Below the pieces are notes generated by a model. The model did not search any database. It saw only the letters and a list, made by a program, of their open reading frames with translations, and had not been told where the DNA came from. This document shows positions 1 through 50,203 of a stretch of DNA of 50,203 nucleotides, piece by piece. This DNA comes from a virus (Duplodnaviria; Caudoviricetes). Every line of letters starts with the position of its first letter. Within the stretch, counting starts at the first letter, position 1. The position numbers and the translations under genes are program-made. The stretch is from positions 1 to 50,203 of IMG/VR virus record IMGVR_UViG_3300045283_000223. One strand, written 5' to 3'.

Positions 1-127
1 CGCCGCCGGCCACGGCATCTGGGCTGGCAAGGTGGGCAAGCTAATCCTTGACCCGCGCAAATCCCGAACCCTCTGGGACGCCCATCTCGAGGACCTATCC
101 AAACCCGCCGCCCGACAAGCCTGGACG
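1..127. repeat. Terminal direct repeat (copy 1), probably a circular assembly overlap
   Basis: 1-127 is identical to 50077-50203. The helicase ORF reads through the join, and 127 is a common assembler k-mer size. Confidence 0.95.
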
Positions 128-1192
128 GAATACTCCGTAGTGATGGATGGACTGGAGAAGGCCAAGTCCCTTGGCTACGTGCCATCGCAATGCCATCTCC
201 CCCACTCCCCTTCCCTTATCGACCGCAAATCCCTCCACCACGCCATGGACGAAAGGCCTTCCGACTATGCCGGACAACTCATCGACACCATCCTCACCAC
301 CTCCATCACCCATGCCTTTAACGGAGTCATCGACTTTAACGATCAGATTTACATGCCCGCGCTGTTCGGAGGCACATATCCGCGTTTCCCGCGAGTTATG
401 GTTGATGAGTACCAAGACCAGTCTCCTATTAACCACGCGATGCTTGCACGACTTGTCACCGGTCGCCTTATTGGAGTTGGCGATCCCTTACAAAACATCT
501 ACGGTTTCCGTGGGGCCAAAGCCGGAGGAATGTCCGCCGCTGTATCCACCTATTCCATGACCGAACTCCCGCTCTCGGTCAGCTTCCGCTGTCCACAGGC
601 CATCGTCGAAGCCGCGCGCTGGCGGGCACCGCATTTCCAATGGATCAAGGAGGGTGGCGATGTCACCGAAGCCAGCCGATACAATGGAGTGGATATTCCA
701 GACTCAGCCACCATCATTTGCCGCAATAACGCACCTCTCCTCGCTCTCGCCTTCCGTCTTCTCTCTGTGGGCCGGTCTGTGTCAATGGCAGGATCAGATA
801 TTGGACCAAAGCTCATCGGGATACTTCGAAAACTTGGTGACTCGGAGCTATCACGATCCGCAACTCTGTCTGCAATCGCCGATTGGGAAGAGCGGAAGGT
901 CATGGCGAATTCTAAATCTGCCCCCGACATGGCGAACTGTATGCGAATATTCGCGGAGCATGGAGACTCGCTGGGCGCGGCTATCTCTTACGCTGAACAT
1001 ATCTTTGCGCAGAAGGGGCAGATCAGGTTGATCACCGGCCACAAGGCCAAAGGCCTAGAGTTCGATAACGTCTTCTGGCTGGACCCGGACCTTTGCCAGC
1101 CCACCGAACAAGACGACAACCTTCGCTACGTAATCATCACCCGTTCGCAGAATAAACTCACCATCCTTAATTCCTCCTGCATTCGGTGGTAG
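1..1192 (+). CDS. UvrD/Rep-like SF1 helicase, C-terminal part (about 470 aa in total across the join)
   Basis: VMVDEYQD (Walker B), VGDPLQNIYGFRGA, LSVSFRCP, ICRNNAP, TGHKAKGLEFDNV, YVIITRS. Confidence 0.92.
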   Translation, partial: AAGHGIWAGKVGKLILDPRKSRTLWDAHLEDLSKPAARQAWTEYSVVMDGLEKAKSLGYVPSQCHLPHSPSLIDRKSLHHAMDERPSDYAGQLIDTILTTSITHAFNGVIDFNDQIYMPALFGGTYPRFPRVMVDEYQDQSPINHAMLARLVTGRLIGVGDPLQNIYGFRGAKAGGMSAAVSTYSMTELPLSVSFRCPQAIVEAARWRAPHFQWIKEGGDVTEASRYNGVDIPDSATIICRNNAPLLALAFRLLSVGRSVSMAGSDIGPKLIGILRKLGDSELSRSATLSAIADWEERKVMANSKSAPDMANCMRIFAEHGDSLGAAISYAEHIFAQKGQIRLITGHKAKGLEFDNVFWLDPDLCQPTEQDDNLRYVIITRSQNKLTILNSSCIRW

Positions 1193-1193
1193 G

Positions 1194-1469
1194 ATGGTGA
1201 TACAATACACCCGACTCCACGGCCACCCCTACGGCCTCGGCGTCACATGGCGCAACCGCCGAAAGCCCTGGCTGGCTAAACTCAAACGCAACCGCCGATC
1301 CATCAATCTAGGCTCCTTCTTCACCATCCGCGAGGCTAACGCCGCGGTTAACGAATTCCTGAGGACCGAACAACAATGTCCCTCCCCACCTCTCTCCGCG
1401 CCTACGAGGACTGCAAAAACCTCTACGACGCCGCCGCCGCCGACCCCAAGGGCGCCAGGGCCTGTCTAG
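1194..1469 (+). CDS. Stand-alone AP2-like DNA-binding domain protein
   Basis: GVTWRNRRKPWLAKLKRNRRSINLGSFFTIREANAAVNEF matches the AP2 pattern of phage HNH-AP2 proteins. The tail overlaps the next gene. Confidence 0.6.
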   Translation: MVIQYTRLHGHPYGLGVTWRNRRKPWLAKLKRNRRSINLGSFFTIREANAAVNEFLRTEQQCPSPPLSAPTRTAKTSTTPPPPTPRAPGPV

Positions 1470-1762
1470 GCACCTACGAATCCTGCGTGCAGATGCGAAC
1501 GCGCATGCATTACTTCCGCTCCCTCGACCGCCGAGCGAACGAGGACATTTACCCGAAGGGCCACCAGATGTGGGGAGTGTCGGCCTACGACGACTACTTC
1601 ATCCAGATCCAGCAAGATCAGGACCGGATGTTCTGGCTGTATATTCAACCGCGGTCTGCACGGGTCCTCTATGTCGAGGGGCTGTCGGAGGTTGGGGATC
1701 TGATCGACGTAGACAGCGAGGAAGTCCACATGATCGAAGACAAAACAGGAGGTTCCGCCTAA
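1376..1762 (+). CDS. Hypothetical protein
   Basis: GAGG SD upstream, typical codon usage, TAATG coupling to the next gene. Confidence 0.75.
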   Translation: MSLPTSLRAYEDCKNLYDAAAADPKGARACLGTYESCVQMRTRMHYFRSLDRRANEDIYPKGHQMWGVSAYDDYFIQIQQDQDRMFWLYIQPRSARVLYVEGLSEVGDLIDVDSEEVHMIEDKTGGSA

Positions 1763-2004
1763 TGCCCCCACGCCCAGACCCATCAACCTGGCTCCCACTC
1801 CTCCACCGAGCCCTGGCCGAGGAAATTGGCATCCGGTTCCGTCTCGCCGGAGTCCCTAGGGAATCCTTCCGCAATCGGCTATATGAGGCCCGGATCGCAT
1901 CTGGCGATCCCCGGCTGGAGGAGTTGATCATGTTCCTCCCGGCCACCCCGGAAACCCAGGACGAAATCTGGATCTGCAAGAAAGCAGTGGAGTTGGAGCC
2001 GTGA
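1762..2004 (+). CDS. Hypothetical protein (80 aa, MPPRPDPSTW...)
   Basis: AGGAGG SD and TAATG overlap at 1760-1764. Confidence 0.75.
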   Translation: MPPRPDPSTWLPLLHRALAEEIGIRFRLAGVPRESFRNRLYEARIASGDPRLEELIMFLPATPETQDEIWICKKAVELEP

Positions 2005-2150
2005 AACAGTTCCGTTTGTTACTCGCCGACTATTGTCTATGTTGGGCCTTATATTGGGCCGGTCGCCATTGGAGCAATCGTACCCTGCTAAACTTCGGCG
2101 CACTCATCACCAGCATCAGGAGCGACATGGATGCCCACCCTCCCCGATGA
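2001..2150 (+). CDS. Small hypothetical protein (49 aa, not in the ORF track)
   Basis: GTGA overlap with the previous stop, GGAG SD; fills the gap before 2131. Confidence 0.45.
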   Translation: MKQFRLLLADYCLCWALYWAGRHWSNRTLLNFGALITSIRSDMDAHPPR

Positions 2151-2334
2151 CCCGCTGCGGAAGGTGACGTTGAACCTGTACGAGGCCGACGTGGTGTGGT
2201 TTGAGCGCGTCTACGGCCAGGGCTGGACAGTTCGCATTCGCGACCATATCCACAATGAGGTGACAATTCGCAAGGAGCATAAGAATGCCATGGACATCAT
2301 CAACCGATCTCGCACTCTAGGAGACCTCTCTTGA
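2131..2334 (+). CDS. Ribbon-helix-helix protein, BrnA/CopG-like
   Basis: RKVTLNLYEADVVWFERVYGQGWTVRIRDHI resembles the BrnA-family RHH pattern (VTLRLD.DV..WFK..G.GWQTRIN..L); AGGAG SD. Confidence 0.6.
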   Translation: MPTLPDDPLRKVTLNLYEADVVWFERVYGQGWTVRIRDHIHNEVTIRKEHKNAMDIINRSRTLGDLS

Positions 2335-2621
2335 CCGACATCCTCGACTCCCCAGCCATCCCCCCACCATCCCCATCCGAGTTGGATGATTTAATCTCCC
2401 GCGACCCACTCGATCTCTCCGCACAGGACATCGATAAGATCATAGCCTATCAACGCCAACAACGGGCCTCCCGCGAAGCCGGGGTGAAGCCGAAGCGTGG
2501 CCAGCGAGCCGATGCACCGAAGGTGAGCTTGGACCTTGCGGCGTTGGGGCTGGTCACGACGAAGCCGAAGATAGTGGCCCCAACCACCGCCTCTCCATCC
2601 GGCTTCCGGAGGCGCTTGTGA
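2331..2621 (+). CDS. Hypothetical protein
   Basis: TTG start overlapping the previous stop, AGGAG SD, coupled to the nuclease gene. Confidence 0.7.
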   Translation: MTDILDSPAIPPPSPSELDDLISRDPLDLSAQDIDKIIAYQRQQRASREAGVKPKRGQRADAPKVSLDLAALGLVTTKPKIVAPTTASPSGFRRRL

Positions 2622-3655
2622 CCAACCTCGCAATCGCCGAAGACCACCTCACCACTGGCGTCCAATCACCATTCCTTCCCGGCACACAGATCCAATACGC
2701 TTGGGACAGCACCTCCCTCGGCCTACTCAAGACCTGTCCACGACTCTACCAGTACACCATGATCGACGGTTGGCAAGGCCGAGGTGAATCCGTCCACCTC
2801 CGCTTCGGGATCGAATACCACCAAGCCTTGCAGGACTATGCCGTAAGCAGAGCCAAAGGAGTGAAGCATGAAGACGCAATCCATGACACGTTACGGGCAC
2901 TACATAATCGCGTGTTTGATTGGGTGGTCGACCGTAACACTCGTGCTGGGCGTTATAAGAATCGTGAAACCCTCGTCGGCCTCGTCATCGACTATCTCGA
3001 CCACTTCATCGACGATCCCGCCGAAACCTTCATCCTCGACACCGGAGAACCTGCGGTAGAGCTCAGCTTCCGGTATGAGTTGGATTGGGGGCCCACACAA
3101 ACCTATCTAGACTACAACGACTTCAGTGAAGGCAGCCGCGCCACGCGCAAGCCATTGCCTAATGCCCAACCCTACCTCCTCTGCGGCCATCTCGACCGAG
3201 TGGTCAACTACCTCGGTGATCTCTACGTCATGGACCGAAAGACATCGGTGTCGACACTTTCCGGCTACTACTTCGACCAGTGGACCCCGTCGAACCAAAT
3301 GACGCTGTATTCGTTCGCCGGGAAGGTCATCCTGAAATCCCCAATCAAAGGAGTAATCATCGATGCCGCACAGGTACTCTTGGAGAAGCCTAACGCTTTT
3401 CAGCGCGGCTTTGCATATCGCAGCGATGACTACCTCACGGAATGGCTCGACGATCTCCGTTTCTGGCTGGCCCAAGCCGAACAGTTCGCCACCGCCAACT
3501 ACTGGCCCCAGAACGACACTGCCTGCTCCAAGTTCGGCGGATGCCAATTCCGCGAGGTGTGCTCCAAATCCCCCACCGTCCGAGAGCAATACCTGAAGGC
3601 CGATTTCGACAAGCAAGAGGAGAAGGACCGATGGAATCCCCTGCGCGCCAGATAA
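2618..3655 (+). CDS. PD-(D/E)xK exonuclease, Cas4/RecB-like with Fe-S cysteines
   Basis: KTCPRLY, FGIEYH, AVELSF, GHLDRV, VMDRKT, Q...Y motif, C-terminal CSKFGGCQFREVC. Confidence 0.88.
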   Translation: MTNLAIAEDHLTTGVQSPFLPGTQIQYAWDSTSLGLLKTCPRLYQYTMIDGWQGRGESVHLRFGIEYHQALQDYAVSRAKGVKHEDAIHDTLRALHNRVFDWVVDRNTRAGRYKNRETLVGLVIDYLDHFIDDPAETFILDTGEPAVELSFRYELDWGPTQTYLDYNDFSEGSRATRKPLPNAQPYLLCGHLDRVVNYLGDLYVMDRKTSVSTLSGYYFDQWTPSNQMTLYSFAGKVILKSPIKGVIIDAAQVLLEKPNAFQRGFAYRSDDYLTEWLDDLRFWLAQAEQFATANYWPQNDTACSKFGGCQFREVCSKSPTVREQYLKADFDKQEEKDRWNPLRAR

Positions 3656-3846
3656 GGACAATCTTTCCCCTCCTCAAAGCCCGCGTGGTCGACCGAACCC
3701 CCACCTCTTTCAAAATCGCTATCGGCGGATCCACCACCATTACCATCGAATGCAAAATGGCGATGTACGACATTCGCGACGGTGATCTCTTAACCCTTTA
3801 CACGGAGGTGTTACTTGCCACGCATAACGTATCTCAAGGAAATTAA
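3631..3846 (+). CDS. Hypothetical protein
   Basis: ATG 3631 after an AAGGA SD; beta-rich small ORF filling the gap. Confidence 0.55.
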   Translation: MESPARQIRTIFPLLKARVVDRTPTSFKIAIGGSTTITIECKMAMYDIRDGDLLTLYTEVLLATHNVSQGN

Positions 3847-4003
3847 TGGTGCCCTTTGGGCCCGGCTTGAACTAGACATGGCCATCACCGACGGGCCGGT
3901 TCATATCTTCACAGATAAGGAGATCCGTGAACTCAAAGACAAAGAGCGCAAGGCTGTATGGGCTGAGATCGAAGAAGCAACCAATAAGTGGAGCGATGAT
4001 TGA
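3815..4003 (+). CDS. Hypothetical protein
   Basis: GGAGGT SD before TTG; stop overlaps the ATPase start. Confidence 0.65.
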   Translation: MPRITYLKEINGALWARLELDMAITDGPVHIFTDKEIRELKDKERKAVWAEIEEATNKWSDD

Positions 4004-4827
4004 TGCCCAGCCTAGCCAACCACCAATCCAATGACTTCACCAAACTCCTTCTCAGCGGCGACTCCGGCTCCGGCAAATCCGGCGCACTAGCCTCCCTCGT
4101 CGCGGCCGATTACCACCTCCGCATCCTCGACATGGACAATGGCCTAGATTCGCTGAAGGCCTTCGTCATGAAAGACTGCCCCGACAAAGTCGACAACGTT
4201 GAATTCCGAACCCTCCGCGACAACTACAAGACCAACGCCGCTGGCGTCACCGTGGACAAACCCTCCGCCTGGGTCGCCATGATGAAGATGCTCGACCACT
4301 GGAAATACGACGATGTCGATCTCGGCAAGCCCAGCGAATGGGGGCCGGAATACATCGTCGTGATCGACTCCCTAACCTTCGCGTCCGACGCCGCGTTCAA
4401 TTGGGCCCGAGGGCTGAACCCAACCAGCAAGGACCCGCGGCAATGGTTCTACGCCGCGCAGCAGCAGGTGGAGTCGGCGTTGGCCTTGTTATTCTCCGAA
4501 TCCTTCCGCACCAACGTGATCGTGATGTCGCACATCCGCTATTCCCCCAACGACGACGGGACCACCAAGGGCTACCCGAACTCAGTCGGCTCCGCCATCG
4601 GCCCCACCATCCCGACCTACTTCAACCACTGGGCCCAATGCAACAACAAGGCCGGGAAGCGGACGATTCAAACCGCGGCCACGAATATGTTGGACCTGAA
4701 GAACAGCAAACCCTTCGAGATGCAGGCCACCTACCCCATCTCTACAGGATTGGCGGACTTCTTTGCGGTTCTTAGAGAACCACCCGCAAAGGCGAAACCA
4801 AAGGCTCTCACCCTGAAAAGGATATAA
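4000..4827 (+). CDS. Sak4/AAA_24-like P-loop ATPase (recombination)
   Basis: KLLLSGDSGSGKS Walker A, ILDMDNG, VVIDSLT Walker B, NVIVMSH; lies between an exonuclease and an SSB-like gene. Confidence 0.8.
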   Translation: MMPSLANHQSNDFTKLLLSGDSGSGKSGALASLVAADYHLRILDMDNGLDSLKAFVMKDCPDKVDNVEFRTLRDNYKTNAAGVTVDKPSAWVAMMKMLDHWKYDDVDLGKPSEWGPEYIVVIDSLTFASDAAFNWARGLNPTSKDPRQWFYAAQQQVESALALLFSESFRTNVIVMSHIRYSPNDDGTTKGYPNSVGSAIGPTIPTYFNHWAQCNNKAGKRTIQTAATNMLDLKNSKPFEMQATYPISTGLADFFAVLREPPAKAKPKALTLKRI

Positions 4828-4830
4828 CCC

Positions 4831-5103
4831 ATGATCAAACCAACCTGAGGACGCATTATGTGGTATTGGCCAGTCAAAGACCAGCGAGATGACCAGCCCT
4901 ATGCGGCTATTGTCACACATGTCTGGGATGACAACTTGGTCAACCTCTGTGTGTTCACTCCGAATGGTGTGCCGATCGCAACAACTTCCGTGCCAGTTGT
5001 ACAAGATGGTTCACCTTACATCATTGACGACTCACCCTACGTCGAATGGATGCCTTATCAGATCGGGCAGGCCAAGAAGCATGAAGGGGAGACGAAGGCC
5101 TAA
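4831..5103 (+). CDS. Small phage protein (MIKPT*GRIMWYWP...); in-frame TGA at 4846-4848, alternative start 4858
   Basis: QPYAAIVTHVWDDNLVNLCVF...EWMPYQIGQA resembles a phage family I recall beginning M.KPTxGR.VWY. Confidence 0.7.
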
Positions 5104-5300
5104 TGCACAACTCCCTCGCCATCAAGAACCTCGCCATTGCCCTTGAGGCATTGTCGAGAATCAACGCAGCGACCACGATGTACTACAGAGTGAAAGTGCT
5201 GCTCACCCACGAAGTCGATCAAGCAACATTGGAGAATGACAAAACCAGAGCACCAAAGGCACCACCACCCCGCAACTACGACGACGACATCCCCTTCTGA
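5103..5300 (+). CDS. Small protein with an SSB-type C-terminal tail (DDDIPF)
   Basis: TAATG coupling; ends PPPRNYDDDIPF. Confidence 0.7.
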   Translation: MHNSLAIKNLAIALEALSRINAATTMYYRVKVLLTHEVDQATLENDKTRAPKAPPPRNYDDDIPF

Positions 5301-5330
5301 ACCCCCCAACCAAAAGGCAAACCCAACCCA

Positions 5331-5819
5331 ATGGCAAAACCAGCCCCTCACCAATCATTCGAATCCATCCTCGACACCCCAGCCGATGATGTCGAACGCC
5401 CAAAGCCCCTCCCCATCGGCACCTACGACGCCATCGTCCACGGCCTATACGAAGAAGGCGTCTCCTCACAGAAGAAGACCCCGTTCGTTCAGTTCGCCTT
5501 TCTGATCCAATCCGCCGGCGACGACGTCGATGACACCGAACTCGGCGCGTGGGCAACCGGCAAAGACGGATCGATGCGCAACCTTGCCGGCACTGTCTTC
5601 AAGAACAACTCCACCAAGTTCTACACCACCCCCGACTCGATGTTCCGACTGACCGACTTCATCGGCCACTGTGGCATCGATCAGGAGGGGAAAACGGTGC
5701 GGCAATGCCTCGCCGAGACCCCAAACTGCTCGGTTCGAATCCAGATCATCCATACGGCTAGTCAAGATGGCGAACAGATCTTCGCCGAGATGAAGAAGAC
5801 CATGCCGGTCGAGGACTGA
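5331..5819 (+). CDS. Putative ssDNA-binding protein (DUF669-like)
   Basis: ERPKPLPIGTYDAIV...SSQKKTPFVQFAF; position in the exonuclease-Sak4-SSB module. Confidence 0.6.
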   Translation: MAKPAPHQSFESILDTPADDVERPKPLPIGTYDAIVHGLYEEGVSSQKKTPFVQFAFLIQSAGDDVDDTELGAWATGKDGSMRNLAGTVFKNNSTKFYTTPDSMFRLTDFIGHCGIDQEGKTVRQCLAETPNCSVRIQIIHTASQDGEQIFAEMKKTMPVED

Positions 5820-5823
5820 CCAC

Positions 5824-6057
5824 ATGACCTTCAAGCGATATCGACGAACGCAGATTGCCGAGATGCGTCCGTATCAACCAGATGAGATCCTCGACCTATC
5901 TGCTATCTCCATCTCTGCCGAGGACGTGAAGGCCGGCTCACCCAAAGTCGGTGACATGATCGCACGCAACCCCAAGAACCATCTCGATCAGTGGCTGGTT
6001 GCGTGGCAGTACTTCAATGACAACTTCGAACCGACCGGCGAGGACTGCTGGGATTAA
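5824..6057 (+). CDS. Hypothetical phage protein
   Basis: GAGGA SD; GSPKVGDMIARNPKNHLDQWLV...YFNDNFE. Confidence 0.75.
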   Translation: MTFKRYRRTQIAEMRPYQPDEILDLSAISISAEDVKAGSPKVGDMIARNPKNHLDQWLVAWQYFNDNFEPTGEDCWD

Positions 6058-6067
6058 CCTTTCCTCA

Positions 6068-6096
6068 CCCGGGCGCAAATGCCCGGGCCTTTTCTT
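6068..6096 (+). terminator. Putative intrinsic terminator
   Basis: CCCGGGC-gcaaat-GCCCGGG followed by CCTTTTCTT, right after stop 6057. Confidence 0.6.
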
Positions 6097-6109
6097 CTGG
6101 AGCCCACAA

Positions 6110-6505
6110 ATGGACATCACCACCCCACTATTCAACGTGAACCTACTCGAATTGGAAGATCAGGAGGCCGCCTATGAAGCCGAAGCATATGCCCCCACTC
6201 GATCGCGCACTGGCCAAACGGGCCTGGGTGGAAGGCCTATCAATCGGCTCCATTGCGAGGGCACTAAATCGGGACCACCGCACGATCTCCCGATTGATTC
6301 GCCAGACTACATCAACCACCCACCACACTACAACGCTCACCCCTCCGGCGTCGAGTGCATCACCATTACGGAATGGATGAACTTCAACCTTGGCAATGCC
6401 ATGAAATACATCTGGCGCGCGAATGACAAGGGCGCAACTATCGAGGACCTGAAGAAGGCTCAGTGGTATCTCGCACGGGAGATCGATCGATTGGGTCGAC
6501 TGTGA
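6110..6505 (+). CDS. DUF3310 (SaV / T7 gp1.7-like) domain protein
   Basis: DYINHPPHYNAHPSGVECI...FNLGNAMKYIWRA..KG..IEDLKKAQWYL; GGAG SD before ATG 6110. Confidence 0.85.
   Translation: MDITTPLFNVNLLELEDQEAAYEAEAYAPTRSRTGQTGLGGRPINRLHCEGTKSGPPHDLPIDSPDYINHPPHYNAHPSGVECITITEWMNFNLGNAMKYIWRANDKGATIEDLKKAQWYLAREIDRLGRL
6174..6380 (+). CDS. Helix-turn-helix protein nested out of frame in the DUF3310 gene
   Basis: AGGAGG SD; GLSIGSIARALNRDHRTISRLIR is a clear HTH pattern. Confidence 0.55.
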   Translation: MKPKHMPPLDRALAKRAWVEGLSIGSIARALNRDHRTISRLIRQTTSTTHHTTTLTPPASSASPLRNG

Positions 6506-7605
6506 CAAAGCCAATACTATTACTTGGAGAAAGTTGGGGCGAATATGAATCCCGTATCCGCTCCGCCTTCGTCGGCCCTTCGGGAATCGAACTCCTAAGG
6601 ATGCTCAACGATGCCGGAATTATCCACCTCACCTTTGCTGATCGTGACTACATCAACGAATTCTATCGATTCGGAGACCCTCGTGCAGTTGATTCGGTCT
6701 GGGGATTACATCCTGAGGTACGAAGGTCCAACGTGTTCAACATACACCCCCCTGCAAATCGACTCGAACACTTCTGCGGGCCGCGTGACCAAGGGATCAT
6801 TGGATGGGGTCCACTTCTCGCCGGCAAATACGTCCGGAGAGAGTTCGAGCCAGAGCTTGACCGGCTCGCTGACGAGATTCTGGGCATGGACCCTGATCTT
6901 ATCATCGCTCTCGGTAATACTGCTCTCTGGGCTCTTACTGGTCGAACGGGGGTTACCAAACTACGGGGTACCACTATGCTTAGCAGCCATACTGCTAGCG
7001 GCTATAAGTTGCTTCCTACCTATCATCCTGCCGCCGTCCTGCGGGAATGGCCCCACCGACCGACCACCGTCAGGGACCTGATCAAGGCCGGCCGCGAATC
7101 CGCCTTCCCCGAGATCCGCCGGCCGAAGTGTGAGATTTGGATCGAACCAACCCTGGAAGACATAAGGACCTTCATCGATGCACACATCAGAAACTGCGCC
7201 ATTCTTTCTGTCGACATTGAAACAAGCGGATCACGAATTACTTGCATTGGGTTTGCTCCATCACCAACAATTGGAATCGTCATTCCGTTTGATGACGAGC
7301 GTGCAGTTGGACGAAGCTATTGGCCGAATCAATCGGATGAGCGAAGTGCTTGGGAGCTTATACGCGGAGTGTTGGAATGTGATTCAATCCGGAAACTTTT
7401 CCAAAATGGGTTGTACGACATCGCCTTCCTCTGGCGGGCGTATGGGATCGGAGTGATGGGAGCAGTGCATGATACCATGCTCCTGTCGCACGCCCTGCAA
7501 CCAGAGTCCCTCAAGGGCCTTGGCTACCTCGGCTCGATCTACACCGATCACGGGGCTTGGAAATCAGAACGGAAACACGTGGAGACTATTGGGAGGGATA
7601 AGTGA
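6502..7605 (+). CDS. Uracil-DNA glycosylase-like domain fused to a 3'-5' exonuclease (N-terminal half of split PolA)
   Basis: LLGESWG..E....AFVGPSG, IIALGNTA, PTYHPAAVLR (UDG family 4-like); LSVDIET (ExoI), QNGLYDI (ExoII), HDTMLLSH; GTGA coupling. Confidence 0.88.
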   Translation: MTKPILLLGESWGEYESRIRSAFVGPSGIELLRMLNDAGIIHLTFADRDYINEFYRFGDPRAVDSVWGLHPEVRRSNVFNIHPPANRLEHFCGPRDQGIIGWGPLLAGKYVRREFEPELDRLADEILGMDPDLIIALGNTALWALTGRTGVTKLRGTTMLSSHTASGYKLLPTYHPAAVLREWPHRPTTVRDLIKAGRESAFPEIRRPKCEIWIEPTLEDIRTFIDAHIRNCAILSVDIETSGSRITCIGFAPSPTIGIVIPFDDERAVGRSYWPNQSDERSAWELIRGVLECDSIRKLFQNGLYDIAFLWRAYGIGVMGAVHDTMLLSHALQPESLKGLGYLGSIYTDHGAWKSERKHVETIGRDK

Positions 7606-7721
7606 ACGACGATGAACGTATCACCAAATTAGCGAAAGCAATCGATTCATTACAGGCTCCTTTATGGGCTCTTGTAGCAATAACATACTTCATTATGCTT
7701 GCATCTTGTGTTCACCACTAA
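7602..7721 (+). CDS. Small AT-rich membrane peptide (39 aa) between the polymerase halves
   Basis: GTGA overlap upstream and TAATG overlap downstream; MNDDERITKLAKAIDSLQAPLWALVAITYFIMLASCVHH. Confidence 0.55.
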   Translation: MNDDERITKLAKAIDSLQAPLWALVAITYFIMLASCVHH

Positions 7722-9232
7722 TGGCCCGCATAATCCGCACCGATATTTCAACCCCAGCCGATTTCACGAACCAGTGGGAAAGGGACCAAGTCTACAACGG
7801 CCTCGACTGTTGCGTTACCGCCGAATGCCTGGAGGCAATGCTTCCCCAACTCGACGCGCAGACCCAGGCGACCTATGACTTTAGCCGTGCCCTACAAGGG
7901 CCAGCATTGGAGATGAGGTTGCGAGGGGTCCTTGTCGACCCTATTCGCAAAGCCGAAGTCATAGACGAGTTTTATGAGAAGATCGAAATTCTCGAGCGCA
8001 ACCTTGAACGTATCGTGCTGGAGGGCGTTGGCATGGCAGGGTTCAACTGGCGATCGAACCCGGATCTTCAGACCTTGTTCTACGACCGACTGCAAATCCC
8101 CGTCATCAAACGCCAGGGTCGTCCTACCGTCGATCGCACCGCGCGGGAGAAGATGGAAACCTACACCATCGCCCGCCCGATCCTCTCCCACATCAACGCC
8201 ATGGCCGAACTCGGCAAGAAGATTTCGGTTCTCAAAACGGAGATAGACCCAGATGGACGAGTGCGAACCAGCTACAACATCGCCGGTACTGATACGGGTC
8301 GTTTCAGTTCCTCTTTCTCAGAATTTGGTACGGGTGGTAACTTACAGAACGTTGAAGAAAGCCTGCGCAGTATCTTCATCGCCGACCCTGGATACAAATT
8401 CGCCAAGTGCGACGCCAAGTCCGGTGAATCCTTCATCGTCGGCGCGATAGAATGGAACCTGTTCGATGACCCAGCTTACCTCGAAGCCTGTGCTTCTGGA
8501 GACCCTCATACAGCAGTTGCTCGAATTTGTTGGCCAACCCTGGGATGGACCGGAGATCTTAAAAGAGATAAACACATTGCGGAGCAGCCCTACTATCGAC
8601 ATTACACTTACCGTTTCATGTGCAAGAAACTCGGACACGGTTCAAATTACGGGGGAAAACCTGACACTCTCGCCGCACAGACCAAACTTCCAATTGAGGT
8701 TGTTATCGCCTTCCAGCCCAAGTACTTCGCCGCCTTCCCCGGACATCAGCAGTGGCAGCGATGGGTCGAGAACGAGATCACGAAGCGGGGGGTACTTACA
8801 TCTCTCACCGGAAGAAAGCGGTGGTTCTGGGGACGACGAACAGATGCAGATACCATTCGCGCCGCGATAGCATTCGATCCCCAAGGATCCCTCGCCGATA
8901 TCGTGAACACCGCCATGCTCAACATCTGGCGGAAGCATTACTGCATCATCTCCATGCACGACCACGACGCGCTGACATTCATGTATCCCGAACATCTCGA
9001 ATCCTCCATCCTACCCCGCATCATGGCAGACCTCCCCATCCCAATCCCCCTCAAAAACGGTCGCACGCTACAAATCCCCTACGACTGCAAGGTCGGCTGG
9101 AATAAAGGTGACTATGATGCATCAACGAATCCTGAAGGGCTCAGGGACTGGGACCCAGCCGTTGGCGACAACCGAACCCGTGCGCCGCAAGCTGGAATCC
9201 TGGATCGAGTCATTCGTCGAACATACGGATAA
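7721..9232 (+). CDS. polA: Family A DNA polymerase (ExoIII motif + polymerase domain)
   Basis: YNGLDC, GTDTGRFSSS, NLQNV, motif A CDAKSGE, motif B RFMCKKLGHGSNYGG, PQGSLADI, motif C HDHDAL. Confidence 0.93.
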   Translation: MARIIRTDISTPADFTNQWERDQVYNGLDCCVTAECLEAMLPQLDAQTQATYDFSRALQGPALEMRLRGVLVDPIRKAEVIDEFYEKIEILERNLERIVLEGVGMAGFNWRSNPDLQTLFYDRLQIPVIKRQGRPTVDRTAREKMETYTIARPILSHINAMAELGKKISVLKTEIDPDGRVRTSYNIAGTDTGRFSSSFSEFGTGGNLQNVEESLRSIFIADPGYKFAKCDAKSGESFIVGAIEWNLFDDPAYLEACASGDPHTAVARICWPTLGWTGDLKRDKHIAEQPYYRHYTYRFMCKKLGHGSNYGGKPDTLAAQTKLPIEVVIAFQPKYFAAFPGHQQWQRWVENEITKRGVLTSLTGRKRWFWGRRTDADTIRAAIAFDPQGSLADIVNTAMLNIWRKHYCIISMHDHDALTFMYPEHLESSILPRIMADLPIPIPLKNGRTLQIPYDCKVGWNKGDYDASTNPEGLRDWDPAVGDNRTRAPQAGILDRVIRRTYG

Positions 9233-10349
9233 TCTCGAGTCGCCTACGTTGTTCCGTAAGTGGGCGGGGATCTTTACTATCGCGGCGTGTTTGGAGATGC
9301 GGTGTTGGTTGCAAACCTCCTCTCCACTCTACCCCAACCTCTACGTCTTCATCGTCGGCCATCCCGGGGTTGGCAAGAATCGAATCATCCGCGTGGCGAA
9401 GAGGTATATGAATGAGATCCCTGAATTCCACTTTGCGCCGACATCGCTTACAGGGGCTGCTCTTGTGGATACACTGGCAGCTTCTAAGCGCTTTATCGCG
9501 CGTCTTCCTGATCCTCCGCTGGAATACTACAATACAACAATCACTGCCGAGGAACTTACAGCATTTATGCACAAGTATGATGACGAGATGGTCGGACTAT
9601 TGTCGGCGTTCTATGATCCGGATCCATATGCACAGTCGCGAAGGGGAAAGGATATCAAGATCGTCATTAAGCGACCACAAGTGAATTTGATTTCTGGGAC
9701 TACCCCCAGCAACCTGATTGGGCTAATGCCTGAATCCGCCTGGGACCAAGGGTTCACCTCCCGGGTGATCTTGGTCTTCTCGGATGAACGAATCGTAGGA
9801 GACGACTTTGCCGGCACTTCGCGCGAGATGGATGAAGATCTTACTCACGATATTAAACTCATCGGGGCCCTCTCCGGCGAGTTCCGGGTCACCCCCGACT
9901 ACCGCGACGCCGTTAACAATTGGCGTGCCCTTGGAGAGCCGCCCGTTGTTTCGCATCCGAAACTTCTACATTATAAAACGCGTCGACGGGTACACCTGTA
10001 CAAACTATCAATGGTCGCTGCGGCGGATCGTAGCGATGTACTCCTTCTCACGAAGGACGATTTCAATCGTGCTATGGGTTGGCTCTTGGAAGCCGAGAGC
10101 GCGATGCCCGATATCTTCCAGGCCGGTGGGACCGGTACTGACGCCCGTGCCATTGATGAGATCCGTCACTATATCTCGGTTGCGGACAAAGGTGATGGAG
10201 TACCTGAATTCCAGATTGTGAACTTCGCTCGGAGCCGAGTGCCGATGCACAGCATCCTGCGGGTGATCGAGATTATGACGGCGTCGGGGCAGATTACGCT
10301 GAAGGGGGTGGATAAGCGGGGGCAGCGATGGTTTAGGCCTTGCCGCTAG
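9108..10349 (+). CDS. DUF3987-like P-loop NTPase, putative replicative helicase
   Basis: ESPTLFRKWAGI, YPNLYVFIVGHPGVGKN, AEELTAF, GTTP, GFTSR; exact start uncertain (9108/9114), overlaps the polA end. Confidence 0.75.
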   Translation: MTMMHQRILKGSGTGTQPLATTEPVRRKLESWIESFVEHTDNLESPTLFRKWAGIFTIAACLEMRCWLQTSSPLYPNLYVFIVGHPGVGKNRIIRVAKRYMNEIPEFHFAPTSLTGAALVDTLAASKRFIARLPDPPLEYYNTTITAEELTAFMHKYDDEMVGLLSAFYDPDPYAQSRRGKDIKIVIKRPQVNLISGTTPSNLIGLMPESAWDQGFTSRVILVFSDERIVGDDFAGTSREMDEDLTHDIKLIGALSGEFRVTPDYRDAVNNWRALGEPPVVSHPKLLHYKTRRRVHLYKLSMVAAADRSDVLLLTKDDFNRAMGWLLEAESAMPDIFQAGGTGTDARAIDEIRHYISVADKGDGVPEFQIVNFARSRVPMHSILRVIEIMTASGQITLKGVDKRGQRWFRPCR

Positions 10350-10768
10350 TGCGCACGCAATAACACCTCAGAGATAATAGCCACCACACCAATCGCACCG
10401 ACAATATACCCACCTATAGCCGCGTAGTTCCTTGTGGTCAGCTGGGCTATGGCCTCTTTGAGGTTATCTATCTTCTCATCGAGGTTGTCGATCTGCTTGG
10501 TGAAGGCGGTCGCAGCCTTATCCGCGGCGAGTTGGTTCGACTGGTTCTGCTGCGCGACCTGTGCCTCAGCGGCCTTGAACGCGGCGGCCAACGCGATGTC
10601 CCGCATCGTGAACTCGGTGGCGACCCCGATGAACTTCTGATCGACAAGTTCTTTGGCCGACGAAAGGCGAATGTCCAATATATTGAAAACCTGTTCCCTT
10701 AGCCGATCGACTGCGTCGGTGGTTAGCTTTGTCGGATCCGGTACGGGGACGGAAGATTCACCGTTCAT
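10346..10768 (-). CDS. Coiled-coil protein with C-terminal TM helix (lysis region)
   Basis: AGGAGG SD; helical heptads then YAAIGGYIVGAIGVVAIISEVLL. Confidence 0.75.
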   Translation of the reverse strand: MNGESSVPVPDPTKLTTDAVDRLREQVFNILDIRLSSAKELVDQKFIGVATEFTMRDIALAAAFKAAEAQVAQQNQSNQLAADKAATAFTKQIDNLDEKIDNLKEAIAQLTTRNYAAIGGYIVGAIGVVAIISEVLLRAH

Positions 10769-10777
10769 CACAGCCTC

Positions 10778-11218
10778 CTAGAACACATACCACAGCGTTG
10801 CCAGTAGCATGGCGGTGATCGATACCAGAGTCGGCCAATAGCCCAAGGCGCGCTGTGTCAGGAAGTGGGTGATACCGACCCGGCCGATGATAAGGAACAC
10901 CGCCCCGGCCACCATCAGCGAGACTTGCGTAGTCGTCATCGCGCCACCACCGCCACCGATCCCGACCCGGCGCCAGTACCACACGGTCACCCGGGTGATC
11001 ACCGCGCCCCAGCCCTCGAACACCAGCATGCCGCTGATCCCAATCAGGCACTGGTACAGATCCTGCATAGTGAAGTCGGTGGCGAATTGCACTGGGCTGG
11101 ACCCACCTCGCACCGCGCGGAACAGATACACCAAGTACACATGCATTGCCACTACCATCACCACGGCAGAAATCGCCGACAGGGTATTCGCATACTCCGC
11201 CACAATCGCCAGGTTCAT
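10778..11218 (-). CDS. Multi-pass membrane protein (about 4 TM), holin candidate
   Basis: Four hydrophobic segments; downstream of the endolysin. Confidence 0.7.
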   Translation of the reverse strand: MNLAIVAEYANTLSAISAVVMVVAMHVYLVYLFRAVRGGSSPVQFATDFTMQDLYQCLIGISGMLVFEGWGAVITRVTVWYWRRVGIGGGGGAMTTTQVSLMVAGAVFLIIGRVGITHFLTQRALGYWPTLVSITAMLLATLWYVF

Positions 11219-11391
11219 GACTCATCTCCCTTGATATAATGCATCGCAATCGCGTGCAGCGGATCCACCTTATGCCGAAGGATCTCCAATCGGTCATCCA
11301 ATTCATCCCCAACCCGCTCCACTCGCTCCAACTCCCGTCGCCGATGCGGCAGCCGGAACACCTTCTCAACAAACCTAACCCAGGGGCTCAT
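11215..11391 (-). CDS. Hypothetical protein (58 aa, MSPWVRFVEK...)
   Basis: ATGA coupling on both sides. Confidence 0.6.
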   Translation of the reverse strand: MSPWVRFVEKVFRLPHRRRELERVERVGDELDDRLEILRHKVDPLHAIAMHYIKGDES

Positions 11392-11591
11392 TGTGATTTC
11401 CCATTTAGTCTCCGGATCGCGAGATTGGCGAGCTTCAAGGCTTCGCTTAATCGCTGCTCGGACTTTTCCCGTGATTCCTTCCACTCCCGGGCGATTGAGA
11501 TCCGCTCGTCCCGTTCCAACCATACCCACAGCGCCAACACGCCCACTGCTCCACCGTTTACTATGTACGTGAAAACCTGTTCCAGGGTCAT
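11388..11591 (-). CDS. Small single-TM holin-like protein
   Basis: YIVNGGAVGVLALWVWL then a charged coiled coil, BhlA-like architecture. Confidence 0.6.
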   Translation of the reverse strand: MTLEQVFTYIVNGGAVGVLALWVWLERDERISIAREWKESREKSEQRLSEALKLANLAIRRLNGKSQ

Positions 11592-11616
11592 TGGACAGCA
11601 TTCCTAAAGGCTCCTG

Positions 11617-11648
11617 CGAAAGAGGGAGGGCAGGGGATCCGCCCTCCC
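11617..11648 (-). terminator. Hairpin / weak terminator
   Basis: GGGAGGGC...GCCCTCCC 8-bp stem followed by TCTTTC on the - strand. Confidence 0.4.
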
Positions 11649-11657
11649 ATGGAGTGG

Positions 11658-11969
11658 TTAGTTGGTGATGGGGCCCATTGGAGGGGTCGCTGCCGCTCCC
11701 AACGTGGGTGAGTTCGGCTGACCGGAAGTGAGGTGCTGAACCAGTTCGATGAACGATGCCAGCACATCGCCCTTGTTGTTCTTGGCGATGTCTTCCAAGG
11801 CCCGCTCGATGAATGGCGCGGCCATCAACACAAACGGCTGCACCGAGGCGATGATCGGGGCCGCACCGGGCACAAACATCCCGACCCCAGCCGCGATGGT
11901 GGGCTCGATCTTCATCACTTCCTTCACGACGTTATCGGCGGTAGTGGCGACGGTAGCTGCATCAACCAT
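11658..11969 (-). CDS. Hypothetical protein (103 aa)
   Basis: AGGAG SD before ATG 11969. Confidence 0.7.
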   Translation of the reverse strand: MVDAATVATTADNVVKEVMKIEPTIAAGVGMFVPGAAPIIASVQPFVLMAAPFIERALEDIAKNNKGDVLASFIELVQHLTSGQPNSPTLGAAATPPMGPITN

Positions 11970-12024
11970 AGGTTTCTCCTTTGCACCCGAGGAAACATCG
12001 ATCGGCCCAGGGTGCCGGGCCGGA

Positions 12025-12672
12025 TCAAAGAGGGTGGTCAAACATGGCGCATTCAGCAGCACGGCGCTTAACCAAGGCCTGAAGCACTACACCACCAGCA
12101 TGGACATATTGCATAAGGTGTGATTTAGCTTCTTCATACTTGCCCTGTTGAAGTAAGGTGCCAAGCTCTTGATGCTCCCAACCTGTGCCGAGGTTGAATA
12201 CTGCATCCACCATGCCCTGCTGAACGCCGATTGGGGCATCAGGGATGAACTTGTGCATGGCCGCAACAGCCTCAACGATCTCAGCCTGAAGTCGAGTCTC
12301 AGCTGTGGCCTTGTCAATGACCTCGGTGGAGCTAAGGGCCTTGGTGCCATAGCCGTTGGTGTATTGCTTGTAGTCCCATTTGGCTTTGGGCTCGAAGCCT
12401 TCCTGAGCCTTGACGAAGTCGATGAAGGCTTGATCGACGACTGAAGAGGCAGTGGCGGGTTCAGGGGCAGGTAGTGTTGGCGTTGGCACCAGCTTGGATA
12501 GGATCGACGGCTTGGCTGGGGCCGCGGGTTCAGCCGCGGGTAGCTTCCCTCCCCCAAGCAGCACAATCTTCGCCAGATCATGCGCGATGGTGAGGGCGCG
12601 GAGGACCACCACCAGCATTCCGAGGAAGATAACCAATACCGTCGCCGGCCAGATGTATTGTTCAATCGACAT
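12025..12672 (-). CDS. Endolysin, GH24 lysozyme with N-terminal TM (SAR-like) and Pro/Ala linker
   Basis: QEGFEPKAKWDYKQYTNGYGT, DAVFNLG, YVHAGGVVLQALVKRRAAE; N-terminal WPATVLVIFLGMLVVVL. Confidence 0.88.
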   Translation of the reverse strand: MSIEQYIWPATVLVIFLGMLVVVLRALTIAHDLAKIVLLGGGKLPAAEPAAPAKPSILSKLVPTPTLPAPEPATASSVVDQAFIDFVKAQEGFEPKAKWDYKQYTNGYGTKALSSTEVIDKATAETRLQAEIVEAVAAMHKFIPDAPIGVQQGMVDAVFNLGTGWEHQELGTLLQQGKYEEAKSHLMQYVHAGGVVLQALVKRRAAECAMFDHPL

Positions 12673-12683
12673 TCGTTGGTTCC

Positions 12684-15600
12684 TTAATGATGCCGTTGCC
12701 ATTCATCGAAGGTTTTGGCATGACCCTTCAATGTACCGTAGCGTGCACCAGCCAGCCAGCCCCAGGGGCCTTTGGGTCGCTCGGTGCCAGTGGCGACGCC
12801 ATGGCCGAACTCGGCAACTCGGCCGACCTGCGAAGGCACTACCCCGGACAAAGACCCAAGCAGAGTCGCTCCGTCCTTGATGATCTTTCCGGCATGCTCT
12901 CGGTTGAATGGCCCCTGCTTGCCGAGATCACGGGCGACATCGGTCATGGATTTGCCGAAGGTGGAGATCAGGCCGACGGATGGGTCGCGGCTGTTGAGGA
13001 TGGCGGAGGCGATGTCGCGAATGCCGACCCATGAGGCGCCGAGGGTGAAGGCAACGCCTTTGGCCGCCTTCTTGCCCCAGGATTCGTTATCGGTCGACAT
13101 GAGTGGGGTGACCATCTCCTCGATCAGGGCTGGGGCCAGGATGTAGGCGAAGAGCATGGAGGTAAGCTCCGGCGCCTGTGCCATTGCTTGACGGTACTCC
13201 CCATCCTTGACCATGTCCAGGGCCTCGCCGGATTTCCACAGGAGTTCATATTGCCGGTTCATGATGTGGTTGAAGAAGCCATAGACTGACGCGAACCATT
13301 GGCCAAGGGCGCCCCCACGCATGACGGTGGACCGGTTGGTGATGGCGACGGAGCCATGGGCCCGACGGACCGCGCGGTTGGCATCGTAGACGGCGTCGCC
13401 ATGGACCCCGCCGTTGTCGGCGAGGGACTTCTCATATTGGGCCAGCCAAGTCGGAACGGCAGAGAGAAGGTCAGAGATGGCGACTGGGGAGGCAGAGAGC
13501 CGTTGGATGGTGGCGCGGAGGGAGGCATAGCCGGTGTTTGGCATTAGCATCTCACTGGCCCCGCCGAGGGTCTCGACGTAGTTCTGATGGCGACGCTGGA
13601 GTTCTTCCGACTCCTTCATCGCGAACTGCCAGTTGGATTCACTAGTGCGCTCGTTGATGGAGACCATTCCCTTTAGCGCACGGAGGAAGTTGATCGTGCC
13701 GACTTCGTGGAGGGATTGGGCTAAGGCGGTCGGGCCGTGCTTGAGTACAGTGCCAGGGTTGAGGCCGACCAAGGTGGAGACCAAGTTCTGCCGCAGGAAT
13801 TCACTCGCGTTGTAAAACATCCGCTGGTCCTTAGGGACGTAGTTGGCCGCGTTGGCGACATCGACAAGATATGGCACTAGCATATCCCGCCATTCGTTGC
13901 CGAAGTGCTTAGCGATCGCGCCACGGACATCCTTATCGTAGAAGATCTTGCTGGCATTGATCACCGCCGGGCGCATGGCGATGTCGTGGATCATCTGCTT
14001 CATGCGAGCCGGGAGCATGTCGAGGTCGAGCGCCATTGGGCCCACGTAGCCGGTGCGCTGTTTGGTATAGCCATTGGCGACGGTGGCCCTGACAAACCCG
14101 TCCTGCTCTAGCGCGTCCTTCCCCATCAGCTTCTTGCTGGGGCCCTCGAACTCCGGATGCCAGATGACCGGGTAGTACCCGCCGGGGTACACCCCATGCG
14201 GCGTCTGTACCGGCCTAATCGGGATCGACTCGGCAGGAACTCCACTCAGTCCATGGTACATCGTGTCCGACTCGGTCTTGAGATCGGCAAAGGTATCCCA
14301 GATCTTCTGAACCCAATCCCAATCCTCCTTAGTCGCGTGCTGGTGCACCCAGGCTGCCATCGCTGCGGGTTCGACCTTATACCCCTTCGCCATCTTCACC
14401 ATGTTGCCATCATTGCCCATGTTGAGCATGATCGTGCGAAGGTTGCCCCGGTTGAACTTCATCAGGGAATCGGTGCCTGGAACCTTAAACAGCGGATTAT
14501 CCACCCCCTGCTTCAGATCCGCCTTATCATCAACACCCCGCAGCCTTGCCGCGTACCGTTTCTCCATAACCGATTCGTTATTACTAGCATCCACAAGGTC
14601 CCGCATGATGTACTGCTGAAATACTCCCTTCGGGTCATCGCGATCCCAGCGATTGAAAAGATTCTCCATCTGGATGTGTGCTGTTCCGTAAGACCGTAGG
14701 AGCTTAGCAATTGGTGGAGGTATTGGTCCCATCCAGCGACCACCCTTAGCATCGTAGGTCCTTTCTTTGAACTGTTCCAGTTGATCGATCATCTGGTTCT
14801 TGATGACCTTCAGATCGGCTTCCTCACCGGCCCGGGTGATCTTCTGTTCATCGCGGCCGTTCTTAACCAGCGATTTGATTGAGGTGTTCACTCCGTTGAA
14901 TTCATTGGTGGTAAGGGATTCGAACTTGCGGCGAAATCCAGGATCGAACAGTCGATCATCGACTGCGACTTCGCGGAGGTAGAATCCGTTCTTGCCATCA
15001 ACAAACTCTTGTAGTGAATGGTACTCCCCCGCTTGTATCGCGGCCGCAAGATCCTGTACCGACCTCCGCACCGGTTTGCCCACACGGAGTAGGATATCCT
15101 GAATGAAATTGGTATATTGGACATCGATCCCGTTGACCTCCCGCTTGCTAAACCGTTTCGCCACCCTTTCGAACTTGTCGATCTCGTTCTCCAGTTGCTT
15201 GGCCTCACGGGCGAGGGCGGTGGCGTAGTATTGGCGCTGCTTTTGTTGAAAGGCGGTAGCCGGGTCGTTCTGTAGCAGGGCCATTTCAGCGGCCTTGCCA
15301 GCACGACCGGCAGTGGCCATGTAGCGGTCGGAGGACGCAGAGCCGATCGTGGTCTTAGCGAACTCCTGCTTTACCCAGCCGATGATGTCAGCCTTGGTGA
15401 AGGGGGCGGAGGCTTGGCCAGCCTTAAGGCCAAGGGCCACGGTTTCCTCATGGAGGATGTTCAGCTGGGTGTCACCGACCACCTGTTCCTTCACCGCGTC
15501 CATGATGTTGTCGTCGAGCACGCCGTACTTGATCCGCATCTGCCGATCGGTTTCGACATCGGTGATCTTCGATACGAAGTCGCGGGCGTTCATACCGGTG

Positions 15601-18600
15601 GCGGATTTCAACGCGTTGTACTTAGTCAGCTTGTCCACCATCGCGTCACCAGAGCCATAGCCGAACATGTTGGCGACATCGTCCGGGGCGAGGCCGCCAG
15701 GGCCGTAGTATTTGGGTGGGAGCATTGCCTTCTGCTTGTCGGTGAGGAGATCAGCGTCGAGCTTGTAAGCCTGCTTGGTCTGCCGTCCGTAGAGACCATC
15801 ACCGGCAAGGAAGAGATCAGTGGCGACATCAGGGCGATTGCGAATGGAATTGGCCACTTCCTTCCGCAGGTCGACACGATTCGCCTTCCACTCCTTCGTC
15901 TGCTGACGGGCCTGTTGCTTGGTTGCACGATCGGTTGCGGCTTCGATATCTTCAGCGTGCTGCTTCGCGATCAGCTTGTCGTAGGCTTTGAATTGGTCCA
16001 CAGTCATGCCAAGGGCGGCCGCGCGTTCGAAGACGCGGGAGGGATCTTCGGGTGTGGAGAGTTTCACGTCTAAATCATTTAGATTATCCGCTATAATCTT
16101 ACGAGCTTTAGCCAATCTAGGATCATTCTTCATATCTTCAGGCGAAAATGATCCATCGAACTCTTGTAAGGCCGCTCTATGATTAGTGCCTCCTACATTA
16201 ATATAAATATCATCAGCTATCTCTGCTGGAGTTTGATTCTTTAGATGTTGCTCCATTTCTTCCATGGTAGCAGCCGGTCCATTCTCGGCCTGATCTTCAA
16301 GATACTCCGCTCCACGAGAGAAGTGCTTCTCAGTATAGGCAGTGGCCTGCTCGTGGTTCAGAAAATTGCCTTCATGATCAACCCACCCACTATCTTTAGG
16401 ATTTGTGGCTTTAATTTCCATATGCATTTGGCCAACACGACCGACCTTAATTGAACCATCCTCATCAACTATGGCAGGACGCAACCCAGGCGCACTCAGC
16501 TTTGGCTCTAGACCTTCTTGATGATCGAGTATTTTATTGATAATCTCTTCCCATCTCTTATCTCGTGCGTCGAACTCCTTATCAGTCATCTTATCGACCG
16601 ATGCTTTATACCGTTCTATACCCCGCATTGTATCAAGATGATCTTGTACTATCTCTTGTTCTTCTTTGGTTAGATAGTTGTCATTTGAAGCTTTACGTAA
16701 GTCTTCGACAGACAACTTGGTCTCATTAAACGCCCTCGCATCCAACGGCGTCGTGCCCTCTCGCGACCCGATCTCCCCAGTCGACACCTTCTGGAAGATG
16801 TCCTCCCAGGTCGGGGGTTTGCCAAGCATCTGGGCAATCCGTTCGCGAATCGCGTCGAAGAACGCCTTCAACTTGGCGAAGATTCCCTGAACCTCCGGTG
16901 GCATCTGCACTCGACCGGCTTCCCAATCCTTGTAGGAATCGGCAATGGCTTCCTCAAGCTTGAGTGGGAGGGATCCAGTCGGGTAGCGATTGTGGATGTC
17001 GAGGTAGTTCATCGCGCCACCGGTATTGGCCGCACGCTCAAGGGTAGCCCATTCCTCCTTGGTGAAGAAGCCGTAGTTGCGGAGATGGTGGATAGCTTCA
17101 TGCCGCGCAGTACCAAGAGGATCAGGTCCCTCAAGTGCATAGAGAATGATTGGATATGCTTCGCGGGAACGAAGATAGACCCCAGTAGGCTCGATTGGTC
17201 CTGATTGGCCTTGGGCATCGGAGGAGATAATACGTTCCGCAGGGCGAACGGTAACCTTCTGCGGTATGATCCGTCGGAGTTCCTCATTCACCGCATCGAT
17301 CATGCGGCGATCTTGTGCGGCGTTCTCGAAATAGGGTTTGATGTAGGCTTGGGTGCCTTTGGAAAAGGTCTCCCACTGGCCACCTTCCAACACCCGCCGA
17401 AAGTCATCGTGCGCCTCAGCACGCTCCCAGCCCTTTGGGTTATCGAGCTTGATCACCGGCGCAGGCATGGTCATCTCTTTGCCGGCGGCCTCGCGGGCGC
17501 CCGAGACCCGGTGGCCCGAGATGGACTCGGCGTTGGGGAATTCGGCCTTGATCTGGCGGAGCATATCGCGCATTAGGGCTGGGCCAAAGTCGCGTGGGCC
17601 CAAGCCGTTGATGCCAGAGACCATATCGACGTAGAGTTGCTTGCCGCCCTTCTGTTCGCTGATGTTGATATAGCCAACCGGATTGCCCTGTTCGTCGAGG
17701 AGATGGAAATCGTGGAAGCCTTGTAAGGAGGTAAACCGCCCATTGGGATCTGGTAGGTTCTTCTCCATCCTAGCAAGTTGGAGCTTCCGATCGCCAATGG
17801 AGAACATCGGCTCGAGACCGGCTGCGCCTCGGACGGTGGGGACTTCTTCGGGGATGGGGATGGCAGGGGGTTTGGCAGTGTCGGCCTCAGTGCCTAGTTG
17901 GGCTTCCCGCGCCGTGATCCCACCCGGCCGAATCCTCAGGTCATCATGTAGCGCATCCATGACCTTCGGATCGACATGGGTCAGCCAATCGGCAAGCGGG
18001 ATGGAGATGTCGTCGCCGGAGGCTCGAGCGAGTTCGAGCTTGTCGGCGATTCCGGGGACCCAGCCGAGGAGCCCGTCGTCGGGGGTGGGGGTTTTATCGC
18101 CGTAGAGAGCCGCTGCCGCATCGCCTCCAACTCCAATTTCTGCATCAGTGTGTTGAGCGATGAAGTCACGGAAGAGATCCGGTGAACGTTCACGGGTGAG
18201 GGAAGATTGGGCATCGGAGGTAGCCTCCTTGAGTGCGGTGACATCATCGGCGTTTTGCTTCGCGCGGTAGGCATCGTATTCGGGAAGGACGGTGGGTGGC
18301 GGTTCGCGGCCGTTCTCGAGGTAAGGGCGGACGCGCTGGTAGGGGGTGGGTGCATGAACGCCATGGCGACCGGTTAGGCCCATGGCCTCGGCTTCGACCA
18401 AGGCGCCGAGTTCACGGCCGAGGCCCGGAGCGCCTGCGGCCGTAGCGACATTGGCGGCGATATCGGCACCGGTTTCGGCGGTGCCGGAGATCCCGCGCAT
18501 GATTAATTCGATCGGGGTGCCGATCCCAGCGGCGATGGCGGACGCAATCGGGTGGTTCTGGATGTCCTTGCTGGATAGCCAGGACCCTAGGTGCCCGCCT

Positions 18601-19001
18601 TCCTTGAACCGCTTCAGCGGATCGTTATCCGGGAACATCGCGCGGCCGAGGGCAGAGATCGCGCGGACGGATGGGAGGTTCAGGCCGGTGACCTTCTGGG
18701 AGACCGAGTCGAGGTTGCCGTAGTCGTCATTGGCGATCTTCGGCGCCATGGGGTCGGATTGGACCCAGTCGCCGAGGTGGGGGTTGTTGGCGACGATGTC
18801 AGAGGCGGCGACGGCCTTATGCTGCCGCTCGAATTCATCGAGATCGCCAAAGATCGCGGTGGAAGAAACGCCAGTGGCGCGGGAGAAATCGATTGCCCGT
18901 TGGGCCCGGTCGGGGTCCTCGTCGATGTTCCCGACCGTAATCGGCAGGGCGGGGTTGGCCTTGCCGAAGGAGGACTGGATCAGGTCGCCGTAGTCGGTCA
19001 T
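12684..19001 (-). CDS. Giant internal virion/ejection protein (2105 aa), polyvalent-protein-like
   Basis: Last and largest of the internal virion genes; HEAIH zincin motif followed by EEAIAD; helical C-terminus. Confidence 0.8.
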   Translation of the reverse strand: MTDYGDLIQSSFGKANPALPITVGNIDEDPDRAQRAIDFSRATGVSSTAIFGDLDEFERQHKAVAASDIVANNPHLGDWVQSDPMAPKIANDDYGNLDSVSQKVTGLNLPSVRAISALGRAMFPDNDPLKRFKEGGHLGSWLSSKDIQNHPIASAIAAGIGTPIELIMRGISGTAETGADIAANVATAAGAPGLGRELGALVEAEAMGLTGRHGVHAPTPYQRVRPYLENGREPPPTVLPEYDAYRAKQNADDVTALKEATSDAQSSLTRERSPDLFRDFIAQHTDAEIGVGGDAAAALYGDKTPTPDDGLLGWVPGIADKLELARASGDDISIPLADWLTHVDPKVMDALHDDLRIRPGGITAREAQLGTEADTAKPPAIPIPEEVPTVRGAAGLEPMFSIGDRKLQLARMEKNLPDPNGRFTSLQGFHDFHLLDEQGNPVGYINISEQKGGKQLYVDMVSGINGLGPRDFGPALMRDMLRQIKAEFPNAESISGHRVSGAREAAGKEMTMPAPVIKLDNPKGWERAEAHDDFRRVLEGGQWETFSKGTQAYIKPYFENAAQDRRMIDAVNEELRRIIPQKVTVRPAERIISSDAQGQSGPIEPTGVYLRSREAYPIILYALEGPDPLGTARHEAIHHLRNYGFFTKEEWATLERAANTGGAMNYLDIHNRYPTGSLPLKLEEAIADSYKDWEAGRVQMPPEVQGIFAKLKAFFDAIRERIAQMLGKPPTWEDIFQKVSTGEIGSREGTTPLDARAFNETKLSVEDLRKASNDNYLTKEEQEIVQDHLDTMRGIERYKASVDKMTDKEFDARDKRWEEIINKILDHQEGLEPKLSAPGLRPAIVDEDGSIKVGRVGQMHMEIKATNPKDSGWVDHEGNFLNHEQATAYTEKHFSRGAEYLEDQAENGPAATMEEMEQHLKNQTPAEIADDIYINVGGTNHRAALQEFDGSFSPEDMKNDPRLAKARKIIADNLNDLDVKLSTPEDPSRVFERAAALGMTVDQFKAYDKLIAKQHAEDIEAATDRATKQQARQQTKEWKANRVDLRKEVANSIRNRPDVATDLFLAGDGLYGRQTKQAYKLDADLLTDKQKAMLPPKYYGPGGLAPDDVANMFGYGSGDAMVDKLTKYNALKSATGMNARDFVSKITDVETDRQMRIKYGVLDDNIMDAVKEQVVGDTQLNILHEETVALGLKAGQASAPFTKADIIGWVKQEFAKTTIGSASSDRYMATAGRAGKAAEMALLQNDPATAFQQKQRQYYATALAREAKQLENEIDKFERVAKRFSKREVNGIDVQYTNFIQDILLRVGKPVRRSVQDLAAAIQAGEYHSLQEFVDGKNGFYLREVAVDDRLFDPGFRRKFESLTTNEFNGVNTSIKSLVKNGRDEQKITRAGEEADLKVIKNQMIDQLEQFKERTYDAKGGRWMGPIPPPIAKLLRSYGTAHIQMENLFNRWDRDDPKGVFQQYIMRDLVDASNNESVMEKRYAARLRGVDDKADLKQGVDNPLFKVPGTDSLMKFNRGNLRTIMLNMGNDGNMVKMAKGYKVEPAAMAAWVHQHATKEDWDWVQKIWDTFADLKTESDTMYHGLSGVPAESIPIRPVQTPHGVYPGGYYPVIWHPEFEGPSKKLMGKDALEQDGFVRATVANGYTKQRTGYVGPMALDLDMLPARMKQMIHDIAMRPAVINASKIFYDKDVRGAIAKHFGNEWRDMLVPYLVDVANAANYVPKDQRMFYNASEFLRQNLVSTLVGLNPGTVLKHGPTALAQSLHEVGTINFLRALKGMVSINERTSESNWQFAMKESEELQRRHQNYVETLGGASEMLMPNTGYASLRATIQRLSASPVAISDLLSAVPTWLAQYEKSLADNGGVHGDAVYDANRAVRRAHGSVAITNRSTVMRGGALGQWFASVYGFFNHIMNRQYELLWKSGEALDMVKDGEYRQAMAQAPELTSMLFAYILAPALIEEMVTPLMSTDNESWGKKAAKGVAFTLGASWVGIRDIASAILNSRDPSVGLISTFGKSMTDVARDLGKQGPFNREHAGKIIKDGATLLGSLSGVVPSQVGRVAEFGHGVATGTERPKGPWGWLAGARYGTLKGHAKTFDEWQRHH

Positions 19002-21139
19002 TGCGACACCGCCACGGTTGGGGCAGGAGTGGCCTTCGGTGTGCCGCCGTAGAGGTCTTGATACAGCTTACGGGTGTAGAGACGTTGGATCTGCGAGTCG
19101 GTCGGGGTGATGCCGAGTTTGCCCCATTGGGGATCGGCGCGGATCTTGTCGGCTTCATCGGCAGGGACAGGTAGTTGGTAGGTGGGGACCTTGGAATTCC
19201 ACAGGAACCCTGGCTTGGTCTGAGATTGCATCAGTCTGGCGCCGATCGTGCGGACTTCGTCGATCTTCGGGGCGCGTTTGTTCTCCTCGGCGAACTGTTG
19301 GAGTTGGTCGGATAGTGCGCCGGTGAACTGGTCATAGCCTTCCCGGTCGGCCTTGCGGTCGATCCCAGCAGCCTGGAGATCGGGGGCGAGGATGCCGATG
19401 GCCCGGGTCACACGGGGATCGCCAGTGGCTTGGCCCTTCACACGCTGCTGTAGGTTTATCAGTTCTCGCTTGGCGGAGTTAGGGAGGTTCGATGAGATTA
19501 CATCCTGATCGATGAACTCGACGGGATCATTCTGGGCCTGGCCCTTAAAGGCTTGGTACTGCCGTAGGGTCTCATCAGTCCAGCCATGATCGCCCTTGGC
19601 GTTGGAGGCGAGGACGTTCATATAGCGGCGTCGTGCCGATGGTTGAAGGTTCTCCCAGGCTTGTGCTGACTTTGGATCCGCAGTGATCTCCTCCACGGTG
19701 GTCGGTAGCTTGCCCTGCCCGCCTTGGTCGTTGCCGCCCATAAGCGTCTGTTCAATCGTCTGCCGATTGGTGAACTCATCATCTCGACGAATTGCGATCT
19801 GTTTATTATGGTCCGCCTCAACCCGATCGCGAACATAGTCCGGGAACAGCGGATCATCCGGCGCGGTCTCACGGGCGATGGTTCGACCCATGTCGACCTT
19901 GGCGGAGAGAGGGGCGTTCTGGGCCAAGGCCGCGTTGAACCGGGCGACGTAGGTCTTGGAGTCGGTGCCGAGGATGTCTTTGCGGGCGCCCGCTTCGGCC
20001 TGTGTCTTGCCGGTTAGCCACATCGAGGCAGCGTCGTTGGCAGAGCCGGTTTGTTTCATATACGCGCCGAAGTTACTGGCGAAGACTTGATCCTGAGCGG
20101 CGTGGTCCTTGAGGAACTGCGCCGGGGTCATCGGTAGTAGGCCGGCCTTTTCGAGGAACTCTGGCAGGAACTCTTCCATGACTTGGTACGCACCCAATGC
20201 TCGACCATGGGCGGTCTGAACGCCGACTGTATCATAATTCCCGCCAGACTCTATTTGGCGAATAGCTTGCCCGGCTTGCTTGATGTCGATCTGCCCCTGA
20301 CCCCATCGGCCATTGGCGCCGCCAGCAACTTGGCTGGAGATCACGCGGGATCCAACGGTGTTGCGAGCTTGTTGCACGGCGTTGGTCATCTTCATAACAT
20401 CCTCGCCACGGACATCGCCGGATTTGATCGCGTCGTCGAGGATCTTGCCAGCACCGATCGGGTTGGTCCTGAGCATGCCCTTGATCTTGGTGGAGTAGAG
20501 ATCGGATCGGTTCTGGGCAACGGCTTCATCGGCCATTGCTGAGTCCCCGCCCTTCAGGGCTACTTGCGATCGGATCTGCGCTTCGGCTTCGGCGAGGTTG
20601 GTCTTGAACCCTTCGTCGTCCATGGGGGACCCAAGGACTTGATCATTAATAGCCGCGACCTTAGACTGGGAGGACTGGACCGCGTAGAGCTTGTTCTGCG
20701 TGGCAGCATGACCCGCACCGTTAAAGATAGTGCGACCCATAGTTGAGAGCGATTGGGCATCGTAGAGCTTCTGTGACATGTGGTTGGAGAGGCCGGCACC
20801 GATATCGGTCCGGGCCTTACGGAGGTCGTCCATATATTGGGGGTAGGCATCAACCGCGTCTTTGCCCTGTCGAGCGGAGAAGGTGGCATGGAGTTCGCCG
20901 GCCTTGGCCATATAGTCGGCATCGGCCTTCTGTGCCTCACTGTGGTTAGCGAGGTCCTGCATGGCGATGCCACGAGCGAAGATCTCGTTCCCGACGGTGT
21001 CCGCGGTCTGGCCGAGTTGGCGAACCGATTGCCACACGTTGACGCCAAAGGACTCCGGGCGCACATCAGCTTGGAAGCGCGGCGTCGGGTCCATCTGTGG
21101 AGCGACGGTGGGGACACCTGTGTAGGGGACTTGTGCCAT
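18998..21139 (-). CDS. Internal virion protein with lytic transglycosylase/lysozyme-like domain
   Basis: AIRQIESGGNY...GRALGAYQVM...AASMWLTG...YV; helical remainder. Confidence 0.8.
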   Translation of the reverse strand: MAQVPYTGVPTVAPQMDPTPRFQADVRPESFGVNVWQSVRQLGQTADTVGNEIFARGIAMQDLANHSEAQKADADYMAKAGELHATFSARQGKDAVDAYPQYMDDLRKARTDIGAGLSNHMSQKLYDAQSLSTMGRTIFNGAGHAATQNKLYAVQSSQSKVAAINDQVLGSPMDDEGFKTNLAEAEAQIRSQVALKGGDSAMADEAVAQNRSDLYSTKIKGMLRTNPIGAGKILDDAIKSGDVRGEDVMKMTNAVQQARNTVGSRVISSQVAGGANGRWGQGQIDIKQAGQAIRQIESGGNYDTVGVQTAHGRALGAYQVMEEFLPEFLEKAGLLPMTPAQFLKDHAAQDQVFASNFGAYMKQTGSANDAASMWLTGKTQAEAGARKDILGTDSKTYVARFNAALAQNAPLSAKVDMGRTIARETAPDDPLFPDYVRDRVEADHNKQIAIRRDDEFTNRQTIEQTLMGGNDQGGQGKLPTTVEEITADPKSAQAWENLQPSARRRYMNVLASNAKGDHGWTDETLRQYQAFKGQAQNDPVEFIDQDVISSNLPNSAKRELINLQQRVKGQATGDPRVTRAIGILAPDLQAAGIDRKADREGYDQFTGALSDQLQQFAEENKRAPKIDEVRTIGARLMQSQTKPGFLWNSKVPTYQLPVPADEADKIRADPQWGKLGITPTDSQIQRLYTRKLYQDLYGGTPKATPAPTVAVSQ

Positions 21140-21690
21140 TAGGTTAACAAGCTCCTCGAGCTAAACATTCCTGATTGGGTCCCCTGCATCCATTTGCTGG
21201 AGACAGAGCCGATCGAGCCCAAGATGGATGACATCGCCTGGATATCGCCGGCGGTCTTGGCGTTCTGGCCGGCCATGACATCGAGTGTGGATTGGTTCAG
21301 GTCCATAGTGGATTTCACGTCATAGTCGTAGGCAACCTTCGCGGCATTGGCGCGGATTTGCCCGGCGTCGAGAGAGGCGAGGGTCCGCTCGGAATTGCGG
21401 ACATCGACTGAGGAGCCAGAGGTCATGTCGATGTTGCTGGCGCCCTGCGTGGCGAGGATATGCCCCTCCTCCTGCCGATATCGCATCCCCGACTGCATAG
21501 CCTTGATCTCGCCGTAGTTCAACGCATACTCTCGGTTCTGCTGATCGATCTGGGAATTGATCTTCGCAACCTGAGATTGGTAGTTGTACATCTGCTGCTG
21601 GGATTGCCCGGATTTCTCCGCTCCCTGCGCACCAAGGATACCGCCCGCAAGGGAGGCGCCTATGCCGATAATGCCGGCTGCCGCTGCCAT
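21139..21690 (-). CDS. Internal virion protein (T7 gp14-like position)
   Basis: MAAAAGIIGIGASLAGG N-terminus, Gln/Ala-rich helix, GASNIDMTSGS motif. Confidence 0.75.
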   Translation of the reverse strand: MAAAAGIIGIGASLAGGILGAQGAEKSGQSQQQMYNYQSQVAKINSQIDQQNREYALNYGEIKAMQSGMRYRQEEGHILATQGASNIDMTSGSSVDVRNSERTLASLDAGQIRANAAKVAYDYDVKSTMDLNQSTLDVMAGQNAKTAGDIQAMSSILGSIGSVSSKWMQGTQSGMFSSRSLLT

Positions 21691-22112
21691 TGGTCTGCCC
21701 TTATTTCGAATGGGATGTAGTCGCCCTGTGGAGTGCCAAACTTCGCCCCGCACCAAGAGAGCCATCGAAGGGATTTCTGGTCATTGGTGTGACCGTGGCC
21801 GACGATGATCGGGTAGTAGTGAAGCATGTCTTCGGTCACGCGCTGGCTGTGGCGGATGAATTGAAAGATGTGGTCTTTGAAATGCCGAGTGGTGTAGAGC
21901 CAGAGGTAGGCCCGGTCGGAAAGCAAGGTAGGCGCGGTAAGGCCCCAAGTGCAAAAGGCGACATCGTCGTCACAGCCGATCCAGGTGAGGGTGGAGTTGG
22001 TCATGACCCGGTGCATGGTTTCACGGTAGATAGGGGATAGTGTTTCTTGGTTCTCACCAAGAATCAAGTTGTAAGATTCAGCTCCAGTGACTTCACGGAT
22101 GTGGAAGGTCAT
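21660..22112 (-). CDS. T7 gp13-like / GNAT-fold virion assembly protein
   Basis: AYLWLYTT...SLRWLSWCGAKF; position between the nozzle and the ejection proteins. Confidence 0.7.
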   Translation of the reverse strand: MTFHIREVTGAESYNLILGENQETLSPIYRETMHRVMTNSTLTWIGCDDDVAFCTWGLTAPTLLSDRAYLWLYTTRHFKDHIFQFIRHSQRVTEDMLHYYPIIVGHGHTNDQKSLRWLSWCGAKFGTPQGDYIPFEIRADQWQRQPALSA

Positions 22113-24949
22113 CGTTTGCCTCCATCGTCGCCAAGGGTGAAGTCGGGGATTACGCCCAGGATAGAGGCAGGTAGGGGCTGGGATTGCTGGATGCAGTACT
22201 GACCGGGAACGGTGAAGGCAGGGGATAAGAAGGTGCGGGCATCACCGGTGACAAGATCGGTGACGATTTGGGATTGTTGACCAGTGAGCATAGAGGAGAC
22301 ATTGCCGACAATCAGATCCTTCATCGGAACAAGGTGGTTGAAGTCTGGGCCGATAGTCAGGCCCAGGGTCTCGGCCACACGGACATCGACGGCGTTGATC
22401 TTCTTCACTTTGCCCTGAATGGTTGGGTCGCCCATTTCGAGGGCTAGGGTCTGAAGCTTGCATGTGAATGGGAGCCCGATCACAACCTTAGACGCAGGGG
22501 CGGAAAGGGTAAATGTGCCAGAGATAGGCATGGTGAAGGACGGGATCACCTTACCGTCAGCGAGGCCGGTCACTGTGGCCCCGGCAAGGAATTGAGCCCC
22601 GGCAAAGGTGGACGCAGGCGATCCGTTGTAGGCGATACCGCAGTCAACGCACCAAGCATCAGCCACGCCCGATAGGAAGATCCGCTCGGCAACACGTTCG
22701 ATGTATTGGATAGTATTGCCGTTTATCGTTCGCTGAACCACAGTGTACACGGCATCGACCTCGCCGGAGGTTGAAGTGTTCTCAATGATTGTGGTGACGG
22801 ATTTGAATGATCCGACGGTGGTGGAATGGGACCAGCCGATGAATTCCTGTTCCTTGAGGAAGGTTAGAGTTAGCATGACCCCATCGGAGCGGATTGCCCA
22901 TACGACCTTGTATGGTTCCTCCGCCCACGCCCAGCCGGTGACGGTGAAGCCGTAGAAGAGATGTGAAGCAAGCGCGGTGATGTCGGTGCCGGTGTAGACA
23001 TTGGCGTAGATGTTGTACGCGGAGTCGCGAACGATGGAGCCTTTGGCCTGGACGTAGAGCACGTCGAAGTTGGCAACGATCGGTGGAATGTCGGAGATCC
23101 CGTTGAAGGACTGAGGATTGGCCACGAGTGCGGCCGGGGAAATGGCGGAGCCGGGCGATCCACCATTGATCAGCCAAGAGGTCCGGTCGGTGAACATCAA
23201 TAGGCCGGAGGTCTGCGGGACCATAGATTTGATTGTGTTTAGCTGGCCGGATACAAGAGTTCCGGTGATGGAATCATCGGCTTGGGTGATAACCGATACG
23301 TTGTAGTTGAAGTACTGCCCCGGTTGGGACGTGTAGAAGGTGGATGGAGCGCCAATGGGGGAGGCCAAGACTAGGCGTTGCTGAAAGAACCCAGGGACGG
23401 AGGGGAAACCATTGCTGGCAGCGCCGAGAGTGGCGGTAGCCGCAGCGGCACCGGATGCGTATGTGACGGTAGGGATGGAGGTATAGCCTGCGCCGGGGTT
23501 TAGGATCTGCACGAGGCCCACGCCCCAGGTAAGATTGGCGGTTGCGCCGGTGCCGATTCCAGAAGTGCCGAGTTGAACCACGGGGTTGGCGGGGGTGGAC
23601 CCGGCGGAGACTGAGCCCACACTACCGCCGACTGTATTGGCTGGTTTCCAAGTGGTGACTGCGCCGGCAGTGACGGTGGCGACGATTAAGACTACGCCGT
23701 TGGAAAAGGTGACGGTGTCGTTGACCACATAGCCGGCACCCCCAGCGCCAATGGTTGGGGTGCCCTGAACCTGAAGCACCGCAGAGATAGACCCGGCGAT
23801 AGTTGAGGCAGCGCCGGTAAGGGAGACCGCAGGAACGGCAGTGTATGTGCCTGCGGCGGTGACGGTTATTGAGGCTACCCCGCTGCCGATGAATGGGTTC
23901 TTGGCAACCGGTGGGGTTTGGGTGAAGTCGGGGGAGATGTTGGAATCGGAGAAGGCCAGGCCGGTGGTGGACCCGATGAAGCCGAAGGTAACGCCAGGGA
24001 CAACTACGGAGACGTAGCTGACATTGGATTTGTAAATGTTGTATCCGACTGCGCCGGGGACGCCGGTCCAGCCAATGTTCATGCTGCCGGCAGTGGTGCG
24101 GAGATCTTGAAATGGGCCGAAATTGGCCTGGGCAGATGGAACGGACTCTTGGCCGTTGCCGTCGATGGCGGTGATTAGATATGCATAGTAGGCAGGGCCT
24201 GAGGTAAGGGAGGTACTGTTGAGCCCAACGAATCCAGGCGGGCCAATTGAGGCGCCGAAGGTTATAGGGAGCAGAGTCCAGTTCGTGGCGGTGATTAGGT
24301 TTAGGATATACGGCTGGTATTTCGGATGGCAGAGGATTAGCTGGCCTACGTTCTGGGCGTATTTGATCAGCTGAAGATCGGCCGCGAGGTATGGTGAGGG
24401 GATTGTATATATCCGCGCGGCGGTGCCACCGGAGGAGAATGCCGTGAAGTGGGTAGAGTCGATTAGGAGCCCGTTTAGATCGGAGAGGGTGACGTTGGCG
24501 CCGGAGACAGAAGCGACTCGGTAATAATTGCTGTTGAGCTGGGTCATCCCATTAACGCCGGAGATGAAGATCCAGTCATTGCCGAGGTAGGTATTGCCGG
24601 GGACCTGGATCACGCAGGGATTGGCGGTAGAGGCAGCGGAGATGGCGAGGCCGGCTTCGAGAATTGGCGATCCGTTGGAGATGAACCGAATGTATTGGTC
24701 GCCAAACTCCAGGACATAGCCAACGGAGAAGCTGGCCTGAAATTGGATCAGCCGAACCGCAGTGGCGGATTTATAGCATTGGATGATGTACTTGGTGCCT
24801 GGACGGGTTGAGGCACCGCCGCGATAGTCGACGAAGAAGTTTTCGAGCAGCGCCGCGCCGGATCGGTATTTGGTCAGATCGACTCGGGCGAAGAGTTTGG
24901 GGGACCACTCACCGGAGTTGAAGGATGCCTGAATTAAGTGGTCGGGCAA
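22109..24949 (-). CDS. Tail tubular protein B (nozzle) with inserted domains
   Basis: QASFNSGEWSP...R.D..KY, YVLEFGDQYIRF, FFQQRLVLA, EQEFIGWS, YIERV; TTG start. Confidence 0.88.
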   Translation of the reverse strand: MPDHLIQASFNSGEWSPKLFARVDLTKYRSGAALLENFFVDYRGGASTRPGTKYIIQCYKSATAVRLIQFQASFSVGYVLEFGDQYIRFISNGSPILEAGLAISAASTANPCVIQVPGNTYLGNDWIFISGVNGMTQLNSNYYRVASVSGANVTLSDLNGLLIDSTHFTAFSSGGTAARIYTIPSPYLAADLQLIKYAQNVGQLILCHPKYQPYILNLITATNWTLLPITFGASIGPPGFVGLNSTSLTSGPAYYAYLITAIDGNGQESVPSAQANFGPFQDLRTTAGSMNIGWTGVPGAVGYNIYKSNVSYVSVVVPGVTFGFIGSTTGLAFSDSNISPDFTQTPPVAKNPFIGSGVASITVTAAGTYTAVPAVSLTGAASTIAGSISAVLQVQGTPTIGAGGAGYVVNDTVTFSNGVVLIVATVTAGAVTTWKPANTVGGSVGSVSAGSTPANPVVQLGTSGIGTGATANLTWGVGLVQILNPGAGYTSIPTVTYASGAAAATATLGAASNGFPSVPGFFQQRLVLASPIGAPSTFYTSQPGQYFNYNVSVITQADDSITGTLVSGQLNTIKSMVPQTSGLLMFTDRTSWLINGGSPGSAISPAALVANPQSFNGISDIPPIVANFDVLYVQAKGSIVRDSAYNIYANVYTGTDITALASHLFYGFTVTGWAWAEEPYKVVWAIRSDGVMLTLTFLKEQEFIGWSHSTTVGSFKSVTTIIENTSTSGEVDAVYTVVQRTINGNTIQYIERVAERIFLSGVADAWCVDCGIAYNGSPASTFAGAQFLAGATVTGLADGKVIPSFTMPISGTFTLSAPASKVVIGLPFTCKLQTLALEMGDPTIQGKVKKINAVDVRVAETLGLTIGPDFNHLVPMKDLIVGNVSSMLTGQQSQIVTDLVTGDARTFLSPAFTVPGQYCIQQSQPLPASILGVIPDFTLGDDGGKR

Positions 24950-24958
24950 GAGGGGACC

Positions 24959-26047
24959 TCACAAATACAACGGCCACACACCGCCGAAGTCAAAGCCAGA
25001 GTATGGGCCGGAGACGTAGCCATCGGAATAGGCGACACCGCGAATCCGGATCCAGTCGGGGGTGACGTCGTTGATGGTGAGGCCCTCGTTGCCGTCGATC
25101 GAGCGGGCGGACTGGATGGATTCATTGACCTGTTCGACGAGGAGATTGGCCAGGGCCTTATCACCACGTAGGGCCATCTGTAGTGCGGCCCCGGTGAGTT
25201 TGATCAAGGCCGTTTGGAACAGGGTGTCCATCACGTTGGGGTCGATGATTTGGGACACGTAGTTCAGCGTGGCGAATTCCTGATTGGTAAGGATGACCCG
25301 CTGAACACCCTTGGGGCCGGTGGTGAGGTTGAAGGAGGCGGAGGTACCAAGGCCGGTAGAGGAGCCCATAGCAACTGGGTTGGGTTGCACCGCGAAGTAG
25401 GAGCCGCCCTGTGGAGTGGCTTCGCCGATGATGACGTTGACCACGGAGACGGAGGAGACTTGTGACCCGGATAGGCCGGTGACAAGGAGTTGGGCCGGGG
25501 CCCCAATTGGCGGGGATGTGTTGGGGCCGGAAGCGAGGGTGATGATATCGCCAAGGGCGTGGCCGTTGGAGGAGGCGGTCGGGACCGCGGAGATGATAGG
25601 GATGAACTGATCCGTCTGCACCTTGAACTTCACCGGTGAGCCCCACCAATAGGCGGAGGCACCGCCAGTGACTGCGGTGGTGATTGGGGTGGACCCGGCG
25701 AATCCGGTCTGATTGGCAGGGATGATCGACACCGCACGGAGGCAATCGACGGGGTACTGATATTCGTAGGCCCATGGAGGGGGAGGTTGCCCTGGGGCCC
25801 AGAGTTGGGTGGCTGGGGATTGGTTCTCTGGGGTCCCAGGGATGGAGCAGATGTAGGTGAGGTTTGCAGTCTTGAGTGCACAGTCCCACGGCGCGAGGCG
25901 GAGGAGGTCGTCACGAAGGTTGGCGTAGATCAGGTTGAACTGTATCGCCTCGTTGGAGGTGGAGTTGGCGAGTTCGGCATCGGACACTGTGGTGCGTGTG
26001 CCGATGGTTTGCAGCGCGCGGTTGCAGATGTCCGTGACAGAGGTCAT
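24959..26047 (-). CDS. Tail tubular protein A (adaptor) with insertion
   Basis: MTSVTDICNRALQTIG, LLRLAPWDCA, WAYEYQYPVDCLR, DTLFQTAL, ARSIDGNEG. Confidence 0.85.
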   Translation of the reverse strand: MTSVTDICNRALQTIGTRTTVSDAELANSTSNEAIQFNLIYANLRDDLLRLAPWDCALKTANLTYICSIPGTPENQSPATQLWAPGQPPPPWAYEYQYPVDCLRAVSIIPANQTGFAGSTPITTAVTGGASAYWWGSPVKFKVQTDQFIPIISAVPTASSNGHALGDIITLASGPNTSPPIGAPAQLLVTGLSGSQVSSVSVVNVIIGEATPQGGSYFAVQPNPVAMGSSTGLGTSASFNLTTGPKGVQRVILTNQEFATLNYVSQIIDPNVMDTLFQTALIKLTGAALQMALRGDKALANLLVEQVNESIQSARSIDGNEGLTINDVTPDWIRIRGVAYSDGYVSGPYSGFDFGGVWPLYL

Positions 26048-26310
26048 GGCCGGTTCTTGATCCCACGGTTTTCGCCACCGAGGCCAGGACGGCCGGAGGA
26101 AGCGGCGGAGACACCGTATTTGCCTTGGGTTCCGCAGCAGCCGTAGTTGTCCGCGCCGAGCCCTGGGGCCGCAGGATAGTTGCGTTTGGGGCCTTGGGGT
26201 TCGGCGTAGTTCATCACGTCCCGTTGACCGGGTTTGCCGCCGTTGGTGTTGCGTGGGGCCTGGGGCTGGCGGCTGTCGCGGCCGTATTCGGAGAGGATGT
26301 CACGGGCCAT
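26044..26310 (-). CDS. Hypothetical protein
   Basis: Coupled TAATG/ATGA to neighbours. Confidence 0.65.
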   Translation of the reverse strand: MARDILSEYGRDSRQPQAPRNTNGGKPGQRDVMNYAEPQGPKRNYPAAPGLGADNYGCCGTQGKYGVSAASSGRPGLGGENRGIKNRP

Positions 26311-26747
26311 TAGACTCGCCTTTCAGTGGTGGAGGGATCGATGATGTCGACAGGTCCGGGGTAGACCGGATCGGCTGGTGTGTGCTGCTGATCGAGGACG
26401 GGTTCGGTCAGGGGCTTGTCGATCGGCTTGGGCTCGACCACACCCATCGGGCCGGGGCCAGAGACGGCGGGGGGTGCTGCGTCGACCGCCGTCAGCTTCG
26501 TCTGCTGCTCGATCAGCTTGGCCTGCCGCTCAGCTTCATCGGCAGCGGCTTTAGCGGCAGCATCGGCATCGGCCTTGACACGGGCGGCTGCCGCGTCCTT
26601 GGCCTTGCCGATCTCGCCATCCAGTTCGGCTCGGGCCTGGGCCACAAGGCCCACAAACTCCGGGCCAGCCTGTGCGGCCTTGAGGATGACATCGAGAAGG
26701 CCAGCGACCATCGGCCAGTTCATATCGGTCTTGGGTTTGTCACTCAT
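26310..26747 (-). CDS. Hypothetical protein (Ala-rich coiled coil, Pro-rich tail)
   Basis: AAGGA SD, coupled overlaps. Confidence 0.7.
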   Translation of the reverse strand: MSDKPKTDMNWPMVAGLLDVILKAAQAGPEFVGLVAQARAELDGEIGKAKDAAAARVKADADAAAKAAADEAERQAKLIEQQTKLTAVDAAPPAVSGPGPMGVVEPKPIDKPLTEPVLDQQHTPADPVYPGPVDIIDPSTTERRV

Positions 26748-26959
26748 CGGTATTTTCCTTGTGATCCGCCCTTGTGGGTGGCGATGGAATTCGGCTGCGG
26801 TGCGACGAAGCCGCGCTTGTCTGAATAGAGTGGCTCGGGGTTCTTGTATACAACCATCCCGGGCTGGTTCGCACCGGCCGGGGTAACGACGTGGACCACC
26901 GGTCGAGTGACCGGGGTAGATTCGCGGACATTCCGATCCGCACGGCCTTGCTGTCGCAT
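26744..26959 (-). CDS. Hypothetical protein
   Basis: GGAAGGA SD, ATGA overlap. Confidence 0.65.
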   Translation of the reverse strand: MRQQGRADRNVRESTPVTRPVVHVVTPAGANQPGMVVYKNPEPLYSDKRGFVAPQPNSIATHKGGSQGKYR

Positions 26960-26962
26960 AGG

Positions 26963-27358
26963 TTATCCTTCCTTTGGCTTGGGTGGGGCGAGTTGCCGGG
27001 TGTGATCCCAGCGGTTGAGTGGGTCCTTGGCCATTTCCGACCGGACCTTTTCAAAGGTGCCGCCATCGGTGTGCATTTCTTCCAGGATCTGGCGGTATCG
27101 ATCGTCACAGCGTTCCATCTCAGCGTGGACATGGCGGGGGACCATCTGGCCGCCTTCGACGTATAGATTGCATATGTCGTGCACATCGTGCATGTACATG
27201 ATGAATCGGCGCATGCGTTCGGGGATCTCGGATTCGGCGTCCCGCATGTAGGCGATGACCTCGGTTAGTTGCTGCCGCATGATCTTCATGTCATCGGCGA
27301 TCCGCTTGAGGTAGACCTCCGGCGGATGTTCGGTGGCGCGTGGAATTTCAGCATTCAT
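26963..27358 (-). CDS. Hypothetical helical protein
   Basis: ATG 27358 just after the upstream stop; normal codon usage. Confidence 0.7.
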   Translation of the reverse strand: MNAEIPRATEHPPEVYLKRIADDMKIMRQQLTEVIAYMRDAESEIPERMRRFIMYMHDVHDICNLYVEGGQMVPRHVHAEMERCDDRYRQILEEMHTDGGTFEKVRSEMAKDPLNRWDHTRQLAPPKPKEG

Positions 27359-27360
27359 GT

Positions 27361-28605
27361 TTAAAATCCTGGGCATGATGAAACGGATGATCCGGCTGGC
27401 AGCGCACCGAAGCGCGGGTTGGTGGCTACGGTGAAATCAGTGGCGGCGCAGAGGATCGCGCCGGGCGCTCCGCTGAAGAAGATGCCGTTTGTGTTGGTGC
27501 CGGTTAGAACATTGCCGGATAGCACCGTATGGGCGGAGCCGGTTAGCAACTCGACGGCCGATGTTCCATTCGATGAGAATGTGTTTCCGGTTATCGAAAC
27601 ACCCTGCCCTGCGCTGACGATACCATTGGTCGAACCGGTGATTGTGTTGTTGACGATCGACACCGACGTCGTGCTAGAACCGATCCTAATACAGGCCCCA
27701 CCGGAGTTCTGTTCGCATAGAGAATTCACGATCGCGAGGTTACCACCCGTCATGGTGTTGGCGTCGATCCCTATACCGGTATTGCTTCCGCCTCCGCTTT
27801 GCGCCAAATAGATGTCATTGACGGCTCCGCTGAGGACGAAACCACTTGCTCCGTTAAGCGTGCCCGAAGCGAAGAACATCTGAGCCCCAGCGCCAAATCC
27901 GCCGGAGTTTCCGGAGACAACGATGCCGCTCCCTAAGACGTTGGCATTGGCTTGAACATAGTTCAGGACTGGGCCTGTGGCTCCTGTGTTGGTGGAATTC
28001 CCGTCGAGCCAAATGCCATCAAGTTGGGCGAAGCTCTGGACCACGCTATTGAGTACGACACCGGCGCCGGTGATGTGTATCCCGTACTGATGCCCGATTA
28101 CACCAACATTCGAAATTGTGTTGACGCCTCCAGAATCCAGAATGCCCGGTCCTGTTCGACTGGCGGCGGCAACTGAGCTAGTCACGGCGAGATCATTGAG
28201 TTGTCCGAAGGCCGCCGTGATTGTGATGACCGGCGCCGAAACAGAATTGCCACGGATTTCGGTTGCGCCAGGAACGTTGCTGAACGTTCCGCCCTGACCT
28301 TGGAAGATAATCGACTTGCTAAGGGTGATGTTCGAGACGATGCAGACACCGCTTTGAATGATCAGCGTTCCACCATTTGCGGGCATCGCGGCGACAGCAG
28401 CAGCAAATGCTGATGTATCGTCCGTAGCGCCGTCGCAGAGCACACCGTAGCTTCTGGCGTAGAATGGCCCGTTAACGGAAACCGAAGGAAGGAAAGCGCC
28501 GTTAGATCGAGTCTGGTTGGAACTGCGTGGCGGCCCATCCATTTGGGCCAAGGCTGGAGAGGCTAGGGCTGAGGAGGCCAGGAGAAGGAGAAGAAGTCGC
28601 TTCAT
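27361..28605 (-). CDS. Pectate-lyase-like beta-helix (tailspike/depolymerase-like) with Sec signal peptide
   Basis: MKRLLLLLLASSALASPALA|Q; YGVLCDGATDDTSAFAAAV...GGTLIIQSG; repeated I.NN.I / GNT beta-helix rungs. Confidence 0.82.
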   Translation of the reverse strand: MKRLLLLLLASSALASPALAQMDGPPRSSNQTRSNGAFLPSVSVNGPFYARSYGVLCDGATDDTSAFAAAVAAMPANGGTLIIQSGVCIVSNITLSKSIIFQGQGGTFSNVPGATEIRGNSVSAPVITITAAFGQLNDLAVTSSVAAASRTGPGILDSGGVNTISNVGVIGHQYGIHITGAGVVLNSVVQSFAQLDGIWLDGNSTNTGATGPVLNYVQANANVLGSGIVVSGNSGGFGAGAQMFFASGTLNGASGFVLSGAVNDIYLAQSGGGSNTGIGIDANTMTGGNLAIVNSLCEQNSGGACIRIGSSTTSVSIVNNTITGSTNGIVSAGQGVSITGNTFSSNGTSAVELLTGSAHTVLSGNVLTGTNTNGIFFSGAPGAILCAATDFTVATNPRFGALPAGSSVSSCPGF

Positions 28606-28608
28606 GGA

Positions 28609-29088
28609 TTAGTAATCCCAGCAGGTGGCAACGACGGCAACTACAGACCCGCCAGAAACAAAGGCGGTGGAAAAGTAGGCTTGGAGGGTATCACCTGAGA
28701 CGATCTGGATGTAGAAGTTGCCGTATTGATCGATAGGGAGTGCAGACCACATTAGATTGACTGAAGGAACGCCGGCTGAGCCACCAGCGCCGGAGGGCAC
28801 ATTGACAGTATTAGCGGTGTAGAGTGTAGCGGCGTTGGTGATGGTGATGGTGACTGGATGGGCGACGGAATCATTGGTCGAAGCCCAGATCATATAGCAG
28901 CGGGAGCCATTGGCGCCGGCGGTGTAGAGGGTTTTGGGGGTGAGTGCGGCGTCTGTGCCCTGAACAAATCGGGCAAGGCCTCGATTAGGGACCTGTGGCG
29001 TGATGAAGGAATTTGGGGTTGTGGCCGCAAAGGTAGGGGAGATCCCAAGGAGTAGTACGGCAAGGATGGCAAGAAGCTTTTTCATCAC
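28609..29088 (-). CDS. Signal-peptide protein, beta-rich
   Basis: MKKLLAILAVLLLGISPTFA|A; TLYTAGANGSR; two Cys. Confidence 0.8.
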   Translation of the reverse strand: MMKKLLAILAVLLLGISPTFAATTPNSFITPQVPNRGLARFVQGTDAALTPKTLYTAGANGSRCYMIWASTNDSVAHPVTITITNAATLYTANTVNVPSGAGGSAGVPSVNLMWSALPIDQYGNFYIQIVSGDTLQAYFSTAFVSGGSVVAVVATCWDY

Positions 29089-29393
29089 TGTGACCCTGCA
29101 AGAGTGGCGAGAGCGGCGGAGGTGAAGCCTACGTTGGGGATAGCGTAGGTATTATCGGCACGGAGGAAGGTGGAGGTACCGCCGGGGGAGGTGAGGCCAC
29201 CGAAGGCCCCGGCGTTGTTGAATTGGACTTGGCCGTTGCTGCCGCCGGGGATGCCGGTGAGGACGGAGTTGGAGACCGCGCCTGGGATGCCGCCGGGGAT
29301 TGTGCCGCAGATGGTATTGGCTGGAAATACGCCATTGCATTGACCGAAGGCAGCCGAAGGCAGAAGGGTGAGGAGAAGGAGAAGCTTCTTCAT
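29085..29393 (-). CDS. Signal-peptide protein with tail-fibre shaft motifs
   Basis: MKKLLLLLTLLPSAAFG|Q; PGGSNGQVQFNNAGAFGG and GGTSTFLRADNTYA. Confidence 0.78.
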   Translation of the reverse strand: MKKLLLLLTLLPSAAFGQCNGVFPANTICGTIPGGIPGAVSNSVLTGIPGGSNGQVQFNNAGAFGGLTSPGGTSTFLRADNTYAIPNVGFTSAALATLAGSQ

Positions 29394-29818
29394 TGGAGCA
29401 GGGTCCATCCACCGGTTTCGAGGATTGGTTTGAGAAGGAATGCGCCGTAGGGGGTGGCGAGGCGGATTGTGGTAAGGCCGGAGATGGTCTCACCGGCGAT
29501 GGGGTTGATGGTGTAGGTGTTGGTCCCGGCAAAGCCGCCGACGTCAGCGATGGTGACAAGGGCGAGATACCATTGGCCGGGGATGGATTGTGGGCCGGCG
29601 GTCGCGGCCTTGGAGGATGGGAGGTTGATTGTGACATTGCCATTGGCGGCGATAGTGATTAGGTTGGTCCCGCGGGAGATCGCGTAGGTGCCAGTAGCGG
29701 TGATGGGAAGGATTGCCTGCTGGGGAACATATAGCCAGCCGACCGAAGGGCCCATGAAGACCCGCTGGTATTGGCGAAAGGTGCCGCCCTGGTCGAGATC
29801 GAGTTGTGACGGACTCAT
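29390..29818 (-). CDS. Fibre/baseplate-like beta-domain protein, no signal peptide
   Basis: VTINLP...VTIADVGGFAGTNTYTINPIAGETISG...GGW pattern seen in phage fibre domains. Confidence 0.7.
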   Translation of the reverse strand: MSPSQLDLDQGGTFRQYQRVFMGPSVGWLYVPQQAILPITATGTYAISRGTNLITIAANGNVTINLPSSKAATAGPQSIPGQWYLALVTIADVGGFAGTNTYTINPIAGETISGLTTIRLATPYGAFLLKPILETGGWTLLQ

Positions 29819-30117
29819 TGGGCCTCACGAAGGAGTTTGGCGTAGGAGGACTTGTTGTACTCGGCTAGTTGGCATTTGGCGACTTCGGCGAAGGCAAGAG
29901 GGCCGAGATCGGCGGCGACCGCGACGGAGGCGATGGCAAGGGTTCGGCCGGCGTAGCGCTCTGGGGACCAAGGGGCCGGATGGCAGTATTCCGCGACCAT
30001 GTGGGAGATGATGACTTCTTGGGTTTGGTCGGCCCAATGGCGTGGGTCGAGGCAGAGATAGGCCGAGGCCGCACCGAGGGTGAAGGCAAGGATAGCGGTG
30101 AGGCCCAGGCGAAGCAT
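29815..30117 (-). CDS. Small protein with N-terminal TM/signal segment
   Basis: MLRLGLTAILAFTLGAASAYL; three Cys; ATGA coupling. Confidence 0.6.
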   Translation of the reverse strand: MLRLGLTAILAFTLGAASAYLCLDPRHWADQTQEVIISHMVAEYCHPAPWSPERYAGRTLAIASVAVAADLGPLAFAEVAKCQLAEYNKSSYAKLLREAQ

Positions 30118-30120
30118 CGG

Positions 30121-30651
30121 TCAGACTCGACGGGTGGAAGGGGTAGGTTCGGGTTCGGCCGCGGGGACGGCAGCCTCGAGTACAGCAAGGCGGGCCTCCA
30201 GAACTTCGACCTCAGTGGTCACTGGTGCCGGTGGCGCCACCTTCGCAAAGTTCTCCATCATGGCTTTCATGAAGGCGAGCTCTTTGGAGTCCATGCCGCC
30301 GTTGACTGGGAGGGTCTCGATTGGGTGCTCCCACTTGGGGCGCAGCCGATCGGTGATTTCCTGGGCGGCGTCGTTCAGTGGCTCCATCTCGGGGGTGGGA
30401 TCGCTGGAGAAGATGTAATCCCGCGGGTTGTTGTGGTCGCCTTTATAGGCGACAATGATCTCGCTGGGGTGGTTGAAGTCGGAGGGGTCCTTGGGGTTGA
30501 GGTACATTGGGACGGGGAAGAGTTTCCGGACGGTACGCCCGGTCTCGCGCGCGGTTTCCTTGTGTTCCCACTCGACACGGGTGCCGTCGGGGAGTTGCTG
30601 AATGTTGAGGTAATGTTCGTTGATTAAGCGCCAACGCGGGGCTTCGGTCAT
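30121..30651 (-). CDS. Hypothetical protein
   Basis: AAGGAG SD; soluble; C-terminal coiled coil. Confidence 0.75.
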   Translation of the reverse strand: MTEAPRWRLINEHYLNIQQLPDGTRVEWEHKETARETGRTVRKLFPVPMYLNPKDPSDFNHPSEIIVAYKGDHNNPRDYIFSSDPTPEMEPLNDAAQEITDRLRPKWEHPIETLPVNGGMDSKELAFMKAMMENFAKVAPPAPVTTEVEVLEARLAVLEAAVPAAEPEPTPSTRRV

Positions 30652-30663
30652 TGGATAGTCTCC

Positions 30664-31410
30664 TTATTTACTGTTGTATTCTGTGATTAGCACGCAACCG
30701 TTGCCGCCTTGGCCACCGGCTGCGGTAGATGCGGAGCCTTCGCTTTCACCGCCAGAACCGCCACCGCCGCAGGCAGTCCCGGCTACACCGTTTACGATAC
30801 CAGCAGTGGCGTCGACACCAGGGGCACCTCCACCCCATGGACCGCTGGCTCCATAGCCGGATGGGCCATCGGCTGTGGTTATGGTAGCGGCAAAGCCAGA
30901 GCCGCCGGAATTGCCGGTGATCTTGAAATCACCAGTACCACTTGCCGCGCTGCCTCCAAGACCACCTCCACCCGCAGATCCTGCTGCTGTTCCAGCAGCA
31001 CCGAAGGATCCACCCTTTGCGACGCATAAGGTGCCGAGGGAAGTGTCATTGCCGGCAGAACCAGAATTAGCCCCAGTGGCACCGCCATTGGCTGCGGCGG
31101 TGTTAGTGATGGCTTGTGAAGCGCCAACTTGGGCGGAAGTTAGACGGACTCGAGAATAGCCCCCGGAGCCGCCACCACCACCAGAGGTCGCACCAGTGGC
31201 TGCGGCAGCAGCACCTCCGCCACCACCGCCTTGGCCAACGCATTCAACAATGGCAAAGAGTAGATTGGCGTTAGGAGTATAGGTGCCATTGGAGGACGTG
31301 GTGAAGGATTGAAAGGTGGTGCTATAGGCGGCTGCTCCGGAGGTGGTGATGGTTTGAGCCGAAGCCGAGGACAGGGTGAGGGAGAGGAGAAATGCAAACA
31401 GTCGGGTCAT
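30664..31410 (-). CDS. Signal-peptide glycine-rich fibre-type domain protein
   Basis: MTRLFAFLLSLTLSSASA|Q; FTTSSNGTYTP...VECVGQGGGGGG...GGNGCVLITEY, a Gly-rich domain typical of phage fibre C-termini. Confidence 0.8.
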   Translation of the reverse strand: MTRLFAFLLSLTLSSASAQTITTSGAAAYSTTFQSFTTSSNGTYTPNANLLFAIVECVGQGGGGGGAAAAATGATSGGGGGSGGYSRVRLTSAQVGASQAITNTAAANGGATGANSGSAGNDTSLGTLCVAKGGSFGAAGTAAGSAGGGGLGGSAASGTGDFKITGNSGGSGFAATITTADGPSGYGASGPWGGGAPGVDATAGIVNGVAGTACGGGGSGGESEGSASTAAGGQGGNGCVLITEYNSK

Positions 31411-32663
31411 TGGATTGTCCCGTGAATGAAGCCGACGGTGGACGCGGTCTTGGTAGCACAGGCGGTGGAGGATATGACTGCGGTGATACCGACGGAGAAG
31501 AACTCGAATGGTTGCGGGGTGTAGTTGATTGAGCCAATGCCTCCGGCGGCGATGGGGATGCAGTCTTGAAGACCACCGGAAGCGGTGCCAGCGGTAGTAG
31601 CGCCGTCGCCTGGGGCAGTGGCGGAGTTGAAGATCATTAGCCAGCAGGCAGCGGTGCAGTTGGCGTAGGCGGAGATGAGGTGACCGGCAGCGGCCTTGAG
31701 AACGAGGGAAGAGGAAGCAGAACCAGCAACAGAGGAGACTGCAGTGATTGGGTTGCCGGATGAGTCGCCGACGGTGACTTGGTTGATTTGCATCGTGGAT
31801 TGGGTGGCGGGTCCAGAGGTGCCGTTCGCGATAACGAAGCTGGCAGGGAGTTGGTTGACGTCAGGGCCGAGAGCGCCGCGGGTGGTGTAGGCGACCAGCA
31901 GAAGTTGGCCGTTGATTTGGTTCTCCATATACCAGAGAATGTTATCGCCGCGGAAGTATATGACGTATTTGTATGACCCGGTGTCGGTGTGTTGGGGGTT
32001 ACAGGCGCAGCCACCGGAGAAGGAGCCGGGTGCACCGGAAAGGGATTGGGTGGTGACTGGAACGAAGCCTTGAGTGACGGAGAGATCAGCGATTATGGTG
32101 CGAGCGCCAGAGGCCCAGGTGACCGCGCGGAGCTTGCCATCGGTGCCGTCCTCGAAGCCGACGCAATCGGTGCAGTAGGCGGCCGCGGTAGGGGTGGTCG
32201 GGATTGTGCCGAAGCCGATGAATTCGACCGTGTTGGTGGTGGACGGGTTGGAGAGGTTGATGTTGGCCTGGAAGAAGAGGTAGCCGGGGTTCTTGTCGAA
32301 GAAGATCAACTGGGTGGAAAGGGCGGAGAAGCCATTGGCGGAGGTGCCGCCGGCGAGGGTGGTTTGGCCAGTGGCGTTTGAGGCGGCGGTACCGCCGGTG
32401 CCGGAGGTTGGGGTGCGCCATCGGTTGATGGTGTTGAGGGTACCGGTGGAGAAGTCGTCGACGAAGAGTTGCTTGGTTTGATCCGGCCAGTTTTGCACCC
32501 AGCCGCCGTTGGTGGTCGGGACCGCGCCGATGGGGACGCCCTGGGATCCGTTGGAGTAGGAGCCGGCTTGGGGGACAACGTTCGCGCCGCCTTGGATGGG
32601 GAAGGATTGAGCGAAGGCAAAGACGGGCCACAGGGCCAGCAGAAGGGAAAGGATTCGTTTCAT
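31407..32663 (-). CDS. Signal-peptide beta-sandwich/lectin-like protein (418 aa)
   Basis: Real start ATG 32663: MKRILSLLLALWPVFAFA|Q, GGAG SD; FVDDFSTGTLNT..RW; several Cys pairs. Confidence 0.8.
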   Translation of the reverse strand: MKRILSLLLALWPVFAFAQSFPIQGGANVVPQAGSYSNGSQGVPIGAVPTTNGGWVQNWPDQTKQLFVDDFSTGTLNTINRWRTPTSGTGGTAASNATGQTTLAGGTSANGFSALSTQLIFFDKNPGYLFFQANINLSNPSTTNTVEFIGFGTIPTTPTAAAYCTDCVGFEDGTDGKLRAVTWASGARTIIADLSVTQGFVPVTTQSLSGAPGSFSGGCACNPQHTDTGSYKYVIYFRGDNILWYMENQINGQLLLVAYTTRGALGPDVNQLPASFVIANGTSGPATQSTMQINQVTVGDSSGNPITAVSSVAGSASSSLVLKAAAGHLISAYANCTAACWLMIFNSATAPGDGATTAGTASGGLQDCIPIAAGGIGSINYTPQPFEFFSVGITAVISSTACATKTASTVGFIHGTIQ

Positions 32664-33691
32664 TGCAAGCTCCAACGTTGGAGGGCGGCAGGTAGGCGGA
32701 GTGGGTGGGCCGCGTAGTCGCGGGAGATGTTGCCGAGGACGGCGAAGGCGATTAGGGCGGTGATCGGATGGTAGAATGGGAACCAGAAGGCGGCGAGGGC
32801 CGCAGTGGCGAAGACGATTGGCCAATAAAGGGATCGGTGGGCAAGGAGGCCGCAGGTGAGGACGGCGAGGAGAGGGATCGCGCCAATGCCGAATTCGAAG
32901 GCGAGCTGGAGATAGTCGTTGTGGACGAACTGCGGATGCATTACCACATCGGCTGCGTCGCGGTAGAAGACAAGGTCGAAGTTCCCTGGGCCCCAACCGA
33001 GAAGGGTCAGGCCGCGGTAGGCCACGACCCAGATTTGCAGTCGGATGGAGTCGGTCAGGCCGGGGTGATAGGTGAAGATGATGGCGGCGGCCAGGAGGAG
33101 GATTAGGGCGGTTAGGGCACCGAGGTAACGGGCGACAAGACCGGCGGCCAGGATCAGCCACCCGCCACGGGAGCCGGAGAGGATTAGGCCGAGGGCAGGG
33201 CCGGGCAGCCAGAGCCATGCGCGCTCGAGGGAGAGGGCCAAAAGGGCGAGAGCACAGACGGCGGAGGAGACGGTCGGGTTGATTAAGAGGCCAGGATAGC
33301 CGGTGGCGGTGGGGATTAAGATCTCGAAGTAGCCAAAGGCTTGGGCTAGGGCAAAGCCCGTGGAGATGGTAAGGCCAAGGGCTAGGCCGAGCCAGAGATG
33401 GCGGAGGGAGTGGTACATGGAGCCAAGGGTAAAGGTCATGGCCCAGGCGAAGGGGAACCATAGGCCGAGGCTATCGAGGGAGTAGGCCCAAGAGAGGCCC
33501 AAGACGATATAGCCCATGAAGCCACAGCCGAGCCAGAAGGGTACGCTGGGGTGGATAGGGTTGCGATCGTTGAGATGGCCGTAGAGGATCAGGAACGGCA
33601 AGGCCACAGCGAGGACATACCACTGCACGGGTCCACCCTCAGCCTCAGGGAGGTAGGAGATGGGGAGAATGAGGCCGAGGGTGAAGAGCAT
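32660..33691 (-). CDS. O-antigen ligase / O-oligosaccharyltransferase (Wzy_C, WaaL/PglL-like) membrane protein
   Basis: About 10 TM segments; LILSGSRGGWL, SIRLQIW, LLGWGPGNF, VHNDYLQLAFEFGI. Confidence 0.88.
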   Translation of the reverse strand: MLFTLGLILPISYLPEAEGGPVQWYVLAVALPFLILYGHLNDRNPIHPSVPFWLGCGFMGYIVLGLSWAYSLDSLGLWFPFAWAMTFTLGSMYHSLRHLWLGLALGLTISTGFALAQAFGYFEILIPTATGYPGLLINPTVSSAVCALALLALSLERAWLWLPGPALGLILSGSRGGWLILAAGLVARYLGALTALILLLAAAIIFTYHPGLTDSIRLQIWVVAYRGLTLLGWGPGNFDLVFYRDAADVVMHPQFVHNDYLQLAFEFGIGAIPLLAVLTCGLLAHRSLYWPIVFATAALAAFWFPFYHPITALIAFAVLGNISRDYAAHPLRLPAALQRWSLQ

Positions 33692-33701
33692 GGTAAGGGC
33701 C

Positions 33702-34145
33702 TTACTTGGAGCCTGAGCAGTAGTAGGAGACGACGTTGGACGAGGTGCCAACCTGCGTGGTGATCAGGGCCTGGAAGCCGACGGCGGCCGCAGCGATTGG
33801 GGTGGCGAGGGCAGCCTGGGAGAAGACCATGCAGTAGGGGGTCGCAAGGTAGGCCTTGTTGAAGGCTATGGTGACGCCGACGGAGTTGGCGCCGTTGGTG
33901 ATGAGGCCAGCGGTATCGGTGCCGACCACAGTGCAGGCACCACCGGAGGCGGTGGGGGTGCAAGTGGGGGTGCCCGGGCCGGTGGTGAGTTGGTGGCCCG
34001 GGATGTAGAGGTTGTTGTTGGAGTCGACCTGGAACGCCCCGGTGGTGTCTTGGGAGAGTTGCAGGGCCCGGGTGAAGGTCTGGGCGAGGGCAAAGCCGAG
34101 GCCTAGAAGGAGGATGAGGGCGGAAGGGAGGAGATATTTGCGCAT
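33702..34145 (-). CDS. Signal-peptide Thr-rich protein
   Basis: MRKYLLPSALILLLGLGFALA|Q; PTC...ACTVVGTDTAG...TIAFNKAYLATPYCMV...YYC. Confidence 0.8.
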   Translation of the reverse strand: MRKYLLPSALILLLGLGFALAQTFTRALQLSQDTTGAFQVDSNNNLYIPGHQLTTGPGTPTCTPTASGGACTVVGTDTAGLITNGANSVGVTIAFNKAYLATPYCMVFSQAALATPIAAAAVGFQALITTQVGTSSNVVSYYCSGSK

Positions 34146-34157
34146 GGGGGATTAACC

Positions 34158-34403
34158 TCACTGAGTTACAAGATATATGGTTGCTCCAGAGAGGTTTTGT
34201 CCTCCCTGAAACAGTTGCCCTCCAGCGGGGATCACTGGATCAAAGGCATTTGTAACATCTGCACCAACAGCAAAGGTGCTGCTTCCAGGCGAAACCACAA
34301 GCGCCTGAACCACCTTATCGCCAGCTAGAGCCGAAGGAACATTGATTGCATTTGGCCCAGGATTTGGAAAGGTGCCTATGATGAAGTTAACGATTGTGGT
34401 CAT
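34158..34403 (-). CDS. Small beta-rich protein, lower GC
   Basis: GGAGGAG SD; 81 aa; no signal peptide. Confidence 0.7.
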   Translation of the reverse strand: MTTIVNFIIGTFPNPGPNAINVPSALAGDKVVQALVVSPGSSTFAVGADVTNAFDPVIPAGGQLFQGGQNLSGATIYLVTQ

Positions 34404-34406
34404 GGG

Positions 34407-35057
34407 TTACTCCTCCGTCCAAACGACCGAGCCGTTATATACCGAAGCATTACCCAACGCAGTTGAGTTATTCAGGCAGATCTGCTGCGCGGTACCGCGC
34501 AGTGTGGCGAGTTGGACGTTGTTTTCGGCATCGCGAGCGAAGTGAAAGTCGACTACTCCTGGGGCCTGAGTAGTGGCTAGGCCTAGAGGTAGGGCGATCA
34601 ACTGCGAGTCGATATAGACCGGAGCGGTATCAACAATGGTTGGAGCTGCGGTATAGGTGTTCAACACTGCGGTGGAGGCAGTGTTGAGATTTTGCCCGGT
34701 ATCGCGAGAGGCGATCTGTGTGGCGATGCCTGGATTGGCAGTCGTGGTTGCCACAGTGCCACCAGTATCGAGAGAGGCTCGACGAAGCATTTGGATCGGC
34801 ATGGTCTGTGCCGCAGTGGCAGTGGTGCCCCATAAGGTGATTCGCTGAATGCGAACGATTCTAGTGGCTGATCCTGATATGCATAGGAAGTCTGAGTTGG
34901 CTCCAGTCGGAGGGACCAAAGCGAAGAAGGCAGAGGAATAGGTCTGCTTGGCGTAATAGCCGGTGGAGAGGCCGGGTTGGGGGGTGACATTGACCTGAGC
35001 CAAGCTTGAGGCCAGAAGCCCCAAGAAGATGGCGAGGGAAAGAAGGAGTCGTTTCAT
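34407..35057 (-). CDS. Signal-peptide protein (216 aa)
   Basis: Real start ATG 35057 after GGGAGGG: MKRLLLSLAIFLGLLASSLA|Q; ends WTEE; two Cys. Confidence 0.8.
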   Translation of the reverse strand: MKRLLLSLAIFLGLLASSLAQVNVTPQPGLSTGYYAKQTYSSAFFALVPPTGANSDFLCISGSATRIVRIQRITLWGTTATAAQTMPIQMLRRASLDTGGTVATTTANPGIATQIASRDTGQNLNTASTAVLNTYTAAPTIVDTAPVYIDSQLIALPLGLATTQAPGVVDFHFARDAENNVQLATLRGTAQQICLNNSTALGNASVYNGSVVWTEE

Positions 35058-35068
35058 TCTGCCCTCCC

Positions 35069-35602
35069 TCAATTCGCGATGGTGATGCCGGCGGGGTATC
35101 CGCCGAGGGTGGAGTTGACGGTGGAGGAGTAGGCTTGGTCGTGCCGGTCGAGCACGATGAAGGCGGAGACGTTGCCTGCCGTGGTGGTGGCGCCGCCGAT
35201 CACATAGGAGAGTTGCAGGAAGCGGGGGATGGCGATGCCGGCAGGAGGGCGGGGCATGTCGATGTCCATCAGCCGTGCGCCCTGAACGAGGGTGGCAAGG
35301 GCGTAGGCTGGAGATACCCACCAGTCCGAGAAGGCGTTGGCGGCGCCTAGGCCGTTGTCCGTGGCGCCTTGAAATTTGACTTGGAGGGTCGCAGCGCCGG
35401 CAGAGGTAACGGTGGTGGTGATCTGGACCAGGATCTTCATCGCTGGGTCATCGCCGATGCCGATGTCTCTGGCGCCCTGGAGGTTGGCAAGGACGGGGAT
35501 TCCGGCCATATGGAGATCCAGGGAGTTGCTGGAGACGATGGTGGAGGTCACAGCCGCGATCGACTGGTTGACCGAGAACGCGAGTAGGTTGTCGAGGATC
35601 AT
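35069..35602 (-). CDS. Capsid cement protein (BPP-1 Bbp16-like)
   Basis: MILDNLLAFS..Q.I...S.N.LDL...RDIGIG...AATLQV..Q...RFLQLSY; directly after the major capsid gene. Confidence 0.82.
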   Translation of the reverse strand: MILDNLLAFSVNQSIAAVTSTIVSSNSLDLHMAGIPVLANLQGARDIGIGDDPAMKILVQITTTVTSAGAATLQVKFQGATDNGLGAANAFSDWWVSPAYALATLVQGARLMDIDMPRPPAGIAIPRFLQLSYVIGGATTTAGNVSAFIVLDRHDQAYSSTVNSTLGGYPAGITIAN

Positions 35603-35612
35603 GGGGTGCTCC

Positions 35613-36656
35613 TTACGAAACGGTTGCTTCGTTGGACAGGATGGCGTCACAGGTGCGAACCGGGATGCCGCGGAAGGTAGTGATGACTTTGCCGTCGAAT
35701 TCTTCCAGACGAAGAAGAACGTTCGTTTTGTTCATAGCTTGGAGATCCAGATACGTCCGAACGATGCGGTTGCAGTAGATCATCACCCGACCCATATTGG
35801 CGCGGATGTTCGGGGTGTCTGAGGTCTGGATCGCGGTGGCCATCGACGGGGCAGTGGGCATGCGGTAGAGGCCGCGGACGATCAGGTTGATCAGGTTGGC
35901 GGCGGAGACACCGGTGAGCTGGCTGACGTCGATGTTCGCGAGGCGGACGACGTAGCGCCAGTCGCGAAGGCAGAGCCCCACTTCCCATTTGAAGTGGTCC
36001 CGGTAGGCTTGGTAGGTGTTGCCCGAGGCGTCTTGGACCGGCCACTCGCCCATGTCGCGGTGCTGGAGGCCGGTGATTTTGCCCTTGGGGAAGATGCCGT
36101 GGAGGGTGTCTGAGCCCCAGGTGGTGATCCAGATGGAGGTGTTGGTGGAGGCCGCACCGCCGCCGGAGAGGATGTTGTTGGCGGTCTGGGAGTTGGCGGT
36201 GGTGAGGGTGGAGTAGCGTGGGGCAAGGCCGGTGAAGCGATCGGGGTTGACGAACTGATTGCCATAGATGAAGGTGGCGGCGACCTGTTGGGACATGCCC
36301 TCCAAGAATGCTCTGACCTCACTAAGGCGGAACTCCGCGGTGTTGCCGTTGAGATCGGCGATGTCCTTGTCGATGACGGCGTAGGACTCGAGGTTGCCGC
36401 AGGTATCGACGATCTGCGCGGTGGTGGACTTGGCGTTGGGGACACCGGCGTTGAGTAAGCGCCAGGTTGCCTGGGGGAGACCAGTGCGCACGGTGGTCTT
36501 GTGCCCGGTGGGGAGGTTGCCTTCCATGACGAGGATGTCGTCGAGGATTTCATTGGTTTGGGACAGGAGCTCGACGATAGAGGCGATGCGATAGCCGTCT
36601 TCCATTCGCTTTGCCCAGTCGAGATAGGTTAGGGCTACGGAGCCGATAGCGGCCAT
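35613..36656 (-). CDS. Major capsid protein (BPP-1 Bbp17-like)
   Basis: IVELLSQTNEILDD...EGNLPTGHKTTVRTGLP, GLCLRDWRYVVRLANID, FRGIPVRTCDAILSNEA. Confidence 0.93.
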   Translation of the reverse strand: MAAIGSVALTYLDWAKRMEDGYRIASIVELLSQTNEILDDILVMEGNLPTGHKTTVRTGLPQATWRLLNAGVPNAKSTTAQIVDTCGNLESYAVIDKDIADLNGNTAEFRLSEVRAFLEGMSQQVAATFIYGNQFVNPDRFTGLAPRYSTLTTANSQTANNILSGGGAASTNTSIWITTWGSDTLHGIFPKGKITGLQHRDMGEWPVQDASGNTYQAYRDHFKWEVGLCLRDWRYVVRLANIDVSQLTGVSAANLINLIVRGLYRMPTAPSMATAIQTSDTPNIRANMGRVMIYCNRIVRTYLDLQAMNKTNVLLRLEEFDGKVITTFRGIPVRTCDAILSNEATVS

Positions 36657-36758
36657 AGGGGTGGTCCTTCAGTGAGGGGGAAAAGATGGGTGAGGTAGTG
36701 CATCCACATTCCAATCTGAGCTTTGCTGTTCAACCCTCACTGGGGCTTGGACGGGGGA

Positions 36759-37457
36759 TTACGGATTGTTCGGGTACAGAGCCTTTGCGTGTGTCGGGCG
36801 CGCGGTGGTGCCAGGGGCCTGTTGGCCAAGGGTGGAGGGGCCACGGCCGGAGACGTGGGTGCCCTCGGTGATGAAGGCGGAAAGCTTAAGCAGGGTCTTG
36901 ACCACAGCGGGGTGATCGCCAGCGCCGGTGAGGTCCATGGCCGCACGGAAGTCGGCCGCGAGCTTGGGGTTGCCAAGGGCGTTGAGGGCCTTGCCGATGT
37001 CGAGCTTGACGGCGTCGAGGCCGGTCTTGTCGCCGGAGACGTGGGAGGTGAAGTCGGGGTCGGCTTTGGTCTTGCCCTGCCAGTCGGAGCGGAGGGCGGC
37101 GTAGTCGTCTTGGGGACCGGTAGCGGCCTTGAGCATCTGGGCGGTGTGGAAGTCGACGAGCTTCTGGGCAGCGGCTTGGTCGAGACCTAGCTCGCGGAAG
37201 ATGGGCGTCGCGGCTTCAATGGTGGCGGGATCGAGAGTGTAACCGGTGGGTGCGGTGAAGGCGGTGTATGCGTCAGGTGCGGGCGACGGCTGGGTTTTAT
37301 CAGCGGAGGTGGTTTGGTCGGCGGGAGGCGTCGCATCAGCGGTAGTCGTCGTCGGTGGTGTAGGGGTCGTAGTCGGGGTCGTTGGGGTCGACTGATCCAG
37401 GATCTCCCCCGTCGGGCTCCGGGCTGCTTCGTCGTTCATCAGTGTGGGCTCGGTCAT
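36759..37457 (-). CDS. Capsid scaffolding protein
   Basis: Thr/Pro-rich N-terminus, ELGLDQAAAQKLVD, GAGDHPAVVK, ALYP C-terminus; upstream of the major capsid gene. Confidence 0.8.
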   Translation of the reverse strand: MTEPTLMNDEAARSPTGEILDQSTPTTPTTTPTPPTTTTADATPPADQTTSADKTQPSPAPDAYTAFTAPTGYTLDPATIEAATPIFRELGLDQAAAQKLVDFHTAQMLKAATGPQDDYAALRSDWQGKTKADPDFTSHVSGDKTGLDAVKLDIGKALNALGNPKLAADFRAAMDLTGAGDHPAVVKTLLKLSAFITEGTHVSGRGPSTLGQQAPGTTARPTHAKALYPNNP

Positions 37458-37743
37458 TGGCTTCTCGCATTGCTTGTATGAATTGATCGGGGCAGGCCAC
37501 CATTATGTCGGAGAGTAAACGCAGGCCTAGGTTACGTTCACCGTCGAAGATACCGGATAGGCGTGGATCGGAGATGGTGTTGGCGTCGAACATGTGGGCG
37601 GAGGTGAGGAGATCCCAGATCCACTGTCGGCCGGCCATGGTTGTCATCATGCCGGTGATGACTTCCTGGCGTTGGCGATTGGCGATTGCGGCCGCCTTCT
37701 CGCGGCGGCGGATGGATTTGCGATCGATGGCGGAGTCGGTCAT
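37336..37743 (-). CDS. Bbp19-like protein
   Basis: M.T.AGRQWIWDLL...FDGERNLGLRLL; between portal and scaffold. Confidence 0.75.
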   Translation of the reverse strand: MTDSAIDRKSIRRREKAAAIANRQRQEVITGMMTTMAGRQWIWDLLTSAHMFDANTISDPRLSGIFDGERNLGLRLLSDIMVACPDQFIQAMREANDRAHTDERRSSPEPDGGDPGSVDPNDPDYDPYTTDDDYR

Positions 37744-39482
37744 GATGGGATCGGCTGTTGCCCGCGAGGCATAAGCCCGGCGGAGGAGAGGTTAGCGGCG
37801 CCCTTCGATAGCTGTTCGGCAATCTGCGCCTGTTGGGCAGCTTGCTCCTGCTTCTGGCGATCGGCACGGATAGCGGCGGTTGCATTGGGACTCCGAATCA
37901 ACTTGGGATCATTACCGCGTAACGCGGAGAATTTGTCAAGTGCATAATCGGTATCGATGTTGTCCATGACGTCTGGCTTGACCGCGACGAGTTCGCCGGC
38001 CATTTTGAGGACGTCTTCGATCCCGGAGGAGGCGGAAGCGTCCTGGGCCTGTTTGAGCATGGAGACGTATTCGATGTTGATCATCTGGCCGGAGATCTCG
38101 GGCGGGGGTTGTGGGAGGATGCCGGCGCGAGAGGCGATGTCGAATATGCGTTCGATGGAAGGGTCAAGGCCCTCATAATCGATTCGGTCAAGGGCTGGAC
38201 CAAGGGCGACCATGGATTCGGACTTGCGCATATTCCATTCGACCGCGGTCACGTTGGAGCGGGTTTCGAATTGCGAGGCGGTCATGAGGACATCGTTGAA
38301 GAATGTCTTGCCGAGTCGGGCTTGGACTTCCTTGATGTCCTCGACGATTTCCTGCACCGGGAACTTGGTGTCGTAGATCGAGGCGATGCCGGGCTTGCCG
38401 GATGTGGTGAAACCTTGAACGAAGGTCATGCCACCGGGGAGGAGTGAGGCGGGCTGGTTCTTGAGTTGGACATCGGCAACGAGGGGCGGGTTGACCATCT
38501 TGTCGATGGCTTGGGCCTTGCGGCGGGATTCAAGCTGAAGTTGCTTCTGGTCGGGGAGCGCGTCCATGCCGGGGGATCGGCCGTAGGCGTCGTTGGAGAC
38601 GATATCCCAACGGGTGCAGATATTGGGCATAGAGTAGTAGCCCTTCTTACGAAGGAAGCCCTGGGGTTGGTAGTTGGAGCCTTGAGGAGAGGCGGAACCG
38701 CCCCATTCCCAGTAGAGTTCGCGGAAGGCGAATTGTTTGGGGAAGCCGAACTTGGCGGCGTTGCCGTCATTGTTGGGCTCGATGGAATGGGCGACGATTA
38801 GCTCGCGGGTTCGATTGGCGCCACCGGCGTCGTCGTAGAGTTGGCGGACGCTGTTACTGCAGTTGTCGTAGCCGAATTCGTCGACGACTGCCGAGACGGT
38901 GAGGGTGAACTCGCGGTAGAAGATGGTGGGGCGGTACTTGCCATCGATGTCGATGTAGTATTCGCCGGCGCAAGGGTTGATGCAGTTGATGACGTTTTCG
39001 TAGTCCTCATAAATCAACAACACCGCGGTGCCGAAGATGACGAGGTCGAAGTAGAACTGCGCGATGGAATTGTAGAAGTTGGACTCGGAAAGGATTAGGT
39101 AAAGCAGTCGCTCACACTCGGCGAGCCATAGCGAAACGGGAGACGTGGTGGTTGAATCGATCTTGCCAATCCGCAGCTTGAACCACGGTCGAGTAGGGGA
39201 ACTCTTTCCACTCACGAGCCCAGAAGCCAGGTTCCGCGCACAGATTACACCAGTGGAGTCGAGGATATGGGTGTTGATCGGTGACCCGCGGGCCATCTGG
39301 TTCGGGGTGACTATCCATTTGTATCGCCTCGGGAGGAAGTAGTCAGCGAGCTCTCGCCAGTGGGTCCACCATGAGTAGCGGTTGACGCGGAGGCCGATCA
39401 GGCGGCCCTCGGAATAGCGGAGCGCGGCTTGATCGGCCGGGGTGCCGTCGGAGAAATTGGCTTGGGGTGGCCGGGCGTTCAT
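37740..39482 (-). CDS. Portal (head-tail connector) protein
   Basis: WRELADYFLPRR, LASGL.SG..SP.RPWF, DLVIFGTA, YGRSPGMDALPD, TAVEW..R..E....LGP. Confidence 0.93.
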   Translation of the reverse strand: MNARPPQANFSDGTPADQAALRYSEGRLIGLRVNRYSWWTHWRELADYFLPRRYKWIVTPNQMARGSPINTHILDSTGVICARNLASGLVSGKSSPTRPWFKLRIGKIDSTTTSPVSLWLAECERLLYLILSESNFYNSIAQFYFDLVIFGTAVLLIYEDYENVINCINPCAGEYYIDIDGKYRPTIFYREFTLTVSAVVDEFGYDNCSNSVRQLYDDAGGANRTRELIVAHSIEPNNDGNAAKFGFPKQFAFRELYWEWGGSASPQGSNYQPQGFLRKKGYYSMPNICTRWDIVSNDAYGRSPGMDALPDQKQLQLESRRKAQAIDKMVNPPLVADVQLKNQPASLLPGGMTFVQGFTTSGKPGIASIYDTKFPVQEIVEDIKEVQARLGKTFFNDVLMTASQFETRSNVTAVEWNMRKSESMVALGPALDRIDYEGLDPSIERIFDIASRAGILPQPPPEISGQMINIEYVSMLKQAQDASASSGIEDVLKMAGELVAVKPDVMDNIDTDYALDKFSALRGNDPKLIRSPNATAAIRADRQKQEQAAQQAQIAEQLSKGAANLSSAGLMPRGQQPIPS

Positions 39483-39742
39483 GTGGGTTCCTGCCCGAGT
39501 GCGCGGTTGCCCGGTTCGGCGATCTCGTTGCGGTCACGGGTGAGACGGTCGATGCCGCGGGATTCAGGGTCGATGATGTTGCGATCGCCAGTGGCGAACT
39601 CGCGCGGTGGGAGGAGTCGGCCCTCGTCGTGCATCTGCGCGGCCGCCATCAGGGCGAACGGGGTGGCGGGCGGCGGGCGGAGATCGGCGACCGACCTCGA
39701 TCCGCTTTTCGGTTTCGTGCTGGAGATAGGGACGACTGGCAT
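39479..39742 (-). CDS. Hypothetical protein
   Basis: AAGGT SD; ATGA overlap with the portal start. Confidence 0.55.
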   Translation of the reverse strand: MPVVPISSTKPKSGSRSVADLRPPPATPFALMAAAQMHDEGRLLPPREFATGDRNIIDPESRGIDRLTRDRNEIAEPGNRALGQEPT

Positions 39743-39785
39743 AAGGGGGAACCTTCAGCTTGCACGGACCCGCCTGCGGCGGCAA

Positions 39786-40070
39786 CTATTGCCCCAAGAG
39801 GGTCTTCTGGCCGGATTGGGTTGGTGGGGTGGCCGCAGCCCCGATGAAGGATTGGGTAGCGGCTTTGGGCTTGGCAGCGGTGCCCATGGGGGAAGAAGCG
39901 GGTGGGGCTGCGGCTGGCGGCGGCGCGGCAGGGGCAGCGGGGGCAGCGGGGGCAGCGGAGGATCCACCACCGGCGATGGCAGCGGTGGCGCCGCCAGCGA
40001 GCCCGGCAAGGGCGAGGCCGGTAAGGGTGATGGGGTCGATGGCGAGAACCAAAGGCAAATGCTCAATCAT
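39786..40070 (-). CDS. Small Ala/Pro-rich virion-associated protein
   Basis: Ends KTLLGQ, the usual ending of the small gene preceding podovirus portals. Confidence 0.7.
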   Translation of the reverse strand: MIEHLPLVLAIDPITLTGLALAGLAGGATAAIAGGGSSAAPAAPAAPAAPPPAAAPPASSPMGTAAKPKAATQSFIGAAATPPTQSGQKTLLGQ

Positions 40071-41572
40071 GCGGACATCCTTTCGGGGGAGTAGGGGTCG
40101 TACTCGAACTCAACGGGCGGTCGATGGGGGTGGTCGCCACCCGCGTCGGGATTGCGGGCGAGGGGTCCACCGAAGGTCAGGACAAACGCGTCGAGGGTGT
40201 CGAGGTCGAGATCGGGGTTATCGTCAAGCAAGTCCTCTTTCGAAATGAGCTGGATCTCATCTCGATTGTTGAAGGTGTACTTGATCGCGAGCATTGCCGT
40301 ACGGAGGTCTGGGTCGGCGGGGAGCATACCAGACTTGCACCAAGCCCGAGCAGCACCATACATGGCAGCGCGCATGTTAGCATAGCGTTCGCCAGCGTTG
40401 TCATTGGCTACACCGGTGATGGAGTCTTTGGCGCCGAATTGGATCTCCCAGACGTAGAGGCGTTGGTTGCGGCATTGGTCGACGACGCCGCCGCCGACTC
40501 CGCCACCGTCGATGAAGATGCCGTCTGGGCGGAGTCGGTCGTAGGTGGAGTGGATTCGGACGGCGAGTTCGGTGGTGGAGATGCCGTTGAAGACTTCTTT
40601 GGGGAGGGTGCGCGCATCACGACCCTTACGCGGAAAGAGCACTGAGTTATTCCGGCCAAACCTTGCGACGTCCACGCCAAGCGCAAGTGGTGTGAAAGCA
40701 TCGATAAAGACCTCGCGATCAAGCGACATAGCCGCGTCGATATCAAAGGCGCTGAAGAACTCCATCTCGCCGACTCGAGGGAACTGACCCAAGACACGGA
40801 TACGCACAAAGTCGCTGTCGATGCCATAGACCTTAATCCACTTCTCAAAGCGTTCTTTGTTGGTGATGGTGACAGTGCGCGAGTCGATCTGTTTGGTCAG
40901 CCAGAACTCAGCGTGTTTGCCACCGGCGAAGCATTCGCGGAATCGGCCGGAGGATCGGGTTGGGTTGCCGAAGGCCAGCCACATGATTTGGGTATTGTCG
41001 TCGGTAAGGGCGCCCTCAGTGGTTTCCCAGATGAGGTCGTGGATAGCAGAGGCCTCGTCGAAGATCATCAGGATCCGTTTGCCCTCGTTGTGCATCCCGG
41101 CGAATGCCTCGGGGTTCTTCTCGGACCACGGGATCATGTCGATGCGCCAAGTACGCTCGCGGGAGGGGTCCTTGCTGACCAGGGAGGTCGCGTTCAGGGT
41201 GAAGTGCTTCGGTGCGAACCAGCAGAGGTTGAACCATTTGCCGAGTGCGGCCCAGGTCTTGGTCTTGAGCTGGGTCTCGGTGTTGGCGGTGACCACGCCA
41301 AGGGTGTCGGGGAAGGTGGTGAAGGCCCAGAGGATGATGATGGCGACTAGGGCGGATTTGCCGATTCCGTGGCCAGAGGCGACTGCGATTTGGATGGCGG
41401 TGTGGATGTCGATTAGCTTGTCGCGGATCGCGCAGAGAACCCAGATCTGCCAGGGGTCGAGAACGTGGTGCTCGAGGACGGTGTCGGGTTCGCCCCAGGG
41501 GAATGCGCCTAGGGCAAAGGCGTAGGGATCGTCGGCGACAGAGGCGAGCCAGTCGATGAGTTCGGCGGACAT
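40067..41572 (-). CDS. terL: Terminase large subunit
   Basis: AVASGHGIGKSA, VTANTETQL, IFDEAS, FGNPTR, LGVDVARFG, DGGGVGGGVVD; start probably ATG 41572. Confidence 0.93.
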   Translation of the reverse strand: MSAELIDWLASVADDPYAFALGAFPWGEPDTVLEHHVLDPWQIWVLCAIRDKLIDIHTAIQIAVASGHGIGKSALVAIIILWAFTTFPDTLGVVTANTETQLKTKTWAALGKWFNLCWFAPKHFTLNATSLVSKDPSRERTWRIDMIPWSEKNPEAFAGMHNEGKRILMIFDEASAIHDLIWETTEGALTDDNTQIMWLAFGNPTRSSGRFRECFAGGKHAEFWLTKQIDSRTVTITNKERFEKWIKVYGIDSDFVRIRVLGQFPRVGEMEFFSAFDIDAAMSLDREVFIDAFTPLALGVDVARFGRNNSVLFPRKGRDARTLPKEVFNGISTTELAVRIHSTYDRLRPDGIFIDGGGVGGGVVDQCRNQRLYVWEIQFGAKDSITGVANDNAGERYANMRAAMYGAARAWCKSGMLPADPDLRTAMLAIKYTFNNRDEIQLISKEDLLDDNPDLDLDTLDAFVLTFGGPLARNPDAGGDHPHRPPVEFEYDPYSPERMSA

Positions 41573-41648
41573 CGCGTGGTCGGCGACGGGTGGTCGGGAA
41601 GCCCCGATGCGATCGGCACTGAACGATGTCCGACTACCATCTAGGCGA

Positions 41649-41849
41649 TCAAGCACCAGGGCTTCCCTTCTCGTCGGGCCAGAGGATGTGGCTGGGCTGA
41701 CCCGGGATGCAGCATATTGGGCAGAGGCGGCGTTCGACGAGGCGGAGGTGCTTGTCGAAGAACGGGGTCACGATCATCGCGTCGGTCTGGGCATAGGCCC
41801 AGGAGAAGAACTCTGGATCGTGGATGGATTGTGGGCGGTACCCGGCCAT
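41649..41849 (-). CDS. Small hypothetical protein
   Basis: TAATG coupling with the upstream gene; CPICC. Confidence 0.45.
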   Translation of the reverse strand: MAGYRPQSIHDPEFFSWAYAQTDAMIVTPFFDKHLRLVERRLCPICCIPGQPSHILWPDEKGSPGA

Positions 41850-42493
41850 TAGATCCGCCTGAAGTTGGGCGGGCCTGAAGGCGCCAAGGCCGGGGGGGAT
41901 CGGTTGTCCTTCAGGCCCGATTGAGGGAGTGGGGATCCCTCAATGACGCGGGGCAACCGGGCCCCGGAGGAGCGTTTGCGGGCGGCTTCGAGTTGCGCCG
42001 CGAAATCGACGTTGATGTTGACGTTGCGCTGGGTCTTGCCGTAGCCGAAGCGGTCCGCGCGGTCAGAGGTAATGGCGATCAGATCGCGCATAGGCAGAGG
42101 TTCATCCGCCTCGATCGCGGCGTCGATCTTGTCGGAGATCATCACCTCGGCCTTGAGCATGTTGGCGGTGGCGATCTCCATGAAGTTGTCGACCGAGCGA
42201 ACGTATTCGGCAGTGACGAGGCCACGGTAGTCGGCGATCAGTTGCTGAAAGGCCGGATCGGCCTTGAGCGTAGTGATGCGGCCAAGAGAGTAGCCGGTGG
42301 CTAGGGCCACCTCTGCATTGGTGAGTCCAGCGGCCACTGCACGGGCGACTCGGTGGTGGGTATCACGAATGGTGACAAGGGTCTTCACCGGGCGCCGCTC
42401 CAGCAGATGTGACAAATCCGCCCGCGCGATCGGCCGGATATCGGTGATCACAGGGGTAGCGGCCGGGTCGAGTTTGCCACGGTGGAGGGGCAC
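41849..42493 (-). CDS. Putative terminase small subunit (HTH)
   Basis: AAGLTNAEVALATGYSLGRITTLKADPAF HTH; NVNINVDFAAQLEAARKR; upstream of terL. Confidence 0.6.
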   Translation of the reverse strand: MPLHRGKLDPAATPVITDIRPIARADLSHLLERRPVKTLVTIRDTHHRVARAVAAGLTNAEVALATGYSLGRITTLKADPAFQQLIADYRGLVTAEYVRSVDNFMEIATANMLKAEVMISDKIDAAIEADEPLPMRDLIAITSDRADRFGYGKTQRNVNINVDFAAQLEAARKRSSGARLPRVIEGSPLPQSGLKDNRSPPALAPSGPPNFRRI

Positions 42494-42499
42494 GGTGGG

Positions 42500-42907
42500 T
42501 TAGATCCTTCTTTCGAATCGGGGTGGGGAACGCGGCTGATTGAACGGAATGGTGATCCCAGAGGGTATGGTGATCTCCAGGGCGGTCGTGGTTGGGGTCG
42601 GCGCCTTCAGGGCGATGTTGTACCGGGGCTTGTAGAGATCAATCATCGCCCGTTCGATTCGGTCAAGGTCCTCCACCCGGCAGGGCATCACAAACACCTG
42701 ATCGAACAACACCCCGCGCATCGACACTGGCATCCAGGCCGGCACCGACTTCCGGCCCCAGTTGCCCCGATGCGCTTCCACCCTCGGCAGCATCCGCTTC
42801 CCCTTCCCCACATACACCACCCGCCCATCGCGGACCAGGGCATACACCCCAGCGCGCAAGATCGGCGTGACCTCCACAAATCCTTCCAGCACCGCATAAT
42901 CCTCCAT
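42500..42907 (-). CDS. GIY-YIG nuclease family protein
   Basis: GVYAL...VVYVGKG..M..RV..H...ERAMIDLYKPRYN. Confidence 0.8.
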   Translation of the reverse strand: MEDYAVLEGFVEVTPILRAGVYALVRDGRVVYVGKGKRMLPRVEAHRGNWGRKSVPAWMPVSMRGVLFDQVFVMPCRVEDLDRIERAMIDLYKPRYNIALKAPTPTTTALEITIPSGITIPFNQPRSPPRFERRI

Positions 42908-42918
42908 CTTCACCACCC

Positions 42919-42947
42919 AGCCTCGCATAGAAGACAGGAGATGTCAA
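42919..42947 (-). promoter_or_regulatory. Possible sigma70-type late-operon promoter
   Basis: TTGACA-17-GAGGCT on the - strand, with TG upstream of a poor -10. Confidence 0.3.
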
Positions 42948-43081
42948 GAGGATACGTACATCTCAAATTTCACACGATTTGCGCTGGGCACGTCTGGGCC
43001 ACGCAGAAGGGCGAAATTTTGGCCCCACCCCCGACCGGGGGCAGAGCCGATGGGAGGGGTCGAGCGAGGTCGGAGCGGGGG

Positions 43082-43393
43082 TTAGACGCGACGACCGGAA
43101 GCAGCGGTGCTGGCCAGGAAGACAGACAGCGAGCCGGGAGCGGTGGCCTTGGGCTTGACCTCGGCCGCGGGGACGGCAGCGATGGAGAGCTTGCCGAAGT
43201 TGTAGCCGAAGACGAGGCGGAGGTGGGCAGGCAGTGCAGCTTCGGTGGCCATGGTGTCTTCGAAGTGTTGGCGCGCTTCTTTCATCAGGCGATATGCAGC
43301 CTTGTAGTTGTCATACGCTTCGCGGCATTCGCTGTTGAGTGTGTCCGGGTCGATCGTTTGCCAGTCGGCTTTCACGTCATGGGTCTTGGCCAT
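43082..43393 (-). CDS. Hypothetical protein (103 aa)
   Basis: GGAG SD before ATG 43393; WQTIDPDTL...FGYNFGKLSIA. Confidence 0.75.
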   Translation of the reverse strand: MAKTHDVKADWQTIDPDTLNSECREAYDNYKAAYRLMKEARQHFEDTMATEAALPAHLRLVFGYNFGKLSIAAVPAAEVKPKATAPGSLSVFLASTAASGRRV

Positions 43394-43486
43394 TGTGGTC
43401 GCTCCGTTGTGATCGGCTGGGCGGCGGAATGCCTTAGCCCGTTCGCCGATGCCCACACAATCGCACATCGCCGGTCGAATTGAAAA

Positions 43487-43520
43487 TCACAAAATCGTGA
43501 TCGCGATCACGAAATCGTGA
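43487..43520. promoter_or_regulatory. Operator-like array TCAC-N6-GTGA-N6-TCAC-N6-GTGA
   Basis: Perfect 18-bp palindrome TCGTGATCGCGATCACGA at 43495-43512, inside the divergent intergenic region. Confidence 0.6.
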
Positions 43521-43562
43521 CTTGTCGGCGGGCGGCGGTTGGCGCATGATGAGCGATCGCAA

Positions 43563-43760
43563 TCCATCCGTCTCATGTTCCCCTGGTGATCCCCTCCGCG
43601 TCTCATGGCCCATCCCTGACCGTCCGTCCAGGGCCGACCGGCTGTTGCTGATATGTCACACATCTCTCTCTAGTGACAGACGGACCTAAGGCCAGCCGGA
43701 CGGCCCAAGAGGCAACATGAGGCGGGCAGGGGATTACCAGAGGGAGAGCAGCCGGATGGA
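43563..43760 (+). ncRNA. Candidate structured RNA / cruciform element
   Basis: Five nested stems read directly from the sequence, with G-U pairs favouring the + strand. Confidence 0.5.
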
Positions 43761-43797
43761 CAGATGTGCGAGGGAAGAAATGCCGATGAAATCGTTG

Positions 43798-43826
43798 TTG
43801 ACATGCCGATTGCCGTGTGGTAGATT
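43798..43826 (+). promoter_or_regulatory. Sigma70 early promoter
   Basis: TTGACA-17 bp-TAGATT with extended -10 TG. Confidence 0.75.
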
Positions 43827-43860
43827 GGGTGATCCTGCCGATTAGCGAATGGAGCGACCG

Positions 43861-44076
43861 ATGCCGACCGTAGGCAAGCAGATTGCCGATGAGATCAAGG
43901 ACGGGGACGGGTATTATGCCGATGATCCCCGCGTGGTGAGGATTGTGGAATACACAGATATGGGCGGCAAGCTGGCGTATGGATTGGAGTATGGGCATGA
44001 GCTGGGGAAGTATGAAGCGAGCCCATATGTGCGATATCCGCGTGTGTACTGGGAGGCGGATACAGATGCCCCGTAA
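43861..44076 (+). CDS. Early hypothetical protein
   Basis: GGAG SD; first gene after the promoter. Confidence 0.7.
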   Translation: MPTVGKQIADEIKDGDGYYADDPRVVRIVEYTDMGGKLAYGLEYGHELGKYEASPYVRYPRVYWEADTDAP

Positions 44077-44311
44077 GCCTAAGCTAGGTCCTGCAATCCT
44101 CAAGATCGAGCGAATGTCGGATGGTGGAGAGATACGCCCGGTGATTGTAGATGACTTCACCGGGGAAGTGATTGAGCCCAAGCTGGCACCAATGCCAACG
44201 GTAGCGCCCACACCGCCACAGGATGTGCGGGACGCAGAGAACCGACAGCGGGCGGATATGCACCGTGCGATTGTGGCGGTGTTGGACAGAGTGAGGAGGA
44301 ACAGAACATGA
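44066..44311 (+). CDS. Early hypothetical protein
   Basis: GGAGG SD before ATG 44066. Confidence 0.6.
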   Translation: MPRKPKLGPAILKIERMSDGGEIRPVIVDDFTGEVIEPKLAPMPTVAPTPPQDVRDAENRQRADMHRAIVAVLDRVRRNRT

Positions 44312-44363
44312 CCGGAGGAAAGCAGATGAGTGTCCACACTGATGAGGCCAAACGGAGAAAACC

Positions 44364-44576
44364 ATGACAATCACCGCAAAGCCTGTGGAAGTGTTAGGTT
44401 GCGCAGTTGGCAACCTGTGGGATATCTTCGTTGATTGCGTATTCTATGTGAGGGTGACCTATCATGGGAACAGCTTGGTTCGAGTGAAGACCAAGACTCG
44501 CGGTGTGGTAACAGTAGTGCCAACCACTAAGGAGATTGAGCAGGCGATAGATGCGGTTTACCGCAGCGTCGCGTAA
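44364..44576 (+). CDS. Early hypothetical protein
   Basis: GGAG SD. Confidence 0.6.
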   Translation: MTITAKPVEVLGCAVGNLWDIFVDCVFYVRVTYHGNSLVRVKTKTRGVVTVVPTTKEIEQAIDAVYRSVA

Positions 44577-44582
44577 ACCGTA

Positions 44583-44702
44583 GGGATTGCAAGGGCGCGG
44601 AGTGTGTAGCATTGACCCTATTTGTTAGGGCAATTGCCAAATGTCTCACTCTTGCGGGAATGCTAGCTACCCGTAGCTGCCACTCCGCACCCGTGCAATC
44701 CC
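44583..44702 (+). ncRNA. Candidate structured RNA (multi-stem)
   Basis: GGGATTGCA/TGCAATCCC, GCGGAGTG/CACTCCGC, TAGCATT/AATGCTA, CCCTA/TAGGG, AGCTA/TAGCT. Confidence 0.5.
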
Positions 44703-44868
44703 GCACGATACACCACCACAGATCACCGGAGGTAGGGGCAATGTTGAGGGTGAGTGTGAGGCAGTGGCTGTAACAGGCCCAGTCCCCGCCAAAGACCCTC
44801 TCCAACCCTTATGATCCTCGCTAACGGTAGATAACGGAGGTTTTCACACGGAAAGAGGACAGAAGGTA

Positions 44869-45555
44869 ATGTCTGACCTGAATACCGAACTCGCCGGGGA
44901 GGCAGAAGCCCCAGCATCCACCGAAAGCCTGATCAACATCATCCTTAAGAACGGGGCTGGTACGGTCACTGTGGATGCCAATCAGCTTCCCCTCGATGTC
45001 TACCGCGAAGCCCTCATGCAGGGCCTCAAGGTCATCGCCGAGCGAGCCATGAGCAAGCTCACGAAGGAGGCCTACCCGGACGAAACCGAACGCCGCGCTG
45101 CAATCAAGGCGAAAGCCGAAGAGAACATCGCGGACATGTATGCCGGTAAGACCAAAATCACCGGTGCAGTCGCGGTCAAGAAGGCATCGGGAGCCGTAAT
45201 GACCGAGGCGATGAGACTCGCCCGTAACTTGGTCAAGGACGCGATGAAAGCGAACAAGATCAAGATCTCCCACGTCAAGGCATCGGAGATCACCGTTGCC
45301 GCCAAAGCATTGATCGAGTCTGACCCCTCGATCATCACCACTGCCGAAGCCAACCTCAAGGCGAGGGAGGCCACGCCCATCAAGATCGACATTGCCAAAC
45401 TGGTGAAGGTCGATCCCAAACTGGTCGCGGCCGACGAAGCCAAGAAGGCGGAAGCCAAGGCCAACAAGCCGCTGTCCAAGACCCAAGCGGGCAAGGTAGC
45501 CCCACGGGCCAAGGGCAGCAAGCCGGGGGCAATGGCCCCCGGTACCGCGCACTAA
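44869..45555 (+). CDS. Lys/Ala-rich helical protein, possibly DNA-binding
   Basis: Strong codon bias, AAGGT SD, basic C-terminal tail. Confidence 0.8.
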   Translation: MSDLNTELAGEAEAPASTESLINIILKNGAGTVTVDANQLPLDVYREALMQGLKVIAERAMSKLTKEAYPDETERRAAIKAKAEENIADMYAGKTKITGAVAVKKASGAVMTEAMRLARNLVKDAMKANKIKISHVKASEITVAAKALIESDPSIITTAEANLKAREATPIKIDIAKLVKVDPKLVAADEAKKAEAKANKPLSKTQAGKVAPRAKGSKPGAMAPGTAH

Positions 45556-45592
45556 CACGTTGTGGGCCCCCTCGGGCCCCTAGCGTTCCTAC

Positions 45593-45764
45593 CGAAGGCG
45601 AGCAATGAGAGCGGTACGAAGACGGTGGATGGCACTCTAGGTGACCAGCCTGATCTACCCCCACAATCTCAGGATCGCCTTCGCCCCCGCCGATCCAGCC
45701 ACCGAGACACCTAGCCATGGGCCTAGCCAGCCCCCGACAAGGCCAAGGCTCTCGGTGGTACTGG
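45593..45764 (+). other. Two tandem long irregular hairpins
   Basis: CGAAGGCGA/TCGCCTTCG (45593-45683) and CCACCGAGA/TCTCGGTGG (45699-45758). Confidence 0.5.
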
Positions 45765-46013
45765 CTTAAAACCGATCACGGAGACAATCCAACGGGAATA
45801 TATCACTCCTACTTCCTGCAAGCAGGTAAAATCTGGCAGGATTACTTTTATGGCAAAATCAGTCTAACCGTAAGGGATGGCCGATTGAACTATCTCAGGG
45901 CTCAATACGGAATGCGATAAGCTACGACTGCCCACTGCAAAGTGAGGGATAGCCAAAGATCCCTCAGATACGCAACCCCGAGGGCGCAGCCCCTCAACAG
46001 AGGATATCCGACT

Positions 46014-46949
46014 ATGACCCATGATACTGTCACCAACTTCGCGGCCAGTTTGGTCGAAATGGCAAAGGCCACCGAGCGAGTGCCGGAGCTTGAGCGTGTA
46101 GTTGACTCCCTTGAGAGCGAACTCAATACACAGGCAAAGGCGATCGATGATCTTGGTCGGCAGCTCGAACAATCCCGCGCCTACGCTGCCAGCCTCGAAC
46201 AGGCCAAACACGACCTGGAGGTAGCCCGTGACGACGCAGAGCTTCGGTTTCTCGAAGCTTCAGACCGCACTGACCGTGCCTTGGCGTTTGTTCGCACTGT
46301 ATTCGGCAATGCGGGGCAGGTGATACAGAGCCTGGAGCCACCGCGTGAGGCAGTGGCGGAGGCAGTGGCGGAGCCTATCCCATCGACGGAGCCTCCTACC
46401 ACAACGGAGAACTCTACATCTAACAGTGGAAATGAGGGTGAGAGTGCCATCCCCCCTACCCCGGCCCTGCCTTCCACGACTGGTGGTGGGACGGAGAGCG
46501 ATACGCGAAGTATTGACAGTGGAGTGAGTGTGCCCTCGCACCCTATCTACCCAACGGATGGCAACATCAAGGTATCCGATGTAACCCCCTTGGCCAGTGG
46601 GAGTACCTCAACCGAGGTGTCTGGTGGCCATTTCCCCCTGAACCCTACTGCGAATACTGTGGGCACCGAAATCCCTTCCATGATAGCGGATGCCCCAGAA
46701 GCGAAGACGGTTGGTGATGGTGTCAGCGTGTCCCCGGACCCTCTTGTGTCTTCGCCCTCTGCTGGATCTGTTGGTTCTGCCAGCGGTACGGATACTGCGT
46801 TGCCGGATGCTGAACCACTCGTTGGTCCATATTCCGGCAAGCTCTACATCTACCAACCCGGCTGGGTCTCCCGTGCCGATTGGCTAGCCGGTGGCGGCAC
46901 CGATGAGTCCTACGATTATCGCCGACCGTGGGGCCAAACAGGAGAGTAA
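46014..46949 (+). CDS. Coiled-coil protein with long disordered Ser/Thr/Pro linker
   Basis: GAGGA SD before ATG 46014; heptad N-terminus; short aromatic C-terminal motif. Confidence 0.75.
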   Translation: MTHDTVTNFAASLVEMAKATERVPELERVVDSLESELNTQAKAIDDLGRQLEQSRAYAASLEQAKHDLEVARDDAELRFLEASDRTDRALAFVRTVFGNAGQVIQSLEPPREAVAEAVAEPIPSTEPPTTTENSTSNSGNEGESAIPPTPALPSTTGGGTESDTRSIDSGVSVPSHPIYPTDGNIKVSDVTPLASGSTSTEVSGGHFPLNPTANTVGTEIPSMIADAPEAKTVGDGVSVSPDPLVSSPSAGSVGSASGTDTALPDAEPLVGPYSGKLYIYQPGWVSRADWLAGGGTDESYDYRRPWGQTGE

Positions 46950-46970
46950 CTAATTCCCCACCACAATTCG

Positions 46971-47008
46971 CCAAGGGGATTGACTTCCCCTTGGTTCCGT
47001 GGTAAGAT
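46971..47008 (+). promoter_or_regulatory. Sigma70 promoter whose -35 box is the loop of a 9-bp inverted repeat
   Basis: CCAAGGGGA-TTGACT-TCCCCTTGG; TTGACT-17-TAAGAT with extended -10 TG. Confidence 0.75.
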
Positions 47009-47035
47009 GGTAATCTACAATGGGAGATCGCCCTT

Positions 47036-47239
47036 ATGTCCCTAGCCGCACAATACCGCGAAGCTTTTCTCACAGCACCAAATCTTGAAACAGTCGCTGA
47101 TTGGCTGGACCTACTTAGGGATATCGATCCCGACGCAATAATGAGCACACGCGATCTTGGTGTGTACATAGAATTCTCGGATGGCTCCCTATGGCTCCTT
47201 GGGTCCGCTGAAGACAGTGCAAGTAGGATGCGATCATGA
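47036..47239 (+). CDS. Hypothetical protein
   Basis: GGGAG SD after the promoter; ATGA coupling. Confidence 0.65.
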   Translation: MSLAAQYREAFLTAPNLETVADWLDLLRDIDPDAIMSTRDLGVYIEFSDGSLWLLGSAEDSASRMRS

Positions 47240-47430
47240 AGCCCAAAGTCATCTACCTATCCCGCAACACGACCGACCATACCATCACCCTAGCCATCAA
47301 TGGCCAGCGGTATGAGTACTGGCTGAACCCTGGCGCCTGTGACAGTGTGGAGTATCTGTGCAAGCATGTGTCCAGCCTCAAGGCCCTGGCCCTCGCCAAG
47401 CGCCTTGCCTCTCGCACGGAGCGGCTATAA
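47236..47430 (+). CDS. Hypothetical protein
   Basis: Coupled overlaps on both sides. Confidence 0.65.
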   Translation: MKPKVIYLSRNTTDHTITLAINGQRYEYWLNPGACDSVEYLCKHVSSLKALALAKRLASRTERL

Positions 47431-47618
47431 TGCCTTTCCTCATCACCTACCCTACCGTTTACTGCCTCGCCAGTCAATACGATCGACTAACCCCCGAACA
47501 ACAAATCGCCGTCACCCATATCCTCGCCGATGACGGCACTTGGACCGAAGAACAAATCATCCACGCAATCTATGGTTCCCCCGATCCCATCCCTCTAGAC
47601 GATTGGACTCGACCATGA
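47430..47618 (+). CDS. Hypothetical protein
   Basis: TAATG start, GGAG SD. Confidence 0.6.
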   Translation: MPFLITYPTVYCLASQYDRLTPEQQIAVTHILADDGTWTEEQIIHAIYGSPDPIPLDDWTRP

Positions 47619-47740
47619 CCGACAAGGAACTCTACGAACTCGCCATGATCCGTGAGATGATGCAGAAGGCCCTAGCAAAGGCCTCATCCGCGCCCACGCC
47701 CGCGCCCAAGCCGATCCCCACCCCGGCGCACGCATCATGA
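47615..47740 (+). CDS. Small hypothetical protein
   Basis: ATGA overlaps on both sides. Confidence 0.55.
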   Translation: MTDKELYELAMIREMMQKALAKASSAPTPAPKPIPTPAHAS

Positions 47741-47973
47741 CCAGCAACCTCACCTATACCATCTCCGACCGCAAACTCGACCGGGCAGCCAAAGCCCGAT
47801 CGACCAATTTCCGCAAACCCCAGACCAAATGCCCAGTGCCCAATCTTCCCAAATTCGGCGGATGGGGCGCCAAGGCCAACCCTGGCATGGTCGCGGCGAA
47901 AGCCTCCACCACAAAGCGGGCAAAGCGGGTGAAGCCCTCCATGCCCAAAATGCCATGGGAGACGGAGGTATGA
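47737..47973 (+). CDS. Small basic protein
   Basis: Lys/Arg-rich; ATGA overlaps. Confidence 0.65.
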   Translation: MTSNLTYTISDRKLDRAAKARSTNFRKPQTKCPVPNLPKFGGWGAKANPGMVAAKASTTKRAKRVKPSMPKMPWETEV

Positions 47974-48269
47974 AAGGCGGCGATCATCGATCCGCACTAT
48001 TCCGTGCAACCTATAGCGTCCTCTCCTCTCGCGAGGAAGAACTCCTCCATCTCCTCGCTACCTCCCCCGATGGAGGCAAAGCCATTGCGCGCAAGATGAA
48101 TTGCACCCTTGCCACTATCCGCGTCCACTCCAAGTCTATCTTCCGCAAACTCAATCTGCGCAATCGCACCGATCTTGTTCAATGGTACACGGCACAGCTA
48201 CCATCTCCTTGGGCAATCCCCCACGTCCTCCCCGACGACCAACCTGCCTTCCCCGCACACCACTATTAG
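47970..48269 (+). CDS. LuxR/GerE-type HTH transcriptional regulator (DNA-binding domain only)
   Basis: LSSREEELLHLLA....GKAIARKMNCTLATIRVHSKSIFRKLNLRNRTDLV; GGAGGT SD. Confidence 0.85.
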   Translation: MKGGDHRSALFRATYSVLSSREEELLHLLATSPDGGKAIARKMNCTLATIRVHSKSIFRKLNLRNRTDLVQWYTAQLPSPWAIPHVLPDDQPAFPAHHY

Positions 48270-48280
48270 GAGATCCCCCA

Positions 48281-48622
48281 ATGATGGCCTCCGCTGATCC
48301 TTCCCCAATCCCGAAATGGGCAGTCACCATGTGGTCCGACGCGCGCCACATATACGTCGCTCTCCCCATGACCGCCGGTGGCATCCCCTACATTACCAAG
48401 TTCGATTTCACCGAAGGTGGGCTGACCCGCGCGCTGAATGTCCTCCGCGCGCATCAGCCCGAAGCTCTGGTCCCCACCACCGCGGCACCTGCCAACTACA
48501 CCATCCCACCACGCCAGCCGATGGTGCGGCTAACCAAAGCCCAAGCGCAGTTGCATGCTGAGACCACCGAGGCCCAACGCGAGAACGCGCGGAAGGTCCT
48601 GGCTAAGATGGGGTTGAAGTAG
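48281..48622 (+). CDS. Hypothetical protein
   Basis: AGGGAG SD. Confidence 0.7.
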   Translation: MMASADPSPIPKWAVTMWSDARHIYVALPMTAGGIPYITKFDFTEGGLTRALNVLRAHQPEALVPTTAAPANYTIPPRQPMVRLTKAQAQLHAETTEAQRENARKVLAKMGLK

Positions 48623-48942
48623 TGCTTGAGGCTTTGCTTGCAGATTTGGCCCTCTCCGGCTGGACCATTTCCTGGGCCTTTCAATTCGCCCCGGACCATT
48701 GGCGCGTGTCAATCATCCACCACTCCGACATCGGCGAACCCCAGGGCACTTACATCTCCCACTGTGCCGATGGCCCGGACTTCGCCTCCGCTCTAGAGGA
48801 CGCCATCCTCCGCCGCAACGACGCCACCTTTACCCCAACCGACCCCACCATCTGGTCCATCGATGGCCCAACCGATTCGCGATCCCTTCTCGACCTGCTA
48901 AACCTACGACCGACCCAGAAATCATTCCCACGGAGGATTTAA
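48622..48942 (+). CDS. Hypothetical protein
   Basis: TAGTG coupling; typical codon usage. Confidence 0.65.
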   Translation: MLEALLADLALSGWTISWAFQFAPDHWRVSIIHHSDIGEPQGTYISHCADGPDFASALEDAILRRNDATFTPTDPTIWSIDGPTDSRSLLDLLNLRPTQKSFPRRI

Positions 48943-49178
48943 TGTTCGATCTATTCAACCGTATCTCGTCCGCACCCTCCGCGATATGGACCAGCAAATC
49001 TACAACATCAGCCAGAAGTTCAACGGCAAACTGGGAAAGCGTCCGCTCACATTTCAACGATCTCCAGGAAGGCATGATCTCTCGCAAGCGGGCTGAGAGC
49101 AATCGTATTAACGACATGCTACGTGGGGAGTTGATCGAAATCTACAAGCCAACAACCAAACAGATCGACAACCGCTAA
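48942..49178 (+). CDS. Hypothetical protein (possible internal compensated frameshift)
   Basis: GGAGG SD, TAATG coupling on both sides. Confidence 0.6.
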   Translation: MFDLFNRISSAPSAIWTSKSTTSARSSTANWESVRSHFNDLQEGMISRKRAESNRINDMLRGELIEIYKPTTKQIDNR

Positions 49179-49399
49179 TGCCCCGCCGTCGTCGCCAACC
49201 TCCTGACACCCGCCTGAACTGGCGAGACCCCAACATGCCTGTAATCCGCCACTATCGGATGGGCGATGGCACTATCCGATCAATTGTCGACCCCGACTAC
49301 GAACAGCGCTACCGTGCAATGCTTGTTGCCACCTCCACCGAACCCGACTGGCGCAACGATCCGACCTACAACCTGCGTCGAACCCGAAAGCCCGACTAA
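49178..49399 (+). CDS. Hypothetical basic protein
   Basis: TAATG coupling on both sides. Confidence 0.65.
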   Translation: MPRRRRQPPDTRLNWRDPNMPVIRHYRMGDGTIRSIVDPDYEQRYRAMLVATSTEPDWRNDPTYNLRRTRKPD

Positions 49400-49632
49400 T
49401 GTCTCAATACCCCACCTACGAAACCGAAGCCGGCCAAGCCTCAGAAGCCGTCACCTACTCCCGACTGATCGAGCATTTGCGATTGGCTGCTGAATGCTGC
49501 ATGGTCCTTGGCCACCTCCGCAAAGCCAACGACGACGAACTAATCGGCACCGGGTTCCTGGGCATCGGCCAGATGCTACTTAAGACCGTCGAACACGTCA
49601 CGGCATTGGCCGTGGGAAAGAGGTTGCAATGA
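49399..49632 (+). CDS. Hypothetical protein
   Basis: TAATG/ATGA coupling. Confidence 0.7.
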   Translation: MSQYPTYETEAGQASEAVTYSRLIEHLRLAAECCMVLGHLRKANDDELIGTGFLGIGQMLLKTVEHVTALAVGKRLQ

Positions 49633-49859
49633 ACTGCGAATCATTTGAGGATATCAACCAAGCCGGACTGGCCCTAATCGAATGGTTCAAATCCCAAGAC
49701 ATCGACCCGCCAAACGGCATGATGATGATCGCGTTCATAGTTGCCCGGATGATCATCGAGAACAGCGAATCCCTTGACGATCAAGAGGATAAGCTAGCAT
49801 TTCAAGACCAAACCACGCGGGAGTTCATCACCATGATCCGGAGCTTGGACCCGCAATGA
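49629..49859 (+). CDS. Hypothetical protein
   Basis: GAGGT SD; ATGA coupling to the helicase. Confidence 0.7.
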   Translation: MNCESFEDINQAGLALIEWFKSQDIDPPNGMMMIAFIVARMIIENSESLDDQEDKLAFQDQTTREFITMIRSLDPQ

Positions 49860-50203
49860 CCCCCACCCCCGAACAACAGGCCACCCTCGACGCGGACCCG
49901 ACCCGCAATCTTATGATCAACGCCTTGGCCGGTACCGGCAAGTCGGCCACCCTCAAACTCATCGACCAAGCCAGCAAGATCCACCCGGCTTTGTACTTGG
50001 TCTTCAACAAGCGCAACGCCGTCGAGGCCAAGGAATCCGCCGGCTTCCGCACAACCACTACCATCAAGACCTTCAACGCCGCCGGCCACGGCATCTGGGC
50101 TGGCAAGGTGGGCAAGCTAATCCTTGACCCGCGCAAATCCCGAACCCTCTGGGACGCCCATCTCGAGGACCTATCCAAACCCGCCGCCCGACAAGCCTGG
50201 ACG
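49856..50203 (+). CDS. UvrD/Rep-like superfamily 1 helicase, N-terminal part (continues at position 1)
   Basis: ATG 49856 overlaps the previous stop (ATGA). MTPTPEQQA Q-motif, Walker A INALAGTGKS, LYLVFNKRNA, TFNAAG. Confidence 0.9.
   Translation, partial: MTPTPEQQATLDADPTRNLMINALAGTGKSATLKLIDQASKIHPALYLVFNKRNAVEAKESAGFRTTTTIKTFNAAGHGIWAGKVGKLILDPRKSRTLWDAHLEDLSKPAARQAWT
50077..50203. repeat. Terminal direct repeat (copy 2)
   Basis: Identical to 1-127. Confidence 0.95.

Follow-up and report, generated by a model that had tools for sequence, protein, structure and literature searches.

The window, by which we mean the whole stretch of DNA analysed (50,203 nucleotides), is the complete 50-kb genome of an uncultured podovirus with terminal repeats. 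It encodes a capsid of the epsilon15/BPP-1 type, an adaptor and a nozzle of the T7 type, and its own DNA polymerase, helicase and annealing protein; an Rz-like spanin match and an endolysin with an N-terminal membrane segment suggest a diderm host. The interval from the cement to the adaptor gene holds 13 tightly packed minus-strand genes, and the junctions within the cassette are gaps of 3-12 nt or overlaps of 4 nt, in line with the tight coupling described in an earlier note on this DNA. The eight ORF starts named there (35057, 34145, 32663, 31410, 29393, 29088, 28605 and 30117) were all found on the minus strand, the one at 29088 being a GTG with an ATG at 29085. The features are listed below, with leader scores as defined in the next paragraph.

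35069..35650, minus strand: Bbp16-type cement protein, upstream border of the cassette (PF21190 Bbp16, E 1.1e-14, above cut-off; phrog_427)
34407..35057, minus strand: sp1, 216 aa, leader with predicted junction SSLA↓QVNVTP, 2 Cys (score 4.13)
34158..34403, minus strand: g81, 81 aa, no leader, no Cys (ORF)
33702..34145, minus strand: sp2, 147 aa, leader with junction FALA↓QTFTRA, 4 Cys (score 4.71)
32660..33691, minus strand: WaaL-like (Wzy_C-superfamily) polytopic membrane protein, 343 aa from the ATG (relatives and fold)
31407..32663, minus strand: sp3, 418 aa, leader, lectin-like domain and C-terminal domain (CTD), 8 Cys (score 4.66)
30664..31410, minus strand: sp4, 248 aa, leader, Gly-rich, 4 Cys (PF21722 Gly_rich_2, 32.5 bits, cut-off 24.3)
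30121..30651, minus strand: g176, charged, no leader, no Cys (tblastn, 28-59% identity in relatives)
29815..30117, minus strand: tm100, 100 aa, N-terminal hydrophobic segment (AASA↓YLC), 3 Cys (score 3.66)
29390..29818, minus strand: g142, 142 aa, no leader, no Cys (alignment A4)
29085..29393, minus strand: sp5, 102 aa, leader and N-module QCNGVF..C..GGSNGQVQFNN only, 2 Cys (score 4.34)
28609..29088, minus strand: sp6, 159 aa, leader (TFA↓ATTPN), 2 Cys (score 4.61)
27361..28605, minus strand: sp7, 414 aa, leader, right-handed beta-helix (depolymerase-like), 6 Cys (score 4.57)
24959..26047, minus strand: tail adaptor, downstream border (phrog_394 tail protein, E 1.1e-35)
22109..24949, minus strand: nozzle (phrog_376, E 3.8e-156; PF25675 Phage_nozzle below cut-off)

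The stretch from sp7 to the tail adaptor holds three small genes, g137, g145 and g88.

N-terminal leaders were scored with a home-made von Heijne-type function (positive n-region, uncharged hydrophobic h-region, small residues at -3/-1), which was applied to 1393 candidate starts of ORFs of at least 60 aa in the six frames of the whole window. Eleven starts scored 4.0 or more, all of them in sp1 to sp7, and the seven Sec/SPase I signal peptides recognised in the earlier note are thus the only strong ones in this set. The next-best score, 3.66, belonged to the eighth ORF (tm100), whose hydrophobic N-terminal segment ends in an ASA↓Y site; tm100 had no tblastn match in the related contigs L002-L007. 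The score misses some real leaders, and two leaders of homologues were read by eye. No lipobox was found in the seven leader-bearing proteins. A leader was present in every cassette homologue from six syntenic related viral contigs, always with complete n/h/c architecture and small residues at -3 and -1. In sp3 the leaders are 17-35% identical across the six contigs as compared to 78-88% for the mature parts, with the A↓Q junction preserved in 6/6; in the related contigs generally an A↓Q junction is the rule, with few exceptions, and the start of the mature sequence (QCNGVF, QQFPIQ) stays constant although the leader drifts freely. A cleaved leader would show such a pattern, a docking surface would not, and the leaders are very probably functional as signal peptides.

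The numbers of Cys residues in sp1 to sp7 are 2, 4, 8, 4, 2, 2 and 6, even in all seven, and are stable among relatives (8 in 6/6 sp3 and 2 in 5/5 sp1 sequences); the leaderless cassette genes g81, g176 and g142 encode none. The mature parts are Ser/Thr/Gly-rich, as had been claimed (29-51% Ser+Thr+Gly vs 9-30% in other late proteins), and poor in charged residues (2-10% vs 10-34%). The Cys counts would be consistent with maturation of the seven proteins in an oxidising compartment, with disulfide bonds. The textbook route of tailed-phage assembly would instead involve cytoplasmic folding and ordinary addition to the tail; the hydrophobic N-terminus would then be a helix for oligomerisation or docking, or would tether the protein for a time to the cytoplasmic face of the inner membrane. 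The fibre-type domains are otherwise ordinary. We regard this explanation as very improbable in view of the complete leader architecture of every homologue, the drift of the leader next to a fixed junction, the even and conserved Cys counts and the N-termini of leaderless relatives of the same domains, which are polar and quite different from the cassette leaders.

The seven proteins are likely to be of receptor-binding type, and several carry the fibre/spike motifs previously attributed to them. sp4 exceeds the Pfam cut-off for Gly_rich_2 and matches phrog_863 (E 2.7e-25) and three PHROGs annotated as 'tail fiber protein'; of 22 additional viral loci, 8 have an sp4 homologue after the CTD gene. 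In sp7, the beta-helix matches stay below cut-off (Beta_helix E 1.2e-4, 22.2 bits; NosD E 1.1e-4, 22.1 bits), as does TIGR04247, by far (E 8.9e-6). The mature sp7 has no more than about 35 residues ahead of the helix, which counts against docking on the virion. For sp1, whose leader is retained in four relatives, residues 36-216 can be aligned with the last 164 aa of a fibre-like protein of 1044 aa that has no leader (30% identity, E 2e-17). Leader-bearing homologues of sp2 occur in five relatives. Searches of Pfam, PHROGs and further families matched no family for sp6, g81 or g176.

The motif GGSNGQVQFNNAGAFGG was found in sp5. Eight relatives join its N-module to unrelated distal parts of 405-599 aa, with identities of 30-93% in the N-module vs 11-51% in the remainder. 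Among 47 longer sp5 relatives, 44 have the leader followed directly by (A/G)↓QC.G.., and distal domains include Pectate_lyase_3 (2), Beta_helix (1) and a Peptidase_S74 chaperone (1). The sp5 of this window is the N-module without an attached distal part, an observation that counts against docking on the virion. g142 (alignment A4, 10 sequences, mean column identity 68%) always lies directly upstream of an sp5-type gene (L002, L003, L005, L006, L007, L040, L041, L051) and occurs in viral clusters only in the Atlas; it is a candidate partner made in the cytoplasm.

After its leader, sp3 consists of a low-confidence linker of about 40 residues, a ConA-like lectin/glucanase jelly roll (~60-305) and the CTD (~305-418). 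In the AF2 model (pLDDT 86.8), residues 64-301 reached VIA Z values of up to 17.5 vs GH16 enzymes and lectins, and the Foldseek search proposed in the earlier note returned as top match for this mature domain the receptor-binding domain of gp23 from mycobacteriophage TM4. There are 974 sp3 relatives at E<=1e-3, and about 70 of the best 150 are leaderless proteins with fibre-like N-termini that have the ConA-like domain in common. Across six related contigs sp3 is 76-86% identical, the conservation level of the capsid protein; receptor-binding proteins are not usually conserved to this degree, which would suit an enzyme or a structural lectin. The CTD, defined as a family tied to leaders, was confirmed in 2 loci among 185,579 species genomes vs 28 viral loci. 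One of the two (L008) is a three-gene island in an alphaproteobacterial chromosome with no phage genes nearby, and the CTD can therefore exist apart from a virion.

Gln follows the predicted cleavage site in 6/7 cassette proteins (in sp7 via an ALA↓Q site) and in 43/47 of the longer sp5 relatives, a likeness to the Q-rule for Bacteroidota SPase I substrates (PMC5837995). By contrast, the only two bacterial-genome CTD matches are alphaproteobacterial MAGs, and the sequon D[ST][AILVMT] of Bacteroidota O-glycosylation is rare here (5 in ~1570 mature residues).

The high conservation of sp3 and the bacterial CTD speak for an explanation in which the seven proteins are exported and never reach the virion, acting instead on the envelope of the infected cell. 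Lectin- and depolymerase-like proteins would act with the WaaL-like enzyme on the glycans of the cell surface, masking, cutting or rebuilding them, which may block superinfection, prevent the loss of progeny on debris or loosen capsule or wall at release; the surface structure on the infected host envisaged in the earlier note belongs here. Leaders and paired Cys suit any exported protein, none of the seven has a recognisable domain of a known particle-binding type, and the WaaL fold belongs to an enzyme best known for acting on lipid A-core. There are also precedents for exported proteins from the late or tail regions of phages, such as lambda Lom and Bor, T5 Llp and Cor of phi80/N15, which are likewise leader-bearing, encoded among structural genes and active in the envelope. 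Those are, however, single outer-membrane proteins or lipoproteins unrelated to fibres, whereas here seven consecutive fibre-type proteins lack a lipobox and no other fibre is annotated. Action on the envelope alone would leave a complete podovirus genome without a receptor-binding protein, would commit seven genes (7.7 kb) to exclusion in a lytic-looking genome of only 50 kb, and would leave little time for LPS remodelling given late expression. It also sits poorly with the classic fibre design of the sp5 family (a constant N-module, swapped distal domains, an endosialidase-chaperone domain in one relative), with the domains common to long leaderless fibre-like proteins, and with the scarcity of the CTD in bacterial genomes. 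We consider this explanation rather unlikely, though it is the main rival to the one that we prefer.

The absence of another fibre, claimed previously, was borne out in so far as none was annotated: the only functions assigned in PHROGs and Pfam scans of 25 plus 22 further proteins or ORFs (the second set including 11 window ORFs) were those of adaptor, nozzle, internal virion, lysis, packaging and replication proteins, an absence of annotation that does not amount to proof. In L021, which belongs to another lineage, the leader-bearing array is succeeded by a gene for a tailspike-like protein with no leader, so that such arrays need not be the sole fibres.

The start of the WaaL-like gene is likely the ATG at 33691 rather than the TTG at 33751. 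The earlier assignment to the Wzy_C family held for relatives and fold, although the protein itself matched no Pfam family, including Wzy_C, even at E<=10. Of 29 relatives, 20 match PF04932 (Wzy_C), and the motifs SxSRG, DxxR and HND..Q are invariant in the alignment. The AF2 model (pLDDT 86.8) matched WaaL best (7TPJ, Z 20.9, 302/343 residues aligned; next RodA, Z 9.3), and Foldseek matched 7TPG (E 5.3e-5). As compared to WaaL of Cupriavidus metallidurans (7TPG/7TPJ), the whole-protein fold and the Arg and His motifs are conserved, whereas the window protein is shorter (343 vs 403 aa), has a short loop in place of the periplasmic domain, falls below Pfam detection and is encoded by a phage, in a late operon beside exported fibre-type proteins. 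The wider Wzy_C group comprises PglL/PilO O-oligosaccharyltransferases and Wzy polymerases.

The co-occurrence of Wzy_C and signal-peptide genes, for which a survey had been suggested earlier, was assessed in 25 viral loci: leaders occurred in 23/91 ORFs within two genes of the WaaL-like gene vs 13/182 farther away, and 15 of the 25 loci had a leader-bearing neighbour, a number reached by random placement in 2 of 2000 trials, the significance being overstated because related loci are not independent. As sp2 does in this window, an sp2 homologue lies directly upstream of the WaaL-like gene in L035, L040, L041, L046, L051 and L052. Among five close relatives covering the site, only two have the WaaL-like gene and three have a 442-443-aa leader-bearing protein in its place; the gene is therefore dispensable for the cassette. 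The overall reading of the earlier note is partly supported, namely as regards leaders that behave as working signal peptides, fibre/spike modules, WaaL fold and gene linkage; glycosylation of the cassette proteins by the WaaL-like enzyme is doubtful.

A moron block for lysogenic conversion of the epsilon15/D3 type, with O-antigen-modifying genes expressed from a prophage, would agree with the epsilon15-type capsid and with the Wzy-type enzymes carried by serotype-converting phages. Scans of ORFs against PHROGs and Pfam revealed no integrase or repressor family, and this genome has terminal repeats and its own replication proteins; the cassette genes sit closely spaced within the late operon, some overlapping by 4 nt, with head genes on one side and tail genes on the other, and encode mostly fibre-type domains and not glycan enzymes. 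We give this explanation hardly any credence.

Modular podovirus fibres and tailspikes, of the T7 gp17, P22 gp9 and K1F endosialidase type, resemble the cassette in their position within the structural module, in the conserved N-terminal module with swapped distal domains (sp5 family), in the pectate-lyase beta-helix, Peptidase_S74 chaperone and Gly-rich domains of cassette family members, and in the likeness of the sp3 ConA-like domain to phage receptor-binding domains. They differ in that each of the seven cassette proteins starts with a predicted cleavable Sec-type leader and has paired Cys, with no known particle-binding domain recognised, and in that the functions are divided among seven short genes in this window.

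Our best explanation, which we put forward tentatively, is that a host-recognition set is exported by Sec, disulfide-bonded and docked on particles at lysis; that the seven proteins end up on virions is a possibility of somewhat less than even chance. Late in infection, a lectin-like protein with the CTD, a Gly-rich fibre, a beta-helix depolymerase-like protein, a fibre N-module and three small proteins would be translated with SPase I signal peptides, transferred to the periplasm and cleaved, mostly leaving an N-terminal Gln, and locked by disulfide bonds. DNA-filled heads with adaptor and nozzle would be assembled in the cytoplasm as usual and would meet the exported parts only once holin, endolysin and spanin break the envelope; the parts would then dock on tail or head, comparable to P22 tailspikes or decoration proteins, which join finished particles in vitro. 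The WaaL-like enzyme, an accessory and not a core part, would act in the same compartment on undecaprenyl-diphosphate-linked glycan, either decorating the Ser/Thr/Gly-rich proteins or altering host LPS.

To our knowledge, no tailed phage builds parts of its particle outside the cytoplasm, and we found no description in the literature of this export route for phage fibres. Because all seven fibre-type proteins bear leaders and paired Cys, with a WaaL-like gene among them, maturation of the host-recognition parts of this phage probably takes place outside the cytoplasm. In this compact podovirus of 50 kb, secretion signals are present on every fibre-type protein that could be recognised.

The window, with direct terminal repeats at its ends, represents with its 50,203 bases the whole virus record. 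A GP7-type major capsid protein occurs in it together with a Bbp16-type cement protein, which is the combination of epsilon15/BPP-1-type podoviruses. The late operon and the lysis block run on the minus strand as follows.

Late operon and lysis block of the window (coordinates, strand, feature, basis)
40067-41656, minus: terminase (PHROGs and Pfam scans)
37740-39482, minus: portal (PHROGs and Pfam scans)
Between the portal and capsid genes in the late order, minus: scaffold (PHROGs and Pfam scans)
35613-36656, minus: GP7-type major capsid protein (PF20911, E 5.7e-132)
35069-35650, minus: Bbp16-type cement protein (PF21190, E 1.1e-14)
27361-35057, minus: cassette of 13 genes, after the cement gene
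Between the cassette and the adaptor gene in the late order, minus: three small genes
24959-26047, minus: adaptor (PHROGs and Pfam scans)
22109-24949, minus: nozzle (PHROGs and Pfam scans)
After the nozzle, minus: three internal-virion-type proteins of 208, 713 and 2105 aa (PHROGs and Pfam scans)
12025-12702, minus: endolysin (Phage_lysozyme, residues 99-217), lysis block
10346-10771, minus: Rz-like spanin, weak match, downstream of the endolysin, lysis block

The capsid protein was 47-55% identical to the best-listed 25 of 103 matching records, all 103 lying below 60%, and the best-listed matches were phages of Salmonella, Enterobacter, Klebsiella, Escherichia and Pseudomonas. For the nozzle, identity to deposited phages was no higher than about 30-35%. 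PHROGs and Pfam assigned a helicase, an exonuclease, an annealing protein and a DNA polymerase to the plus strand, and no tRNA was found in the window. The plus-strand ORFs 6463-7605 and 7664-9232 match successive stretches of the phrog_17 DNA polymerase (positions 548-788 and 807-1243); either the polymerase gene is split, or an intervening element of some 60 nt has gone unrecognised. The endolysin starts with a hydrophobic membrane segment of the signal-anchor-release type. The 2105-aa internal-virion-type protein (12684-19001, minus) is free of Cys, carries an N-terminal LPD22 domain and matches phrog_9880 over residues 990-2089. A related contig, L033, has three tandem adaptor paralogues of 241, 253 and 347 aa (16734-19219), and the window has one.

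The cassette (27361-35057) is tightly packed, its 13 genes being separated by 3-12 nt or overlapping by 4 nt. A lysogenic-conversion (serotype-converting) module would fit this arrangement poorly, as the genes lie inside the late operon and not outside it, and neither integrase nor repressor was recognised in the window ORFs scanned with PHROGs and Pfam.

Seven cassette proteins, sp1 to sp7, start with a leader, defined here as a positive n-region, an uncharged hydrophobic h-region of 8-16 residues and small residues at -3 and -1. The predicted junctions are listed below, the slash marking the cleavage site.

Predicted leader junctions of sp1-sp7
sp1: leader and junction MKRLLLSLAIFLGLLASSLA/Q
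sp2: ...GFALA/Q
sp3: ...VFAFA/Q
sp4: ...SSASA/Q
sp5: ...SAAFG/QC
sp6: ...SPTFA/A
sp7: ...SPALA/Q

A home-made von Heijne-type score was applied to 1393 candidate starts of ORFs of at least 60 aa in the six frames of the window. A score of at least 4.0 was reached by all seven sp genes and by no other window ORF among these 1393 starts, the next-best value (3.66) belonging to the eighth ORF at 29815-30117; the score is crude, and two obvious leaders in relatives scored too low and were recovered by eye. The mature parts contain 29-51% Ser, Thr and Gly and few charged residues. Cys counts from sp1 to sp7 are 2, 4, 8, 4, 2, 2 and 6, even in all seven, and Cys is absent from the leaderless cassette proteins g81, g176 and g142. 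The earlier note had described seven Sec/SPase I signal peptides in front of Ser/Thr/Gly-rich mature parts with Cys, and both descriptions held. A lipoprotein (SPase II) identity of sp1-sp7 was rejected, there being no lipobox [LVI][ASTVI][GAS]C and no Cys at +1; in sp5 (..AFG/QC..) Gln precedes the Cys.

Third-position GC was 0.39-0.65 in the cassette genes vs. 0.70-0.82 in the capsid, portal, terminase and adaptor genes, and could stem from the amino-acid composition or from the genes having an origin of their own. The same dip (0.43-0.52 vs. 0.7-0.79) was seen over the leader-bearing run of L021, a locus of an unrelated lineage.

A scan of IMG/VR with sp3 retrieved six loci, all of them syntenic from capsid to nozzle. 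A leader was present on every homologue of sp1, sp2, sp3 and sp5 and on every variable-slot replacement gene. In the six contigs the sp3 leader is only 17-35% identical, vs. 78-88% for mature sp3, and the A/Q junction and the eight Cys are conserved in all six. A leader that drifts next to a fixed junction and a conserved mature part follows the pattern of a cleaved targeting peptide, unlike that of a docking surface. The possibility that the cassette proteins are not exported fits these observations poorly.

The sp5 family has the design of fibres. Window sp5 consists of the 85-residue mature N-module alone and is followed by the separate leader-bearing sp6 and sp7, whereas in eight relatives the N-module is joined to a distal part of about 400-600 aa. 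Either sp6 and sp7 bind the N-module non-covalently, or window sp5 is a remnant. The mature start QCNGVF..C is invariant in nine of nine relatives, and identity is 30-93% in the N-module vs. 11-51% in the rest, the distal parts being unrelated; a conserved virion-proximal module with an exchangeable distal part is the build of fibres and spikes. Among 47 longer sp5 relatives, 44 have a leader followed directly by QC.G, and the remaining three, long and with no leader, have in common only a G..Q(F/Y)NN fibre motif. Pfam recognised Pectate_lyase_3 in two of the 47, and Beta_helix, Peptidase_S74 (endosialidase chaperone) and DUF5907 in one each. We also scanned 11 leader-bearing proteins of the relatives (nine sp5-type long forms, a 442-aa protein of L003 and a 311-aa protein of L005); Pfam gave no match for these 11, and PHROGs gave two, a pectin-lyase PHROG (sp5-type protein of L041) and phrog_863 (the 442-aa protein). 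The gene for leaderless g142 is always directly upstream of an sp5-type gene, and in Atlas g142 matched only unnamed viral clusters, with Phage_depo_C in 33% of one cluster as a weak lead.

Other cassette proteins likewise carried fibre or spike features. sp1 can be aligned to the last 164 residues of a fibre-like protein of 1044 aa that has no leader (30% identity, E 2e-17), sp4 has Gly_rich_2 above the Pfam cut-off and matches tail-fibre PHROGs, and sp7 has a beta-helix match below the Pfam cut-off. Together with the ConA-like domain of sp3 and the domains of the sp5 relatives, these are domains of fibres and spikes, in agreement with the beta-helix and Gly-rich motifs that the earlier note had noticed in mature parts. 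No further fibre or spike gene was recognised elsewhere in the genome by the PHROGs and Pfam scans, as had also been suspected from the sequence. The cassette proteins have tailspike/fibre architecture in every respect except the leader. tblastn of sp3, sp4 and sp7 against 50,697 phage records gave no match and no cultured relative, although the low-complexity filter may hide matches of sp4.

The AF2 model of sp3 (pLDDT 86.8) shows two domains. Residues of about 60-305 form a ConA-like jelly roll (VIA Z up to 17.5 against GH16 glucanases and lectins), the top Foldseek match being the receptor-binding domain of mycobacteriophage TM4 gp23, and residues of about 305-418 form a C-terminal beta-sandwich, the CTD. 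Two-domain matches were found by the fold search in uncultured Caudovirales. An exhaustive HMMER search retrieved 974 sp3 relatives at the 50% cluster level (E<=1e-3). Among the best 150 of them, 62 satisfied the strict leader test, a leader was seen by eye in a further 18 or so, and about 70, as long as 1702 aa, had no leader but a polar N-terminus of fibre-like type and shared the ConA-like domain alone. The CTD ends 35 of these 150 proteins; 26 of the 35 passed the leader test, and of the other nine, seven were leader-bearing by eye and two were truncated or unclear. These counts suggest that the ConA-like lectin domain is common to classical fibre-like and exported proteins and that the CTD is tied to export.

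The CTD was present in 28 viral loci, including lineages which otherwise share nothing with the window. In the unrelated lineages it lies within runs of 4-8 leader-bearing Cys-rich genes, after large Cys-free internal-virion-like proteins; one CTD lineage has a leaderless tailspike-like gene after the leader-bearing run. An sp4 homologue directly follows the CTD gene in 8 of 22 new viral loci. Atlas placed the CTD only in unnamed viral clusters, with XepA in 11% of one cluster as a weak lead. Pfam gave no match of sp3 to a type IX secretion C-terminal domain (Por_Secre_tail/TIGR04183, CHU_C/TIGR04131), and a search of NCBIfam with sp3 and three more CTD proteins was likewise negative at E<=1.

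Among 185,579 species genomes the CTD was confirmed at only two loci, both in alphaproteobacterial MAGs. At L008 (6937-10735) it belongs to an island of three genes, adjoined by an IS110 transposase, on a 1.56-Mb contig, and no phage genes were found around the island in the 16 kb seen. The island encodes a DUF5907 protein, a 283-aa protein with leader and CTD, and an 806-aa leader-bearing protein. L009 (622-11182) is a phage-like contig in a Caulobacterales bin. Its order is terminase, P22-type portal, capsid, two small genes, a leader and CTD protein, a protein with the sp5 fibre motif, and lysozyme, a very compact arrangement of head and exported-fibre genes whose capsid family differs from that of the window. 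Regarding the host, these two loci point to Alphaproteobacteria. PMC5837995 describes Gln after the cleavage site as a Bacteroidetes-specific rule for SPase I substrates, and by that rule the junctions point to Bacteroidota; the Bacteroidota O-glycosylation sequon was not enriched in the cassette mature parts.

The cassette also encodes a membrane protein (32660-33691, minus) that the earlier note had assigned to the Wzy_C family. Its AF2 model (pLDDT 86.8, pTM 0.88) matched WaaL best (7TPJ, Z 20.9, rmsd 4.5, 302 residues aligned; next RodA, Z 9.3), with Foldseek giving 7TPG (E 5.3e-5, TM 0.59), and its predicted fold is WaaL-like and polytopic, in a protein shorter than WaaL (343 vs. 403 aa). 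The fold, together with the spanin match, points to a diderm host. A word-index search returned 30 proteins including the query, i.e., 29 relatives, and 20 of these 29 matched PF04932 Wzy_C at E<=0.01 (best 1.9e-7). The family assignment is therefore upheld by fold and relatives but not by the window copy itself, which had no Pfam match even at E<=10 and did not reach the PF04932 gathering score; the L005 copy scored 26.5 bits against a cut-off of 31.7. A family profile gave no match at E<=10 among PDB sequences, WaaL being found by the fold search alone. Across 29 aligned sequences (query plus 28 relatives) no variation occurs in the motifs SxSRG, DxxR and HND..Q, nor at R175, R217 and H257, which are candidate counterparts of the WaaL Arg/His positions.

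Among five close relatives covering the site, two have the WaaL-like gene and three have instead a leader-bearing protein of 442-443 aa, the L003 copy of which is the one that matches phrog_863, and the WaaL-like gene is accordingly an accessory gene. A single-protein scan of viral contigs for it found nothing, whereas an alignment-based scan placed it in 27 viral loci, of which 25 were analysed after dropping two repeats of contigs already included. The co-occurrence with signal-peptide genes that had been proposed for a survey of IMG/VR was found: in the 25 loci, leaders were present on 23 of 91 ORFs within two genes of the WaaL-like gene vs. 13 of 182 farther away. A leader-bearing neighbour within two genes was seen in 15 of the 25, a number that random placement reached in 2 of 2000 trials, a test that overstates independence because the loci are related. 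In six of the analysed loci an sp2 homologue is directly upstream of the WaaL-like gene. The enzyme could decorate the exported proteins like PglL, or alter LPS.

In textbook tailed phages all virion parts are folded and assembled in the cytoplasm. The most likely reading of the cassette, and the simplest account using all the facts, is that its receptor-binding set would be exported. Leaders, a fixed mature N-terminus and paired Cys suggest that these proteins are transported by Sec, cleaved by SPase I and disulfide-bonded. Heads with adaptor and nozzle would form in the cytoplasm, and the exported parts would meet the particles only at lysis, where docking would complete them; candidate docking elements are the invariant N-module of sp5, the CTD and leaderless g142. 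Tailspikes and decoration proteins of model phages join finished particles spontaneously in vitro, which makes such a docking step physically plausible.

The main rival explanation is that the exported lectin-, depolymerase- and ligase-like proteins act outside the virion, where they would shield or restructure the surface of infected cells. Such a role would suit both the chromosomal CTD island of L008 and the high degree of conservation of sp3, and no particle-binding domain was recognised in the exported proteins; however, it would leave the genome with no other fibre that we found, would not explain the fibre design of the sp5 family, and would cost the phage seven genes. We prefer the reading in which the exported set joins the virion, at somewhat less than even odds. 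A broader proposal, that widespread uncultured tailed phages build their host-recognition apparatus in two compartments, with heads and tails formed in the cytoplasm, all fibres and spikes Sec-exported, disulfide-bonded and starting with Gln, WaaL-like glycosylation in some of them, and docking at lysis via N-module and CTD, is tentative and, in our judgement, rather unlikely to hold in full. If true, the morphogenesis of tailed phages would gain a new step, and virion proteins would for the first time be seen to be glycosylated in the periplasm.

Full-text searches outside subscription journals turned up no account of tailed-phage fibres exported by Sec. New here are a compact complete genome whose whole recognisable fibre set is predicted to be exported, model-based support at fold level for WaaL, a tested linkage of the WaaL-like gene to leader-bearing genes, and two defined modules tied to leaders, the QCNGVF N-module and the CTD. 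The family is large (974 sp3 relatives as 50% clusters and 47 longer sp5 relatives), and since matches to sp3, sp4 and sp7 are absent from the 50,697 deposited phage genomes, an entire branch of host recognition by phages appears unstudied. If the whole receptor-binding set is exported, the final assembly step would follow the breach of the envelope, and the fibres could use disulfides and periplasmic glycan transfer for stability and perhaps camouflage. Pipelines that read a signal peptide as a sign of a non-structural protein would then overlook what determines the host range in many uncultured phages.
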